Shown: in pieces, positions 1 through 64,000 of the stretch
Layout of the letters: each line of letters starts with the position of its first letter
Numbering within the stretch: the stretch's first letter is position 1
Source of the DNA: Okamejei kenojei
Taxonomy: Eukaryota
Assembly: GCA_035221665.1 (NCBI GenBank)
Contig: CM069148.1
Location: forward strand, 10,540,001-10,604,000
DNA length: 64,000 nucleotides
Reading direction: 5' to 3'
Notes under the pieces: model-generated
Told to the model about the DNA's origin: nothing
The model's input: the letters and a program-made list of their open reading frames with translations, nothing else
Database searches by the model: none
Made by a program: the position numbers and the translations under genes

Positions 1-485
1 TGCATCTTATAGAATGAGGAATCACAAGGGAGGACTTGCATTCCTTTGACTTTGGCAAAGTGTGTCAGTGGAGCAATACATCAGGTTGCAATGAATAAGT
101 AGTTTGTGTCAGATGCACAGAGGGGGCTAAAATGGATTTTAACAGTGACCTACAAAATTATAATAGTGCATTTATTTAAATTGCTCATGGAATACGTCAT
201 CTAAATTTAGCGTTGATATTTTGTTCTGACATTGTTATAGACATTAACAATGGTTAATTACCATGGTTACCGCTGTGGTAAATTCTCCAGTGTACAGCAG
301 TGCAGGACTTTACAGTGAAATTAACATCTCTCGGCTCCTGCCCTTACCTAAAAATGCTGCAGCAATGAAACAATAGTAGACAATTCGGTAAAAAAACCTC
401 AGTAAGTAAGTCAGCATTTTCTGCAGGAGACACACATGTTAATGAAAATTATAAAAACCTACAAATGCTGGAAATTTGAATCAAA

Positions 486-733
486 TACACAGAGAGTGGT
501 GAGTCTGTGGAATTCTCTGCCACAGAAGGTAGTTGAGGCCAGTTCATGGGCTATATTTAAGAGGGAGCTAGATGTGGCCCTTGTGGCTAAAGGGATCAGG
601 GAGTATGGAGAGACGGCAGGTACAGGATACTGAGTTGGATGATCAGCCATGATCATATTGAATGGCGGTGCAGGCTCGAAGGGCCGAATGGCCTACTCTT
701 GCACCTATTTTCTATGATTCTATGATTCTATGA
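486..733 (+). mobile_element. CR1/HER1-like LINE 3' end fragment with (TTCTATGA)n tail
   Basis: ORF 436..633 contains TQRVVSLWNSLPQKVVEA...FKRELD, the CR1 ORF2 C-terminus. A 3' UTR and a TTCTATGA x3 tail follow. Near-identical 3' UTR pieces recur at 19135-19282 (-), 37072-37176 (+) and 58381-58510 (-). Confidence 0.85.
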
Positions 734-3700
734 GATTGGTTAGCCAAACAGACTCAGATTTTGGGCAAAGGTAAATATCTGGAGTTAGGTCGCAGATCAG
801 TTGTGATCACGTAGAATGGGGACTTGAAGGTCTGAACTAAATTATATGCTTAATTTTATTATTTGTTGTAGATACTAATAGAATTACTTGTTTGTCGTTC
901 ATGAAATACATGAAATATTTTCACTCAAGATCAATTGGGAGATTATCCAGATCTAAATTTTATGGAGATAGTCCTTCAAACAATGTTTTAAGAAAATATT
1001 TTCTGTCAAAGGAGACATACATTGTACAATTTAGGGCTTGTCTTTAAGAAATTTTCTATTTTCTATTTGGATCTATATTTACAAAGAGATAAAACATTGT
1101 TAGGGGCTATTTGAACCTTATTTCCTGTTCCTAAACAAGTCGATTTTCCAGATCCATTGCCCTTTGATTCCCAATTGAAATTACTTTTCTAAATTCTGAA
1201 CTTAATTTGTCATTAATATTTGAGGGAAAGTATTCCACATTCAAATAACTCTTTCTATGAAAGAATGTTTATAATTTTTAATAGTCACAGACAGAATTGG
1301 CCTTCTGCGCCATCTAATTCCGTTGTGTCAAATCATAGTAGCTGTGACCACTGGTCCTGAAAAGAACAGCAGGATCTGTTAACAGATGTGGATACTTTAT
1401 AAATTTGGAAGTGTTGACTGCTGTATAGCGGCACATGTGTTGCCCTGCTTCATAACTGGATTCCATGAGGAGTCCATAGGCAGGGTCCTGTCTAGCTTGG
1501 AGTCTGCTGCGTACCACTGGGCAATCCACCTTTGCGATCAAATCCAGTCAACCTGACATTGGACTGGAGACCCAATTAATTTGAATAGGTCTTGCTATCT
1601 TTTTCACTTAATTTATGTTGATGTGGTTAATTATTTCTTAGTGCTTTGAATTAATTAATTTTAGGACCCACTTTTAAATAATTCTTATTTCTTTAAAATT
1701 TACCACCATTTTAATGGTTTAAATGCCCCTTTAGACTGTAGGTTTTCACGGGTGATGAAGCTTCTGCTGAAGGCATTCCAGGGAGGGGTGGAGTGATGTG
1801 CCCAGTAAGGCCTCAATAGTTCATTGCTTGAGACTTAACTGCTGTGGCCTTACTTTCCTCTCAAGTGACGACAGTCAGCTTGATCGGATCTCTGTATCTG
1901 GCCCCATGAAGTATAGGCAGCTGGCACAGCTCTGTTGATTGTCACCCAAGTTAGCTTTATCATCTTATTTGAGGATGTTAATTTTTTTGCCTTTGATGGA
2001 AATAGATTACCATGCCTTTTTATAACCGTAAAATTACAGCATAGCTACAGAAGAGCATAGCTCTTTACCCAATAAATACCAATATCTCTTACTGTGTGTG
2101 GGAAGAATTTCTAATTATTTGTCTACAAATATTTGAGTCGTTTTTCTGTTTTGATAAAATCCTTTCTGGTGTAGCCGCAGTGAAGGATTCACCTATTTTA
2201 TGTACAGTTGAACATCAGTGTCTGGATGCTAAGGGACACCAATCACAGTTAATAACATTGAGAAAAAATGGAATTTAATTTTGCTTAGAGGGCATGTAAT
2301 TGCATTGATGGTCAGTATTAATGCATTATAATTATTCTCTGACTGAATTTTACAGTTGTGTGTTCACAATTATTTATTAAGATTATTATTAATAAATTCT
2401 GTTATGCAACTTGATGTTCTGTGGAGATTTATATGGAGATGTGAAATTATCAGTGCTAAAATCTAAATAGCTGGCAATTTGCTATAATTATAGTAATATT
2501 TTTAAGAGGCATAACAGCTACTTAATGATTCTGTCACTTGTTTAAAAAAAACTGATTTACACCCTTTACTGGAATATTTAGATTCAATTATTAACTCTAA
2601 ATGGTGCTCATTTAAAACCCTAGAGTTCACCATTAATAGATTAAAGCTAATATGCTCAAGTAACATTGCCTTCATTGTTATTTTAGTAGAGGCTTTAACT
2701 GATTTAAAATGAACCAGTTTTAAATTAGTAAGGCAAACGCAGTAAGAATTTTCATTAACAAAACTGTGCACATGCAAGTTTATTACCCTAGTATCATATT
2801 TGAAATCCATACGTATATATTTTGTGTGTGCATGTAGGTTTTAAGAGAAAGTATGGTTGTTTAAAAAATATAAGCATAGACAATAAACCAGATCATGAAT
2901 ATTCATCCATGGTGAGCTCAAATTTATCTCACAAAACTAATTACATTTCATCACAATGAAAAAGCACTGAAGTAAATTGTACAAGGGGAAAAGTGACAAG
3001 ATAATTTTCGTCTACAGAAGTAAATTTAACTTCATTCTTTTAGATTTTAAACATTTGGATTTTAAACATTTAGCAGCTAGCATTTCCAAACATTTTAGGT
3101 TAAATATAATTATTGGCACCGCTGCCTATAATGCTTAATGCTCTTATGCTAAATTTTTAATCTGTCATTTAATGGAGGTGATAACCTGTTTATTTTAATG
3201 GAGTTGTTAATGACTGCATTCCTTTGTTCATTAATGGTATATATGTGCAGATTAATAATATTGCAAACAATTAAAAACTAATTTTCCCATATTTAAATAA
3301 GCACAGTGATTAGACATTGCCCATTTGCCACTAGGAGTTTGGTTCTTATAGAAAAGCAGTTTACTTCATATTCTGACTTGGAGTCTGTTGTGAAATCAGT
3401 TTGGTATTTCCAATCCAGTTCCTCAGGTGAATGGGTCCATGGCATATTAGACCCTTTTTGCATTATATGGCCTGCTGAACTGACACTGTTTAATAAAGTT
3501 TATTAAAGATTGTTGTTTAAAAGAAGAATTAGGTGGAATGATGGAAAGTTGCTGATTGCAGTAGGAGTGTTTTGGTATTAAAAGCACAACAATGGGCAGA
3601 TTGGAGCGAACAGCATTATGGATTTGTTGTGTGTATATGTTCTGAGTAATCCTGTTATTCTGTTCCCAGTTGGCGTTTTCCCCTGTCACTTATCAATAAC

Positions 3701-6700
3701 TTCATTTTCACTTGATTCTTCTCCCCCACTTGGCTACATTCCTGAGCATTCATATCTTCAAGGCCTCCCTTATGAATGAACAACAAAAATGCTTTCTTCC
3801 TGTATGTGTTCCCTTCTGAAAAAGCACATGGGAACCTGGGCTTTACAAACAGACGTAGCACAAAAACAAGGGAGATAATCCCCATAAAACGCTGATTTGG
3901 CCACAGCTAGTGCATTGTGTCAATTCTAGTCACTGCATTAAAGTTTAACAAAAAAATCAGTTATAAGATTTTAAGATATGCAGACAGTCTGGAGAATTTC
4001 GGATTGTTCTTACAAGACCGAATTGAGAAATAATTTTGTACAAGTGTTAAATAGCATCAAATATTTAGACAAAATAAATACAGGGATTCATCATTCATGG
4101 CAGAAGGGTTGAGAACTAGACACACATTTAAGATGATTGGCAAAACACCCAGGGATGACAGGAGAAAAATCTTTCAGTCGGGGATGTCACTTTCATTTCA
4201 CTTCTTGAAAGGGTGGTGGAATGGATTCAGTCACATTTAAAGGAGGAGTGGTTTGGATTGACAAAGGTTGCTAAAAGTAGCTAGGTCATGGAACTAAGAG
4301 TGAAGTGCTTGTGCAGATTGAAAGGGTTAAATGACATTATTTCATGCTGACACAATTCAAAGAGTGCTTAAACAAGGTACTAAGTGCCTCTGATGGACAA
4401 TATTGTATTCCCTAGTAACATTTCTTACTTTGGAAAAATCTTTAATGGAAAGAAAACTGGTCAATTGATTAAAATTGTTGTTTTGTGTACAAATTGATGC
4501 TGGTAATCTGTATATAGACAAAAACCCTGTTTGTCTTTTTACAATTTCAGTTCTTCTCATTATGTTTAGTTTAGTTATCAGTCTTTTTCTATATAATGTT
4601 CAGTTTCTATTAAAGCATGACTCCTCCAGGTGCTCCAAACTCCTGTAATTTGTCCCTAAAATGTAGGTAAGTGGTAGAATCTGGAGGGGTTCGTGACAAC
4701 GTGATAATAAAATGGATTTGTATAATTATATTAGGTGCATAAAGGCTGGTGTAGTCTTGTTAGGCTGAAGGTTTGCTTCCTAGCTGTATCATTCTCTGAC
4801 CGAGACAGAATCCTATACATGAACGCATAAGAATAGATGGAAATATTAAAGGAGTTGTATTCTTAAAGAATATTTTTTAGTAAAGTTTACCTAAGAATGT
4901 TCGCAGTTCCTTTGTTGGGATTATGCATTGCATTACACAACGCAGACTTCATTTGATTGCATTAAAGTTGTTAGGTAGAGCTATAATATGATTGGGATTA
5001 GGTATGGATTGCAGCATAAATCAGGGAAATCGTTAATTGTACATCCCAGAAGATTTGCAAGATTAATGGGAGGCATTATGTTCTTTGATATGGAACCGTG
5101 TTCCACAATTTTCTGTTTGTTATCAGATTGTTTGTCCAGATCCAATCCCATCCCGTCCCATCAATTCATTTAAGTCATAGAATCATACAACATTGAAACA
5201 GGGCTTGTGATCCAACTTGATCATGCTGACCAGCTTGCCTACCTGAGTTACATTTAATTGTGTGCATTTGGCCCATAGTCCTCCAAACCTTCCCTATCCA
5301 GGTGTCCTTTAAATGTTGTAATCTATAATTGTTTGTCACAAACTGTAACAAACTTTGTTCATTCATGACCAATTGCTTTCCCTTCTTGGTACCAATGGGT
5401 TGAATTGTGATGGAGGTCATATGGACCTTGGATTGATTTTTCGACTCAATTTCTTCTCCATCTTAAACATTGTCTGTAACACTGTCTGCATCTGGCCTTG
5501 CCTTAGCATAGCCAGTGCTCAAAGTCTAGGTATTGGTTTCTTCTAAACAAATATTCCGATTTTCACTTGGCTGAACTCTCATCTTCCATACATGTTAAGT
5601 GTCATCTTTAGTTCTTGCATTTTAATGCACATCAAATTAATTCTTTACTCTGTACTCACTCACCAATATTGTTTTTTAATCCATCAAGTTATTAATTTTA
5701 CAATGTTTATCCTTGTGTTAAAGTCTTTCCATGGCCTTGCTCTGCCCTACCCTAAGACTGTAATATTTTCCAGTTTTCTCAAGATCCCAGCAATCTTCAA
5801 AATCTAGCATCTTAGTGCGTGCCAAATCTAGGCACCCATGCCTTAAGCTCTCTATTCCTCAGTTCTGGAATGCCATCTGTAAACCTCTTCACCTACCTCT
5901 GAGATTATTTTTGAAGACTGTTGCCAAAAAAATATAGCTCCTTGTATAATGGAGAATTTACTATTTAATAAATGAGGAAGGAAATTGGCATATCTATAAA
6001 AACACATTCTTGAGAATGAATGCTAAATAGTATCATGATTAATTGTATATGAAGAAAAGCATTCTTCAGTATTTCAGTGTAATATTTGTGCTACAAACAT
6101 GATGTATTATAATCTAAATTACTCCCTCGTGAACACTGAGTACGGAAAGAACATGCTAAGACAATAATGGCATCTGTACTTAGGAACTAACTTTACAAAA
6201 TATTATTCCTCTCGCAAATATCAACATGCACTTTAAAATTACAACCTATTTCATTTTCTTTTGAAATGTTATTTGTGTGAGCTAGCATAATTTAAAAAAT
6301 AGTTGCAATATTAATATTCTGCTTACTAGCAGATTTTCACAGGACTACAGATTCAGTGGTAATTTTCATTTTGTTTTGAAAATGATAACATTTCTTTCAC
6401 CTTAGAATCTGTTTGAGGCAACATCATTTTTAGTTACTTGGGATAAGATTTGGCTGATATTATTAATGCAAGATGAAGGAGATGCATTACTGTTTCTGAA
6501 AAATATGATACAATTATTAAATGTTGATCGCCATTTTGTAGGTTAAGAATTTTTTATGGGCCAAGTACATTAAAAATAAGGAGCCAAATAAGTAAATGGA
6601 CTTGGCCGACAGATCACCTTGAATTTACTAAAAGCTGAATATGTTTGATGGACTGAATGGTCTCTTCTTGTTACTGTTTACAGTCCTTCTATGTTATAAT

Positions 6701-7447
6701 GTTGGCTACTGCTTGCTGCATTGTTATATTATTATTCACAAATGCAAATATAGTAACATTCTGCATTTCATGTTTTAAATAGGAAATAGATGCAGAAAAT
6801 GCAGTTTGTAGTGCCATACAAAATTAAACTTATTTGTACCATTATTTGATTTAGTCCAGAGCAGTTGAACAATTGTAATGCGATAAGAAGGAATTCCAGT
6901 TTTTTGGAGAAAAGCTAAACAGACCAAACATTTTCCTGATAAAACTATTACTGTGCTGAATGCTTAGTTGAATATGATGGCATCATCAAGAATCCTTGAT
7001 GCTATCAGAGAGCTACATTCATAACCTCTGCCGTTTGTCTGAGTAAATGTCAATGTGCTCAAGGAGAGAAGGATATAAAGCAGACTACCCTGCTACAGAA
7101 AGGGAGCGGGTGGGGGAGAAAAGGGCAGCATATTTATGGCTTGAAGTTCCATAAGTTGTCATTAATTGAGATCAAAGCGCAGAGCATTTATTTTTTTACA
7201 CCCATCAGTTCAAACAGGAGAGTAAATTAATGATTTATATTTAAATTATTCTTGCGCAATTGAAATGCAAACAATTGAAGTAGAAGGACTAGGTATAAGC
7301 ACCGTTGACTTGCCACAGACTTGTTTTTGTTTGCATGTGCTGATTTGTTTAGATTTTTTGTTTTATTAAAAAATAAATAAAAGGGGATGGCATTTTCAAA
7401 GTGGATGATATTCAAATGACCTATTGTACACTTTTGTCTGTATTCAG

Positions 7448-7576
7448 GAACTGGAGAAAGTAACTGCGGACTTGATAAGATCCAAGGTCACTTCTCAGTA
7501 CAATCTGGGCGAAGACAACATCCATCTTACAACACAGCAACAACAGCTGCAAGAACTGAAGCAGAAACTGCAGATG
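7448..7576 (+). CDS. CCDC73: CCDC73 coding exon (first visible; upstream exons lie outside the window or were not recognised)
   Basis: ttcag|GAA...ATG|gt, 129 bp, phase 0-0. ELEKVTADLIRSKVTSQYNLGEDNIHLTTQQQQLQELKQKLQM aligns by eye to human [43 protein letters not shown]. Confidence 0.93.
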
Positions 7577-8478
7577 GTTTCATAATAAACTGAAATTTTA
7601 ATCACTATGTACTATTTAAATGGCACTAAGTAGATTATGGCACTAAGCGCAAATTATTTTGCAGTGTGTTTCCTCAGGATTCATTTAATATATATATTTT
7701 GTTACTTCTAAATATAGAATGGGGATAATCTTGTCTGCGATTCTGGCAGGCTGGTGATGGCAAATAGGCATCTTAATTTATTCTCTCTTGTAGTGTTAGA
7801 ATCACTGTATTTTGAATGGAAATGATTTTTTCAATTCACCCTCATTATGATTTTTAATTTGAGAATTAAAATTATGTCTAATGCCATGAAAGTAAAATAA
7901 TATATTATCAGCAACAAATTTAATAATGTTTTAAAAAATCACCTCCATCTCCAAAAAGAGACCTTATTTACTGTGGCACAGGATTTAGGAGCAGGGGCTG
8001 ATGTAGTAAAATAATTACTTTTTTTCTACCACTCTATCACTACCCTTATCAAATCTTTTTTTTATCAACGCATTGACGCGGTGTAGTAGATGCATACCAG
8101 TTACCCATGCCGTCATTTGCCTCCATAAGACTGGCCAAGGGTAGCTCTGGAACCTTTGCAGTTGCTCTTGCAATCATAAATTGAGGATATGTGGAAATGA
8201 TACATGGTGAAAAGTTGGGCAAGGCCTATTTTTGTAAGCTCCTATCTCCCTCCACACTTCCTCAAGGTACTATTGTCTCACTGAGTAGCATTGCCGGTTT
8301 TAATATGCTTGCATGGGCTACATTTCTCAGATTAGCTCTAAGACTAGAAACTCTGAGATCTTATCTGATGCATTGCTTGTTAGACTGGTTCAGAATTATT
8401 TAAATAGTAATTTTAGGCTGACCTTGGTCAAACTGATTGTGCAAGAATTTATTAACTTTTACATATGTTTTTGCATAG

Positions 8479-8538
8479 GAAATTGAATTAAACAAGAAGC
8501 TGTCTAAAGATACATCAGCTGTTCAAGAAGAGAAACAG
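8479..8538 (+). CDS. CCDC73: CCDC73 coding exon
   Basis: catag|GAA...CAG|gt, 60 bp. EIELNKKLSKDTSAVQEEKQ vs human [20 protein letters not shown]. Confidence 0.92.
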
Positions 8539-8659
8539 GTTGGGTTAAAACCATTTAGTAACTGAATTAATCTTATTTATGAGCTGAAATATTCATAAGA
8601 GTTTACTGCAATTTTAGCATTTAATTTTTAAGCCTGAATTGTCATATGTATTCTCAACC

Positions 8660-9300
8660 TACACATAGAACGGTTCAGCAGAGAAACAGGTAATTCGACA
8701 CACATTGTCCATGCCCAACATACATCTCCTCTGACTGCATGCGTCAATTCCCTGCATTTTCCTAGTGCCTTAAATGCCACTCTCATGTCTGCTTCCACCA
8801 TCACCCCTGGCAGCGCATTTCCAGGAACCCATCACACTGTGTGTGAAAATAAAACTTTCTCCGTACATTTCCTTTAAACTTTCCACCCCCCTTTCTCAAT
8901 CTTCAAGTCTTCAGGATTTCCAACTTGGGGGAAAAAGGTTCTATCTACTCTATGCTCTCATAATTTTAGGTAGACATAATGTTATATATTTTTAGTTCGT
9001 CCCCCCTCAAATTCCAATGCTGCACGGAAACCAATCTGAGTTTGTCCAACCTCTCCTTATAGCTAATACCTTTTAATCCAGGCATCATTCTGATGAATCT
9101 CTTCTGCAGCCTCTCACCCTCTCCAAAGCTTCCACATCTTTCTAGTAATGGGGCAACCGAAACGGCATACAAAACTGCAAATGAGGCATAACATGACCTT
9201 GTACTCAATTAAGTACTCGATCAATGAAGGCAAGCATGCCGTTCGTCTTATTTGCCACTCCATGTATTTACATTGCCACTTTCAGGGAGCTATGGACTTG
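8660..9300 (-). mobile_element. CR1-like LINE 3' fragment (degenerate)
   Basis: ORF 8966..9208 contains ERLQKRFIRMMPGLKGISYKERLDKLRL (CR1 ORF2 C-terminal region). Boundaries approximate. Confidence 0.8.
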
Positions 9301-10280
9301 TAGGACATGCTCGTGATTGCTAACATATTTGCAACTGTAAGTAGACTGATGGGAAAACACAGTTGTACTTTTTGTTTATCTACCTATACCATCAATAGCA
9401 AAAACTTGACCATGCTTATTAATTCTTTATATTATTCTATTCTTTCATTCAGAGCATTCTTGACCACAGCAATAAATAAAATAAATATTCACTAACATTC
9501 TTCAGAGCCATGTTACGGCTTTAAGGGGATGTTATACTGCAGCTAATCAGGTAGCATTCCCTTGAGCTCTTTGTATTTAATTCATTAAATAATTTAGTTG
9601 TATAATGATGTGTCACATGTTAGGAATAGAGCACAGTTTTAAACAAATATTTCTGCATATTCTATTTGTGGTTTCTGTTTATTCCTGACAATTTAGTTAG
9701 TGCTGAAAATTTTTCATGAATATTCAATGTTAAAATTTGACTAAGATTGGTTTAGTCTTGTGGGGGAAATATTGTGTGGAATTCTAAATAATGGTAATTT
9801 AGTATAACCAAGATTTCCATTAAACTGAAGTCAGTTAGCACAAAATAATCTAATCGGGAATTGTCTGGGATAATTTTGAGCATTTGATGTGCACAAAGTT
9901 TAAATGCAATGACCTGCAGAATATTTCACAAATCCTGCTTTAATTGGCTGGGGCACAGAGTTCCTGTCAGATATTTTGATTGAAATGTGTGCTGAATCTT
10001 TTGAGCCAACAGAGGGATGTGGCAAATATCCACAGTATGGCATAAACCGACCCATACTGAATAGCTGGAGCCTGGCTCTGCTTTCCTCTGGTAACTGTAC
10101 CCCAACTAACTCCCACTAATAAATTAATGAATCATTTCCAGCAATTGGTCAAGTGATTATATTGTTAAATATAATTGATAATTTGATTAAATTTGATCAT
10201 TTGTTAAATTTACTGGGAAAGAAAGATAGCTTAGTTTCCCATCTAAAGCTTGCTTAATGTTGCAAGATTGAATTGAATCA

Positions 10281-10418
10281 TCTTCTTCTTCCGTATGGCG
10301 TGCACAGCCTAAAGCTGTAGGACAACTTGTTCTATTTGATCCTATTTGATTGTACATGCCGGGTTAATTGCATTTGTTGAAACAGGCGGACAACGTGAAG
10401 GTTGCAATCTTCCACCCC
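10281..10418 (-). mobile_element. Short SINE-like retroelement with (GAA)n tail and HDV-like ribozyme head
   Basis: ~140 bp. The - strand ends in GAAGAAGAAGA. The element is flanked by an imperfect direct repeat (ttgaattgaatca / ttgaactgaataa) consistent with an aged TSD. No tRNA A/B box at the head. Confidence 0.75.
10367..10418 (-). ncRNA. Minimal HDV-like self-cleaving ribozyme (slightly mutated copy)
   Basis: The - strand reads GGGGTGG-AAG-ATTGCA-ACC-TTCACGT-TGT-CCGCCT-G-TTTCAA-CAAA-TGCAAT. This maps to P1, J1/2, P2, P3, L3, P3', P1', P1.1, mini-P4, J4/2 with catalytic C, and P2', in the correct nested double-pseudoknot order. Confidence 0.7.
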
Positions 10419-10987
10419 GAGTTGAACTGAATAATATCAAACAAAGCACAAGGAGTCCATTCAGCCCAACATGCCTATGACGTCTCTCAACAAAATATTC
10501 TGTGTTCCTTGCTCTTCTTCTTATCCAGTCCACACACAAGATTAGAAGTTGTTCAGCCAGAGCTGAACACACTTCTCGGCATTTGCATACAATGGTGTCT
10601 GCCCAGCGCTTCTTGTGCGTGGTGATGGAAAGATTGGTGGAAACAGGGCCGCTACGTGAACACTCTTTCCTTGAGCCCTTCCTTGCTCTGACCCATTGGT
10701 CTTGTATTTTCCTTTTCACAAGTATATTTTGAAGCTGATTCTTCAATGTATTATGTGCGTGAAATAAACATTATCAGCATTTCACCTCTGGCAATCATTT
10801 TCCAAATAACCTGGAAATGTTTTCTCCCAATCTAAATAAATGTTTTATCATTTTAAAATGTATCCTTTGCTATTGTTATCTTAGGAGAATACTCGCAAAT
10901 GACCTTGTCTCTTCTCATAATCAAAGTCCTGTTTCCTAATTTAACTGTAGTAAATCACTTGCACTACTATAGTAAAATCTTTCTCCC

Positions 10988-11821
10988 CTTTCCTACCTAC
11001 TCTAAGTTCAGCTCTCTCGCCATTGTTTTGTTCATGACTGCTTCTGTTCCTGTTCGTTTAAAGTTATATGGAAATCACTTTCCAGAGACTTGTGCTGCCA
11101 AAAAATGCATACAATATTCTACTGAGGCCTAATCAGTGATTTAGTCAATTTTAGGATTATTTGGTTTTGTGCTTTATTCTTCCATTTATTCAGCTAAATA
11201 TCTCATTCCTTTTTCTAAAAGGCTTGTTAACATATTGTGCCTCCTTCAAAGATATATATGTGAAGCTCTGAATCTCACAATTACTCCCCCTTTTTTACTG
11301 CCATTGAATGTTTAAAATTCTGCAGTATTCTTTAATGATGAGCACTAAATTCTCCAAATCTTCTATGAATATTTATTCAAAAAACAGATTGACTTATTCA
11401 TCTCTTTCCTACTTGCTGTATGTGACATAGGTACCTTTCTCATGTCTACATAATAGCTGTTTTATTGCTTTGTGAAATATTTTGCAATGTTCCTGTCAAT
11501 ACAGTTCTCAGTTAAATGAACAGTGAGGTTATTCTGAAAGCAATTAAGTTGTGGGCTTACTTATCAGCTGTAAGTTAAATTCATAGTTTTCATTGTGTGA
11601 GCTGTCACCACAAGTGGGAGTCGGGTTGTACCAGGAAGAGAGCTGCCAGCAAGAATCGGGTCAGAAGTTGGGTTGGACTACTGAGTTAATAATTGGCATT
11701 TGGCTGCATCTCTTGCACCGGTCTTTCCACCCCCATACGCTCTTTCACCTCTTTCCTACCTCTTCAGCTCTCTCGCCATTTTCTGTTCATGACTGCTTCT
11801 GTTCGTGTTCGGTTTAAAGTT
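10988..11821. repeat. Dispersed ~75-bp direct repeat (10988-11065 and 11751-11821)
   Basis: CTTTCCTACCT...TTCAGCTCTCTCGCCATT..TGTTCATGACTGCTTCTGTTC.TGTTCG.TTTAAAGTT occurs twice, ~760 bp apart. Confidence 0.85.
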
Positions 11822-12499
11822 GAATATTTTCGTTTATAGAATTGGCTGGTGTGATGCTTGCGGATGATTTCAGTGTTTATTTCTCTTCCGCATGGGGAAT
11901 AAATGTAATCAAGATTTAACAATTCTTTTGTGCACAGGTTAATATAACCTGTAAAATTGTAGAAAATAAAACTTACCGATTTCAATCAGTTTTGCTCAGT
12001 TTGTATACTCACATCTGCTTTTTCAGCTATTTGAATTAAATATTGTATTAACACTGTTTAATTCAGAGTTTGTTTAGGTTTTGTTTTCATTTTATCCCTG
12101 ACTTAAAATTTATTGGGTTTAAATTATATATTTCCCAAATATCTATGATGGAGCATTTTTAAATAGCTACATCATTGTCTAATTTTCAAATTAGATCCTA
12201 AGACTTGAGAATCAAATGGCAGCTGGCTAATTATTGATTCAAGAATTTGCCTAAATGTTCGCAAATTATAAAATAATCCAAACCCATACATTTTGACTGT
12301 TCCCTTGATATCTAAAACTTACAATAGCATACCTAAAAGTGTATATTTGAACTATCAAGCTGTATACATACATTTTGGTGAATATAAGAAACATGCTCAG
12401 CAGAAGAAAACACATGTTTGTTAGGTTCCAGAGGACATTCTGTGCTCTTCATGTTACATTAAAAGTAAATTAACATTTAAAGTGCTTTGTTTCCATCAG

Positions 12500-12604
12500 G
12501 AAGTTTTGAAGTTGTTTCAACAAACTCAACAGCTGCTACAACGGCAGGAACTGGCTCTTGGGCGAGCAGAAAAGGAGCTGAAACATTTTGGGGAGAAGCA
12601 TCAG
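12500..12604 (+). CDS. CCDC73: CCDC73 coding exon
   Basis: catcag|GAA...CAG|gtcaga, 105 bp. EVLKLFQQTQQLLQRQELALGRAEKELKHFGEKHQ vs human [35 protein letters not shown] (same 35-aa length). Confidence 0.9.
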
Positions 12605-12717
12605 GTCAGAATGTTTATAGTGTACATTTTTATTGATGTGTAATTTTCCAACGGTACTTTATGATTGATTAATTGTGCATGGTTTTTGAGCACTGAAAAT
12701 CAACTATTTTAAAACAT

Positions 12718-13118
12718 TTTAGAACAGAGAACGGTACAGCACAGGAGCAGGCTCTTCGGGCCACAATGTCTGTGTAGAATATAATGCTAAGGTAAACTAA
12801 TCGCCTCTGCCTGCACATGATTCATGTTTCTCCATTCCCTGATTATCCATATGTCTATCTGAAAGCCACTTAAACACCGCCCCTGGCCGGAGCTTCCAAA
12901 CACCTGTGTAAAACAACAACTGTTCCGCTCATCTTTGCCCACTTCACATTAAAGGTATGCTCACTAGTCTTTGACATTTCTACCCTGGGAAAAAGATTCT
13001 GATTGTCTGTACCTCTCATAATTTTATATTCTATCAGGTCCCCCGTTAAACTATGGCATTCCAGAGAAAATATTCCATGTCTATCAAACCTCTTCGCATG
13101 GCTAATACCTGCTAATCA
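12718..13118 (-). mobile_element. CR1-like LINE 3' fragment
   Basis: Similar to the CR1 3' ends at 8660-9300 and 30917-31074. Boundaries approximate. Confidence 0.7.
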
Positions 13119-13309
13119 TCCCCAAAAATTCTCCTCCCTTCATAGAATAATCAAGGGCAGCGAGCATAATACTGAGTCAAACCTATCTTCATCTAACTTC
13201 TCATCTGCATGATCATTCATTTCAGCCAATAATTTATTTCTTCCATTTTGTATTAATTTTAAATGGAGTCACTAACACAAAACTAATTTGTCCATAGTAT
13301 CTAGAACGG

Positions 13310-13705
13310 AACAGCGACACAGCAGTAGAGTTGCTGCTTCACAGTACCAGACACCTGGGTTCTGGCTGTATGGAGTTTGTACGTTCTCCCTGTGACCACA
13401 TGGGTTTTCTCTGAGTGCTCTGGTTTCTTCCCACATTCCAAAGACGTGCAGGTTTGTAGGTTAATTAATTTTGTAAATTGTCCCTAGTGTACAGGGATCG
13501 TTGATCGACGCAAACCTGGTTGCCGAAGGGCATGTTTCCACACTATCTCTAAACAAAAACAAAAATAAATCGCTCCATAACTCTATACAACTCTATGACT
13601 CTATTCAAGCCAGGTGGTTGGAACTAGTGTAGATGGGGGATGTTGGTCAGCGTGTGCATGTTGGGCCACAGGGCCTGTTTCCACACTATATGATTCTGTG
13701 ACTAT
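13310..13705 (+). mobile_element. HE1-type V-SINE plus adjacent SINE/LINE tail
   Basis: V-domain motif TGGAGTTTGTACGTTCTCCCTGTGACC...GGTTTCTTCCCACATTCCAAAGACGTGCAGGTTTGTAGGTTAATT, followed by a CR1-derived 3' tail. Confidence 0.8.
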
Positions 13706-15520
13706 ATAATCTTTGCGTAAAGATATTGACTGAAAGTTCATTCGTGGTGTGTCAGAGCTGGGAGTCGGATCAGGTCAGGGCTGTCGATGAGAGTTTGGTC
13801 AGGGTTGTTGGTGGGAGTTATGTTGGGTTAGGGCTGCCAGGGGGTGTTCAGTCACTGACATATATTGGATCTATTCTTGTCTGAGCTAATTTGAATATAT
13901 ATTCCTTTCATTCTTGGCTTTCTAGTTTTTATTAATTATTTTGGTGGTGGGAGATGTTTGGTAAGCGAACCCTACAATTCTGAAGCACAACATTGATGAA
14001 AAATATAATTAGAAACTTTAATTGGATATCTTAGGATGCGTCCTGAATGTAAGATACAATTACTTGTGGATTCATATCTAACACAGGTCATGGGTCATAT
14101 TGATTGAGATTATTTTGGTGAGCACTAGAGTTAATTAGATCAAACATAGCAGAGTTGAAAGAACCTAAGAGGCAATCTCCTCGAAAGGATAATTGCAAAG
14201 TGATTACAAAGGCAATTGAATCTCTGTTAACCAACCTTTCTCTGCTTTAGCTATAACAAAACTAGATCATAGGACCTTTTTTTACTTATAATGCTATGAT
14301 CAAGCTATATTGTATATGTAATCTCTTACTGCCCTAAAAACAAGTGTCACATACACTTCCAATTGTGGTTCCTTAAATATCTCCAATTTTAATTGCACCA
14401 TCATTTGAGAACTGGGCTTTGATTGTAACTAATGATAGACCAAAGCACAAGGTGCATGAACCTTTTTAGGAAAGGGGGAAGTTAAAATCAGAAATCTGAA
14501 ATCAGAAATGAAAAATAAATCTGCATATATTTTCAATATTTTGTGTGTATTTTGAATATGTATTCAATGTTTTAAAATAATGGTCCTATTGGAGACAACA
14601 TATCTATTGGTAAAGTTAAATGGATTGAAACTGGATCAGAATATTCATTCGCTTTGTTCTTGTGCATCTTTTTGCTTTAATCCATGTAATTTCTTGCTTG
14701 GAGAATGGATCAAAATCGAGTTTATGGTAAACATTGTATACTTGAGTAACATGGATCGACAGATGGTTATTATGTTAATGGAATAGTTGATCTGTAATCC
14801 AATTCCTTATCATTCTTAACCGATAAGAAAAGCTGTAAACAGCCAGCCGATCGGGCAACATCTGTGGAAAGAGAAACAGAGTTAATGTTTCAAGTCAAAG
14901 AAGAAATAAATGAGTTGGTTTAAGTGAGTTGTGTGAGATGGATTGGATAAAGGGAATATCCTTGATGAGATGAGGCCATACCAGCTGGGGGGGGGGGGGG
15001 GGGGGATGGGGGGTAGGTTATAAGTGACGTCTGCTTGATGGGTTAATGGGGACAGTTATAGATAGAAAACATGGACAAAGTAAAAAATTGTATAAAATCA
15101 GGGAAGATAGAGAGTGAAAACATGACATAAAAGTTGTGAAATGCAGAGTTGTATCATGTGCCCAGCAGGTCAGGCAGTGCCCATAGTGAAAGAAAAACTA
15201 TTTGTTGCCGAACTGCTCATACATTCTTCATGTCCAGTTATTGTAGTGTGCCCATCCAAAGGAGGGAGCGTGTCTCCACGTTAGGTAAACAAATACTCCA
15301 CCTTTTTACAAGATTGTTTTCAATAAAACTCTGTACAAGTGATTCAAGGATGAACATAAAATATTTTTGGTTGTGCATTTAAGAAAAATCTTACTTTCTG
15401 ATTTTTTAATATTTATTTTTTATTACTATTTTCACTTATAGTGACTATTCTTATATATTCTGCTATCTTTTCTGATATTGGTGTAATATGAAACAGACAT
15501 TTCTGATTGAAACAAAGTAA

Positions 15521-16049
15521 AGGGCCTGTCCCACTTGGGCGACCTAATCCGCGAGTTCTGGCGAGTTTGCCCTCGACTCATACTCGCAGCATGGTCGACA
15601 CGAGGTCGTAGGAGGTCTTCGTAACTCTTCTTCATGCTTGAGAGTGATCCCCACGTACTTGAGGCCTCAGCTAGGTCGCGCTGTTTTTTCAACATGTTAA
15701 AAGATGCCCACGAATAAAAAAAAGTATCCTTGGAAAAAATCGATACTTTTTTTATTCATAGGTTTAGTTGTAGTAGGTTGTAGTAGGTCGGTATGTTAGT
15801 TGTAGGTAATCAAGGGTAGTCGAAAGCTGTCGAAGGTAGTCGTAGATAGTTTTCATCATAGTAGAAGGGAGGTCGAAGGAGATCGAAGGAGTTCGTCTTC
15901 ACTCTCCACTATTTGGTGTCCAATTTTCCCGAAGTTAGTCGTAGCTAGTCGAAGCTGGTCTTCAACATAGTCGAAGGAGGTCTTCAACATGTAATTTTTT
16001 CAAACTCTTCTAAACTCGCCAGTTAGGTCGCCCAAGTGGGACAGCCCCT
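15521..16049. mobile_element. Non-autonomous PIF/Harbinger-type MITE
   Basis: TIRs AGGGCCTGTCCCACTTGGGCGACCTAA / TTAGGTCGCCCAAGTGGGACAGCCCCT (1 mismatch). TAA TSD on both sides (15518-20, 16050-52). Internal GTCGAAG/GTAGTCG repeats. Confidence 0.9.
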
Positions 16050-16114
16050 TAAGGCTTCTTGAATTTCTCAATAGCTAATCATTTCCAGGTTTTGCATTGG
16101 GGTCAGATATTTTT

Positions 16115-16460
16115 CAAAGTCAAAGTCAAAAGTCAAAAGAGTTTATTGTCATGTGTCCCTGACAGGATAATGACATTCTTTCTTTGCTAAGCACAACAGA
16201 ACATAGTAGGCATTGACTACAAAACAGATCAGTGTGACCATATACCATTATATACGTAAATACACACATGAATGAATAAATTGATAAAGTGCAAATAACA
16301 GACAAAGGGGTATTAATGTTCAGAGTTTTGTCTGAGCCAAGTTTAATAGCCTGATGGCTGTGGGGAAGTAGCTATTCCTGAACCTGGTCGTTGCAGTCCT
16401 CAGGCTCCTGTACCTTCTCCCCGAAGGTAGCAGGGAGATGAGTGTGTGGCTAGGATGGCC
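16115..16460 (-). mobile_element. Rex1/Babar- or L2-like LINE 3' end
   Basis: (AAGTCA)n tail followed by TTTATTGTC. Contains ATAGCCTGATGGCTGTGGGGAAG..CCTGAACCTGGT, which encodes the FFPTAIRLLN-type ORF2 end on the - strand. Confidence 0.7.
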
Positions 16461-17557
16461 AGGATATTTTTATACAACTAGCTATGGATTACAACCTTTA
16501 TATTATCCACTTGAGTTGGTAGCAATTTTAAGTTGCAAAGAATACTTACTTGATGGTTAAGTTTAGTATCCTGGATCATGAGGAGTAACAAGAATAGGCA
16601 GATGTTGCAGAGAAGGTACAGACATGTGAGGTGAAACAATGTTTAAACAATAAAAGCTATACTTTTATATAGCTGAATTATCAATACAGCCACATCTTCC
16701 AGATCTAAAAGATTTGTTATGGAGACATTTGTATAAGTAAAAGTTAAGTTGTACAAGTACTGGAAAAAATCCAACTTTTAAAGTAGACCAGAATTTTAAT
16801 CCACCACATGTTTTATTGCATTTGTTTGAAGTGCAGCTCGGAATACATTTTTAACTGAAGAGAAATCATTAGAATTTGGTAGAATAAAATGAAAATTCAA
16901 GTTAATATTTTTAATTGGAACCAGTGCCATTTTATTTATGATATAATGTTTTTTGAAATCTCCAAAATATAAAAAAATCTTTACTGACTCTGTTTTGGTG
17001 ACAGGTGGACTTACTGAGAAAAAACATGAGCACATATCTCTATCTCTTCCCCACAAAGTATCAGACCATACCAGTAATGTTATGTGGCAGATTGTTTTGG
17101 TGAATTAAGCTGAAAATGATACAATTACAGTACTATTGTTTGCTGAATGTCGGCTGCAAAATCACTAATATGCACTACCATTTTCTGAAAGAAAATTTGT
17201 ATTGGCTGACAATAGAGTAGGTGAAAAGAGCCACTATGGTGTCTAACCCATTTAAAATAGAGCATCACCAATTCCATTTAGGATCGCTATGAAAGAATAC
17301 CTCTCATTCTGCAGGTAGTTCCAAGCTTTCAACACCTGCTAGCTGATCGACAGACTAGTGATTACTGTTTGTAGGTTACCATAAACAAAATTGTTCAATA
17401 AGTAAAGGGAGCTCCAGTGAATTATTTAACTTTATGCTGGACATTGAAAAATGAAGCTGGTACATAGTTTCTGTGGGAAATTGATGTGACACTAAACAGC
17501 CCCAGATTTACCTCATTCCTAAACACTATAAGATGTGTTCCTGGTTTCATGGTACCT

Positions 17558-18848
17558 GGACGTGGCGTCGAGGGACGAGAAGCCGGAGCAAAGAAGTGGA
17601 AGCCAAATAACCGAACGGAAACGAAGCCGAAACTCCAAATAATCTAAAGCGTACAAAGCCGAAACGCCAACTAACCGAAAGGGTGGGACGCCTAAAAGCA
17701 AACTCACCGAAAGACCGCTCTGCCGAAATGCCAACTCACCGAAAGGCTGCGTTGGCAGCGCCGGGTGGAGCAGAGGTGAAAGACCAGCACCTACCAACAA
17801 TGAAGGCACTATGAAACCAGCTGCCGCAAGCCCTTCCTACAGGACGGGGTCAGCATTAAAACTCAAAAAAGAGCTACTAGTTTTTACATTCAGGAATCTG
17901 GTTAATTAAGTGGGGGAATGGATAGTGTGGGCGGCGATGGTGATGCCGCCCAGGGGTGGAGGGTGGGGATAGCGGGAGCGATACAGCACGAGGGGGGGGG
18001 ATAGTGGGGGTGGACGTGGCAATGCCGCCCGGTGGAGGGGGGAACAGCATGGGCGATGCCGCCCAGCAGCGGAGCGCCGCACTCACCCACTGCGAACTCT
18101 TTACCGACTCGATCTGCCGTTGGCGTTGCTGCTGCAAGTTGGTCAGAGGCGGCAGGTGACCGCCGCCACCACCGCTCTTTGACAGCGGGAATATCCAGCT
18201 CATTGCTGGAGATGTTTCGGGGGCGACCCTGGCTCAGCCGGCCATCTGGGGGTCCGACTACTGGCAGCAATCAGTCGACTATTGCCATCATCCGACCGAC
18301 ACAGCTTGTCACAGTACAGCCGCACGGGGGAGACGCAGCGGAGGGTGGCCATTGGCCGTGGGAGAGTGGGGGCTGTCCCGAGGGATGCGCTCCTTCAGCC
18401 GCTTACAACTTGGTGCTCGGGTTCAGAATGCCCAGTCACCTATGGCTTGTGTGGGAAAATGACCTCCACCCTCCCGTCTCAATCGGCCAATGATGTGATG
18501 GATGCGGACAAGTCCCACCCCCCCCCGGCGACGTCATGTCTGTTATTTGCCTTTTCGGCAGAGCGGCCATTTGGTGAGTTGGCTTGTAGGTGACGCAGCC
18601 TTTCGGTGAGTTGGTGTTTCGGCAGAGAGGTCTTTCAGTGAGTTTGCTTTTAGGCGTCCCACCCTTTCGGTTAGTTGGCGTTCCGGCTCGTACGCTGTTG
18701 GTTAGTTGGCGTTCCGGCTCGTACACTGTCGGTTAGTTGGCGTTCCGGCTCGTACGCTGTCGGTTAGTTGGCGTTCCGGCTTAGTTTCCATTCGGTTATT
18801 TGGCTTCCACTTCTTTGCTTCGGCTTATCGTCCTTCAACGCCACGTCC
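17558..18848. mobile_element. Foldback-like non-autonomous DNA transposon with long modular inverted repeats
   Basis: 17558-17752 is the reverse complement of 18593-18848 (GGACGTGGCG...CGCCACGTCC). The arms are built of CCGAA-containing subrepeats and enclose a CpG-rich noncoding core. No TSD identified. Confidence 0.8.
18667..18781 (+). repeat. 31-bp tandem repeat (~3.7 copies) in the right arm of the foldback element
   Basis: TCGGTTAGTTGGCGTTCCGGCTCGTACGCTG starts at 18667, 18698, 18729 and 18760. Confidence 0.92.
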
Positions 18849-21800
18849 GCACACGGGTTTTATACTGAGTTAATATTGAAGATTATGGATTTTTAGAGTT
18901 TTGGTTGCTTCTATTAGATTTCTTTGATTCCATGTCATTGTTTTGTCTTGTTACCCTTTAGTGATGCAATTTGTAGAACTTTCCTGTGTTACATAAATGT
19001 AACTTGTTGTTCAACCTGATTCTGGTTAAATATATGAGCTTTACTTATTTAGCAGAGCAGGTTCTCTTCGGGATTTGACAATGGTAATGATGGAAATGTT
19101 ATAGACATGTAAACATCCAATAGGGTGTGATTAAAAACATAGAAAATAGGTGCAGGAGGAGGCCATTTAGTCCTTGTAGCCTGCACCGCCATTCATTGTG
19201 ATCGTGGTTGATCATCCACAAGGCAGTGCCTGCCTTCTCCCCATATCGCTTGATTCAGCGAGCCCCTAGAGCTCTATCTAACTATGGATCTGGATTATAG
19301 ATCTGGAGAATATCTGTACATTTTCCTCATAAATTGCTTCTGTCATTCTCCCTATTTAGTGGTTATTCTGCATCATGGTTTTTTAAACAATGGCTAACTA
19401 TTAAAAAGTAAACTACGTTACCAATTTTGGCACCACATTACTAACAGGGAATATAGATGAATGGTTTAAATTTTTGTTTGTTGCACAGCATATACTGTGT
19501 TATCACATTTTAATTTTCTAATAGCTAGATTCCTGGTACAAAGCTTGTAACTTGATTAATGGAGGTAAAGAAAACGGCTTGATCTTAAAATTCTTGAAAA
19601 CTGTCATATTGGTAGTCCATTATACAAATTAATTTAACCGTATTTCTTTATCTGGAAATTTGGAGGAGTGCTCAGATCTGGTTCATTTCCAATTATTGCA
19701 GATCTGTTTAATAGAATTACTTACTCCACATTTAGTGAATCACCACAAAAATATTTTAAGCATTTACCCTTGAACACATCTTAATACAAACCGAACTTTT
19801 ACTTCCATTGTATAGTTAGAATTCTGTTTACTTTCTAAAAGGTCTTTGTCACTCTATTAAGATTTATCCTGAAATTCAGTCGAAGAAACATGGAATTTGA
19901 TAGTAATTTAAACACCTTGTCTTGCCTAATTTTATTCTCAAACTAGAAATGTTAAAGCTGTTTCATTTTATGCCTGCTTGTCTGTCATAAAAGTTGGATA
20001 AACAGGAATTTACTCCAACTAAATATCGGTAAGATAAAAGCCATTGTCTTCAGTTCTCATCATTAATTCCTTTGCCAAGGAATCAATTTTGTCACATTTT
20101 CTGGTTGTTTGAAACTAAACTAATATGTTGAAACCCTTGTCATTTATATTGTACACCTAAAATGTGAACTTAAAAATACATACTTACATTGTCTCTCAGA
20201 ATACCTATTTTTACTTCTGTCACACTGTGTGACTTTTCCCTTTCTCAGTCCATTTGCTGAGTAAGTCCTCATATGTCTTTGTTACCCTTAGGTGACTTTT
20301 CCAGTGCATTCCTGGCAAGTTGTCCTGATTTGTTTTGGTTGTTTAGTTTTAGAGAAACAGCATAGAAACATGCCATTTGTCCCAATGATCACTTGTTCAC
20401 ACAAATTTTATGTAATCTCACTTTCTCATCCATTCCTACACATTTTGAAGTCTGATTAATCATTTTGAAGTTTTGACTGAAGTCTGAAGGGTCTGACCCA
20501 AAACATTGCCTATCCATGTCCTCCAAAGATGCTGTCTGACCACTGAGTTACTCCAGCACTTGGTGAATTAAGTTGTTATTCAGGCACCAATTTAGTTACC
20601 CCCCTGCAATTTCTATCAGCTAAATCAAGTTTTAAAAAAAAGCCTATTTATATGACAAAAATACATGGTGAATATTGGCAAGAACCTATTGCCATGTAGA
20701 GTCTTGCCATTTGGGATTTCAACAAGTTGAGACAGCAGTGTTGACATTGATAGATGTGGAAGAGGCAAGTCCCTACTCAGCCCTTGGGTCAGTGCTTGAG
20801 GGGAGTTATGTCCCAATAAATTTTGAACAAAATCCAAGAACGGAACAAAATAAGTTTATCATTCAATGTCCTGAAACGGGTACATTACACGTTGTCTAAG
20901 AATAAAACAACTTTGGCATGGGCCACGGACTTTGAAAAATGAAACCAGCTTAAGAATTATAATTGCACGTAATCTCGTTCAGTTGTGTGCCAATATAGGA
21001 GAAATAGAAGTAAGTTGGTATGTTGGATAGAAGATTTATACATGGAACTGAGGAATTCTGTTGGAATACTATCAGATCGTGTAGTAGATATGAATCATTG
21101 ATTTTTGAATTAAACCATACACAGAGAGAAACCGTGACAGCAGTTTACATGAGTAGACCCATTTGTCCAAATACACTGAGAAGAATTTTGCAAATGCTGG
21201 CTATCTGTAATCAATTTATACTTTGTTTTAAAGTCATTTGAGAAAGTTTAAAATTGGTCAGATATTTAGATTTCTATTTCCAACCAAAGCGTAACATTTG
21301 TTTAATTGATTGGTTGAGAAGATGAGGATGAATTATAAAATACATAATTTTAATACAAAAGGCAGGCTTTTTATACAATTGTTATCATAATTTAAAAAAA
21401 TGTGAAATTGTTCATGTCATTGTACAAATATGCTCGGTGGGCAGACCTAAAATATGGTAACATTATATAGATTTTCCTGCTAAATAATGGCTGAAATTAA
21501 TCAACAGAGAAGCCATGCAAAAATTATAATGCCTATGGTATTAATTAAACTTTTCACTTGAAAGACACGCAGTTTTCATTCAACTTTTAATTTTTTTCTG
21601 CTCACGGTATATTAGATTAGTCCAAAGTCTATCTCTTATAACTCAGCTCAGCATTTTATATTGCTTAGCCAAGCACATTAGAAGTTGCTCACTGAAACAG
21701 CAAGTTATAGCAGATGTGTTTATTATACCTATTACTGACATTGGTTTTATGAAAAGGCCATCATTTTTCCCTCTATGTACTCCTCCAGGTTTCCATGAGC

Positions 21801-21995
21801 CGAGTCAGATGTACATTTCTTAAATTTGGGGGTCTGCTAATTTATGAAATTCATTGGCAATGTGGCAGATCAACTCTAATCTTTATTGGAGCACAAATCT
21901 ATTAGAAACAGCGCATAAGAACTCTGTAGTAGCGAGAGATCACGTAAGACTAAGAATGCCATATTAATTTTCTGGGGCAATTAATTTTATGGCAG

Positions 21996-22106
21996 GTTCT
22001 GGAAAGGGATAATGAGCTGCTCCGGGAGAAGGCAAATGAAAACGAAGATAAATTTCAGATTCTTGAGAGAGAAAATGCAAAGACTACAGCTCAGTGGAAA
22101 AAGGAG
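21996..22106 (+). CDS. CCDC73: CCDC73 coding exon
   Basis: ggcag|GTT...GAG|gtaata, 111 bp. VLERDNELLREKANENEDKFQILERENAKTTAQWKKE vs human [37 protein letters not shown]. Confidence 0.95.
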
Positions 22107-24294
22107 GTAATAGGAATTAAAATAATACAAAAATTATATATATGTTTAATTTTTTGAAGATCATTGCCACCTTTATTGCAAATGAAAAGTAGTGAATGTA
22201 CTATAACACAGTCATCCCAATGGTTTATGTCATAAGAGTCCCCCGTATTTCATTATTGAATAATACCCAATAGCTCTCCACTTTTCCCATAATATCCACT
22301 CTTCTTACATACATACGTACATACAGTTACTTATATACTGTTGCCATATTTGTCCAACAGGCAGAGGGATGTAATCTCTTGACTTGTGTTGTGTCCACCA
22401 GATTTACCTGTTCAATGGTTGATGTGGTCAAACTAGTCAACATTTACTATACTTTTTTTTGTCTTTGGTTAAAATATATGTTACTTCAAGATAATTCTAG
22501 ATGACAAACACAATGTCTAGGATGCTCTTCTCATTGCAAGCAACTGTTCTTTTTAAATTCTACTTCCTCAATTTTTAATCCTAATTTCTAATAACTAGTG
22601 ATTGGGCCACAAGGTTGACATTGTCTCAGAAAGTGACTGTCCATCTACTTTCAGCTGATATGGTATTCCTAAATCCACCATCCTCCAATCTTGCAGTTTC
22701 TTGCGATCCCTCCTGTGTTATTGAAGCTCATCTTCTGTACAAGACCCATGACCAGCTATTCCATGCTTCTGACTGTTCAGTTCATATTTTTCACACCCAA
22801 GCTGGTATATAAATAACGACTCTTTTAAAGCCACCATCAACCATTCCTCATTTAAAAATAAGTCCTGACACTCTGTCCAACTACTGACCTATCGTCCCAA
22901 ATCACCTGCCCATCCACAGTGCTTCATTTGCCCTTGCACATGTTGTTGTTCCATATCTTTAAGCCTTCAAATTGCTTTATACTTCCTTATCCAAATTAAA
23001 TCAGTGTACTGTTGGCAACACCTTCTGTTCACTCACAGACCTATCCACGGGGACCTCCTCTTTCTTTATCTCCTCTTTCCCTGTGGCATCACTAAATTGC
23101 ACGTATATTGTTAATGCACAGTTCTGCCTCTATCATTCTGAGTTCAACTGACGGACACATTACCAGGTTGTTCGTCACGAGATGACACCCACAACATTTT
23201 ATATATGTAGGATGAATCGCTGCTTTCTGCGTGCTACTACATGAAGATGAATCCCATCAATATGAAACCCCAAAACAACTTCATTCATCTTGTCCTTCCA
23301 TAAACTAGGGTACTATACGATTAACCTCTAGCCCATTATAGGCATTGGACTGTGTTTCTGCAACTGGTGTTGCATCATTATGTTTTTTTGGGGTTTGTTG
23401 TTGGAATATGGACATCAGCAACAAGTCGAGCAGTTATTATCTGTTCTGAAATACCTCGCATTTGCCCCACAAAAAATAGCCCGTTTTGGATGCATATGTG
23501 AGTGAACCATATTACTGCAAATATATAACATGGAGGGCAAGGATATCAGTGAACCAATTTGGATTTTTCACCCCTCTGGTAGTTTCATCGTCATATTACT
23601 GGCATGTTTTAATTGTTGAATTCACTTTGCCCATCTGTCTCCAGTTCAGTTATCCAGAGCTCTGGCTACCATGGCAGTAACTTCACTACTATGTTTCTAT
23701 GCTCCATCTTAACAGAAGTGTAGATAACTTGAGGGATATTACAAACATTCTTCTACAAGATGACTGATTTTATTTTGCCTTGTATAACATCAGATTTATC
23801 AAAAGCTCTTACTATAGTCTTACCTTCAATAACAATAGAGAGATACACGGATTGTATTTCTCAGGTACGTAGGATGTTTGTGGCATGTACACACAAGACA
23901 GGGTGACCGCTGCACTACATAGTTTAATGAATTGAATATTCTCACACTTGTAATGTTCCCTAACAGCTGAGAGTTCAGGCAAGTATTTAAATCTCAAGTC
24001 TGCATCAATGGACCAATTGTGTGTGCAACATGCATTGGTAAATTAAATCTCTTTAATGAAATTTAACGTGGCAATATGGATTTAGAATCATAGAGTTATA
24101 CAGCATGGAAACAGGCTTATCGGCCCAGCTCATCCATGCTGGCAACATTGCCTAGGAAGGTAGTCGCATTTGCCTGTGTTTGCTCCATATCCTTCCAAAC
24201 CTTTCCCATTCACTTGGCTGTCAAAGTGATTTTAAAATGCCATAACTGTACTCGCCCCTACCACTTGCTCTAGTATTGTCATTCTTGCTTGCAG

Positions 24295-24435
24295 GAGAGT
24301 CAATTAAATGAAGAAAATCAACAAATTAAATCTGAGTTGGAATCACTCAGAAAAGCTCATGCAACATGCCAAGAGGTTGGTAATAATCTTGCTCCACAGG
24401 GTGTACAAGAAGAACAACAATTGCAGACACAGCAG
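24295..24435 (+). CDS. CCDC73: CCDC73 coding exon
   Basis: ttgcag|GAG...CAG|gtgaat, 141 bp. ESQLNEENQQIKSELESLRKAH... vs human [22 protein letters not shown]. A possible alternative donor lies at 24375/6. Confidence 0.85.
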
Positions 24436-25295
24436 GTGAATTTTATTTTAATTTAAAAAATCCAGTAAAAGAGCTTGTAGCTTTTCAACGATCAAGATTT
24501 GTGTATACCTTATGCTATATGCAGTTGTGACAACATGGACTAACAAGTTGCAAACTTTATTGTGCGGTAAACTAAATATTATTAAGAAATATTGGTTATT
24601 TGACTGAACTTTGCAGTCTTCTAATTTGCCTACAGATATGATAGGAGAAAACTAGTTCTTAAACTATTTACTTGGAATGCAGTAAAGAAGGGAGGACATG
24701 ACAGCTATTTTTTGAGATCTTGTGACTTCTTGGCCACATATTGTGAGCATAAATGGAGACACCTGCAGATGCTGGCATCTTGTGTAGAACACATAGTGCA
24801 GGAGTAACTCAGCGGGTCATGCAGCACCTCTGGAGCACATGGATAGTGACATTTCGGTTTGGGACTCATTGTCGGATTGATTGTAGTATGTGGGAAGTAA
24901 ACTGATAAAGAGGTGGGGATGGGACAAAGCCTGACATGGGAAAGAGAGGCTAGAGTACCTAAATTTGGAGAGTTCAGTGCAATGTTCCCATAAATATTAT
25001 GTGATTTATAATGATAAAATATATTGGTGAATCCAAGCATCAAAATTATTTTCAGGTGGGCTTTTAAAGTTCTAAAGACTGACATAGTGTTTCGGTTATG
25101 AGAGGTGCAATGGAAATCCAAGTTTGTTCATTGTAAGCTCACAGTATTCTGTCTATAAGGCAAATGAACCTAGGTTGACAACTAACAAAATCTTCATGTT
25201 AAATTACACTTTTTAGTGTTACTAGTTTATTATGTGTTCCTGGTAAATATACTCCAGTGTTAACTACTTGCTCATTCGCCCCCCATCTCCATTAG

Positions 25296-25506
25296 AATAT
25301 CTTACAACATCTTGAGCCACCTACTTTAGAGAGGACATCAGAACTGCAGACTAGTGTGAGCGAGACATTAATGATTACTAATAGTGAAATGCTATTAGGA
25401 ATTCACTGTCAAATACTGAAGGAAGCAGATGAAATTCCCAATGGGCTAGACTTCAAAAACCAAGGGAACAGCAACCAGGATGGAATGGTTACTACAGATA
25501 ATACAG
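25296..25506 (+). CDS. CCDC73: CCDC73 coding exon (poorly conserved)
   Basis: ctccattag|AAT...ACAG|gtacat, 211 bp, open frame, phase 0-1. This exactly bridges the phase of the flanking exons. Confidence 0.72.
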
Positions 25507-27119
25507 GTACATGATTTCCTAAAGAAAGAAATAACAGGAATCTCCTGAGCTACCATGTGCCTGGTTCCAATGAAGCAGTAAATTACTTAGTGTTGGTCAA
25601 AAATTGAATTCAGAACAAAACCATGACAATTAGGAAAAATACAAGGTTTATTTGAGAAAAGTTCAAATGTTCTTAAATTGAAATTGGAAAAATGTTCATT
25701 TGTTGAGAGATTTTACTGATTTATTGGTATAATTACTGTTATCAATACGCACTAGTTGCTACATTGTGGCACAGAAAGTTTGTTAAACATGATTCATCTA
25801 TTTTTGCTTTTTTTAAAAACGGTGGCTGATGTTAATATATAGAAACAAGCAAGAGGAGGCCATTCACCCCTTGATTTATTTTCTGCAAAACAAAACAATC
25901 ATGGCTGACCTATATTGGTGATACTTTCCTACACTGACCTTGATTTCCTCTTATACCTAAAAATCTATCAATTTCTACCTTGGAATTTCCTCATAGAATG
26001 AGTCTCCACAGCTGTCTTGGGAAGAGCATTCCAAAGTTTCACTGCAGCATACGTGAATTAATTTATTCCCATCTGCCCTGAATAGCTGACCCTTTGGTAT
26101 TTTGTGAAAAGTTGAATAAAGTTGATACAAATGAAGTGATTGAAAAATATTACAGGAACTCTTGACTTTAAACATGTTGCTGTCAGCTTTCTAGTGGGGC
26201 TGCTAAAGTGTGGTACATTGGTTAGATTATATTATGTAACGTATATAGAAACAGAAGAAAACAGATCTATTTTTACATATCCTTCTGAATGGTGGAAATA
26301 AATTTAACAACAGCTTTCAAAAGGAAATTGGATATATACTTGATAGGGAAAGAATTGGAAGGCTGTGGAGAAAAAGCCAGGGGATTAGGATTAATTGAAT
26401 AACTGTATGGAGCTGGTAGAGGCATTACAGTGTGAAGAGCCACTTTCTATAATGTACAATATTTTATCAGGGTTACTGATTTATTGTGCTTGAATAAATC
26501 AGATGACACTTTATCACCATGTTGTAAGAGCTTCTTGCGTAATGTTCTTGGTCTGGATAATATATGCACCTCTGCACAGAAATGTGTAAATCAATGGCAT
26601 TAATGATTATGTTTAATTATGCATTTAACTTTACCTCTTTTGTAAAAGTCCAAGAAATGAAGGTTGCTTGAAGGGAAGAGCTTTGTAGTTATTAGATTGT
26701 GAGAAGTGTGTGTATCACTCTGGGAATTGGAAGGAATAAACAGGTTAATAGTTAATACTTTAGATTTCCAACATTTGTAATTTTCTGATTTTAAATTAAT
26801 CATTTTGGGAATTAAAATAAAGCAATCTGCAGTTGTGGAAATCTACAAGCCATATTATGTTAAAGATACATCCATGAGAAAATTATTAGAAATTTAGGGA
26901 GATGGTTAGTTTTCGGAATAAAATGTATTTTGCTTTGCCACAATTTGTGTAACAGAGTATTAAGGTCCAGTTGTTATTAATGTGTTTGCTGACTTTCTAT
27001 ATGCAAAGGCATTGAAAATCTCTCTATATTGCCTTAAATAAATTTGCATAGAACAAAGAAAAATGAAAAAACATATATAGATCTGCCTACCAAGTTAATT
27101 TTTTGTTTAATCATAACAG

Positions 27120-28667
27120 TTAAAAACAGCAATGAATTTTCACCAGACATTGCTAAGCAAGCTGCAGAAATGCCAGGGCAGGCGACTGATAATGGGGCCA
27201 TTTTGGTGAATGAAAAAGAGTGCATCAGTCTATCGATTGTGGACGGTAATATTGAAGGGCCCAAAGTCATTCAAGAAGGTAAAACAGGAAGCATTTTCAA
27301 TGAAACGGAATGTGCAAGTACAGAACTCGAGTCGCAGTACAGTTCTATCTGTTTGGCAGAGGTCCCAGTGGAAGGAGGAAAGATGCTCTCAGACAGTGCT
27401 GATGCATTGGGTGTCTGCAGTGCAGATGTGGGTCAGCAGACAGACTCCATCGCACATAAATTCGATGGAGGCAAAAATGATACAAATGATAAGACTGAAA
27501 CCACACAGTGTGACAAAGGTGTCTTTATAAATGAACCACCCAGGACTGAAGCCAGAGCAGCTTTTAGCAGTGATGAGATTTTGACAAAGGAAGTCAGTGC
27601 AAATGAAATAAGATTAGATATAAACCAAGCTCAGCACCATACTGTTTCTGATTTTGACTCTCAATCAGTAATTAAAAATGAGCAGAGCACCATTTTACAG
27701 CAGCAGCAGCAAGGATGCCACAGCCAAGCAATCATTATTATGGAAGAAAACTGTGTTAACAATGATACAATCAGACTTTCCCCATTGCTTAATCCTTGCA
27801 GTAAGTCGGAGGGCAGTTTCACAAAGTTACCCACTGACCAGCCCGATCAAAGCATTCCATCTGAAAACTGTAAAGATAACACTAATGTTGAACCTGACAG
27901 TAAAATAGACATTTCAAGTGGAATTTCTAGCGACAAAGGGGCAGATATTACCAAGGAAGTTGGTAGTAATTCAGAGAACAATTTTGCTAATGCCAACGGT
28001 CAGCAGACAGAAACAAATGATACGGAAGTTCTTATTTCTGACAGAAAAACAGCTGGATGTGTGGATATAATTGAGCCTGTTGCTGGAGCCTTGAGAAATC
28101 TTGAATATCTACAAGGCAATGTGGCCCAAAAGAAAGACTGTGTGAACGATAACCACTCATTAAACTCCACACGCAATATTGATCATGGTGTGGTTGTAAC
28201 CCCAAACTCCCAGGTTATGGAGGAAGTTCACAACAGTGCAACTGTTTCTGCAGTCACAGTGGAAAGTGGGCAAGGAGCAATTAGTAAAATAGGTTTATGC
28301 ACTGAAATACGAGAAGTGGGAGTCTACTCCAAGACAACAGAAAATGAATTGAAATCCATCTTTATAAATACTGCATTCAATCCAATTACAACCAGGAGTG
28401 AAGATCACAGACATGAAACTACAACTTCTGAGGTAGATGCTGCAAGCAGCAAAACAACAGCAAGTCACTATTACTGGAAATCTCATAGTCTGCCATCTCT
28501 GGCCTCCAGCAAAGGAAAGGATGTATCGAACAAAGCCACAATGTCACTCCCATTCTCATTGCACAGAGACAAATTGGAGGCTCCTGCCACAATCAGAAAG
28601 GCCCCTTTAATATTCACTTTTGCAAAATCCATCAGTGAAATGAATCTGACAAAGCCAAGTGTAGCAG
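27120..28667 (+). CDS. CCDC73: CCDC73 large coding exon (low-complexity, likely disordered region)
   Basis: taacag|TT...GCAG|gtaatg, 1548 bp, phase 1-1, inside ORF 27044..28729. Human CCDC73 also has one very large exon at this position. Confidence 0.88.
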
Positions 28668-29080
28668 GTAATGTTTGCTTTCTTTTTTTATGTGATCCTA
28701 ACATAGCAAATGGATGGAGTAGCAGTTAGAATTTAAACTGTTATGTAATGTACCCTTGAGAGATGCATCAGTCAATTCTAATGTAATTGGAAGTAGTGGT
28801 CTACTTAATATGTGGCAAGGCTTAATTTCTTAATTACTGAACCATCTAACCTCAAGCAATGTTATTTTATAATGTATTATTTTCCCATAATGAGCTATAC
28901 ATCATCACTGACTCTGATTAGTAAAGGAAAGTTATCTAATGGTAAGTGGTTGTGTGGGTTCATCATAATGGCAGCAGCATTGAAGGTTCTATTATTTGCT
29001 CTGACATTAAGAAAAGGGATGCGATAAAAATGTTTATACCTAGCCACATTATATTTGATATGTGTAAGTGACTGCAAATT

Positions 29081-29360
29081 GGGCGGCACAGAGGTGGGGC
29101 TAGATGAGCTCCTGTCTCACATACATGGGTTCAATCCTGACTCGAGTGCTGTCTGTGTGGAGTTTATACGTTCCCCTGTGATCATGTGAGTTTCCTCCAG
29201 TATCCTCCCACAACACAAAGACATGCAGGTTTGTTGGTTAATTGGCCTCTGTAAATTGTCCCTAGTGTATGGGGAGTGAATACGTAAGTGAGGTAATATA
29301 AAACTAGTGTGAAAGGGTGATCATTAGTTGGCGTAGACTTGGTGGGCCAAATGTCCATGT
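29081..29360 (+). mobile_element. HE1-type V-SINE
   Basis: GGGCGGCACAG head, GGGTTCAATCC B-box-like motif, V-domain, and CR1-like tail. Confidence 0.8.
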
Positions 29361-29740
29361 ATTTTTCAATCTATCAAGCAGTGTACTATTTGAGATTTTG
29401 TTTTTGACATGAGGGTATCTGCTTGGTAACAGTCCAGACGTCAGTTACATATAGTGTAGATTTTTCAGCTTGCTTGCTGGTGGCAGATTGTACAACACTG
29501 GATTCTAACAATGCTGTACACCACTATTCACTGTTTACTGACATTGCTGATTAAGATGAGGAAGTTTGACACTTTGTGTCTACCCTTTTATGAAAATTCA
29601 TACTCAGTTGGTTCACCAATGCAACCTCTTGGCCACATGTGACCAGTCCAGCTCTACAGGTGATTCTTAACCCCCTCAGAGCTTTTGCAGGTTGACAATA
29701 AGTGGTGCCGCCACACCCTAGAATAGATAAATATAACAAG

Positions 29741-30575
29741 GATCAGATCAGATCAGATCAGATAGAATTTATTGTCATTCAAACATTAAAGTTCAAATGA
29801 AATTACGTTCATGCAGTCATAACAACAAAAACCAAAACACACAATGAACACAATTCCACACAAACATCCATCACAGTGAATCTCCAAACACCTCCTCACT
29901 GTGATGGAAGGCAAAGGTCTTATCTCTTCCCTGTTCTCTGCTATTTATTCTTCTTCTCCCGCAGTCAAGCAGTCAAACTGCTGCATCAAGCTGATCGAGG
30001 CTTTTGATGTTAGAGCTTCCGGCGGGCGATGGTAAGTTCCGTGGCTGTTAAAGCCGCACTGGGCAATGTAAATCCCTGCTCCGGGGCAATTTAAATCCCT
30101 CGATTCGGGCGGGAGAAGTTGCCGTTGCGGGAGCTCCGAAAAGAGGTCTCCCACCAGGGACCTGCAAGCTCCCGATGTTACCGTCCACCGGGCCTGCAGC
30201 CAGAGCCTGCGAAGCTCCGAAGTCGGGTCACAGCCGTGCGCCATCACAGCGCTCCATGCTCCGAAGTCGACCAGCTCCGAAACTGGAGCTCTGCAACTGG
30301 AACTGGCTCTGCAACTGGAGTCCCAGGTCGATTCCGGTTGGAGCCGCCGGCTCCACGATGTTAGGCCCAACGACACTGGAGACTCGACAGGGAAAAGGTC
30401 AAGTCCCTGTACAGGGAAGAGATTAAAATGTTTCCCCCATTCCCCCCCTCCCCCCACATATACACAGCTAAAAATGAAATAAAACAAAACCAAAAAACAT
30501 AGACCTAACAGGACAAAAAGAAAGAAAAAACAGACGGACTGCAGTGGCCGCTGTCGCAAGGCGCCGCCATTTTAT
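29741..30575 (-). mobile_element. GC-rich non-autonomous retroelement (copy A) with (TGATC)n tail
   Basis: The - strand starts AAAATGGCGGCGCC, then a T-rich tract, CpG-rich body, conserved hairpin, AATAAA and microsatellite tail. Architecture shared with copies at 47830 and 59526. Confidence 0.7.
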
Positions 30576-31332
30576 GTGGCTAGGATCTACTTTATTCAGT
30601 AATGCCCAGGATCAATGACACTTAAAGCACACTCCATTCGGAGGATGTCAATGTTAATGCAACATAAGTCCCAGATATAACTACAACTTTCTAAAAATTA
30701 TATATTCTGTTTGAAACAACTCATCTAAGAAGGAGGAAATGCAATTTCATAGTTCTATGTCTTATCATCACTTAAAAATAATCTGTAAAGTTAATTGTGA
30801 TAACACAAAGAAGCAGGTAGCCACAGATTTAGAGGAGTCCCCCAACAACATTAATAGCCTTTGGTATTTGTTCAGCAAAAGTAGTCTCATCCAGTCTGTG
30901 CAGAGGTCTCCCTAGTGGAACATAGAACAGTACAGCACAAAAACAATCCCTTTCAGCCCACAATGTCTGTGCCGAACATAATATTAAAACCCATCTCTAT
31001 TCTACCTGCGTATAATCCATATCCTATGCAAAAGCTTCTTAAATTCCACTATCGTATCTGCCTCAACCACCAACTCTTTTTTTTAAATTTCAAAATAGAC
31101 TTTATTCAAATGATAAATATATACAATACATGAACCTTGCGGAAAATCCATCCGACATTTTCGGAGGCTATACAAATTGATCAATACAGTTTATACATTT
31201 ATTTTCCCCAAATTTCACAAATGTGTCCCCCACCCGTGCCACCCATGTGGCCCATTGGCATGGGATACCTTCCCTTATTTTGAGGGGCGTCTCCACCATA
31301 CCGTGCTCCCCATGTCCAGCAGCGGAAGGGCC

Positions 31333-34300
31333 CTAGACTGTGGTCCTCCCCCACCGAGCCTTGGCGTTGGCTGCACCGAGCTACAGTGCGTCCCTCAGCA
31401 TGTACTCCTGCAGTCTGCAGCGGGCCAGTCGGCAACATTCCCTGACGGACATCTCGCTCTGCTGGGTGGTGAACATCGCTCGGGCAGACCAAAGAGCATC
31501 TTTCACCAAGTTGATGACCCTCCAGCAGCACTCGATGTCTGTCTCTGAATGTGTCCCTGGGAACAGTCCGTAAATCACAGAGTCCTCTATGACGGAGCTG
31601 TTCGGGATAAAGTGTACCAGGGACCCTTGCATTTTTCTCCAGACTCTTTTAACAAATCCACACTCTGCAAAGAGGTGGGAAACCTGTCTCCTCTCCATAG
31701 CAGCCGTCCCGAGGGCAGCGTGCGCTGGCAGTGAGGTTCCGACGGTGCAGGAAGGATCTGACTGGGAGGGCTCCCCTCACCGCCAGCCAAGCCAGGTCTT
31801 GGTGCTTGTTGGTGAGTTCTGGCGATGAGGCATTTTGCCAGACAAGCTGGGCAGTCTGCTCAGGGAACCACGCCACCGGGTCCATCGAGTCCTTTCCCTG
31901 CAGTGCCTGCAGCACATTCTGTGCTGACCACTGCCCAATGGACGTGTGATCAAAGGTGTTGGTCCGGAAGAACCTTTCCACAGTCGACAAATGAGGCGGC
32001 AATGTCCAGCTGACTGGCACATTGCGTGGCATCTGCGCCAGGCCCATCGCAACACCGGGGGCAGGTAGAACCTCAGCAGGTAGTGACACTTGGTGCCCAC
32101 GTGCCTTGGCTCTACATTCCGCCTGATGCAGCCACACACAAAGGTGGCCATCAGAATGAGGGCGACGTTGGGCACGCTTTTATCCCCGTTGTCTGCTGAC
32201 TTGTACATTGTGGCCCTTCGCACCTGGTCTATCGTCAATCCCCAGATTAACTGGAAGACGGCCCGGGTGATCGCTGTGGCGTAGGAGGGAGGAACAGACC
32301 ACACTTGTGCCAAGTACAGCAGCCCCGAGAGCACCTCACACCTGATGACCAAATTATTTCCCGTCTTGGAGAGGGAGCGTTGCCTCCACAGCTCCAGCTT
32401 CCTCCCCACCCTGGCTATCCGCTCCAGCCAATTCTTGTTATACGCCTCAGCCCCCCCGAACCAGATCCCCAGCACCTTAAAGAAGTCAGGCTTGATGGTG
32501 AAGGGGACAGAAGATCTGTCGGGCCAGTTGCCAAAGAGCATGGCCTCGCTCTTCCTGCGGTTCAACCTGGCTCCCGTGGCCGACTCAATCTGGTCGCAGA
32601 TACTAATCAGTCTGCGGACCGACCCTGGATCCGAGCAGAAGACAGCGACATCGTCCATGTACAGGGAGGTTTTTACTTGAATGCCCCTACTGCCAGGCAA
32701 TGTCATTCCACTTATGCTCGCATCCTTCCTGATGGATTCGGCAAAGGGTTCAATACAGCAGACAAACAAGACAGGAGAGAGAGGGCAACCCTGCCTGACT
32801 CCAGACCTTACAGGGAAACTGCCTGATTCCCACCCATTGATTTGGACTGCACTACGGATGTTGGTGAAGAGCAGTTTGATCCAATTCCTGATTCCCTCCC
32901 CAAAACCCATTTTGGAGAGCACGTCCCTCATGTATGTGTGCAAAATCCTGTTGAAGGCCTTCTCCTGGTCCAAGCTGACTAGGCAGGCATCCATCCGTCT
33001 GTCCTACACATAGGCGATGGTATCTCTCAGCAGCGCTAGGCTGTCTGAGATTTTCCTGCCAGGTACAGCACAGGTTTGGTCCGGGTGGATCACTTGTCCC
33101 AGAGCAGACTTGACCCGGTTGGTGATGGCCTTAGACAGGATCTGGTAGTCTACATTCAAGAGTGTTATGGGTCTCCAATTCTTTATGTCCTTCATCTCCC
33201 CCTTCTGCTTGTAGATTAGGGTGATGTTGCCCTTCCTCATGGAGTCTGACATCCTGCCAGCTCGAAGCATGTCATTGTACACTTCTAGCAGGTCCGGGCC
33301 CATCCAGTCCCACAGAGCCGAATATAACTCAGCCGGTAAGCCATTGCTTCCGGGAGTTTTACTCGAGTCAAAGGAACGGATGGAGCCAGTCAGCTCCTCT
33401 AGGATCAGTGGTTGGTCCAGAGTCTCCCGCTTGTTGTCCTCCAAGACCTCCGTGATCGAGGACAGGAAGTTCTGGGAGGAGGTACTGTCTGTGGCCTTTT
33501 GGTCATACAAATCTGTGTAAAAGGATTTGCAGATCCTCAGCATGTCTGTCTGTGAGGATGCTACCGAGCTGTCCTCCTCCCTAAGGCTGTTCATCACAGA
33601 GCTCCCCCTGTGAACCTTATGGAAGAAGAAACGTGAGCACGTCTCATCCTGCTCCACATGGCGGACCCTGGATCAGAAAATGATCTTGGAGGATTCCGAG
33701 GTAAAGAGCCGAGCTTGCCGGTCCTTCACCTCTCTAAGTTCCTCCCTCACATCCACCCCTCTCGACTGCAGAAGGAGCAGTTGTTGCAAATCTGTCTGGA
33801 GTTGGCACAATTCCCTCTGACTCTGTCTTGCTCTCTGAACCCCTTTAATTATGAAGAACCTCTTAATGTTCTTGGTTGCTTCCCACCAGAGTGTCAGGGA
33901 GTCAAAGAGGGGCCTCACCGTTCACCAACATGCGTAGTCCCTCTTTAGCTCCTCAACGTTCTCTGGGGTCAACAGCTTCATGTTTAACTTCCACGTCCCT
34001 CTGCCTGCCTTCCGGTCCTCCTGTAGGTGACAGGAAGCCTGAAGGAGGCAGTGGTCGGAGAAGAACACCGGCGTGACGTCAGTGTGTCTCACCGTGACGG
34101 CCTTCGTCGTGAAGACGAAGTCTATCCGAGATCGGGCTAAACCGTCCGATCTCGACCAGGTGAACCGCGGCTGGGACCCGCCTGCAGGGTCGCTGAAGGC
34201 GTCGCGCAGCTTTGCGTCTTTTACCATCTCCATCAGGAACTTGGACGTGCTGTCCAGTCTGTTGTCGGCACTGCCGGATCGTCCAGCCGCATCAATGATG

Positions 34301-34734
34301 CAGTTGAAGTCACCGGCCAGAATGAGCTGCCGGGACGTGGCCAGCAGCACTGGAAGCTGCTGGAGAACGGCCAGCCGCTCGCTCTGCGTGGGTGAGGCAT
34401 ACACATTTATCAGCCGGAGCGGAGAGCCACGGTACATAACATCCACCACGAGGAGACGCCCTCCAACCACTTCCCTGACCTCAGTGATGGCGAAGTTCCC
34501 TCCCCGCAGCAAGATCCCCAGGCCGGAAGCATGACAGTCATTGCCCCCCGACCACACCGACAGTCCGTGGGGCCACCATCGCGACCACCTCCGGTAGCAG
34601 CGGAGGTGTGGCAACCAGCACTCCTGAAGAAAGGTTACATCTGCCTTGACCTTGGCCAGGTACTGTAAGGCATTTACACATCGCGCAGTGCTCTTTATAC
34701 TGCGCACGTTTAAAGATGCCAGTTTGAGCTCCAT
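31333..34734 (-). pseudogene. Tx1 ORF2: APE endonuclease + reverse transcriptase + C-terminal zinc-finger region, with frameshifts and stops
   Basis: APE motifs SLNVRS, FLQE, INVYAS, AGDFN, SRIDF, FSDH. RT motifs WRPITLLNVDY, LDQEKAF, GVRQGCPLSP, LYMDD. C-terminal CPR..C...HLFAEC. Confidence 0.95.
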
Positions 34735-34745
34735 TGTCTTTAGAG

Positions 34746-36304
34746 TCACTGAGCATTTCCGTGTCCCCTCATTCCCACCGCTTCGGTGAATTGCCTCAGC
34801 TTTCCTGGGCTCAGGAATCCAGCGCCGGCATCCTCGATGAGGTAGGTTTCAGGTGGCGTAACCAAAGGTGTCGTTGGGGGGGGCCTTCTTGTTCCACCCC
34901 CTTTTGGCCGCGCCGCTTCCTCCGTCTCCTGTAGCTGGGTCACGGTGGCTGGTTCACTGCTCCCAGAAACCCGGAGCTGGGGCCCAATGGCCTCGGCGCT
35001 GCTCCTGGTCGCCCGGAGCTGGGGCCCATTGGCCGTTGCAATGCTCCCGGTCGCCCGGAGCTGGGGCCCATTGGCCGCTGTGATGATCCCAGTCTCCAGG
35101 GGCTGGAGCCCATTGGCCGCTGTGATGATCCCAGTCTCCAGGGGCTGGAGCCGCTCGACTGCTGCACTGTTCCCGATGTCCTGGGGCTGGAGCCCCTCAG
35201 CCGCTTCTCTGCTCTCGGTCTCCTGGGGCTGGGAGATGATCGTCGTGGCCTCTCTCTTTTCCTACCCCGTTTTCTTCCTCTGCCTCCATCGTTGGGACTT
35301 CCCGGTCACCTCATCCTCCGACGAGGAGAGGTTGCTGCCTTCTGCAAGAGAAAGAGACCTTTTTTGGGGGTTTACTTTTGGACTTACCAGTCCTTTCCGG
35401 CCTCGGCTCTTTGGGCTGACCCCTCTGGTGCTTCTTGTACTTCACCGTTGTCCATTTCTCCTGCTGTTCCCCCTCTTCCATTGACTCTCCCTCCTGGGCA
35501 GGATGCTGGGGTCTCCTTCTGGCACTTGGGGCCTCAAGGTGGTTGGGGTGTCCTCATCCGTGTTCCCTCTTTCTGCTGGGGTCTTGGCAGTGGTGGGGGG
35601 TGTTGGGGGTGCTGGCAGCAGCCCCTCTTGTCGCCTGTGCGTAGGTGCAGGCCCTGTAAAGGTGGCCTGCCTCTCCGCACAGGTTGCAGTTCTTGCTGGC
35701 CTGACAGTCCTTTGTCTCATGGCCCTCCGTCTTGCAGTTTTTGCAGACAACTGCAGTGCATTGGGCCATCACGTGCCCAGGCTTGTTGCATTTCATGCAC
35801 AGCCTGGGTTGCCCCACGTAGCTCAGGTATCCTCGGTTTCCCCCGATCGCGAAAACCGAGGGAGGGTGGATGATTTCTCCATCCTTGTCCACCCTCAGCT
35901 TTACCTTGACTTGCCGCTTGCTCGTCCAAATCCCATGCAGGTCCTTCACGTCCACACAGTTCCCTGTTCCCTCGACGTAGCGAGCAAGGAAGGTGAGGTC
36001 ATCCACTACGGGCACATGTGGGTTCAGCAGCGACAGCGGAGCTTCATTCCCCCTCTCCCGGACGTCTTCCATCACCTTCTGCCATCGATGTTACCGTCGG
36101 ATACTTGAAGGTAACATCAAACTATCCGTTACCCGGGAACTCCTGGAGGCAGTAGATGTCCTTGACCACAAATTTTCAGGCCTCTAGCAAGACCTTCTTC
36201 ACGAACAGGTCTCGTGAGAAGGGGGTCCCCTTGCTGAGGTCCTTGACGCTTATTCTCAGGGTATTCCGAATACCCTATACTCCTGCTCCTGTTGCTGCTG
36301 ACAT
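34746..36304 (-). pseudogene. Tx1 ORF1: ZCCHC3-like RRM + three CCHC zinc knuckles, disrupted
   Basis: gccacaATG at 36304. IRNTLRI...DIYCLQEFPG..FDVTF, then CMKCNKPGHVMAQC, CKNCKTEGHETKDC, CNLCGEAGHLYRAC. Stop at 34746-48, 11 nt before the ORF2 ATG. Contains in-frame stops and frameshifts. Confidence 0.9.
34970..35232. repeat. 42-bp (14-codon) degenerate tandem repeat inside Tx1 ORF1
   Basis: ~6 units, e.g. CCCGGAGCTGGGGCCCATTGGCCGTTGCAATGCTCCCGGTCG. Visible as a 14-aa periodicity in the ORF track. Confidence 0.88.
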
Positions 36305-36468
36305 TGTGGCTGAATAAGGTGTTAGGTTGGTTACCAGCATGGATCCACCTCTAAGGCTGCAGCCGACCGACTCCTTGTCAACGATTTTGCTCCGCAATCC
36401 ACGCCCTTGTCCCCAAGGGACCGCCAGACTTGTTATAATAAGAACAGATAGCCTCTTTTACTCAAATA

Positions 36469-36518
36469 CTCATCCTGGTGAGAACCGCCTTGGTGATCAA
36501 AGTCTGCCAGGTAAGTAT
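36469..36518 (-). other. U1 snRNA-derived 5' head of the Tx1 element
   Basis: The - strand reads ATACTTACCTGGCAG-actt-TGATCACCAAGGCGGTTCTCACCAGGATGAG. Vertebrate U1 reads ATACTTACCTGGCAG-GGGAGATACCA-TGATCACGAAGGTGGTTTTCCCAGGGCGAG. The first 15 nt are identical and start at U1 +1. Confidence 0.88.
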
Positions 36519-37955
36519 ATGACCACCTCAACCACCAACACTGGCAGGGTGATCTAGGCATACAGCAGGCTTTGTGTAAAATAAAACCTGCTCCACACAT
36601 CTCCTTTAATCTTTGCCCCTGTCACCTTAAAGCTATATGCAATAATAATTTGATTTTTCCACCCTGAGGTTCTTACCTGATCACCTGGCCTAGCCTATTC
36701 TATCACCTGGAGTGTCACCTGGTCTGTTCTGCCCTCCTCACTAAAACGCAAAATTATGGCATTGTCTAAAGAGAGGCCCCACCCCGATATGTTGCCTATC
36801 AATTCCCTCCACGGATGCTGCCTGGTCCATTGAGTTACTCCAGCACCTTGTGTTTTGCTGAAGATTCCAACATCTGCAGTACCTTGTATCCACTCTCCAG
36901 CCTATTCATTGTTCCTTTTCTCTTTCAACTTTTTTTACAGTGGTTAGTCAGCTTCAGTGTTGATTCATAACTTATACCAGATCTTACCACACTCTTTTTG
37001 AAGTTTTTCCTTCTAACTTCCGCTTGAATTACATATGAATTGTCTATCTATTTCTTCACTCTGCTTTCAGAAGGCAGGAACGGGGTACTGAATGTGGATG
37101 ATCAGCCATCATCACAGTGAATGGCGGTGCTGACTTGAAGGGCCGAATGGCCTACTCTTGCACCTATTGTCTATTGAATCTTGACTGTCATGAGCAATAC
37201 TAAGGAAAATTGTGTGTGTGTGGGTGTGTTAGTGGGTACACCCTCATACCAGTGAGCAAAACTCAGTTAAAATTGGTATAACTTATCGTGTTGCCTGCAT
37301 CTTCGGAATCGAAGCTACCTTGCTCCCACCTATCCACTATTCTCTTCTATATCTTTTATGTTGAAGCCATCAGCCAACTTTAGGAACATGTATGTCTCCT
37401 CTACTGGCTCCCTCCCAAAGTCTGAAATGTATTGGTCATACGGGGCTTTCTATCACTAAACTTATCAAAAGTGATTTACTATCTCACATATTCAACTTAC
37501 CAGACCCAATATGACTCAATCCAGACACAGACATGAACTTTACAACGTGTATTTCTTGTTATTCCTGATAGGAAATCAAGTCAACAGAAGAAATAACAGA
37601 ATTTGCACATTTGAGGCCTAATAAAGTGGAGTTCCTGGCAAATTAATATTTGTTCTTCACTAGTAATTAACCACTAGTTAAACAGTATGTTATTTGTCAA
37701 GGGGAGATACATTTTAAATAAATATTTCAAATTATTTTTGCGTACTCTGTCAGTATAAGATCAAAGCTTGCATTAGAATAGGAAATTGTATCGTGAATGG
37801 ATGAACAGTGAAGCGTCTCTGATTAAAGTGGAATAGTCATAATTCTCAAGGTCAGATAGAAACTAGCAGTTCAGTGACTTCAAAATTAGCATCTGGGGAA
37901 TTTCAAAGTTTAGAGCATTGAGTGTAGTTGTAACCATTTCCTTTCTGTCACTCAG

Positions 37956-38089
37956 ATTCTCCCAGTACTAAAAGGGTGAATGACACTTTTAATACCTCCA
38001 GTGTTCCTCTTTACCCCAAGAGAATTTCCAAAGAAGATTGGAATGCAATAACACAGACGTTTTGTGATTTTTCACGGCCTCCAGAGCAG
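37956..38089 (+). CDS. CCDC73: CCDC73 penultimate coding exon
   Basis: ctcag|AT...CAG|gtaagt, 134 bp, phase 1-0. DSPSTKRVNDTFNTSSVPLYPKRISKEDWNAITQTFCDFSRPPEQ vs human [45 protein letters not shown]. Confidence 0.92.
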
Positions 38090-39718
38090 GTAAGTACATT
38101 TTAACACATAATTCTAAATGTTGGGTTAGCTAATTTGAGAGGAATGTGGAGTTTTATGGGCAAACAGACAATTTATGACACAGGTGGGTTTCAAAAATAC
38201 TGTGAAGGGCATTGGCATCGGTTTTACAATTAAGCCTGATGGAGAAATAGGCAGAGTGCATATGTCAACAAGACTGTAACTGGTTCCTTCACAAAGCTGA
38301 TTTCGCAAAGAGGGAAGTGTTGTATACAGTATATTCAGAACAAAGCTTCTTTTGTGAAGGCAAGAATAAATTTAAAAAGAGTTCAATACTCGCGAATTAT
38401 ACCTATACATTTTTACAGAACAATATGGAACTTACCGTTACATAATTAACTGAAAAAAATGTAACTAGATTATAGCCAGCTAGGAAATCAAGAGTTACCG
38501 AATTCATGCAGGGTAGTGGCATTAAGATAAAAGATCAGCCAAATGGGTTTCCCCTGTTTCTATTTCTTAAAGTCCAGTCACTATTCGTATTTGAGAGTAA
38601 TATTTGAATTAACTTTTTCTTCCAGCAAACCTGGAGCAGATGGGGGTTTTGCAAGTAGGTGTTGATCTAGGAAAGAATCAGCTTCTAATTAACCACAGGA
38701 CATTCAAATATACACCATTTGCTTTCTTGGTCTAACTGGAGGGAGGCACTTTACATTTCACCTCATCTTGGCTGTGGTATAGTACACCTTGTATTGAATA
38801 TTCCATTATAAATTGCCACCAAAAGTACATACGCTTTACCCCAACTATACCCAGCATCAGGAGAAAATTATGTTGGAGTATAAACAATTGCAAAATGCTG
38901 CCGTAAGGTAACGTAGAGCCCAGTTCACTGTGACAAGTGATTGCAGATAATAGTACAGTAAAGATACTACTTTAACTAGTGGGACATTTCTTTGAAAAAT
39001 GACCGTTACAGGATCAATGTCTGTAAAACTGGTAATTTGTGAACGATTAATACAATGTTTATGGACAGTTTATGCAAGATCTATGATAATGACCTGTACA
39101 CCCAATTGGAGCACACTTCTTCATTGGTATGATGTTGAGTCACAATTCAGATAAAAAATTTAGTCTAGCATGTATCAGCATCAAAATATTCAGGTTTACA
39201 CTGTTGATTTGGAAATTAACGATTAAAATGCTATCATATTCTGAATAATGACCCAGACATGTTTTGAGTGGAGATGAGAGATGCAAACTTGATAGCTTTG
39301 AGGATGTCAGCAGTCAACCAATCTTCCAGCGACATTGATTACCCAGGGTGGCATTCGTCAGTGATCACTAGGACTGTTTCAGGCATAATTAAGATCATTT
39401 AACAACTAGGAAATTTGAGGTGAATAAAGTGAAGGTTACAATGATTCTAAGAGTGTCACCTACTTGAGTGAGGAAATCAGGACAAGTACTGTTTAAAGTG
39501 ATTTCACTGAGTGTTGAGATTACTCGATTGCTCAATCAATGAGGAAAACTGCAATGCTAGTTGGCCGCCTGAATGTATCAATATAGTTATTGATGTTAAA
39601 GTTAACCCGCATGTAAGTACCGCACATTGAATTAAAGTGTTTATGTCAATTTCATGGAAATAGGCTTCTGAACTGTATTCATTTAGCAATGATATAGTTT
39701 AACACCCTTAATTATGCT

Positions 39719-40112
39719 CAGTTTTGATCACCCTGCCAGAGGAAGGATGTTATTAAGCTGCAAAGAGAGCAGAGAAGATTTACGAGCATGTTGCCAGGAC
39801 TCGAGGGCCTGAGGTAGAGGGAAACATTGGGCAGCCTAGGACTGTATTCCTTTGAGTGCAGGAAGCTGAGGGGTGATCTCATAATGGTGTATGAAATCAT
39901 GAGAGGAATAGAAAGGGTCTGAGCTGGAATGAGCTGCTAGAGGAACTAGTTCAAGCAGGTACCACAATATTAAAAAGACACCTGGATGGGTACATGTATT
40001 GGAAACATTTAGTGAGATATGGGCAATCGCGGGAAAATGAAACTAGCTTAGATGGGGCATCTTGGTTGGCGTGGACGAGTTGGGCGAAAGGGCCTGTTTC
40101 TGCAATGTATGA
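39719..40112 (+). mobile_element. CR1-like LINE 3' fragment
   Basis: Encodes KDVIKLQREQRRFTSMLPGLEGL...LGLYSFECRKLRGDLIMVYEIMRGI, followed by a CR1 3' UTR. Confidence 0.85.
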
Positions 40113-40307
40113 CTAATTATTCATATTAATTATAAGGAATGTTTGCTATGAATAATTCAGTCTGAAGGATGTAACATACTTGTTTTCAGTTGCACAACTT
40201 GTGTTCACGTTGAATCATACCTGCTTCCATGCATCTATAATTGTATGTTTCTTTATTTTGTTAAATTTTTCTCTGCGCCGGCCTCATTGCATTGCGATCT
40301 CTATATA

Positions 40308-41919
40308 CAGTGGCTTGCAAAAGTATTCATACCCGTTGAACTTTTCCACATTTTGTCACGTTACAACCACAAACGTAAATGTATTTTATTGGGATTTTAT
40401 GTGATAGACCAACACAAAGTGGTGCATTATTGTGAAGTGGAAGGAAAATGATACATGGTTTTCAAATTCTTTTACAAATAAAAAACTGAAAAGTGTGGCA
40501 TGCAAAAGTATTCAGCCCCCTTTACTCTGATACCCCGAAATAAAATCCAGTGCAACCAATTGCCTTCAGAAGTCACCTAATTAGTAAATAGAGTCCACTT
40601 GTGTGTAATCTAATCGCAGTATAAATACAGCTGTACTGTGAAGGCCTCAGAGGTTTGTTAGAGAACATTAGTGAACATCAGCATCATAAAGCCGAAGGAA
40701 CACACCAGACAGGTTAGGGATAAAGTTGTGGAGAAGTTTAAAGCAGGGTTAGGTTATAAAAAAATATCCCAAGCTTTGAACATCTCACGGAGCACTGTTC
40801 AATCCATCATCCGAAAATGGATAGAGTATGGTACAACTGCAAACCTACCAAGACATGGCCATCCACCTAAACTGACAGGCCGGGCAAGGAGCGCATTGAT
40901 CAGAGAAGCAGCCAGAGGCCCGTGGTAACTGGAGGAGCTGCAGAGATCCACAGCTCAGGTGGAAGAATCTGTCCATAGGACAACTATTAGTCGTGCACTC
41001 CACAAATCGGGCCTTTATGGAAGAGTGGCAAGAAGAAAGCCATTGTTGAAACAAAGCCATAAGAAGTCCCGTTTGCAGTTTGCCACAAGCCATGTGGGGG
41101 ACCCAGCAAACATGTGGAGGAAGGTGCTCTGGTCTGATGAGACCAAAATTGAAGTTTTTGGCCTAAATGCAAAATGCTATGTGTGGCGGAAAACTAACAC
41201 TGCACATCACCCTGAACACACCATCCCCACTGTGAAACATGGTGGTGGCAGCATCATGCTGCGGGGATGCTTTTCTTCAGCAGGGACAGGGAAGCTGGTC
41301 AGAGTTGATGGGAAGATGGATGGAGCCAAATACAGGGCAATCTTGGAAGAAAACCTGTTAGAGTCTGCAAAAGACTTGAGACTGGGGCGGAGGTTCACCT
41401 TCCAGCAGGACAACGATCTAAACATACAGCCAGAGCTACAATGGAATGGTTTAGATCAAAGCATATTCATGTGTTGGAATGGCCCAGTCAAAGTCCAGAC
41501 CTAAATCCAATTGAGAATCTCTGGCAAGACTTGAAAATTGCTGTTCACAGACGCTCTCCATCCAATCTGACTGAGCTTGAGCTATTTTTCAAAGAAGAAT
41601 GGGCAAAAATTTCAGTCTCTAGATGTGCAAAGCTGGTAGAGACATACCCCAAAAGACTTGCAGCTGTAATTGCAGCGAAAGGTGGTTCTACAAAGTATTA
41701 ACTCAGGGGGGCTGAATACTCTTGCACGCCACACTTTTCAGTTTTTTATTTGTAATAAAATTTGGAAACCATGTATCATTTTCCTTCCACTTCACAATTA
41801 TGCACCACTTTGTGTTGGTCTATCACATACAATCCCAATAAAATACATTTACATTTGTGGTTGTAACGTGACAAAATGTGGAAAAGTTCAAGGGGTATGA
41901 ATACTTTTGCAAGCCACTG
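40308..41919 (+). mobile_element. Tc1-family (DD34E) DNA transposon, full-length, IR/DR-type TIRs
   Basis: TA TSD (40306-07, 41920-21). ~213-bp TIRs CAGTGGCTTGCAAAAGTATTCA... (40308-40520, 41707-41919), each carrying inner and outer TGCAAAAGTATTCA-like direct repeats. Confidence 0.97.
40686..41701 (+). pseudogene. Tc1 transposase, frameshifted (start codon ATA, two frameshifts)
   Basis: Paired-like HTH GYKKISQALNISRSTVQSII, ARRKPLL, WSDETK, FQQDND and [11 protein letters not shown] are split across ORFs 40671, 40959 and 41441. Confidence 0.95.
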
Positions 41920-43194
41920 TACATACACACCGTGCAGACCATTTTGTACTCATTAATCTGTAAAGATGAAAACAAATATACTGCACTTGCTCTAAATCTA
42001 AAATAAAAACAAATGCTGGAAGCATTTTCCATTTGTGAAAAGCAAAGATTTTATGTAACATGTCACTGACCTTACATCATAACTGGGAGAAGATTGAAAT
42101 TTAGTTTGAAATGCTTCTGACCTGCTGATTATTTCAGAATTTTCTACTTTTTAACACTTAAGGTTGGTTTGCTTTAAATTTGCCAGTTACTGTAGATTGT
42201 GGTATCATTTTGGCAGCTGAGTTATTTGAGTGATTAGTCTGCCCTTTTCCATGTGGCTGCTGTAATATTATCATTAACATGCAAATGGACACCGCTGCAA
42301 CACGGCACAGCCAGATTAAATGACATTGGAGGATGTTTTTCTGCTGGTTTATTGAGTACACAAAGACATAACGTGAAACATAACCAAACTATTGCAGATT
42401 ATTGTTCCTTTTAAATGCTAGAACATGCTACTGTGTTGATTCGTTTGATAAAGGCCTTCCATCCCTGCAACACATTACATAATTTATTATTAACCTATTT
42501 TCCCCCTTATCCTCTCCTGTTTAAATACTAACTCGCATATTGACGTATTGGCTGCCAAACTCAAATGTGTAACAATGGTACTTAAATATTAATTCCCCAT
42601 CTCCTTTGTCTCCCTTTTTACCTTGTACATAATGAGATTTAAATCTAGTCATCGGTAATGTTTTACTGTCAGTCTGTGGTATTGCATTTGTTTTGAGATG
42701 TCTGCCCAGAGTTTTTCTGTTCACAATGTTTATTTATTATTCTCTGTTATCATCAGAGAGTTCTTATTATTTCCTTTTAAATCAGCATTGGCCACTTTGT
42801 CTCTCCATGGAAGTGCCTCCTACACTTTCATAAAAATTCTGAATGTTTTACTATCTGTTTATAACCAGGGCCTTAGGAGACTGCATGCTTTATTAATTCA
42901 CTTCCGTGGTAATTCAATATGGGTCTCACCTAGGTTAAAATAATAAAATCAGATCTTTGTACAAAACCTGTTGTGAGAATGTGGCTTTAATCTCAATTTC
43001 GTTTTTTACATCCACAGAATCTTACAGTACACTCAGGCTTTTGTTTCTATGCCAATTGTCTTTAAAAATCATGCAATAATTCACACTTGACTGCTTTATT
43101 TATCATCTCCCACTTTATAGCTTTGTCAACTATTTGAGATGTGTTTTCAGATTAGACTGATATCGAAGTAGAAGGCATCTCCCTTGCATCCATG

Positions 43195-44045
43195 GAGACA
43201 CAAGGAACTGCAGATGCTGTTTTACAAAAAAATGACACGCTGGAGTGATTCAGTGGGTCATGTCATCTCTGGAGAATATGGATAGATGATGTTTTTCGTT
43301 GGGACTATTCCTCAGACTGATTGTGGGGGAGGGGAAAAAGTTGGAGGAAAGATAGGGGCAGGATAGTGATAGGCGGACAAAACCGGGCAAGTGATAAGTC
43401 TGAAGAAGGGTCCCGACCTGAGACGTCACCTATCCATTTTCTCCAGAGGCTGCCTGACCCACTGAGTTACTCCAGAATTTTATGTCCATTTTAAGTGATA
43501 GGTGGATACATGTGAGGATTTTTTGGATATGTAGATGGTAAGACAAAGGCCAGAGCTGAAGACCCAAATGTGTGAGATAGGGATAGAAGTATGAATTATG
43601 AATGCAGAGGAATGTAGGTGGAAGCAGACAGGGGAAGGGTAAAAATGGGAGTGAATCCACATGGGATGCAGAGAAGGGGGTTGTTAGTAGGTTTGTTACC
43701 TGAAATTCAGATCATATTGTTAGGTTGTAAGTTACCCAAACGGAATAAGGAGTGTTTTTTTCCCATTTCGTGTGTGGCCTCATTCTGGCAATGGAGAAGG
43801 CCCAGGACAGAAAAGTCAGTATGGGAATGGGAAGAGTAGTTAAAATGGTTAGTAACTGGGAGAGGCAACAGCTCTTGGCATATCGAGAGTAGGTGGTAAT
43901 TGAAACGGTCTGGTCTACGCTTGGTCTCATTGAGTTACTCGAGAACTTTGTATCTATCTTAGGTGTCAGTCGACCGAGATCCAGAAAGTGGAGAGGTGTC
44001 ACAAAGTCAAAGTGAATTTGAGGGCAGGGCAGAAGTTGGTGGTGA
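43195..44045 (-). mobile_element. Penelope-like element remnant (GIY-YIG C-terminus + inverted terminal-repeat pieces with hammerhead motif)
   Basis: The - strand near 43715-43830 encodes HSHTDFSVLGLLHCQNEAT...LFRLGNLQPNNM. Repeat copies in opposite orientation lie at 43195-43320 and 43398-43490 (CTGAAGAAGGGTCCCGACCTGAGACGTC). Confidence 0.78.
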
Positions 44046-45212
44046 AGTTAATGAAATCACTCAACGAGCAGTTGAGTTCCCCCAACAGTTCTTGCTCATG
44101 TTGTTCCCCCCCCCCCCCCCATACGAAGCAACTTAACCCACCCGTTTTACTGGGGGGGGGGGGGGGGGGGGGGGGAAATTGGGGGTTGCTAAATTGACAA
44201 CCTGTAACATTCCTACTTCCTGGCATAACACAAACTGTATCGTTAGCACACGCATTTATTTCAATTGAAAGGATTGGCTCGGAGGTGGGTTAATTTTGGA
44301 TGTTATGTTTTTAAATTATCAGGTGGAGCTAGTTTTGTTTGTGAATACACAAAGTGTAAACTGTTGACCTCCTTAAGCCTATTGTTAATATTAGAATAAT
44401 GTATCCTGACTGGAGTAAAAAACCAACAAAATTATTAGAGGTGAGGTCTGAACGGAATAATTTCCTTCAGATCATGGACAATAGTGTTGAAAATGCAGAC
44501 ACAATTCTGTCAATATGAAAACATTTATTCTGGAAGGTGGAAGAGTCAGGACTCCATGTAGAATTAAATTGTTTATTATTTGATTGTGTAAAATTTTAGT
44601 ATTCAACATGGAACAATTCTCATTACAGATATGCATTTTCCATACATGGTGCTTGCTTTAAAATCAACCATTGTTGTTTTACTGGATTATAAAACAACCA
44701 AGGCTTTAGACATGTAGTAACCTAAGATTGGACCATATTCATATCTGGACCAAGTCAATCCACAGGACATCCACACAAGGAAAAGTTATGTCTGGCTGGG
44801 ATATCATGAGGAATTTATTTTGATGTTCATCAATTTACAGTAAAAAGTTAAATTTAAGAGTGCTCAAATGCTATTTCTTCTTGTACAAGCCAGATCTACT
44901 ACGTCTCAGGTGAATGGTGCCAGCTCCAGCCAAATTTAGCCCTTTAATTATCAATTTCTCACGTGGGAGAAGCCAGCATCTCCCATTTCTCACGATCATG
45001 TGGAATCTTTGGACAGGCTTGAATGGCAGGCCAGAGTTTGTTGATTTTAAATAATGGCCAGGTTCATAATTTGAGGGCACACTGCCTTGCCTGCCTTCAA
45101 ATGATTTGTAAAGAGCAGGTTAAGTTTTGAATGATTAGTGCAACTATTTAAATTAAGGCATTTGTAACAACTGGCTCTTAGCTATTTACATAATAAAACT
45201 TGTTGCCTTTAG

Positions 45213-45497
45213 GAGAAACACAGCTCACTTTCAAGTGAAAGTTTCAAGATGCCTTGCCTGCCTGCCTTCATGAATAATAAGCAGCCTACCGAATATTGCT
45301 CCCAAGTGCCAGAAATAGCCACGTCCACTACCCAAAATCTAATGTTTGAGGATGAATGTGATAATCAATATTCCACCATGAAAGGACAAATAGATAAAAT
45401 CGAGAGGTTTCTGTGTGTGGACCGACTCAAGCAAACACGAAAAAGGAAAGCTGCTGACAACACAAATGAGGGGATAATTAAGACCACACCAACTTAG
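45213..45497 (+). CDS. CCDC73: CCDC73 terminal coding exon
   Basis: cctttag|GAG...TAG. The C-terminal MKGQIDKIERFLCVDRLKQTRKRKA resembles human [25 protein letters not shown]. Confidence 0.9.
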   Translation, partial: EKHSSLSSESFKMPCLPAFMNNKQPTEYCSQVPEIATSTTQNLMFEDECDNQYSTMKGQIDKIERFLCVDRLKQTRKRKAADNTNEGIIKTTPT

Positions 45498-45772
45498 TCT
45501 AATTTTTACTTGTGTACAATTTCATTGTTTTTTTATTGAGGTTCAACTAATTATGGGAGCCACAGCATTGGAAGTTGCTTTATCAGTGAAGTTACTTGCG
45601 GTGGTTACCAAGTTCAAATGTAAATTAGACTTCAATTACACAATATTGACAATGAACAAACATTGTTTTATTTGGTACTTGAAAGTTACAAATCATTCCC
45701 ATAAATAGTAGGATATTTACTGGAAAATATTGTTGCAGTTGTCAAAATTGAATGTTTATAAGTTTTTGGTCT

Positions 45773-45893
45773 TCACGCAGTGGAAAGGCTGAGTAGGCTG
45801 TTCCGGACCTGGTTCAAGTTCTGTTTCCAGGAGTTCAGACTATCATACAACTGCTGCCACTGCTGTTTCCCAAAGGTTCTGTGTGTGGTGTGA
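45773..45893 (-). CDS. EIF3M: EIF3M terminal coding exon
   Basis: 121 bp, (S)HTTHRTFGKQQWQQLYDSLNSWKQNLNQVRNSLLSLSTA*. AG acceptor at 45894-95. Confidence 0.97.
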
Positions 45894-46615
45894 CTAGAAC
45901 GAGAAATGGAATGAATAGTTAGTGACACTGTGGGATTACTTACAGAGCACAGTCAAGCGATTTGTTTAGTGATACATACATTCAGTTAACTTGCAATTAA
46001 GCTAGTCAAAGGGTCTGTCATAGCAAGGAACTACTGCATTTCTCTAGAGCCAATGGTTACAGGGTCTGGCAGTCAATGAAGATGCAAGGGTATTTTCTCC
46101 CTAGAAAGGTCACAAAGATCAGTATTTTCCCCACTTTGTTCTCCAAATTAACATGTGTTCAGCTTACAGCTACTTGCAGCCCTGCTGTGCCTGTAATGGT
46201 TGCTTTATTTCTGACAACTTTTGGAACTTTTAGGAGCTGCATGTGTCAAATCGCAGACAGTGCAAATAAAGGACAGAAATCAGATATGGTAGTAAACAAA
46301 ATATTAGTTCAAATACTACGCAAATGAACAGCGGTGTTCATTTTTCAGAGTGAGCTTAGTTTTGCATAAAGTTTGAACATTTTTATCCAGATTTGGCTAC
46401 CTTCACATCACATGATAAACAGCAGACGTGGCCATGAAATGCAGTGATCGTGGTGCAAGCACGTTATTGTGGTATTGGAACAAAGTAATGTGATGTTACA
46501 TAACCAAAGTCTAAGGTTATTAATATGTAACTTCAGCAAACCATTTCCATTTATACAGCTGTGACTAGGTAACTGTTTATCTTGACAATTTGAGTTTTGA
46601 ATAAAGTGAACTTAC

Positions 46616-46676
46616 CTGACAATTACTTTGCGTTGTGTTTGATCAATTTTGCAGTAAACCATCTTCGTTCGAACAG
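46616..46676 (-). CDS. EIF3M: EIF3M coding exon
   Basis: 61 bp, (A)VRTKMVYCKIDQTQRKVIV(S). AG/GTAAG sites. Confidence 0.97.
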
Positions 46677-46879
46677 CTGTAAAAATCCAATATTTTTTAA
46701 AAATATAGAATTTAGAACTACTGAAAATGCACAACTTAGTTATTTTTATAATATACCTTGGATTTTGAAGTATTAAACAGAAAAGACAAAAGCAATTTAA
46801 CTGTGCTATGATGACTAATATTGTTTATTTTTTAATCTAGCCTTTTAAAGTTTTAAAATAATTATTCTCTTATCTTGCG

Positions 46880-47110
46880 CATGGATAAGATGAATAGCCA
46901 GACTCTTTTCTCCAGGTTAGGGGAGTGAAAATCTAGAGCATAGGATTAAGGTGAGAAGGAAAGGACTTAAAAGGAACGCGAGGGAAAACTGTCCACATAG
47001 AGAGTAGAATATACATGGAACAAGCTGGCAGATGAAGTGGTAGAGATGGTTACAATTATGACATTTAAACATTTAAAAAGGCACCTAGGAAAATATTGCA
47101 GCAATATGGG
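46880..47110 (+). mobile_element. Degenerate CR1-like LINE 3' fragment
   Basis: TAGAGCATAGGATTAAGGTGAGAAGGAAAGGACTTAAAAGGAAC..., similar to other CR1 ends. Boundaries approximate. Confidence 0.65.
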
Positions 47111-47829
47111 TCAGACACAAGCAAGATTAGTTTAAAATATACCAAATGCAATTTCTTGTGCTGTTGGGAAAGGTGCTGAGGGGCAAATTCTCATAATCTA
47201 GCCTGCAAATGTGGATTAAAATGTGTTCTAATGATCTATTTTTGAAAAGCGTTAAGATGAGCATTAAAGCTTTAACTATAGTAAATCTTAAAAAGCAAAG
47301 TTATGTAATACTTAGCCAATATTAATAAATATAGGAGGTTGAATTGAGACAACACAACAAATGAGATGAATAATTATATAAAATATCTTGTCTGCTTCTT
47401 AAAAGCATTGTCCATTTTTGAAACCAACTTTTTCAAAACATCCTGAACTTGTAATGTCATAAAAACAACTGAATAAAGCCTACCGCTCGTTCACACAAAA
47501 GAAAAAAAGTTCAAAGCATTCAACAGGTCTGCACAAGGAAGCACATTTAGATGATTTTAAATTCATGGATTGTAATGTATTTTTCTTACAACATGTCATT
47601 ACCAAGTGTCAAGTCAATGCCATCAATTGAACAAAAGTAAATTTGACATCAAGGAGACAAGAATCTGCAAATATTATACCACCACCTCCTTTGTTTGAAT
47701 ATCCTACTTGAAGTTCATAATATAAATGCAAGGGGAATCAATATGTTAAGAAAAACAGGAGAGCTCGAATGGAGCCTAAATCTCAGCTGAATAATTTGTT
47801 TATTTGCCATGCTTGCTTTGCAATTGTCG

Positions 47830-48500
47830 GTTGGGGGCACTGCACGTTGGCTGCCTTCCCAGCAGCGTGTTCGTTATTTCGACCTTTTTTTCTCTTTCTT
47901 TTTAGTATGTCCAAATGTTTGTTTTAGTGTCTCTCAGTATGTCTTATGTGGGGGGTGGTCGAAGGGGAAAAGGGGGAAACCGATTTTCAGACGCTTCCTC
48001 GACAGAGGTGACTTTTTCCATGTTGCTTCTCCGCCTCCCCTCTCGCGGCCTAACAGCTTAGATTGGAGCGGTCTTTCCCAGAGTTGGGCCCAGAGCTTCA
48101 GCAGCGGGCGCAGCATGGACTTTTCTATCACGGAGCGGGGGTGAACCCTTGCTGGGGGTAGCCAGAAAGGAGAACTCTGATCTCCAAGAAAGTGGCCGAT
48201 TCGGGCACTCCAAGCCACGGAGTATGTTCGACCATTCTCACGGCAAGAGTTTTGATCATCCTGACGAGATGGCCTGTACATAGCGGCCACTACGGTGGGT
48301 TTATGGCCCCAACCGCGGATGAACAAAGGAGGACGGCTGACTGAACTTTGTTGCCTTCCACCACAGTGAAGAATGCTGTGGTGGATATTTATATTAAATT
48401 CTATTGTGTATTGTGTTTTTTTTCAACTGTATCGCTGCATGGAAAACTCATTTCACTGCACCTTAGTTGGTGCATGTGATGAATAAATTTGACTTTGAAT
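47830..48500 (+). mobile_element. GC-rich non-autonomous retroelement (copy B)
   Basis: Same order of modules as copy A: T-rich tract, G-rich tract, CpG-rich body, GCCTTCC-hairpin, AATAAA, (TTTGAC)-like tail. Confidence 0.68.
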
Positions 48501-49007
48501 GCAATGAACAAATTTAAGAGCTGTTCTAACTTTCTCCCAAAATGTTACCAGACAAATTTTTAAAACACAATGGGCAAATGGCTTGAATTCGAATGGGAAA
48601 ATAAGTAGGTATGGACATGGTGGGCTGAAGGGCCCACTTTTCTGCTGTACGACACTTAAAAATAAGAGATGAGGAATGTACAGACAGACGTTCAGCCCAG
48701 AAGCATTTGTGGACAATTATTAATGTTGATTCAGATTTGATATGCCCAAAAACAAATCACTTCTTAATTTATACTCCCTTCCAAATAGCCCAGAGATGAA
48801 AGGAGAAGCCAACTCAATCAAAAACAAAATAGCTTGACTGCAGAATCAAAAGTGGAGCACATCAAGGAATGAGAAAGTCAATAAAAAAGTTTATTCAACT
48901 ACCGCTCAATAGTGAAGGAGCAACAAAGTAATAACTGGTATACTGTATTTAAATTACTCGTTTATTTGATATGCACACATTGCTGGTAACTTGTTGGCTT
49001 TGCTTAC

Positions 49008-49151
49008 CATCAATAACAAATGCTTCAACTTCTTCCTCAGCAATCTGCAGTTCTTGTTGTAATGTGTCAAAGGAAATCTCCTTGTTTTCTACTGCCATTC
49101 CCATCAAGGTTAAGAGCCTCATCTTTGCAGTGTTCTGTTCATGAGAGAGTC
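49008..49151 (-). CDS. EIF3M: EIF3M coding exon (PCI domain)
   Basis: 144 bp, (G)LSHEQNTAKMRLLTLMGMAVENKEISFDTLQQELQIAEEEVEAFVID. CAG/GTAAG sites. Confidence 0.97.
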
Positions 49152-50325
49152 CTGCAGACAAAGATCAATTCAACCATTGGTCCACTGCCACAACATTTTT
49201 TAACGTGCAGTTTCCTTCGTGCATTAAATCGGTGACCTTAAATGAACAATTTCTGCTCAAATTATTACCACAAAGTTCCACATCACACAAACGCATGTTA
49301 ATTACTGTCTTTTAATAGATCAAGGTTAAAGAAAACACATGCCTATATTAGTACAACACGAATTAAAATCCAGAATGGTTTTGGACAAACTCCATAAAAT
49401 GGGATGATTGAAGGGCAATATCATAAAACTTTCTTCACAGAACAGAAAGCAAATCTTGCACATCAAGCCTTGAATAATGTTACAACCAGTCTTTAGAATT
49501 TAATTAAGTGTCTCGTGAAATGAAGCATTAATGGCACAGTATAGTGAAAAACATAACTCATTTGAATGAGGTACGCTAGGGCAAAACTATAGCTATCGCA
49601 ACAATGCAAAATTACACACGGGGAAAAAAAATCAATTAACGCACAATATCCCTAATTAACAAATGCAAATGAGATTGTGGTGAACTTTAAGTAGCGTGTT
49701 GGTGATGAGCCTAGGTTTATTGAAAGGGTACATGTGTTAGGGCAAAACAGTTGACAAAAGATTGTTGCTTTTGGCCTATCTTGTCAACATTTAATAAAGG
49801 CAAATTATGAGCAGGAATCATGCCATCTGTTGGATATAGCTTGCAAAATTTCAAATGATGCCTCCAATACTCCCCTGTTCTATTAATATTAATATTAAAT
49901 AACCCTTTAATTGCAAGAAGTACATGCTGCAAAGTACCAATTCAGAACTGTAAATCTTGGTTTGTACCTGTTTATATATAATATCAGAATTAACTGCTCT
50001 GCAGAATACTAAACACTGTCAGCCTCACATCAGCAGATTAGTGAAGAAAATGGCATCCTTCCCAACTAGCTCCTGGTCATCAGCCTCATTGACTTGTGAA
50101 CTACCACCACTGGAACACCATGTAAATGTTTAAAATATTAAACAAACAAAACTACCCTTACAGAGAAGGCAGGTGGACAAATTCGCTTCATCCTGTTTTC
50201 AATTACTCTCCCCAGAACATCTCACCTGTTGTTCCATTCCACAGCATGTCATATTCCTGATGATGGGTGACTGTTTCTGCCTTTATTCTTCCTGTCACTG
50301 AAAAACTTTCATTGCTGCTATTTAC

Positions 50326-50595
50326 TTTAAGCTTTAGAGATACAGCACGGAAACAGGCCCTTCAGCCCATCGAGTCTGCACCAATCAGCGATCATCCTGG
50401 TATCTCACACACTAGGGGCAATTTACAGAAGCCGATTAACCTACAAACATTACGTCCTTGGATTGTGGGTGGAAACTGGAGCACATGGAGAAAACTCACA
50501 CTGTCACAGGGAGAACGTACAAACTCTGTACAGACAGCACCCGTAGTCAGGATCAAACCCAGGTCTCTGGCAGCAACTTTACCACTGTGCCACCC
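50326..50595 (-). mobile_element. HE1-type V-SINE
   Basis: Reverse complement of the V-domain (GGGAGAACGTACAAACTC, ATTAACCTACAAAC) plus a CR1-like tail. Confidence 0.8.
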
Positions 50596-52460
50596 AATGT
50601 ATAGTTATAGGCCTATACTACACAAGTTCATAAAGCAATCTAAATTTCTGCTGTTTTGACAGATGCCACTGACTAAAAGAGTTCTTGATAGGATGTACCA
50701 ATGCTGATTATCCACAGTTCCCATGCTATCTTGTTTAATGTTGAGCTTTCAGAATAGCATGTTTGTTAAATTATTGGCATTGAACAGTAGAGCTTGGTTG
50801 TGTAGGAAGGAACTGCAGATGCTAGTTTAAACCAAAGAGAGACAAAAATCTGGAGTAACAGCGGATCAGACAGCATCTCTGGAGAAAAGGAATACATGTT
50901 TTGGATCAAGACCCTTCTTCAGAGCCTGGGTTTGTTTAACAATTCCTTATCCTTTAGAAGAGAGAATTTGACATTAAAGGTGGAGCATGAACTTAAAACA
51001 GAATGAACGTTGGGGACACAGTGGTGCTACTAGAAGAGCCGCTGCCTTGCAGCGCCAGAGAATAGTGCTATCAGCATGTAATTTGCATGTTTTCCCTGCA
51101 ATGACCATGTTCTATGAACACCTCACAGACACCATTTACAAATAAGGCCTAGAGATCTTGATGCAAATAATAGCATTTAAACCTTCAACTAATTTTGTTT
51201 AAACTGGTAATTTAAAAAAAAAAAAAATTTAAAGCCAGTTATTTAAACATTGTGGAATGCTCGTTATAATTTAATTACCTTTTCTTTTGCATTTATTTCA
51301 ATTTAATCAACATGAAACATTCAGATAACTTCTGTTAGGCAGGATTGAGTTAATGTTGGATGCAAAAACATAACTAAATTTCTACAATGCACTCAACTTC
51401 TCAATCACAGAAGACAATAAACACCGTCATTCCAATCTTCACAAAAGTGTGTTTGTTTCATACAACTCATTTGGAGCAAGATCAAAAACATCCCTAATAT
51501 TGTCCAAATGTTTTCTTACAAAATGGAGCTAATTTGCTGCTGGACTGATTTCCAAGCACAGAAGAGACATCAGCTGCATACAAAGTTTTAAAAGCATCTA
51601 ATTTTCTGCCAAACAGATTTACTTATTATCATTATGTCAAACTCCTAATGCACCAATAAAGCATTCTGCATCACTAAGCAATTTCTGCATTTGTTAAACC
51701 CTGCCAACCAAAAACAAGCGCAATATGAAAATCACATTTTAATACAAATATTACATTAGAAATCATTGCACCTTTTAAACAGTCAATTACACAGCACTGT
51801 GGGAGTGCTGAAGTGTTAATTACCACTCCCTCCCGGCATGTGTAAATAAGGAGATTGCTGACATCAACACTCCCTGCCTTAAGCAATGAAGCAGATTATC
51901 TATTTAATAGAGTAGAGGATGGACGAATCTGGCTTTCTGCAGCAATTCATTGTGCATATCTTTTCCATACTGCCACTCAGCTATCCAAGTTGCAGTTAAG
52001 TTTGTTTAATCAGATCCCTATCGATCTCTTACAAGCATAGTTCTTGGAGATAAGTGGAGTTTGTGCCACCCACAAACCTTTGTTGTGCATCGAGACATCA
52101 GAGCCAGCATGTTAAATCAGAACAGTGAGACTGAAGGATAAGGTTCAGTGTAACCCACTATCCTCCCATGATCCACCCTAAACAGTCTGCAACATAGTGA
52201 GAATATGCAGGTCAGGGTAAAGCGAGCCACTAATTAAAAGCTGAAGGAGGGTCCCGACTCAAAATATTGTCCGACTTTTCCTCTAGACATGCAGCCTGAC
52301 CCATTGGTTTCCACCAGCAGTTAGGTTTTTTTGCAGAAAAATTGATCAAATGACCAGTGGATGCTGCTGCTTCGTGCTGGAAGAAATCAGGTTCTCCTGC
52401 ACTTTGTGTTTTGGTCGGGTTCTAAACATTCACTGAATGTTTGAAAACATGAAAAACTTT

Positions 52461-52592
52461 TTTCTGAAGAAGGGTTTCGGCCCAAAACGTTGCCCATTTC
52501 CTTCGCTCCATAGATGCTGCCTCACCCGTTGAGCTACTCCAGCATTTTTGTCTACCTTCGATTTTCCAGCATCTGTAGTTCCTTCTTAAACA
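52461..52592 (+). mobile_element. Solo Penelope-like terminal repeat with minimal hammerhead motif
   Basis: CTGAAGA-AGGGT(TTCG)GCCC-AAAAC-GTT, flanked by the 9-bp direct repeat AAAAACTTT (52452-60, 52593-601). Confidence 0.75.
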
Positions 52593-55500
52593 AAAAACTT
52601 TATTGGTGTTTTACAAAGCAGTTAGGAAAATGCAATATAAACCCTGACAAGAGTACCAATCAATAAACCAACTAAATGATTGACTTGGGTTGAAATTTCA
52701 TATAGAAAACATCCAAAACACACTACCCATTATGAACTCTGATCAATATTAAGAATTATGACGGCTGAAATATATAATGGATTTAGTCTGAATCATACTG
52801 GGAAGCCAAGAATTACCTTATTATAAGCCAAAAGATTGTTCCTAAGCCGCTCACATTTTAGTGGACATCAACATTCCCAGGAACAATGAAATCCGAAGGA
52901 CGTAATTTTTAAATACAACGATGCAAATTCTCATTATCCTTCAACAGGCTGAATTCAGGGTGGATATTTCCCCTACTGCTGTCCATAGTCTCATGATACG
53001 GGGCAAGACATTTGGGACTGAGATTGGGTGAGATGTTTCTTAACTCAGTGTGGAGTTCTCTAACTTGGGGAAATTCTCCAACAGCGGGCTGTGGGAGCCA
53101 CACTGCTGAATACGTTTGAGTCAATAACATTTTAGAGTGTGGGGAGAGAACAGGAAACAGTATAGAGTTAAAACAGCAGCTGTGACCATACTGAACAGGC
53201 TCAAAGGGCTGAAGAGAGTCAAGAGTGTTTGATTGTCATGTGTGCTGATATGGAACAGGTTTGTAAACACAGTACTCAATAGGTAACATAGCAAACAAAG
53301 TTCAATAAACCTAAAACCTCAACCCCAATATAATGCAACATTTAAAAAAAAACAATATGGCATGTTCAAACCACACAGACAGCAGAGGTTAGGATTGAAC
53401 CCGGATCCCTAGTACCACCCAAAATCACCAATGTTCACTCTCTTAAGTTGAAGCTCTCCCCTGCCAAAAGGTTAGGATCTCTATGAAATAAATTGGTAAA
53501 AACATAGGCTTTGCTGTTCAATGCCAATAATTTATTGAACCCACTATTCTGAAAATTAAAAATAAAAACATACAAAATTAAGATGGCATTGGAACTGTGG
53601 TAAATCTGCACCAGGATCCCATGCCAATAAGTATTTTTGTCAGTGGCTACTGCCAAATAACTGGAATTTAGGTTGCTTTATAAACATGTACAATAAAATA
53701 TGAATTGAATAAAACAGCAGATTCAAAATAATTAAATGGTCATATTTATTCAATAAATTTAAATGATTGAGGCAGGTCATTATTGTAACCATGCACTTCA
53801 CCTCAAAAACGACATTACTGTCCATCTCAGATCTTTCAGGCAGAATACTGGAGATGGGGCTGTTTGTACAGCTCCTTCAGTACTGTTCCTCCAACAGCTG
53901 CTGGATATAATGAAGCACAATCTTGGCGATTCTAAGTGTTTAGCTAAACATAAAATATCTGACCTTGGTACATCTAACCAAGAAATAGAAGGAAGCTTAG
54001 AATGAAAAACTGTTGTTAACCTTTCATATTTATAACTAGGAAGCTTACAACATTAGTGGCCCAATTTCTGAGTAAAACAAAGTATTGGCGGAACTCAATT
54101 GGTCAGGCAGCATCTGGAGATGTTAATCATAGTCACACATCACAGAAACAAATCCTTTAGCCCAACTCCCTAATACCGATCAAGATGCCCAAGCTAAGCT
54201 TGTGTGCAACCCTATACATATCTGCATTACTTGATAACAACCTGGTGGTGTTAATGTCAGAAGCTCAATAATCCACAGCTGAATTTAGGATCCCACCGTA
54301 AAACATGGGATCCTGATATCCAAAGTTCCTATCAGGAAGTTGCCATTGGATTGTTATGAAAACACAACGTTATTTCCTTTAGAATACAGTCTCCATTTCT
54401 GATAAAAAGTTGAGCGAATGGTAAACAGAAAATCCACAAATGCTAGAAATCTTAAACAAAAATGAAAAGTGCTGGAAACACTCAGGTCAGACAGCATGTG
54501 TGGAAATTTGGCTATTCCATCATTGTACTCTGATAATTTTGTGCAAGAGAATTGCATTGCACTATTTGTATTTATCATTATTCCATGTACACTGTTTACT
54601 TGGTGAGCTTCATGTGAACAAGAAATGGCATTGCATCCTGCTGGACATATTAGTAAACCAATCTGAAGCAGAGTAGTATTGTTAACATTGAAGGTTGAAG
54701 ATGAATGTTTCCAGCAACTGCTATTTGTTTCAATTAGTTAATACTCAATTGGTTGGGCAGCATCTGCAAGAGAGAAACAGATGTTCCAGCAACAACTGAT
54801 GGGCAGATGTTTTATTGACCTTGATTTTGAAATTCACTTTGTACCTACTATTGAGTAGGTACACCATTTTGTGAAATTTTTAAAAATCAGATTTGCAGCA
54901 CCTGCATTATTTTGCTTTCATTCTATAGCTTATTTCATAATTTCAGGATGTCACAAAATAATCACATATTTCTGAAGCTTCCGACTTCTGCACCACCATG
55001 GCCTACTGTTCAGCCCCCTGAGATGAATCAAGCCACACAGTTGTATCAAATCACTCAAAGCTATTCATCTTTTATTTGCGCTATTAAAGATGGACACTAA
55101 TGCCAGATTTGCCAGCAACCATCTCATTGATAATTTATTTAATGCTACAAACATTTGAACATATTTGTTCAATAAGTAATTAATTCGTCTTATAACATCT
55201 ATTAACTGAACACTGCAATTCAGGCCCACGATCTACAGTAGCACCAAGGGAGCTTTGCATTGTTGTAGATGCCATTTTTCAGGTTTGATGTTAAACTCAA
55301 CCCCTTTGCTCTCCAATATAGACACAAGAGGTACCGTGACACTATTTTGTAGAAAGCAAAAAAATGGTTCCTAGTATATGGACCATTATTTTCCTCCCAA
55401 ACAATAAAGCAGCTTATTGACAACGATAATTGAGCAAGCTTGCTCCTCTATTTCCTATATTACAAGTGACTACACTTTGAGCTACAAGTGATTACAAGTG

Positions 55501-55929
55501 ACTACACTACGCTTAGCAGTTCCAGTAATAGGCTAGAAAAAGAGGCCTGGGCCGCCGATTAAGAGATACAACTTCAAATATCGCCTCAGAGGTTATATTT
55601 AAGTAATTCTTAAACTGAAAAGCTACCAGAAGTGATTGTGACCATAAACCTACTGGATTATTGTAAAGAACTGTGGATGCAACTCCTGCAAGGTGGTTAT
55701 TTTCTGAATTGGCCAAGAGTTTAAGGGGAACTGGGAATGGACAAAATAAGTTCCTTTGCAGACAATGCCTACTTCTTGTAAATTAATAAACCCTTCATTG
55801 TGATACACAATTAATTGTTCAGAGCCTGCAGTGGGCAACAGATAAATACAATTATTTACTCTTTGGTAGCGAGAAAGGAAAAATATTACAACACTTAAAC
55901 TTGTTCTAATTTAAGGAATTAAACCTCAC

Positions 55930-56011
55930 CAAGTGAATCGATGAAATCTTTGTTATTCTGGTAAAATTTGATATAAGCCGCCAATTTTCCGCTGACAAAA
56001 ATCGTCAGGAG
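55930..56011 (-). CDS. EIF3M: EIF3M coding exon
   Basis: 82 bp, LLTIFVSGKLAAYIKFYQNNKDFIDSL(G). TAG/GTGAG sites. Confidence 0.97.
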
Positions 56012-56329
56012 CTAAAAATAGAAATGCATTGGGTTAAACTCAAAATACAAAGGTCAGATGCACAATTAAAACACAAAACTGAAAAATGTTGTGCCAAGTA
56101 CTCCTAACAGAAGCTAACGCAGCAAGAAATTGGCAAGAAGCCTAAATATTCTGATATAATTGTGAGAAAAATGTAGTTAATCTGAGATACTTCCAAACTG
56201 TTTCCATAAACAGTTTATTTATCTCCACAGTTAAGGATCAAAACACAAAACCATTATTCAAAGAAATAATTCCCAGAGTATCTGACAAGTCAATTCAGAG
56301 TAGTTGTTGTTTATCATCTAGATCAACGA

Positions 56330-57250
56330 TTTGCATGGGAATGTACAAGGCATGGTTAGTAAATTTATAGATTACACTAGAATAAGTGGTCTCGTAGATA
56401 ATGAAGATGGTTATCAAAAATTATAACAGGATCTAGACCCACTGGGCAAGTGGGCAGATAAATAGCAAATGGAGTTTAACTCAGATTTGCATTAGATGTT
56501 GCATTTAGGGAAGTCAAACTGGGACAGGACCTATGCAGTGAATGGTAGGCCCTTGCGGAGTGTGTTATAAAAGCAGAGGGATCTGTCAATACAGGTACAG
56601 TGTTTCACGAAAGTGGCATTGTAGGTAGATAAGGTGAAGAAAGCTTCTGGCATGTTGGCCTTCATCAGTCAGGGAATTTAGTATGGAAGTTTGGAAGTTA
56701 TATCACAGTTGTGCAATATGTTTGTGAGACAATGAGTTATTCCCTTTAGTTTTTGGAACCCTGCTGTAGTAAAGATGCCACTTGGCAGAAAAGATTTACC
56801 AGAATATTGCCAGGACTCGATGGCCTGTGCTAAAGGGAGAGGTTGGGCAACAAGTCTTTGTGCCTTGGAGTGCAGGGGTCTGGGGGATGATCTAGTAGAG
56901 GTGTACAATTAAAAAAAATGAGGGTAATAAGACATGGTGAATGCACAGTGTCTATCGTCGCCGCCGCCCCCCCCCCCCCCCCCCCCAAATCAAGAATAGA
57001 GATCATAGGTTTAGAATTTGAGGGTAAAGACTTAATAGGAACCAGAGGGGCAACATTTTCATACAGAGGGTAGTATGAGCTGTCAGATGAAGCAGGCACA
57101 ATAGCAATTCCAAGACATATGAACAGCTCTATGGATTGGAAAAGATATGGATCCAGCACAGGTGAGTGGGGCCAGCTTGGATTAGGTGTCCTGGTCGGCA
57201 TGGACGAGTTGGACCGCAGGCTTTTCTTCTTCTGTGCCTTATGACTCTAC
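56330..57250 (+). mobile_element. CR1-like LINE fragment (RT C-terminus to 3' UTR), degenerate
   Basis: GMVSKFIDYT (FADDT-like), QQDLDPLGKWAD..MEFN remnants, followed by a CR1 3' UTR. Confidence 0.82.
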
Positions 57251-58669
57251 CATGCTACGTGCTCTTGAAGGATAGATATTTTGTGAAATGCACTTATAAT
57301 TTAAGTTAAAAGTGAGCAAAGGGTGGACATACTCAGCAAATCCAGACATCATCCACAGTGTGAGAAAGGAATTAACATTTCATGTTGATCACTTCGGAGA
57401 GTTAAGACTAATTTAATTCTCTCATTGCAGCTTTTAACATTTGACTGAGAAACATTATTTTGTGATGGGCTTTCTCCTCTTATGCAATACTTATGAATTT
57501 TGTATTAAAACGTTTTTTTCAAAACGCTTGCCCAAAATTGGTTAAGAAAAGGGCTGATTTAGAATGCCAAAATTTAGAGCCAAGAAAGTGGTTTATAAAA
57601 TCAGTTTTATACAGCTTTTCATTCACATTATTTTGGATACTATTTTAACAGATATAAATGATTGAGAGAATTAAGACATTGGAATATCAAGGTGCTAATT
57701 ATATTGCTAGTAATTTCTAGTTTAATTTAAAATAGCTCAAATAATCAAGGCAGGATTCATGACAATAATCTCAGAATTTGGCATACAATTCAATTATAAA
57801 ATGTCAAAACTCTTGCTTAAATTAGATTCACTTTTATGTGACCTTGATAGCCTCGAACCTCCAGCAGTCTGCATGAACAGAACAGCCAATCCAACTGACA
57901 GAAAAAAAAATGGACTGTTTTAGAAAAAGAAATTCAGCAACATGTGGGAATTGAATGAATGCCCAGTATGCATACTCACTTCAATGCTCCCTGGATTATG
58001 ACTAAAAGATCAAAAGAGGTTTTGGGATCCATCCAGTGCTTTCAATTTTATTTGACAGAGCATTGTGCTGAATGTTATTAAAGAGATTACAAGCTCAAAT
58101 ACAACACTGGCAATGTAACAGAAAATGCATTAATCTTACAAAATATACCTCTTTGATTACCACAATCAAGATTGTACCTTTCACTGTAAGATGACTAAAG
58201 GAAACAAAGAAAACAATAATGTCAAAGCTATGGATGGAGATACTTTCCTCAATGTTCTTAATAAGCTGCTGATCTTGCTATCTTTACCCTCTATTATTAA
58301 ATGTGAAAATTAAGACAGGCCAAGATCTTGCAAATGGCAGTCACGTGTTTATAGGCCAACATTGCTTGTCAGCACTATCAAACATAGAAACATAGAAATT
58401 AGGTGCAGGAGCAGGCCATTCGGCCCTTCGAGCCTGCACCGCCATTCAATATGATCATGGCTGATCATCCAACTCAGTATCCTGTACCTGCTTTCTCTCC
58501 ATACCCCGCTTTACATTGCTTTAAAAGATGCATTTTATGTTTGAGAGTTCTTTTTAATTTTATACTGCAGTTAATACACCAATTCGCTGCTAAACTATAA
58601 ACATTTTAGGGTTTTTATTTAAGAAAGCATAAGGCATTGTAATGTAACAAACCCACAATCACAACTTAC

Positions 58670-58769
58670 ATCATGAATGTGCTCCCCTTCCAGGAATCGA
58701 ACGGGTTTCAAAGCGAGAAGATGGTCAAAAAGAAATGTGTTTTGATCATTCAACGCTCTTACAATACAC
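58670..58769 (-). CDS. EIF3M: EIF3M coding exon
   Basis: 100 bp, (R)[41 protein letters not shown] sites. Confidence 0.97.
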
Positions 58770-58926
58770 CTGTAAAAAAATCCAAAGCATTACCTCCACA
58801 ATGTATTCAATTGAATGAAAAAATTCAGAAACATCACTAATATAATAATCCATAACCACGTGTAGATCAAAATTGAGAAAGATGACTACTTTAGTTTACA
58901 AAGTCCAACCCAATATAATGGATTAC

Positions 58927-59010
58927 CTATGAGCATCAACTCTTGCCTGCGAAGCATTGTCTTCTGTGTAACTTCCAAGTAATTCCACCATAATTTTAGC
59001 AGCAGCATCA
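58927..59010 (-). CDS. EIF3M: EIF3M coding exon (most 5' exon visible; earlier exons lie beyond the window)
   Basis: 84 bp, (S)DAAAKIMVELLGSYTEDNASQARVDAH(R). CAG/GTAATC sites. Confidence 0.97.
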
Positions 59011-59370
59011 CTGTTAAAAATAATTTGAGAAATTAAATACACAATTCCAATGAAGAACTAGGAGCATTTTACTTTTTACTTTTTTGTTAGAAACTAAGGG
59101 AAGATTACAAAAAATTGCAATTGAGGGGTTACATCCAATTTTTAAAAATAAAATGTCAAACAACAATCATTACTGTTTGAAATAAAAACAGATTCAAAGG
59201 AAATGTCAATAATTGTTTTTCTTGGAAGAAAAAAAAAGTTAAGATCCTAGAGTGAAGAATTCAGAGCAGGATAATGTAAAAAAATGGACACACTACATTT
59301 AGGAATGAAAGCATGAGCACTTCTGCTCAAAAGGGGCAGTGGGATGAAAGCTGCCTCAGTCAAATCATTG

Positions 59371-60835
59371 AGTTTAGTTTAGCTTATTGTCACGTGTACC
59401 GAGGTACAGTTAAAAGCTGTTTTGCTGCATGCTAACCAGTCAACAGAAAGACAATACATGATTACAATCGAACCATGTACAGTGCATAGATACATGATAA
59501 CGGAATAATGTTTAGTGCAAGGTAAGGACAAAGGACAAAAGGACATTTATTGTCACATACACCAATTGGTGTAGTGAAATTTGTCTTGCCATGCAGCACA
59601 TAAAGATAAGACATAACATTAAAGAATTCAACATAATACATAAAAAACATCCCCCCACAATGGTTCCCATTCTGAGGGAAGGCACAAAGTCCAGACCCCA
59701 TCCCCAGTTCACCCATAGTCGGGCCTATTAAGGCCGCCACAGTCGCCGCTATGGGGGCCGATGTTCCAGGCCCTTCTTCGCCGGGTGATGGTGCTCCGGC
59801 GGCGGGAGAACCCTCTCAGCGGCTCGGGGTGCCTGTAACGGCCGCTTCCTTGCTGGAGACCGCGGCTTCCGACGCCAACAGGCCGCGCTGGATGGAGCTC
59901 CACAACTGGCGATCTCGCCGAGAGATCCCAGGCTCCCAATTTAAATTTCAGCGCCGCTGGCCGCCCCACAGTCCCTCAGCTCCACGATGTTCTCCTGCGG
60001 TCTTCAGCTCACCGGAGCTCCAGCGCGGTGACCCAGGCAAGGCATCGCCCGCTCCGCGCCGCTGCCAAAGCCGTGGTTCTGGGCGGTCCCCTCAGGAAAT
60101 GCCACTCCAGGCCTGCTGGTAGGCCGCGAGGACGGGTCGACGGTGCAGCCCGGAGAAAGCTGCCTCTCCGATCAGGTAGGGACCCTAGAAAGCAGTTTTC
60201 CCCTTCCCCACCCCGACCCCCACATAAAAAAGGCTTGGACTCCGAAAAACAGAAAAACTCTAACTAAAAATAAAAAGAGAAAAGACGAACAGCTGCAGGC
60301 TGGACAGCCAAACCCGTACAGGACGGCGCCAGGGTAAAGCCAGCAAAGTCCGATTAAGGGTAGCCCGAGGGGTAGTAGTTCAGCACAGCTCTCTGGTTGT
60401 GGTAGGATGATTCAGCTGCCTGATAACAGCTGGGAAGAAACTGTCCCCGAATCTGGTGGTGTGCGCTATCACACTTCTATACCTTTTGCCTGATGGGAGA
60501 GGGGAGAAGAGAGAGTGGCCAGGGTGTGACATCCTTGATTTTTGCTGCTGGCCTTGCCGTGGCAGCGCGAGGTACAAATGGAGTCAATAGAAGGGAGGTT
60601 GGTTTGTGTGATGGTCTGGGCTGCACACACAATCCACTGCAATTTCTTGCGGTGTTGAATGGAGCTGTTCCCAAACCAAGCTGTGATGCATCGTAATAAA
60701 ATGCTTTCTAGGGTGCATCTGTAAAAGTTGGTGAGAGTTGTAGGGGACATGCCTTCTAAAGAGGTAGAGGCGTTGGGGTGCTTTCTTGGCCGTTGCTTCA
60801 ATATGAGTGGTCCAGGAGAATTTGTTGGTGATAAT
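59371..60835 (-). mobile_element. Rex1/Babar-like LINE 3' fragment interrupted by a nested insertion
   Basis: FYRCTLESILLRCITAWFGN and HSLFSPLPSGKRYRS...FFPAVIRQLN at 60376-60835. The 3' UTR/tail resumes at 59371-59525. Confidence 0.82.
59526..60332 (-). mobile_element. GC-rich non-autonomous retroelement (copy C) with (TGTCCTT)n tail
   Basis: Flanked by GGTAA direct repeats (59521-25, 60333-37). The 5' end is TGGCGCC. Same modules and hairpin as copies A and B. Confidence 0.72.
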
Positions 60836-63800
60836 TGAGATCCACAGATCTAGTACAAAGATGATGGGATAATAGATTTGTAGATTAATTGGCCCTCTGC
60901 AAATTGCCTCTAGCATGCAGGCAGTGGACAACAAAACTAGCGTGAACAAGTGATCGATGGTTGGCGTGGACCAATGGACCAAAGGGCCCGTTTCATGCTG
61001 TATCTTTCAATCAATAACAATCTTTCTCACCCCTGCCTTTTGCCAATCAAGTCAAATCTGGGTCCTCCATTTTTTGACTCTTTCACCAATCAATACAATT
61101 TCTCTCTATCTATTCCATCTAGATTAATTATTTTGTGTGCCTCTACCGATCATCTCCATTCTAAAACAGAACACAAACATAATGGTTCAAATTTCTTATC
61201 CCTGGACTTGCGCTGATAAATCTCTCCTGCACATCTTTGTTAAAATGTGGTGACAATTCGTTGCAATTGTCCAGATGAAAATTACCTTGACAAGATTGGT
61301 AATTATCTCCCTGCCTTTGTGCACTTTGCCTCTATTTATGGAGCTTTGGATGCCAGTTGTAACCTTCGTTGAGGCTAGGAAATTATGTAGGACAAATTAA
61401 AATGCAAGCTCAAATTGTTACAAAAGTAATAACCAATTCCATCGATGTTTTATATTAGTCTTCTCACTAAAAGTGAACAGAGCCAATTGATAAAATGCGA
61501 CAATGTGTGATTTATCTTTTTAAATTGGTTTCACTGAATTAGTGGGGACACTCAAAAACTGGATCAAAAGTTTGCTAGAGTGCATGATCAGACTGTTCCT
61601 TTCAGACTGCAGCCTTGCCTCATTATTCATTTGGCAAGCATCTGTAAGTGTGCAGCAGTTCACCCTTTAGACATAGAAATGAGGCTGCTTTCCTGAGTAA
61701 ATGGCTTGCTGCGAGACACATGCAGCCAGCAAATTCATACTTTGTGACATCCAAGGATTTTAACATTTTCTTTCAAAGCAAGTTAATAGGTTTTTCAGCT
61801 GCTTTAAATGACAAATGAACTGCCACTTCTGTTGATTAAAAGCTTTTTGTTAAAAAAGACAAATTTGTCTTCCACTGTCAAAACCAGTATGTTGATGCAC
61901 TAATTTTGTTATAATCTAGAGCCGCAATTTTAGGCTTTAAACTAAATTTGATCCAAATATACTGCTGATCCTTTGGAAATTTAACCCTTCTATAGTTTGT
62001 TTCAATCTGCAATGTCAGAATCTTTGGTGCTTAGTTCTACGATTGTTTAATATGTGTTTGGCATTACCAGACAAGGATTAAATTGTTGTTTTTAATCTAG
62101 ATTTAAAAAAATGTGAAAACTCAAAACCATGAAGGGAATAATACAAGAACATTCCAAATTCCATGGTAAATGATCATAACACTGAATAAGAGTAACATTT
62201 AAAGAATACAACATTTGTGTTTTGTTTTTTTTTTAAACTTGAGATAAGGATTTAATTTATACAACAGATATAAAAAAGTAACAAAGATATCTTAGCAAGA
62301 ATAATGTAGAACAAGAGTCTGTCATTTTCCCTATGGTGTCTGTGCTGGATCTCCTGCTCCCACTCCCTTGTTAGCAAGACGCACAGGAGACTAAGAAAGG
62401 GAGCAGTCCATCAGTGAGGTGAAAGCATTGCAACACAATGGCACAACGCAAGACTTCTGAAACTCATTGGCTTGCTAATTTTATGTACTGAAATGAAGCA
62501 ATGGCAGAAAATTCCTCTCAAGAGATTGGGAATGATACAGCATGTGAGGTTTATAGCACATTTCAGTGTTTCGGATTTCAGAGCAGATATCTTGTCAGGG
62601 CTCCGAGAATGTGCCCATTTCTAGTACAATAGAATATTGTTCTGCATAACAAGCAGACATCAGAAGAATTGTTAATGTATTCACAAGGATGCACAATCTG
62701 GTCCCTAGTCATGTATTGTCTTTCTGCTGACTGGATAGCATACAACAAAAGCTTTTCACTGTACCTTGGTACACGTGACAATAAACAGCAAACTAAACTA
62801 GTCTCAAAGCATGGGTCCCCAGTAATCATATTCTCAAGACCTAAGCACCCTGGTTAAAATAATTTCTATTCTTTTGCAAACTGAAGACTTTCAGAGTGTG
62901 TTGTTGCTAGTAATGATAGTTCGTTGGTGCAGAATTTCTTCCGAGAACAACTGCAAAGTAACAATCTAAATCTGTATACACATCCTCAACCAGCTGCAAA
63001 CACCCGTGTGCTATTAACCAGGAGGAACTGTGGAGGAAAACAAGGTTTATAGTGGTACAGGCATAAACTTTACCTTCCCATCATGACCAGTCTCATGCAG
63101 TGGCATCATGTCAAAGCAATAAAGGATTTTATTTTCAAACAAAAGCTTTACAAAAGGCCACGTTCAGATTTTATAAAATGAAACTCATAAAACAGCCCTT
63201 TAAAAGCTGCATCAATTTGATTTGTAAACAAACATACATACTTAAGGACTGATCTGTTCTCATTTGGTCAGGCACAAAGTTTCTACTTTGTGAAGATCAT
63301 TCACAAATGATCTACAGTAAGATATTCTGGCGTGTGTTCAAAGAAAATAATGCAACTTGGGCACGAGATGCAATGATAAACAGCTGAAGCTCTGCTTCTA
63401 TTTCAACTCTTTGATGTGCAACTGCATTGCGACATATCTGTGCTAATCCGTACAAAATGAAATAGAATTTAAAAAAATAAAGCAGTTAAAATTAACACTA
63501 CTTCCAGAATGTCCACCTTTATAGAGATTAATTGGCACAGGGTAATTAATTAATTGAATGAACAGGCAGCTATCCAATTGCGATTTAGAAGGTTGATCAC
63601 GAGCACCCAGGCGTAGCCAACCCGTTAAAAGCCAAATCCAATGAACCAAAAATTTGTTTATCAGTTCTTCTATCCCGTAAAACATTGACCGAGAGGAACT
63701 GGTTTTCCAAGTTGCTGCAATTCATCTTTTGTGAACTATTACGCTTTATCTACTGATGAAAGCAATGAAGGAATTTTCTTTTTAATGTGCAGCTTTGTCT

Positions 63801-64000
63801 TTCCACTTTCCCAGTTTGGCCTGTGGGCAACATGCAGGGTTGTTGCCTCTATTCTCAGGCCTTGCAAGCCATCTCCACTGCTCCATTAAGCACACAAAAC
63901 ATCGTATGAGGAAAATGCCACCTTGTGCCTTTTTTCCCCCCTAAGAATATACATTGCAATTGTCTACTTATTACATGTTACCATCTCATTCCCTTCTTAC

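Follow-up and report, generated by a model that had tools for sequence, protein, structure and literature searches.

A short repeat on the minus strand of the 64-kb stretch of skate DNA analysed here (the window) belongs to a family of 135-base retro-elements. We consider it quite likely that the element is an internally deleted copy of a Vingi-type LINE, and that its 54-base HDV-like head cuts the RNA just before the first base of the element, G1. If true, this family and a second one lying beside it would be among the smallest ribozyme-bearing retro-elements. P4-less HDV-like ribozymes, so far known almost only from phages of the gut, would here head vertebrate retro-elements of high copy number, whose thousands of natural variants could be used to probe how much change the fold accepts.

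The first-pass annotation described an HDV-like double pseudoknot on the minus strand, and the helices it described are present in the sequence. The G-run starts at 10418, as read directly from the letters. P1 of the window copy (10417-10412 with 10389-10384) has the 6 bp and the G-U first pair that were claimed, but the P1 of the family has 7 bp and starts from 10418. J1/2 corresponds to 10411-10410. P2 (10409-10403 with 10372-10366) is also present, with a closing G-U and a length of 7 bp, one more than claimed. P3 (10402-10400 with 10392-10390) contains the single mismatch already reported, a C-U at 10392, and L3 occupies 10399-10393. The CAAA assigned to J4/2 is found at 10376-10373, and the near absence of P4 is borne out by a 7-nt linker at 10383-10377, in which the last 6 nt could form one U-A pair closing a 4-nt loop. 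The parts of the element and its surroundings are as follows:

10366..10418, minus strand: family-1 head with the P4-less HDV-like fold (G1 = 10418; 54 nt in the family, 53 in the window copy), as identified by descriptor, aligned copies and covariation
10373..10376, minus strand: J4/2 strand CAAA, with the predicted catalytic C at 10376
10377..10383, minus strand: 7-nt linker in the place of P4, consisting of the G for a single P1.1 pair and then 6 nt
10342..10418, minus strand: segment corresponding to the first 77 nt of a full-length Vingi-type LINE (82% to copy L095)
10321..10341, minus strand: junction of ~21 nt that has no colinear LINE match and carries a 7-nt inverted copy of the LINE 3′ end, giving the inner hairpin
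10280..10320, minus strand: segment corresponding to the LINE 3′ end, with the last codons, stop, short 3′ UTR and GAA tail
10422..10432, minus strand: 5′ copy of the family-1 target duplication (11 bp, one mismatch, 3 extra nt before G1)
10268..10278, minus strand: 3′ copy of the family-1 target duplication
8557..12559, plus strand: host context between two mapped CCDC73 exons (8479-8556 and 12560-12607; tblastn, exon ends approximate)

The copy had been suspected of being inactivated, and it does carry two lesions: one C is gone from the 3′ strand of P1, so that the first pair has moved to 10417, and P3 carries the C-U mismatch. An HDV descriptor, built from general rules for the fold and then compared with those given in PMC6326823 and PMC4908430, has the window copy as its sole match in the 64-kb window, scanned on both strands with one P3 mismatch tolerated. 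At the same setting, 20 of 20 dinucleotide shuffles of the window contain no match. With zero P3 mismatches there is no match in the window. The first version of the descriptor, in which P1 was fixed at 7 bp, missed the window copies of both families and all 30 family-2 loci. A looser setting gave one further match at 41226, probably by chance. The Rfam scan of the 64-kb window returned no ribozyme match. Thermodynamic folding of the 54-nt head gave z-scores of -0.25 and +0.50, which are uninformative because the method is blind to pseudoknots.

The window copies of both families are antisense to CCDC73, and the stretch 8557..12559 is likely an intron of that gene. The large exon in the window is that of CCDC73, with 88% identity to the Rhinoraja protein, and nine exons of the host gene were mapped at 7445-45494 of the window (plus strand). 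Given its two core lesions and its antisense site between CCDC73 exons, the window copy is likely an inert fossil.

The family as a whole is large and has a fixed 5′ end. A DNA search for family 1 returned 2,599 candidates, of which 40 were scored. Three exact patterns occur 9,752, 12,123 and 13,415 times in the genome (reversed-pattern controls, 0); exact-pattern counts are lower bounds, so the copy number is at least 13,415. For an unbiased sample, the first 30 loci with a mid-body word were taken, a selection that ignores 5′ ends (two of them, L212 and L214, have common flanks and are thus not independent). G1 is reached by 28 of the 30, the other two being 5′-truncated, in agreement with the earlier claim that copies start at the G-run. 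Target duplications with a score of at least 7 were found in 19 of 27 copies with a well-matching head, against 3 of 135 controls; 12 of the 19 are 11 bp long and 13 lie directly at G1. The element also breaks at G1, or at the base before it, in the contigs of three other organisms, which are assembled and hence uninformative on expression.

The 28 aligned copies differ from column majorities by a mean of 6% and form two subfamilies of 12 and 16 copies. The family majority has a 7-bp P1, a 7-bp P2, a 3-bp P3 and the J4/2 C, and so restores the P1 and P3 pairing that is damaged in the window. The 3′ strand of P3 is intact in 92 of the first 100 genome matches, and the J4/2 C is retained in 92 of the first 100 as well (both eye counts) and in 26 of 28 aligned copies; its catalytic role is predicted from PMC6326823. 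The J4/2 family variants CUAA and CCAA, along with the distant relatives, deviate from the strict CRRA of PMC6326823. The strict descriptor is satisfied by 10 of the 30 unbiased copies. A variant that breaks P3, GGC, is shared by 5 of 28 aligned and 5 of 100 genome copies, and a source copy with an imperfect P3 therefore probably still spread. The P3 variant of the window copy itself does not define a subfamily, being present in 9 of the 30 best matches but in 0 of 100 unbiased ones.

Three further observations concern individual family-1 copies. At one insertion (L025:1400-1750, run X14), each of the two flanks has matches in contigs from another organism, with no contig bridging them, which hints at an orthologous insertion present in both genomes. 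Head-to-tail joints in contigs suggest tandem dimers. Family-1 elements are also nested within Vingi-type LINE copies (L071:701-838, oriented; L119; L289).

The second family sits ~90 bases from the family-1 copy and is represented in the window by these features:

10516..10678, minus strand: family-2 copy of ~163 nt, with a P4-less HDV-like head and a GAA tail
10678-10626, minus strand: family-2 head with a 6-bp P1 (P1 and P3 damaged in the window copy)
10679..10689, minus strand: 5′ copy of the family-2 target duplication (11 bp, perfect, abutting G1), with the 3′ copy at 10515-10505

There are at least 1,416 family-2 copies in the genome, and 16 of the best 30 matches satisfy the strict descriptor when P1 is set to 6 bp. 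The two families have the same linker length (7 nt) and the same L3, whereas their P2 and P3 pairs differ. The last 70 nt of family 2 correspond, at 90%, to the 3′ end of another Vingi-type LINE (L269), which was found by protein search; using the 3′ part of family 2 as a DNA query gave short matches only and revealed no LINE. The 5′ end of this LINE was not found in the 2.5 kb examined, the 3′ match being the only one found.

The partner LINE of family 1, which the first-pass annotation expected to share the 3′ hairpin and GAA tail, was found by its 3′ end and tail. The search started from L024, which matches in the tail only, and reached a LINE with the same last ~41-46 nt; a full-length copy of it (L095, 3.04 kb) matches the element both at positions 1-77, where the first 77 nt of each are 82% identical, and at the 3′ end. 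In a further search, many LINE copies ended in or at this head. Because the LINE itself begins with the ribozyme head and the 3′ end is LINE-matched too, the family-1 element is, on its sequence, a bipartite, internally deleted, non-autonomous LINE with a junction of ~21 nt. Like a SIDE, it matches the LINE at both ends and is dispersed, with target duplications and a microsatellite tail. The original proposal of a ribozyme-SINE family in a vertebrate holds in that a dispersed retro-element family exists in skate, but this family is an internally deleted LINE and not an independently built SINE. The head of the autonomous LINE is also P4-less, with an equally short linker, which places the loss of P4 before the internal deletion.

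The same comparison makes it very improbable that the element is a tRNA-derived Pol III SINE bearing an HDV-like head by chance. The linker does contain TTCGA, which we take to be a tRNA T-loop-like motif, yet the head is the 5′ end of the LINE and shuffled sequences give 0 descriptor matches. ARAGORN found 0 genes in 6 of 6 loci. In a scan with A and B box motifs, an A-box-like word at element position 5 differed from the motif by 3 mismatches, and no B box was seen in the right place. Derivation of the head from tRNA, 5S or 7SL RNA with A and B boxes is not borne out, and the tRNA/Pol III origin was rejected because the head, the ARAGORN result and the box scan all contradict it.

The frames of the partner LINE match the APE and RT Pfam families, and RNase H is absent. 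An intact relative (P0001, 1,019 aa) spans the LINE end to end and is 75% identical over the RT frame. The RT motifs match, by eye, the printed sequence of the hedgehog element Ingi-1_AAl, which we take to be the element later renamed Vingi, a group formerly named Ingi. With a single ORF of ~1,000 aa containing APE and RT, no RNase H, and a length of ~3 kb, the LINE has the architecture described for Vingi in PMC3708506 and PMC13708176. We call it Vingi-type on this architecture and motif likeness rather than on a tree of named references; an RT tree, which had 2 of 14 branches well supported and no named references, was left out of the classification.

Several features of related LINE copies were recorded along the way. 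Among near-full-length copies, many (L093, L103, L107, L108, L112, L114, L120, L124 and others) have 5′ inversions, or have a 3′ part lying inverted upstream of the head. A further Vingi-type LINE family of ~3.1 kb, with copies ~95% alike, occurs in this genome at L298 (G000:C10, near 44,671,900, minus strand); in one damaged copy its 5′ end reads as an HDV-like head that has a 7-bp P1, a 3-bp P3 and a long P4. The loci from the protein search contain at least four types of LINE 3′ end.

HDV-like heads also occur in distant relatives. The descriptor was run over both strands of 80 metagenome loci (620,582 nt) that code for proteins related to that of the LINE. It gave 5 matches with four distinct sequences, every one of them sense-oriented and placed 64-112 nt ahead of the projected ORF start. 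A sixth site appeared in these loci when a 6-bp P1 was allowed. Controls in which the catalytic C was swapped for A, G or T gave 4 matches, 3 of which were register shifts of the same sites. There was no upstream match in 22 of the 27 loci with an N-terminal match (21 with a 6-bp P1), and 6 had no upstream sequence; the two nearest loci by RT identity, L126 and L127, are among those that have no upstream descriptor match. The distant heads have a full P4, with 16-26 nt where the skate elements have the 7-nt linker.

A covariation check of the kind proposed with the original annotation was carried out on nine rows comprising both skate families, the LINE and four of these relatives. Paired cells amount to 94.6%, compared with 37-50% in slid controls, although the four distant rows were picked by the descriptor and their pairing is partly by construction. 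Changes on both sides are seen at 12 of 17 pairs, including 6 of 7 in P2 and 2 of 3 in P3. L3 (U..CG) and a J4/2 starting with C are invariant across lineages, and P1 has 6-7 bp with a G-Y first pair (7 bp in family 1, 6 bp in family 2). The independent evidence consists of the position of the distant heads and the contrast between family 1 and family 2.

This pattern bears on the proposal that the head is a promoter, or has a dual promoter/ribozyme role as described for Pr77. A promoter or a ribozyme would each yield a single fixed 5′ end, and the presence of more than 13,000 copies of a 135-nt element suggests efficient transcription. The L1Tc/NARTc head serves as promoter and ribozyme according to PMC4035085, and PMC3383444 likewise describes both functions for the equivalent trypanosome head. 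In the heads compared here, however, the helices differ in sequence from lineage to lineage but remain paired, and the first G-Y pair, L3 and the J4/2 C are kept, as predicted for an RNA structure and not for a DNA motif. The first-pass description of the element as promoter-less finds no support here. A dual role is compatible with this, but we regard the promoter explanation as unlikely and favor a ribozyme.

Less probable again is that the P4-less head is a degenerate, non-cleaving remnant, catalysis having been lost with P4 in the skate lineage and the fold kept as a 5′ protector or protein-binding structure. A precedent for such a role exists in the cap-like 5′ protection attributed to an R2-derived HDV-like fold in PMC13708176. 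The Rfam HDV-type models give no match in the intact skate copies L002, L025 and L095, as in the window; both Rfam models that match distant relatives include P4. Outside the 17 pairs of the covariation test, P1.1 allows a single C-G pair, as does the CPEB3 consensus, against two in the PMC6326823 descriptor. Alternatively, the P1.1 G could reach over the short loop to the catalytic C and pair with it, a misfold of the kind that the design in PMC6326823 avoided. The shared P3-mismatch variant would also fit a remnant. Against this, two families with unlike P1, P2 and P3 both retain the C-N-A-A strand, L3 and the G1 start, the autonomous LINE has an equally short linker, and P4-less ribozymes are described as cleaving in vitro in PMC10879173. 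A head that cleaves is the reading we favor.

The 3′ domain was originally described as a hairpin with a CCTA/TAGG inner stem that serves in recognition by reverse transcriptase. The outer helix is confirmed, with 8-10 of 10 pairs formed in 26 of 28 family copies, but in place of the CCTA/TAGG stem the family favors a 7-bp hairpin whose loop is 3 nt long and variable; all 7 pairs form in 25 of 28 copies, a count limited by the search pattern, which fixes the 5′ arm. The 3′ domain of the window copy folds no better than shuffles (z -0.68), whereas that of an intact copy folds better (z -3.31). The outer helix pairs an arm derived from the LINE 5′ UTR with one from the LINE 3′ end, so 5′-truncated LINE copies lack this helix; the inner hairpin stems from the inverted copy in the junction. 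The last 54 nt of the LINE fold weakly (-3.75 kcal/mol, consensus fold). Since neither helix is found in the LINE 3′ end alone, the hairpin is not established as a protein recognition signal, and the common terminal ~41 nt would be the likelier candidate.

The fold, the fixed 5′ end, the common 3′ end and the duplications are the observed elements of the mechanism that we propose. A source copy would be transcribed inside a longer RNA, or possibly from an internal promoter. Its head would fold as a nested double pseudoknot lacking P4 and cut 5′ of G1, giving all RNAs one common 5′ end. The endonuclease-reverse transcriptase of the LINE could then recognise the common 3′ end in trans, and the RNA would be inserted by target-primed reverse transcription, producing the ~11-bp duplications. 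Inserted copies would decay neutrally, to the present ~6% from column majorities. The purging of sense-oriented intronic copies with an intact core could be tested genome-wide. The element would also define a natural minimal Vingi donor RNA (77 nt of 5′ and ~41 nt of 3′ sequence), which is relevant because PMC13708176 describes Vingi systems under development for gene insertion.

Short LINE derivatives with HDV-like heads have precedents. The R2 SIDEs and R2/R1 hybrid SIDEs of Drosophila (PMC3414825) similarly join a 5′ HDV-like ribozyme to a LINE 3′ end and are mobilised in trans; as described there they are rare and site-specific to rDNA, whereas the skate elements are dispersed in more than 13,000 copies, have an APE-type partner and are P4-less. 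In trypanosomatids, NARTc, RIME and SIDER are short deleted derivatives of Ingi-related LINEs (L1Tc/ingi) with an HDV-like head, and several heads of this type cleave in vitro (PMC4035085). The trypanosomatid head described in that paper is 77 nt long, has a P4, is also a promoter and occurs in protist hosts, in contrast to the 54-nt vertebrate head of the skate. The derivatives of hedgehog Vingi-1_EE (PMC5786205, PMC4494074) are likewise bipartite and come from a single-ORF, RNase H-less vertebrate Vingi LINE. The drz-Mtgn-1 and theta ribozymes of PMC10879173 resemble the skate heads in being P4-less, in having the first G at the boundary and in the C that starts J4/2. The minimal HDV-like set presented in PMC10879173 is ~99% phage, often beside tRNAs, with human, mouse and protists as its eukaryotes; unlike that phage set, the skate form heads a vertebrate retro-element. 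HDV-like ribozymes are known from lamprey and lancelet (PMC8256844). As far as the literature was searched, a P4-less head in a vertebrate and its derivation from Vingi are new and the combination has no earlier description; the families may already be in Repbase or Dfam.

The CPEB3 ribozyme (RF00622) shares with the skate heads the L3 UUCACGU, a 2-nt J1/2 and a G-U after P1, and with family 2 also P3. It differs in being single-copy and in having a P4, and RF00622 does not score the tested family-1 heads. The model does score two Vingi-like 5′ ends (L172:2606-2689 and L173:2188-2271), at 55.6 bits against a threshold of 35. The 5′ end of gharial Vingi-2, from the supplement of PMC5786205, agrees by eye with the CPEB3 consensus over two stretches: 38 of 40 positions match in the one running from P1 into P4, and 13 of 13 in the one that reaches from the end of P4 through P2. 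These positions are free to vary in other lineages, and near-identity where variation is tolerated elsewhere suggests that Vingi 5′ ends and the CPEB3 ribozyme are of common descent. This would be a checkable origin for the mammalian ribozyme. A wider proposal, to which we give a little less than even weight, is that an HDV-like fold is the standard Vingi 5′ end, present in skate as a 53-54-nt P4-less form in more than 14,000 copies, many of them competent to cut, and that the mammalian CPEB3 ribozyme is a domesticated Vingi 5′ end.

Other mobile or repeated sequences were noted in the window. A decayed LINE, presumably Tx1-like, lies at 31200-36100 (minus strand). It has RT and endonuclease frames, an ORF1-like frame and, at 34924-35217, a 42-bp tandem repeat. 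Transposase frames flanked by 226-nt inverted repeats, presumably those of a Tc1/mariner-like element, are found at 40295-41932. Nested inverted repeats of 31-32-bp tandem units, with a core of ~800 nt, occupy 17558-18848.

What the first reader, a model, noticed from the sequence alone, without database searches (positions are those of the whole stretch)
36418..36518. Antisense U1 head creates a perfect 5' splice site and a potential in-frame CCDC73 pseudo-exon
Seen: on the CCDC73 strand the U1 head reads CAG|GTAAGTAT (36508-18), the full complement of the U1 5' end, inside the phase-1 intron 28668-37955. A candidate acceptor (cccttgtccccaag|, ending 36417) lies upstream. The 93-nt segment 36418-36510 is phase 1-1 and stop-free, adding GTARLVIIRTDSLFYSNTHPGENRLGDQSLP. 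Inference: every antisense intronic full-length copy of this family would carry a maximal-strength donor or U1 snRNP binding site. This could cause exonisation or suppress premature polyadenylation. The AAG acceptor is weak.
Basis: partly seen in the sequence, partly recalled or inferred. Interest (0 to 1): 0.7.

Follow-up and report, generated by a model that had tools for sequence, protein, structure and literature searches.

The report
Dead U1-headed LINE in skate intron
A dead jumping gene that begins with a piece of the U1 splicing RNA sits backwards in an intron of a skate gene, which automatically spells a perfect splice-donor signal; such U1-headed elements are already known, and nothing here shows that the signal creates a new exon.

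Summary
The sequence facts are right: a perfect U1-complementary donor at 36508-36518, an AAG at 36417, and a 93-nt in-frame, stop-free segment in a phase-1 intron of a skate CCDC73 gene. The donor is the antisense of the first 11 nt of a U1-derived head on a full-length, decayed L1/Tx1-type LINE (5.45 kb, 14-bp target duplication). U1- and U2-headed Tx1 families are already described in crocodilians (Kojima 2015). Exonisation is unshown. The AAG acceptor is U-poor, lacks a consensus branch point and lies in a -8.4 kcal/mol hairpin. A better acceptor at 36259 would give a 251-nt exon with a premature stop. In its favour, the donor is not masked, and a similar AAG acceptor elsewhere in this gene is used in related skates. 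The RNA test was inconclusive: only contigs were served, none shown to come from this species. No genome was held, so orientation bias and whether the U1 piece is family-wide are untested. Most likely a U1-binding but mostly skipped decoy donor, like the ATM ISPE.

The parts
27120..28667 (+). CCDC73 large coding exon; phase-1 donor at 28668
   Evidence: tblastn with skate CCDC73 proteins, 88-94% identity; acceptor position
31061..31074 (.). Target-site duplication at the 3' side of the LINE (14 bp exact)
31075..36525 (-). Full-length decayed L1/Tx1-type LINE, 5451 bp, 55.5% GC (window 39.6%); AATAAA about 31106-31101 and A8 tail 31084-31077
31336..34734 (-). ORF2 (endonuclease, reverse transcriptase, zf-RVT), broken by stops and frameshifts; first 613 aa are 93% identical to a Logan family member, with 3 stops
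34746..36304 (-). ORF1 (RBD_ZCCHC3_2nd, CCHC knuckle, 42-bp tandem array at 34958-35232), broken by stops and frameshifts
36257..36259 (+). Stronger candidate acceptor (CAG, 7 U in 16 nt); with donor 36511 it gives a 251-nt exon with a stop near 36352
36385..36466 (-). Probable U2 snRNA-derived part of the head (U2 nt about 16-120); 13-nt exact match at 36450-36438; stem IIb-like hairpin
   Evidence: 4-6 of 1000 shuffles; 15 of 2000; not detected by Rfam
36404..36419 (+). 6-bp hairpin (-8.4 kcal/mol), the antisense of the U2 stem IIb-like part, holding the candidate's pyrimidine tract and its AAG acceptor (36415-36417)
36418..36510 (+). Candidate 93-nt in-frame pseudo-exon; use not shown
36469..36518 (-). 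U1 snRNA-derived 5' part of the head (U1 nt 1-56, 7-nt deletion, degenerate stem-loop I)
36508..36518 (+). Perfect 11-nt complement of the U1 5' end; cryptic donor with GT at 36511
36519..36525 (-). 7 extra bases between the target duplication and U1 position 1, origin unexplained
36526..36539 (.). Target-site duplication at the 5' side; it brackets head and LINE as one insertion
37956..38089 (+). Next CCDC73 exon; near-perfect donor at 38090; internal alternative acceptors at 38020 (AAG) and 38022 (GAG)

Best explanation
A full-length L1/Tx1-type LINE, whose RNA began with a U1 snRNA fragment and probably a U2 fragment after it, was copied antisense into the CCDC73 intron by target-primed reverse transcription and has since decayed (shown: domains, tail, target duplication, broken ORFs; the copying mechanism is established knowledge). 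Because the U1 5' end is the molecule that reads donors, its antisense is a perfect donor as a by-product (shown). In the CCDC73 pre-mRNA the site probably binds U1 snRNP (inferred from -14.0 kcal/mol pairing and ordinary accessibility). It is probably skipped in nearly all transcripts, because no good exon-defining acceptor lies close upstream (inferred). The mRNA then joins 28667 to 37956, as in related species. Any leak is as likely to be a frameshifting 251-nt exon, removed by nonsense-mediated decay, as the in-frame 93-nt one (inferred).
For: Element anatomy. Acceptor 36417 is AAG, while 9 of 9 real acceptors of the gene in the window are YAG. It has 4 U in 16 nt (real 3-10, median 8) and no yUnAy within -50..-15 (6 of 9 real acceptors have one). 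It costs 9.5 kcal/mol to open (real 0.7-9.4). Of 578 AGs in the intron, 96 (matrix A) or 29 (matrix B) score as well or better. The acceptor at 36259 scores higher in both matrices and gives a premature stop. [quoted passage not shown] Retention of a perfect 11-mer needs no selection: 0.57 at 5% divergence (the 5% is, 24 of 535 and 23 of 436 bases). U1-headed Tx1 families are in print.
Against: The donor is not masked: opening costs 5.4-6.1 kcal/mol against 3.7-9.3 for the real donors tested. The candidate acceptor's rough scores (A 0.5, B 2.7) fall inside the range of the real ones. An AAG acceptor of like score at 38020 (A 0.3, B 2.1, opening 4.3) gives the C-terminus of the annotated L. erinacea isoform X4. 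The depth bins of runs X1 and X2 fit a contig starting at that site (my arithmetic). The 36259 acceptor is also costly to open (9.8). In the ATM study the ISPE's silence was tied to its lying only 12 nt from the cryptic acceptor, and spacing them out activated that acceptor; here the spacing is 93 nt. The splice matrices are rough and partly recalled.
Confidence: 0.68

Rival explanations
1. One reading: the 93-nt exon 36418-36510 is included at a meaningful level (5% or more) and adds 31 residues to CCDC73.
For: Perfect, accessible donor. Typical exon size, in frame and stop-free, so it would escape NMD. Acceptor score within the real range, and an AAG acceptor of similar score is used in this gene in a related skate.
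Against: AAG, U-poor tract, no consensus branch point, and tract plus AG inside a -8.4 kcal/mol hairpin. No joint 36510>37956 among the 15 joints shown, but 23 were hidden and the insertion was not shown to exist in those organisms, so this carries almost no weight. None of 30 CCDC73 proteins has the insert, but none is from this species.
Confidence: 0.12
2. The donor is used, but with the stronger acceptor at 36259 (or 36208, 36179). This makes a frameshifting poison exon that lowers CCDC73 output through nonsense-mediated decay. Both sites lie inside the element, so a full-length antisense copy would carry a ready-made poison exon.
For: 36259 is a CAG with 7 U in 16 nt and the best matrix-A score (5.4) of the 25 AGs in 36100-36511. 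Stop near 36352, two junctions upstream of the last exon. The listed indels of other family copies would leave it frameshifting (2 indel rows not shown).
Against: 251 nt is long for exon definition (own knowledge). Opening cost 9.8 and no yUnAy. No RNA evidence.
Confidence: 0.12
3. The CAG|GT at 36508-36512 is a recursive splice site: the 9.3-kb intron is removed in two steps and the mRNA is unchanged.
For: AG|GT motif with a perfect regenerated donor, and a yUnAy-type CTCAT at -39. Pseudo-exons and recursive sites are linked in PMC8819188 (passages).
Against: As an acceptor it scores low (A 0.5, B -1.1; 7 pyrimidines in 16 nt). Two other AGs lie between the branch motif and the site. Vertebrate recursive sites are mostly in much longer introns (own knowledge).
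Confidence: 0.04
4. The site matters as a U1 docking point that suppresses cleavage at the AATAAA at 36580, 37620 or 37717 (telescripting) and has been kept for that.
For: An AATAAA lies 69 nt downstream of the donor. U1 suppression of nearby polyadenylation signals is established (own knowledge; one search returned no paper).
Against: Those signals lie outside the element, so the gene tolerated them before the insertion (inference from the target duplication). AATAAA is common in this AT-rich intron (8 A[A/T]TAAA). No sign of selection on the 11-mer.
Confidence: 0.04

Closest known systems
Crocodilian Tx1-Mar LINEs with snRNA heads (Tx1-2_Crp, Tx1-2B_Crp, Tx1-4_AMi with U1; Tx1-11_Crp with U2), Kojima 2015, PMC4494074
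   Same: Autonomous APE-RT LINE whose 5' end is a U1-derived fragment (here).
   Different: Found in a skate. The head seems to hold both U1 and U2 pieces. No Mariner-N4 target seen. RT relationship to Tx1-Mar untested. The paper's text does not discuss splicing effects of antisense copies (parts 1-4 of 5 read).
SINEU-2 (crocodile, gharial), same paper
   Same: 5' U1 piece followed by a U2 piece, the order suggested here.
   Different: SINEU-2 is a short non-autonomous element; here the pieces head a 5.4-kb coding LINE. Whether the junctions match could not be seen: the figure and supplements are not held.
snRNA/L1 chimeric retrocopies made by template switching (Buzdin 2002, Garcia-Perez 2007, as cited in PMC4494074)
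   Same: snRNA sequence fused to the 5' end of a LINE inside one target duplication.
   Different: Those are one-off copies, usually on truncated L1. Here the LINE is full length, the U2-like part is shared with copies in other organisms, and the U1 part is 12% diverged with a 7-nt deletion, which leans towards an inherited head.
ATM intron 20 ISPE (PMC2790898)
   Same: Deep-intronic CAGGTAAGT, fully complementary to U1, which binds U1 snRNP without being used as a donor.
   Different: The ISPE lies 12 nt from a cryptic acceptor that it blocks; here the nearest plausible acceptor is 93 nt away. U1 binding is only predicted here.
Exonised antisense Alu elements (listed; mechanism from own knowledge)
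   Same: An antisense retroelement supplies splice signals inside an intron.
   Different: Alu supplies a strong pyrimidine tract and needs a donor; this element supplies a perfect donor and lacks a strong tract.

Membership tests
L1-group (L1/Tx1) non-LTR retrotransposon | ORF2 with APE endonuclease, reverse transcriptase and C-terminal zinc-binding domain | tested here: met
   PF03372, PF00078, PF13966; RT part closer to human L1 ORF2p (E 3e-29) than to R2 (E 2e-8)
L1-group (L1/Tx1) non-LTR retrotransposon | Poly(A) tail and 10-20-bp target-site duplication | tested here: met
   A8 tail, AATAAA, 14-bp duplication
Tx1 clade | ORF1 with RNA-binding domain and CCHC knuckles (feature recalled, not from a call) | tested here: met
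   PF23058 E 1.8e-20, PF00098 E 2.8e-7
Tx1 clade / Tx1-Mar group | RT phylogeny grouping with Tx1, Keno or Tx1-Mar | not testable with these tools
   No listed hit is named Tx1 or Keno (best 120 of 233; best 120 of 342); Repbase sequences are not held
Tx1-Mar group | [quoted passage not shown] | not testable with these tools
   One insertion only; no genome held
snRNA-headed Tx1 family | 5' end derived from U1 snRNA and inside the target duplication | tested here: met
   43 of 49 identities, 0 of 1000 shuffles; duplication outside the head
snRNA-headed Tx1 family | Head shared by many copies (a family trait, not a one-off template switch) | tested here: inconclusive
   Other copies cover the head up to about 36458 in X1 and across 36435 in X11; cover of 36459-36518 is not shown, and the tool may drop human-like contigs
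SINEU-2-like U1+U2 head | U2-derived segment after the U1 segment | tested here: inconclusive
   13-nt exact match and collinear alignment, 4-6 of 1000 and 15 of 2000 shuffles; U5 and U6 controls blank; but at least six other tiles of the window score higher against U2 and Rfam finds nothing
SINEU | Short (under about 500 bp), non-coding | tested here: not met
   5451 bp with two ORFs
Exonised transposon / pseudo-exon | Junction reads at both splice sites | tested here: inconclusive
   Contigs only, from organisms not shown to carry the insertion; 15 of 38 joints shown, none at 36510
Exonised transposon / pseudo-exon | Functional acceptor (YAG, U-rich tract, branch point, accessible) | tested here: inconclusive
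   AAG, 4 U in 16 nt, no yUnAy, in a hairpin; rough scores still within the real range
U1 snRNA gene | Full 164-nt U1 with stem-loops II-IV and Sm site | tested here: not met
   Rfam 9.2 bits against a gathering score of 69.5; similarity ends at U1 nt 56

The most novel reading that the evidence does not exclude
A still-coding LINE family of skates and rays carries a fixed U1+U2 head. Each full-length antisense intronic copy then delivers a complete splice cassette: a perfect donor plus two built-in acceptors, one in frame (93 nt) and one poison (251 nt). Such cassettes are spliced in at measurable levels and purged or oriented by selection genome-wide, a donor-first counterpart of Alu exonisation. 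On its own strand the head folds the U1 5' end away, so the element's RNA would not act as a stray U1.
Probability: 0.12. Interest if true: 0.65.

Novelty: new member of a known kind. Interest (0 to 1): 0.25.

Why it matters
As it stands, it extends U1/U2-headed Tx1-type LINEs from crocodilians to a cartilaginous fish. I found no paper for this group (searches; the library lacks subscription journals and Repbase Reports), but this scan's earlier notes report such heads in several other genomes. If the splice cassette is used, it would be a new route by which a transposon rewires host splicing. The family would also give many identical perfect donors in different contexts, a natural test of what makes a U1 site a donor, a decoy or a polyadenylation guard.

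Tried and rejected
Genome-wide copy number and orientation bias: no genome held. RNA test: 14 runs listed, none on record as RNA (no RNA holder listed), none above 0.68 of the words. I laid 4 of 14 on 35300-38300 only, so the upstream junction at 28667 was outside the stretch. The output was swamped by a common repeat at 37069-37176, and 23 of 38 joints and 888 loose ends were not shown. The missing cover of 36459-36511 in X1 (arithmetic) is no finding. Protein test: 0 of 30 CCDC73 proteins hit 36300-36600; 22 of 30 show the direct junction; of the other 8, two use alternative acceptors, three run into the intron, one has another C-terminus and two bony-fish proteins missed my pattern. None is from this species. 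My own idea that the donor is masked by a hairpin: rejected, opening cost is ordinary. My idea that the U1/U2 junction equals that of SINEU-2: dropped, the softer alignment starts U2 near nt 16 and the paper's figure is not held. Rfam at gathering score: nothing in the window; nothing at E up to 10 in 35500-37500 or 36370-36475. Metagenome scan for the U1 motif: 4 loci, all true U1 genes or parts, none heading a LINE. ORF1 relatives: 3 spurious 14-aa bacterial matches, none in viral contigs. Earlier scan notes by sequence and by place: none. Literature searches returned no paper; two listed none on antisense U1 heads as donors, judged by titles and abstract starts.

Full report
1. Observation. 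The motif CAG|GTAAGTAT is at 36508-36518 and is the only perfect copy on either strand of the window; about 0.02 are expected per strand by base composition. The AAG ends at 36417. The segment 36418-36510 is 93 nt, and joined in silico between 28667 and 37956 it keeps the frame and adds GTARLVIIRTDSLFYSNTHPGENRLGDQSLP. The host gene is CCDC73: the large exon finds 16 proteins, all with PF15818, and nine exons map from 7448 to 45494. The best named matches are 92-94% identical (Leucoraja erinacea, Amblyraja radiata). The window is therefore from a skate that is not one of the named species.

2. What the motif belongs to. It is the antisense of the first 11 bases of a retroelement on the minus strand, 36525 to 31075 (5451 bp, 55.5% GC against 39.6%). 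The element has a 14-bp target duplication (36526-36539 and 31061-31074), an AATAAA and an A8 tail. ORF1 has an RBD_ZCCHC3 domain and a CCHC knuckle; ORF2 has endonuclease, RT and zf-RVT domains. The RT is nearer human L1 ORF2p than R2. Both ORFs are broken (3 stops in the first 613 aa of ORF2 at 93% identity to a relative). An uninterrupted 1138-aa ORF2 of the same 90% cluster exists in an unnamed Logan record, and a member is annotated in L. erinacea. A more distant relative is in Mobula (72-83%). Laid contigs from other organisms show other copies about 5% away (24 differences in 535 bases, 23 in 436), and in run X11 summed depth is in the thousands against 24.5 on unique flank (the tool warns this is no copy number). 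The label Tx1 rests on the ORF1 layout, which I recall as typical; no RT tree was possible.

3. The head. Against a true U1 gene found in a metagenome (L002, 154 bits) the first 50 nt align with 43 identities in 49 positions, a 7-nt deletion and a 1-nt insertion; 0 of 1000 shuffles reach this. The similarity stops at U1 nt 56, so it is a fragment; Rfam gives only 9.2 bits. The next 80 nt or so resemble U2 nt about 16-120: a 13-nt exact match, a stem IIb-like hairpin and collinear order. The support is moderate: 4-6 of 1000 and 15 of 2000 shuffles reach the score, and U5 and U6 controls are blank. But at least six other tiles of the window score higher against U2, and Rfam sees nothing there. 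Other copies differ at 36435 in the direction of U2. The proposed pseudo-exon is thus antisense U2-like plus antisense U1. Whether the U1 piece is family-wide is open: other copies are seen only as far as about 36458, and missing cover is not evidence. Its 12% divergence plus deletion, against about 5% for the body, leans towards an inherited head, but the reference U1 is not from a skate.

4. Donor. Pairing with U1 is -14.0 kcal/mol; the gene's own donor at 38090 gives -13.5. Opening the cryptic donor costs 5.4-6.1 kcal/mol against 3.7-9.3 for the real donors tested (one of those seven positions was set one base off), so it is not masked. I had expected masking and reject it. Keeping 11 given bases at 5% divergence has probability 0.57, so the perfect match needs no selection.

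5. Acceptor. All 9 real acceptors in the window are YAG; the candidate is AAG. It has 4 U in 16 nt (real 3-10), no yUnAy within -50..-15 (6 of 9 real ones have one), and its tract and AG lie in a -8.4 kcal/mol hairpin with opening cost 9.5 (real 0.7-9.4). Two rough matrices, one learned from the nine real tracts and one with recalled frequencies, give 0.5 and 2.7, inside the real range; 96 or 29 of 578 intronic AGs score as well. The CAG at 36259 scores 5.4 and 3.1 and would give a 251-nt exon with a stop near 36352, though it is also costly to open (9.8). Against my reading: an AAG acceptor of like score at 38020, inside the next exon, yields the C-terminus of L. erinacea isoform X4, and the GAG two bases on yields that of Rhinoraja isoform X6. 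The depth ratio of two bins in runs X1 and X2 (0.93 to 7.43; 0.78 to 6.24) fits a contig covering 38019-38090, which starts at that site (my arithmetic). So weak AAG acceptors can be used in this gene; that one is easier to open (4.3).

6. RNA test. The run search listed 14 runs, all contigs, none on record as RNA, best share 0.68. Four were laid on 35300-38300. X1 and X2 cover part of the 37956 exon with no flanking intron, as spliced RNA would. None of the 15 joints shown involves 36510, but 23 were hidden, contigs drop rare forms, and nothing shows that these organisms carry the insertion. The test is inconclusive. None of 30 CCDC73 proteins has the insert, which says little for the same reason. 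No genome was held, so orientation bias was not tested.

7. How it most likely works. Shown: one retrotransposition event placed head and LINE antisense in the intron, and the copy has decayed. Inferred: U1 snRNP can bind the site, but exon definition mostly fails for want of a good nearby acceptor, and the mRNA joins 28667 to 37956 (0.68). The ATM ISPE is a tested precedent for a perfect, U1-bound, unused intronic donor. In that study, however, moving it away from a cryptic acceptor activated the acceptor (PMC2790898, passages), so context decides. Rivals at a level of 5% or more: the 93-nt exon (0.12), a poison exon from 36259 (0.12), a recursive site (0.04), a polyadenylation guard (0.04). 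Trace inclusion seen only in very deep data is more likely than any of these, perhaps 0.3 (judgement).

8. Known relatives. Kojima 2015 (PMC4494074; parts 1-4 of 5 read, which is the whole main text; figures not held, supplements unavailable) reports Tx1-Mar families with U1 heads (Tx1-2_Crp, Tx1-2B_Crp, Tx1-4_AMi) and a U2 head (Tx1-11_Crp). It also reports SINEU-2 with U1 then U2, and repeated 5' addition of U1 pieces by template switch. Its Figure 1B alignment and supplement may bear on whether the skate head matches. Of PMC4640811, PMC5786205 and PMC8819188 I saw passages only. Searches gave no report from sharks, skates or rays, judged from the listings; searches gave none on antisense U1 heads as donors. 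The library lacks subscription papers and Repbase Reports. Eight earlier notes of this scan describe snRNA-headed or snRNA-linked LINEs in other genomes; they are unchecked, but they suggest the layout is recurrent.

9. Verdict. The element is a new member of a known kind. The splice consequence is a fair, testable idea without evidence yet. Interest 0.25; the novel case has probability about 0.12 and would deserve about 0.65.

Noticed in passing
window 36466-36518 (- strand): On the element's own RNA the U1 5' end folds back on head nt 41-53: 96% paired and 10.5 kcal/mol to open, against 0.1 in full U1. With the tail shuffled, 26 of 500 (53 nt), 8 of 500 (60 nt) and 72 of 500 (100 nt) controls do as well. 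It may keep the head from acting as U1; weak, post hoc.
   Followed up: partly
window 38020 and 38022: Alternative AAG and GAG acceptors inside the 37956 exon give truncated CCDC73 ends that match annotated isoforms of L. erinacea (X4) and Rhinoraja (X6); bin depths of runs X1 and X2 fit a contig starting there.
   Followed up: partly
window 36519-36525: Seven bases between the target duplication and U1 position 1, origin unknown (untemplated, family 5' end or U1 gene flank).
   Followed up: no
window 17558-18848: GC-rich element with inverted ends of about 190 bp (81-87% alike) built from 31-32-bp tandem units and no Pfam hit in three inner ORFs; looks like a non-autonomous DNA transposon.
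   Followed up: partly
window 40302-41925: Tc1-type transposon with 219-bp inverted ends (95%) and a frameshifted transposase (HTH_Tnp_Tc3_2, DDE_3) in the last CCDC73 intron.
   Followed up: no
window 34958-35232: 42-bp tandem array inside ORF1 of the LINE, about 4.7 copies.
   Followed up: no
window 37069-37176: Very high-copy repeat end, shared with 600-727, 19132-19245 and 58380-58507; it dominated the laid contigs.
   Followed up: no
window 29945-30571 and 59676-60337: Stretches with overlapping long open frames and no Pfam hit, probably other repeats.
   Followed up: no
L002 81-2708 (also L001, L003): A compact repeat unit of about 2.5 kb that holds U1, U2, U5, U6 and a tRNA gene together in a metagenome contig; L004 has U1 beside 5S rRNA.
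   Followed up: no

Follow-up and report, generated by a model that had tools for sequence, protein, structure and literature searches.

Target choice in the Tx1 clade of non-LTR retrotransposons is usually attributed to the sequence preference of the endonuclease. Keno, a LINE of this clade with an AP endonuclease, is described as specific for U2 genes (PMC4494074, PMC4640811, PMC6136364), and the 3' flank of both Keno and Utopia is given as beginning at U2 nt 39 (PMC4640811, PMC6136364). In crocodilians, Tx1-Mar and SINEU carry heads derived from U1 and U2 that were built up by serial addition of U1 and U2 segments; the study ascribes the heads to template switching, leaves open how headed elements are transcribed and, in the legend of its Fig. 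3, mentions a Tx1 family that targets U5 (Kojima 2015, PMC4494074). Other elements meet small RNA genes in different ways. Dada-U1 is described as a DDE DNA transposon that enters U1 genes by sequence recognition and leaves duplications of 6–7 bp (PMC8869645, PMC4640811), TRE5-A of Dictyostelium is reported to target TFIIIC/TFIIIB and to spare tRNA genes by inserting ~50 bp in front of them (PMC3159450), and chimeras of U6 and L1 are presented as one-off, non-propagating events (bioRxiv 10.1101/2025.02.02.635956). In the literature covered, which lies outside Repbase and most subscription journals, no paper was found on a non-LTR element that targets U1, U3 or U4 or that is anchored to the PSE.

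The window analysed here, a stretch of 64,000 nt from Okamejei kenojei, holds a complete but decayed 5.4-kb LINE with two ORFs on the minus strand (36518–31077), and all features of the element are given on that strand. It is preceded by the 5' copy of a 16-nt target-site duplication (36526..36541, one mismatch to the 3' copy) and by a 7-nt filler, read from the sequence, between duplication and head (36519..36525). The head itself (36469..36518) corresponds to U1 nt 1–56, with a net loss of 6 nt here, and the heads of sister copies match the same U1 segment at up to 100%. An 18-nt linker follows (36451..36468), the last 11–13 nt of which are common to the U1-headed and U2-headed subfamilies, and then a remnant of U2 nt 37–52 (36435..36450). 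The U1 and U2 references were genes of the same genome (U1 L069, U2 L034); an Rfam scan of the window did not detect U1 or U2, the pieces being too short. Both ORFs are broken by stops and frameshifts. ORF1 (34746..36304, 3' limit approximate) has a predicted ZCCHC3-like RNA-binding domain (PF23058, E 1.8e-20) and CCHC knuckles (PF00098), and ORF2 (31333..34734) a predicted AP-type endonuclease (PF03372) and reverse transcriptase (PF00078). The 3' UTR with its poly(A) tail occupies 31077..31332, and the 3' copy of the duplication lies at 31061..31076, the window copy sitting outside snRNA genes. Two ORFs, an AP endonuclease joined to a reverse transcriptase, CCHC knuckles, a poly(A) tail and a target duplication make up the Tx1-clade architecture, and judged by its sequence the family is Tx1-type. 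Protein matches of the reverse transcriptase include a zebrafish 'transposon TX1 149 kDa' protein (42%) and the pol-like BAC82621.1 (38%), none of the matches bearing the name Keno, and for the reverse transcriptase of a sister copy a 96% identical protein exists that clusters with a little-skate protein. A first look at the 3' end of the family gave 2,064 candidates in the genome, a rough figure, and a metagenome scan for relatives gave one weak, uninformative locus. Elsewhere in the window, on the plus strand, there are a 563-codon open frame without a Pfam match (27038–28729), likely a long host exon, and a remnant of a Tc1/mariner transposase (40929–41504, PF01498).

The earlier note had pointed to an exact match to U2 nt 37–49 situated 18 nt after the U1 head, and this is borne out by the U2 gene of the same genome, to which positions 36450–36438 of the minus strand are an exact sense match (head 36518–36469, linker 36468–36451). 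The 13-mer is part of a remnant of U2 nt 37–52 that is fixed in the family. When the 5' end of the family was compared with U2, as the note had proposed, 28 of the 30 best loci for this end, the window locus among them, carried the exact 13-mer. The main 5' form is represented by 90 copies, of which 12 agree with U2 37–52 at every base and 72 have a single mismatch at nt 50; in the window copy two of the final three bases of the remnant have changed. A relative that is 71% identical and older keeps U2 42–52, followed in the one copy available by two pieces of U1 40/41–52, which indicates that the remnant is old and that older U1 scars possibly lie underneath it. Very probably the remnant is the scar of an old junction with a U2 insertion site.

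U2 is a present-day target of the family and not only an ancestral one. The best 30 loci for the 3' half of U2 with its native flank comprise 23 directly downstream of the family and 7 that are intact. At the 23 junctions the first U2 base is nt 36 in 13, nt 39 in six, nt 37 in two, nt 33 in one and unclear in one, with the proviso that an A bordering the poly(A) could belong to U2 or to the tail. A pattern of poly(A) followed by U2 39–58 had the family in 8 of 10 matches. Of 16 U2 genes with native upstream sequence seven are interrupted, six of them by 5'-complete copies, and in these six the order is U2 promoter, U2 1–47/49, short linker, exact U2 37–52 and element body; they show two junction types only and may trace to few events. 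One locus (L087) has both U2 halves, with U2 39–52 duplicated. Two further arrangements were seen around U2. In a complete copy at 16.967 Mb of G000:C37 (L094) the U2 promoter meets the linker via a shared word of 7–9 nt, which could reflect a deletion made afterwards or show where the linker came from, and a family-free fragment of U2 4–87 lies within one larger repeat at five places (L075–L078, L080).

Interrupted snRNA genes are not confined to U2. Among the 40 best matches to the 3' half of U1, 23 are interrupted, all at nt 32–41 (12 in one batch and 11 of 19 in the other), and poly(A) followed by U1 was found at 18 sites, 16 of which have the family upstream; several of the loci counted are array duplicates and not separate events (e.g., L280, L283–L285). 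Copies of the kind for which the note had suggested a search, with U2 or U1 sequence as their 3' flank, do exist. U3 is interrupted in 2 of 11 Rfam matches, both at nt 37 and one with both halves and promoter-like sequence upstream, and U4 at two sites among 18 matches (nt 34 and 36/37), in a U4 cluster. The duplications at snRNA-gene insertions measure 8–19 nt. The case for U5 is doubtful: at two related loci a piece of ORF2 is joined at nt 37–40 without poly(A), no clean poly(A) junction was seen, and the pattern of poly(A) followed by U5 gave no match. None of the U11 (four) or U12 (one) matches is interrupted, few of these being true genes. U6 was considered as a target and rejected; the two loci that matched the poly(A) pattern are U6 copies lacking the family, and no interruption was seen in 30 U6 loci, a weak result as these include about three promoter-bearing U6 genes. 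Most copies are dispersed: of the 30 3' ends that come nearest to the window copy none lies in an snRNA gene, and of 74 complete copies 3 do. Specificity for a single site in U2 does not describe these positions, with U2 cut at nt 33–39 and U1, U3 and U4 used as well. The family resembles Keno in combining an AP endonuclease (PF03372) with a reverse transcriptase, in its presence in U2 genes and in having 6 of 23 U2 junctions at nt 39, and to this extent the earlier suggestion of U2 targeting at a Keno-like site stands. The main U2 cut at nt 36, the additional targets U1, U3 and U4, the mostly dispersed copies and the stacked heads set the family apart from Keno as published.

Several arrangements at these genes deserve description in their own right. 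At four loci (L283–L285, L326) an intact U1 or U4 gene lies upstream, then the element, then a 3' half of U1 or U4, which echoes an arrangement reported for Utopia; Utopia differs in having a restriction-like endonuclease, whereas the family has its AP endonuclease at the start of ORF2. When a model of long duplications was checked at these loci the flanks matched at 94–98% (U1) and at 83% over 48 nt (U4), and the structure of tandem arrays accounts for these matches equally well. Two U1 genes with native upstream sequence on G000:C21 (L294, L431) contain short foreign inserts in the insertion zone, with the structures U1 1–40, 24 nt, U1 24–164 and U1 1–9, ~60 nt, U1 32–164, respectively. A variant U1 sequence occurs both as head and as interrupted target (L133, L149, L157, L176, L208; L423, L433, L437). 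In a U5 cluster at 42.30 Mb of G000:C8 (L321, L323) there are repeated U5 duplications from nt 37–41 on, some with a 100-nt piece of ORF2 and some without, and fragments of U4 4–80 recur on several small contigs (L328–L332, L334, L336, L341).

The cut-site sequences of eight snRNA insertions have no motif in common, and 33 off-target sites show a weak preference for A/G only. A GTTCT core common to the U1 and U2 sites was considered and dropped, being absent from U3 and U4. Guidance of insertion by the head was likewise discarded: U2-headed copies lie in U1 (L184, L213, L279, L286) and in U3 (L241), and U4 is a target though no U4 head occurs among the loci examined. What the target genes have in common is a distance. 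A PSE-like 19-mer is located between −59 and −65 in 19 upstream regions of the Pol II snRNA type, and with cuts at +32 to +41 this places the insertions in snRNA genes ~93–102 nt behind the PSE. Off-target insertions were then scored for the same spacing in 32 independent site classes, left from 43 duplication-defined sites once tandem sites (4), sites of the Penelope class (4) and duplicates (3) had been taken out. In 8 of the 32 the highest-scoring motif position among 196 offsets was 93–102 nt upstream (1.6 expected, P 1.6e-4); other windows gave 0–3, and 8 was reached by 0 of 300 permuted matrices. The interval of 93–102 nt was chosen after the result on a Penelope repeat that prompted the test had been seen; a wider interval of 88–106 nt, set earlier, gave 9 of 32 (P 0.003). 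None of the five short truncated copies among the 32 classes shows the signal. In a replicate without exact cuts (47 classes from 115 copies) 10 fell in the predicted interval of 101–121 nt (4.7 expected, P 0.016; 4 of 300 permutations), and the adjoining interval of 80–100 nt also held 10. The repeat flanking the window copy has a PSE-like 19-mer at 36623..36641 of the minus strand, 100 nt upstream of the insertion point; it is the best of 196 offsets, is weak (3.2 bits only) and is no evidence when taken alone.

Many independent copies of the family lie in one zone of ~60 bp of a repeat that is Penelope-like, judging from a GIY-YIG-like translation, with a motif resembling the PSE of U12 94–100 nt upstream (L041, L043, L044, L053, L056, L057, L064, L067, L169, L205, L206, L219, L225, L227). 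These sites had prompted the PSE test and were left out of it.

Stacked snRNA captures within one LINE, which the earlier note had envisaged, occur in the family as U1 on U2, U2 on U1, U3 on U2 and U3 on U1 on U2. Exact patterns distinguish two 5' forms, the main form with 90 copies and the U1 form of the window with 45. The heads of the main form are U2 alone in 65, U1 on U2 in 21, U3 on U2 in two (in L386, U3 1–47 on U2 1–49), U3 with U1 and U2 in one and U1 only in one; a U2 head is present in 89 of the 90, and 73 end at nt 50 or 54. In 3 of 30 copies of the U1 form, U2 up to nt 46/47 has been placed on top. In 42 of 74 complete copies the heads lie inside target duplications of 8–19 nt. 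The end of the head exceeds the cut site by about one duplication length, which fits a head that is the 5' fragment of the host gene read through into the element. A dispersed copy (L279) starts at U2 +1, has the junction of two U2-resident copies (L311, L315) and differs from residents by 0.2–0.5%. In another copy, at 155.369 Mb of G000:C2 (L290), the 3' end and poly(A) are followed by U2 39–153 and a further poly(A), a single duplication enclosing the whole; as the copy carries U2 39–153 with a new poly(A), a U2-resident copy was a source, by 3' transduction. An origin of the heads by read-through from the host promoter is quite likely, with a better case for U2 than for either U1 or U3. No 5'-complete copy was found behind the promoter in 11 U1 genes with the one upstream form searched. 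Two loose ends among the contigs of four sequencing runs match junction types of the family.

Tx1-Mar and SINEU are similar in having heads derived from U1 or U2, serial addition and a preferred spot in another repeat. They differ in that Mariner-N4 is their target, whereas here the donor genes are themselves among the targets, with promoter-adjacent copies and U3 heads; the recurrent flanks of the family are snRNA genes and other repeats. SINEU is moreover short and non-coding, whereas the family is a 5.4-kb element with two ORFs.

The sequence of events was approached with ~800 nt of 5' sequence, for which 103 of 125 copies had enough cover. The U2 residents have a median pairwise distance of 0.9%; the value is 4.4% among U2-headed copies and 6.9% among U1-headed ones. 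Rooted on the 71%-identical relative, the tree has the U1-headed copies as a basal grade, with the reservation that decay may pull copies towards the outgroup. In a 31-row subset, from which three copies nested among U2 heads (L002, L009, L024) and three near-duplicates were removed after a first tree, an AU test rejected the U1-headed copies as a single clade (p 0.001). The U2 clade itself is unsupported (28/54). The order was likely the remnant, then the U1 head, then a U2 head again. An ancestral U2 stage merely overwritten by U1, as had been supposed, is not supported in that form: the youngest copies are in U2, and the U1-headed copies are an older grade after which U2 heads probably returned.

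Other explanations exist for the remnant, the heads and the insertion site. That the 13-mer matches U2 by chance is exceedingly improbable. The window offers 13 nt only, and shuffles of the 164-nt UTR that preserve dinucleotides reach this length in 11 of 20,000 cases against U2, and in 67 of as many when six snRNAs and both strands are considered; set against this are 12 copies that match over 16 of 16 nt, and the position of the 13-mer across the family's own cut and duplication zone in U2, a gene in which the family is present. It might also be held that the remnant is kept by selection, either as a 7-bp hairpin of U2 40–46 with the next bases or as a patch of homology that helps the end of the cDNA to anneal at the U2 cut. 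Persistence of U2 42–52 in the 71%-identical relative, the hairpin in the predicted fold of one copy (L312) and two copies in which U2 is joined directly onto the remnant (L079, L161) are in its favour. However, each of the two direct-join patterns has one match, against the 90 and 45 copies with linker, part of the hairpin arm is lost in the window copy, and the same hairpin is expected from fold-back where the cut lies after nt 52, which makes selection an improbable reason for the remnant. As for the heads, both they and the remnant could have been added in the course of reverse transcription, by template switching or by RNA ligation onto free snRNAs, with read-through in a minor role. This is the origin proposed for SINEU (Kojima 2015, PMC4494074), and it would accommodate the lack of a master behind the U1 promoters searched (0 of 11), stacked U1 pieces that end at nt 20–38, before the main U1 cut (10 of 22), the recurrence of the exact U2 base at nt 50 on scattered branches, and near full-length U6 fused to 5'-truncated copies at 3 of 30 U6 loci (L363, L364, L368). 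The U6 cases are akin to the published U6/L1 chimeras, in which snRNA likewise heads a LINE and a single duplication encloses both, whereas the heads of the family mark multi-copy subfamilies on 5'-complete elements. U6 is fused only near full length and only to truncated copies, while the donors of the heads are also the target genes, most heads end one duplication length past the cut, and private junctions are common to promoter-adjacent U2 copies and dispersed copies. Template switching as the main source of heads is accordingly considered unlikely; read-through and template switching likely both operate.

The remaining alternative concerns the insertion site, and holds that an endonuclease with loose specificity for sequence or structure acts where DNA is open and heavily transcribed, such as at a paused polymerase, without any tethering to a complex on the PSE. 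Keno is described as sequence-specific (PMC6136364), ordinary repeats contain hot zones, U1 +40 resembles U4 +34, and 20 of 33 sites have G as their first base (an A there, next to the poly(A), escapes scoring). The likeness of U1 and U4 does not extend to the sites in U2, U3 and U5, however, the cut in U2 varies from nt 33 to 39, and the excess at the PSE distance is also seen at off-target sites, which are unlikely to be active snRNA genes; this alternative is judged rather doubtful. Anchoring of insertion by the PSE, a putative process to which the off-target distance test lends moderate support, seems on balance the better description. A fixed distance to a promoter motif across unrelated targets, the hallmark of TRE5-A, was found in U1–U4 (+32 to +41, PSE at about −61) and in 8 of 32 off-target classes. 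If this reading holds, the family would be, like TRE5-A as described, a non-LTR element at a fixed distance from a transcription complex whose off-target insertions mark cryptic binding motifs; it differs from TRE5-A in landing inside genes of the Pol II snRNA type, and in that the tethering factor is putative here. Dada-U1, from what is published, shares the insertion into U1 genes and differs in having no RNA step and no capture of heads.

Taken together, it is reasonably likely that the remnant is a junction scar, that insertion at +32 to +41 of U1–U4 is promoter-guided and that the heads arose by read-through from host promoters. The cycle would begin with insertions at +32 to +41, which are seen in four unrelated genes of the snRNA type and are flanked by duplications of 8–19 nt. 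Their position, ~93–102 nt behind the PSE, would be set by a predicted tethering to the PSE-bound complex (SNAPc or an early Pol II complex), the cut itself having a weak A/G preference only. Complete copies right behind U2 promoters, in the order U2 1–47/49, linker, remnant and body, are present at the DNA level, and RNA reading through from the snRNA +1 would provide progeny with the first 45–56 nt of the host gene, i.e., up to the cut site plus the duplication, so that they would need no promoter of their own. Repeated hops would stack heads, and older heads would be trimmed or swapped, leaving scars like the 13-mer; some heads likely arise by template switching instead.

It is tempting to speculate, as a tentative generalization, that this LINE reads the snRNA promoter complex (PSE/SNAPc) as a landing mark, inserts at a fixed distance in any gene of the Pol II snRNA type and, being promoterless, hops among U1, U2 and U3. 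The 'U2 sequence specificity' of Keno and the stacked heads of SINEU and Tx1-Mar could then be outcomes of the same cycle. As the sampled 3' halves of U1 and U2 that match best are interrupted in over half of the cases, the element shapes these gene clusters of its host. By inserting in four unrelated snRNA-type genes equally far from the promoter, the family would provide, in a vertebrate, a Pol II counterpart of the tethering known from tRNA genes, and read-through offers a testable answer to the question left by Kojima (2015) of how such elements are transcribed without an internal promoter and acquire their heads in series.
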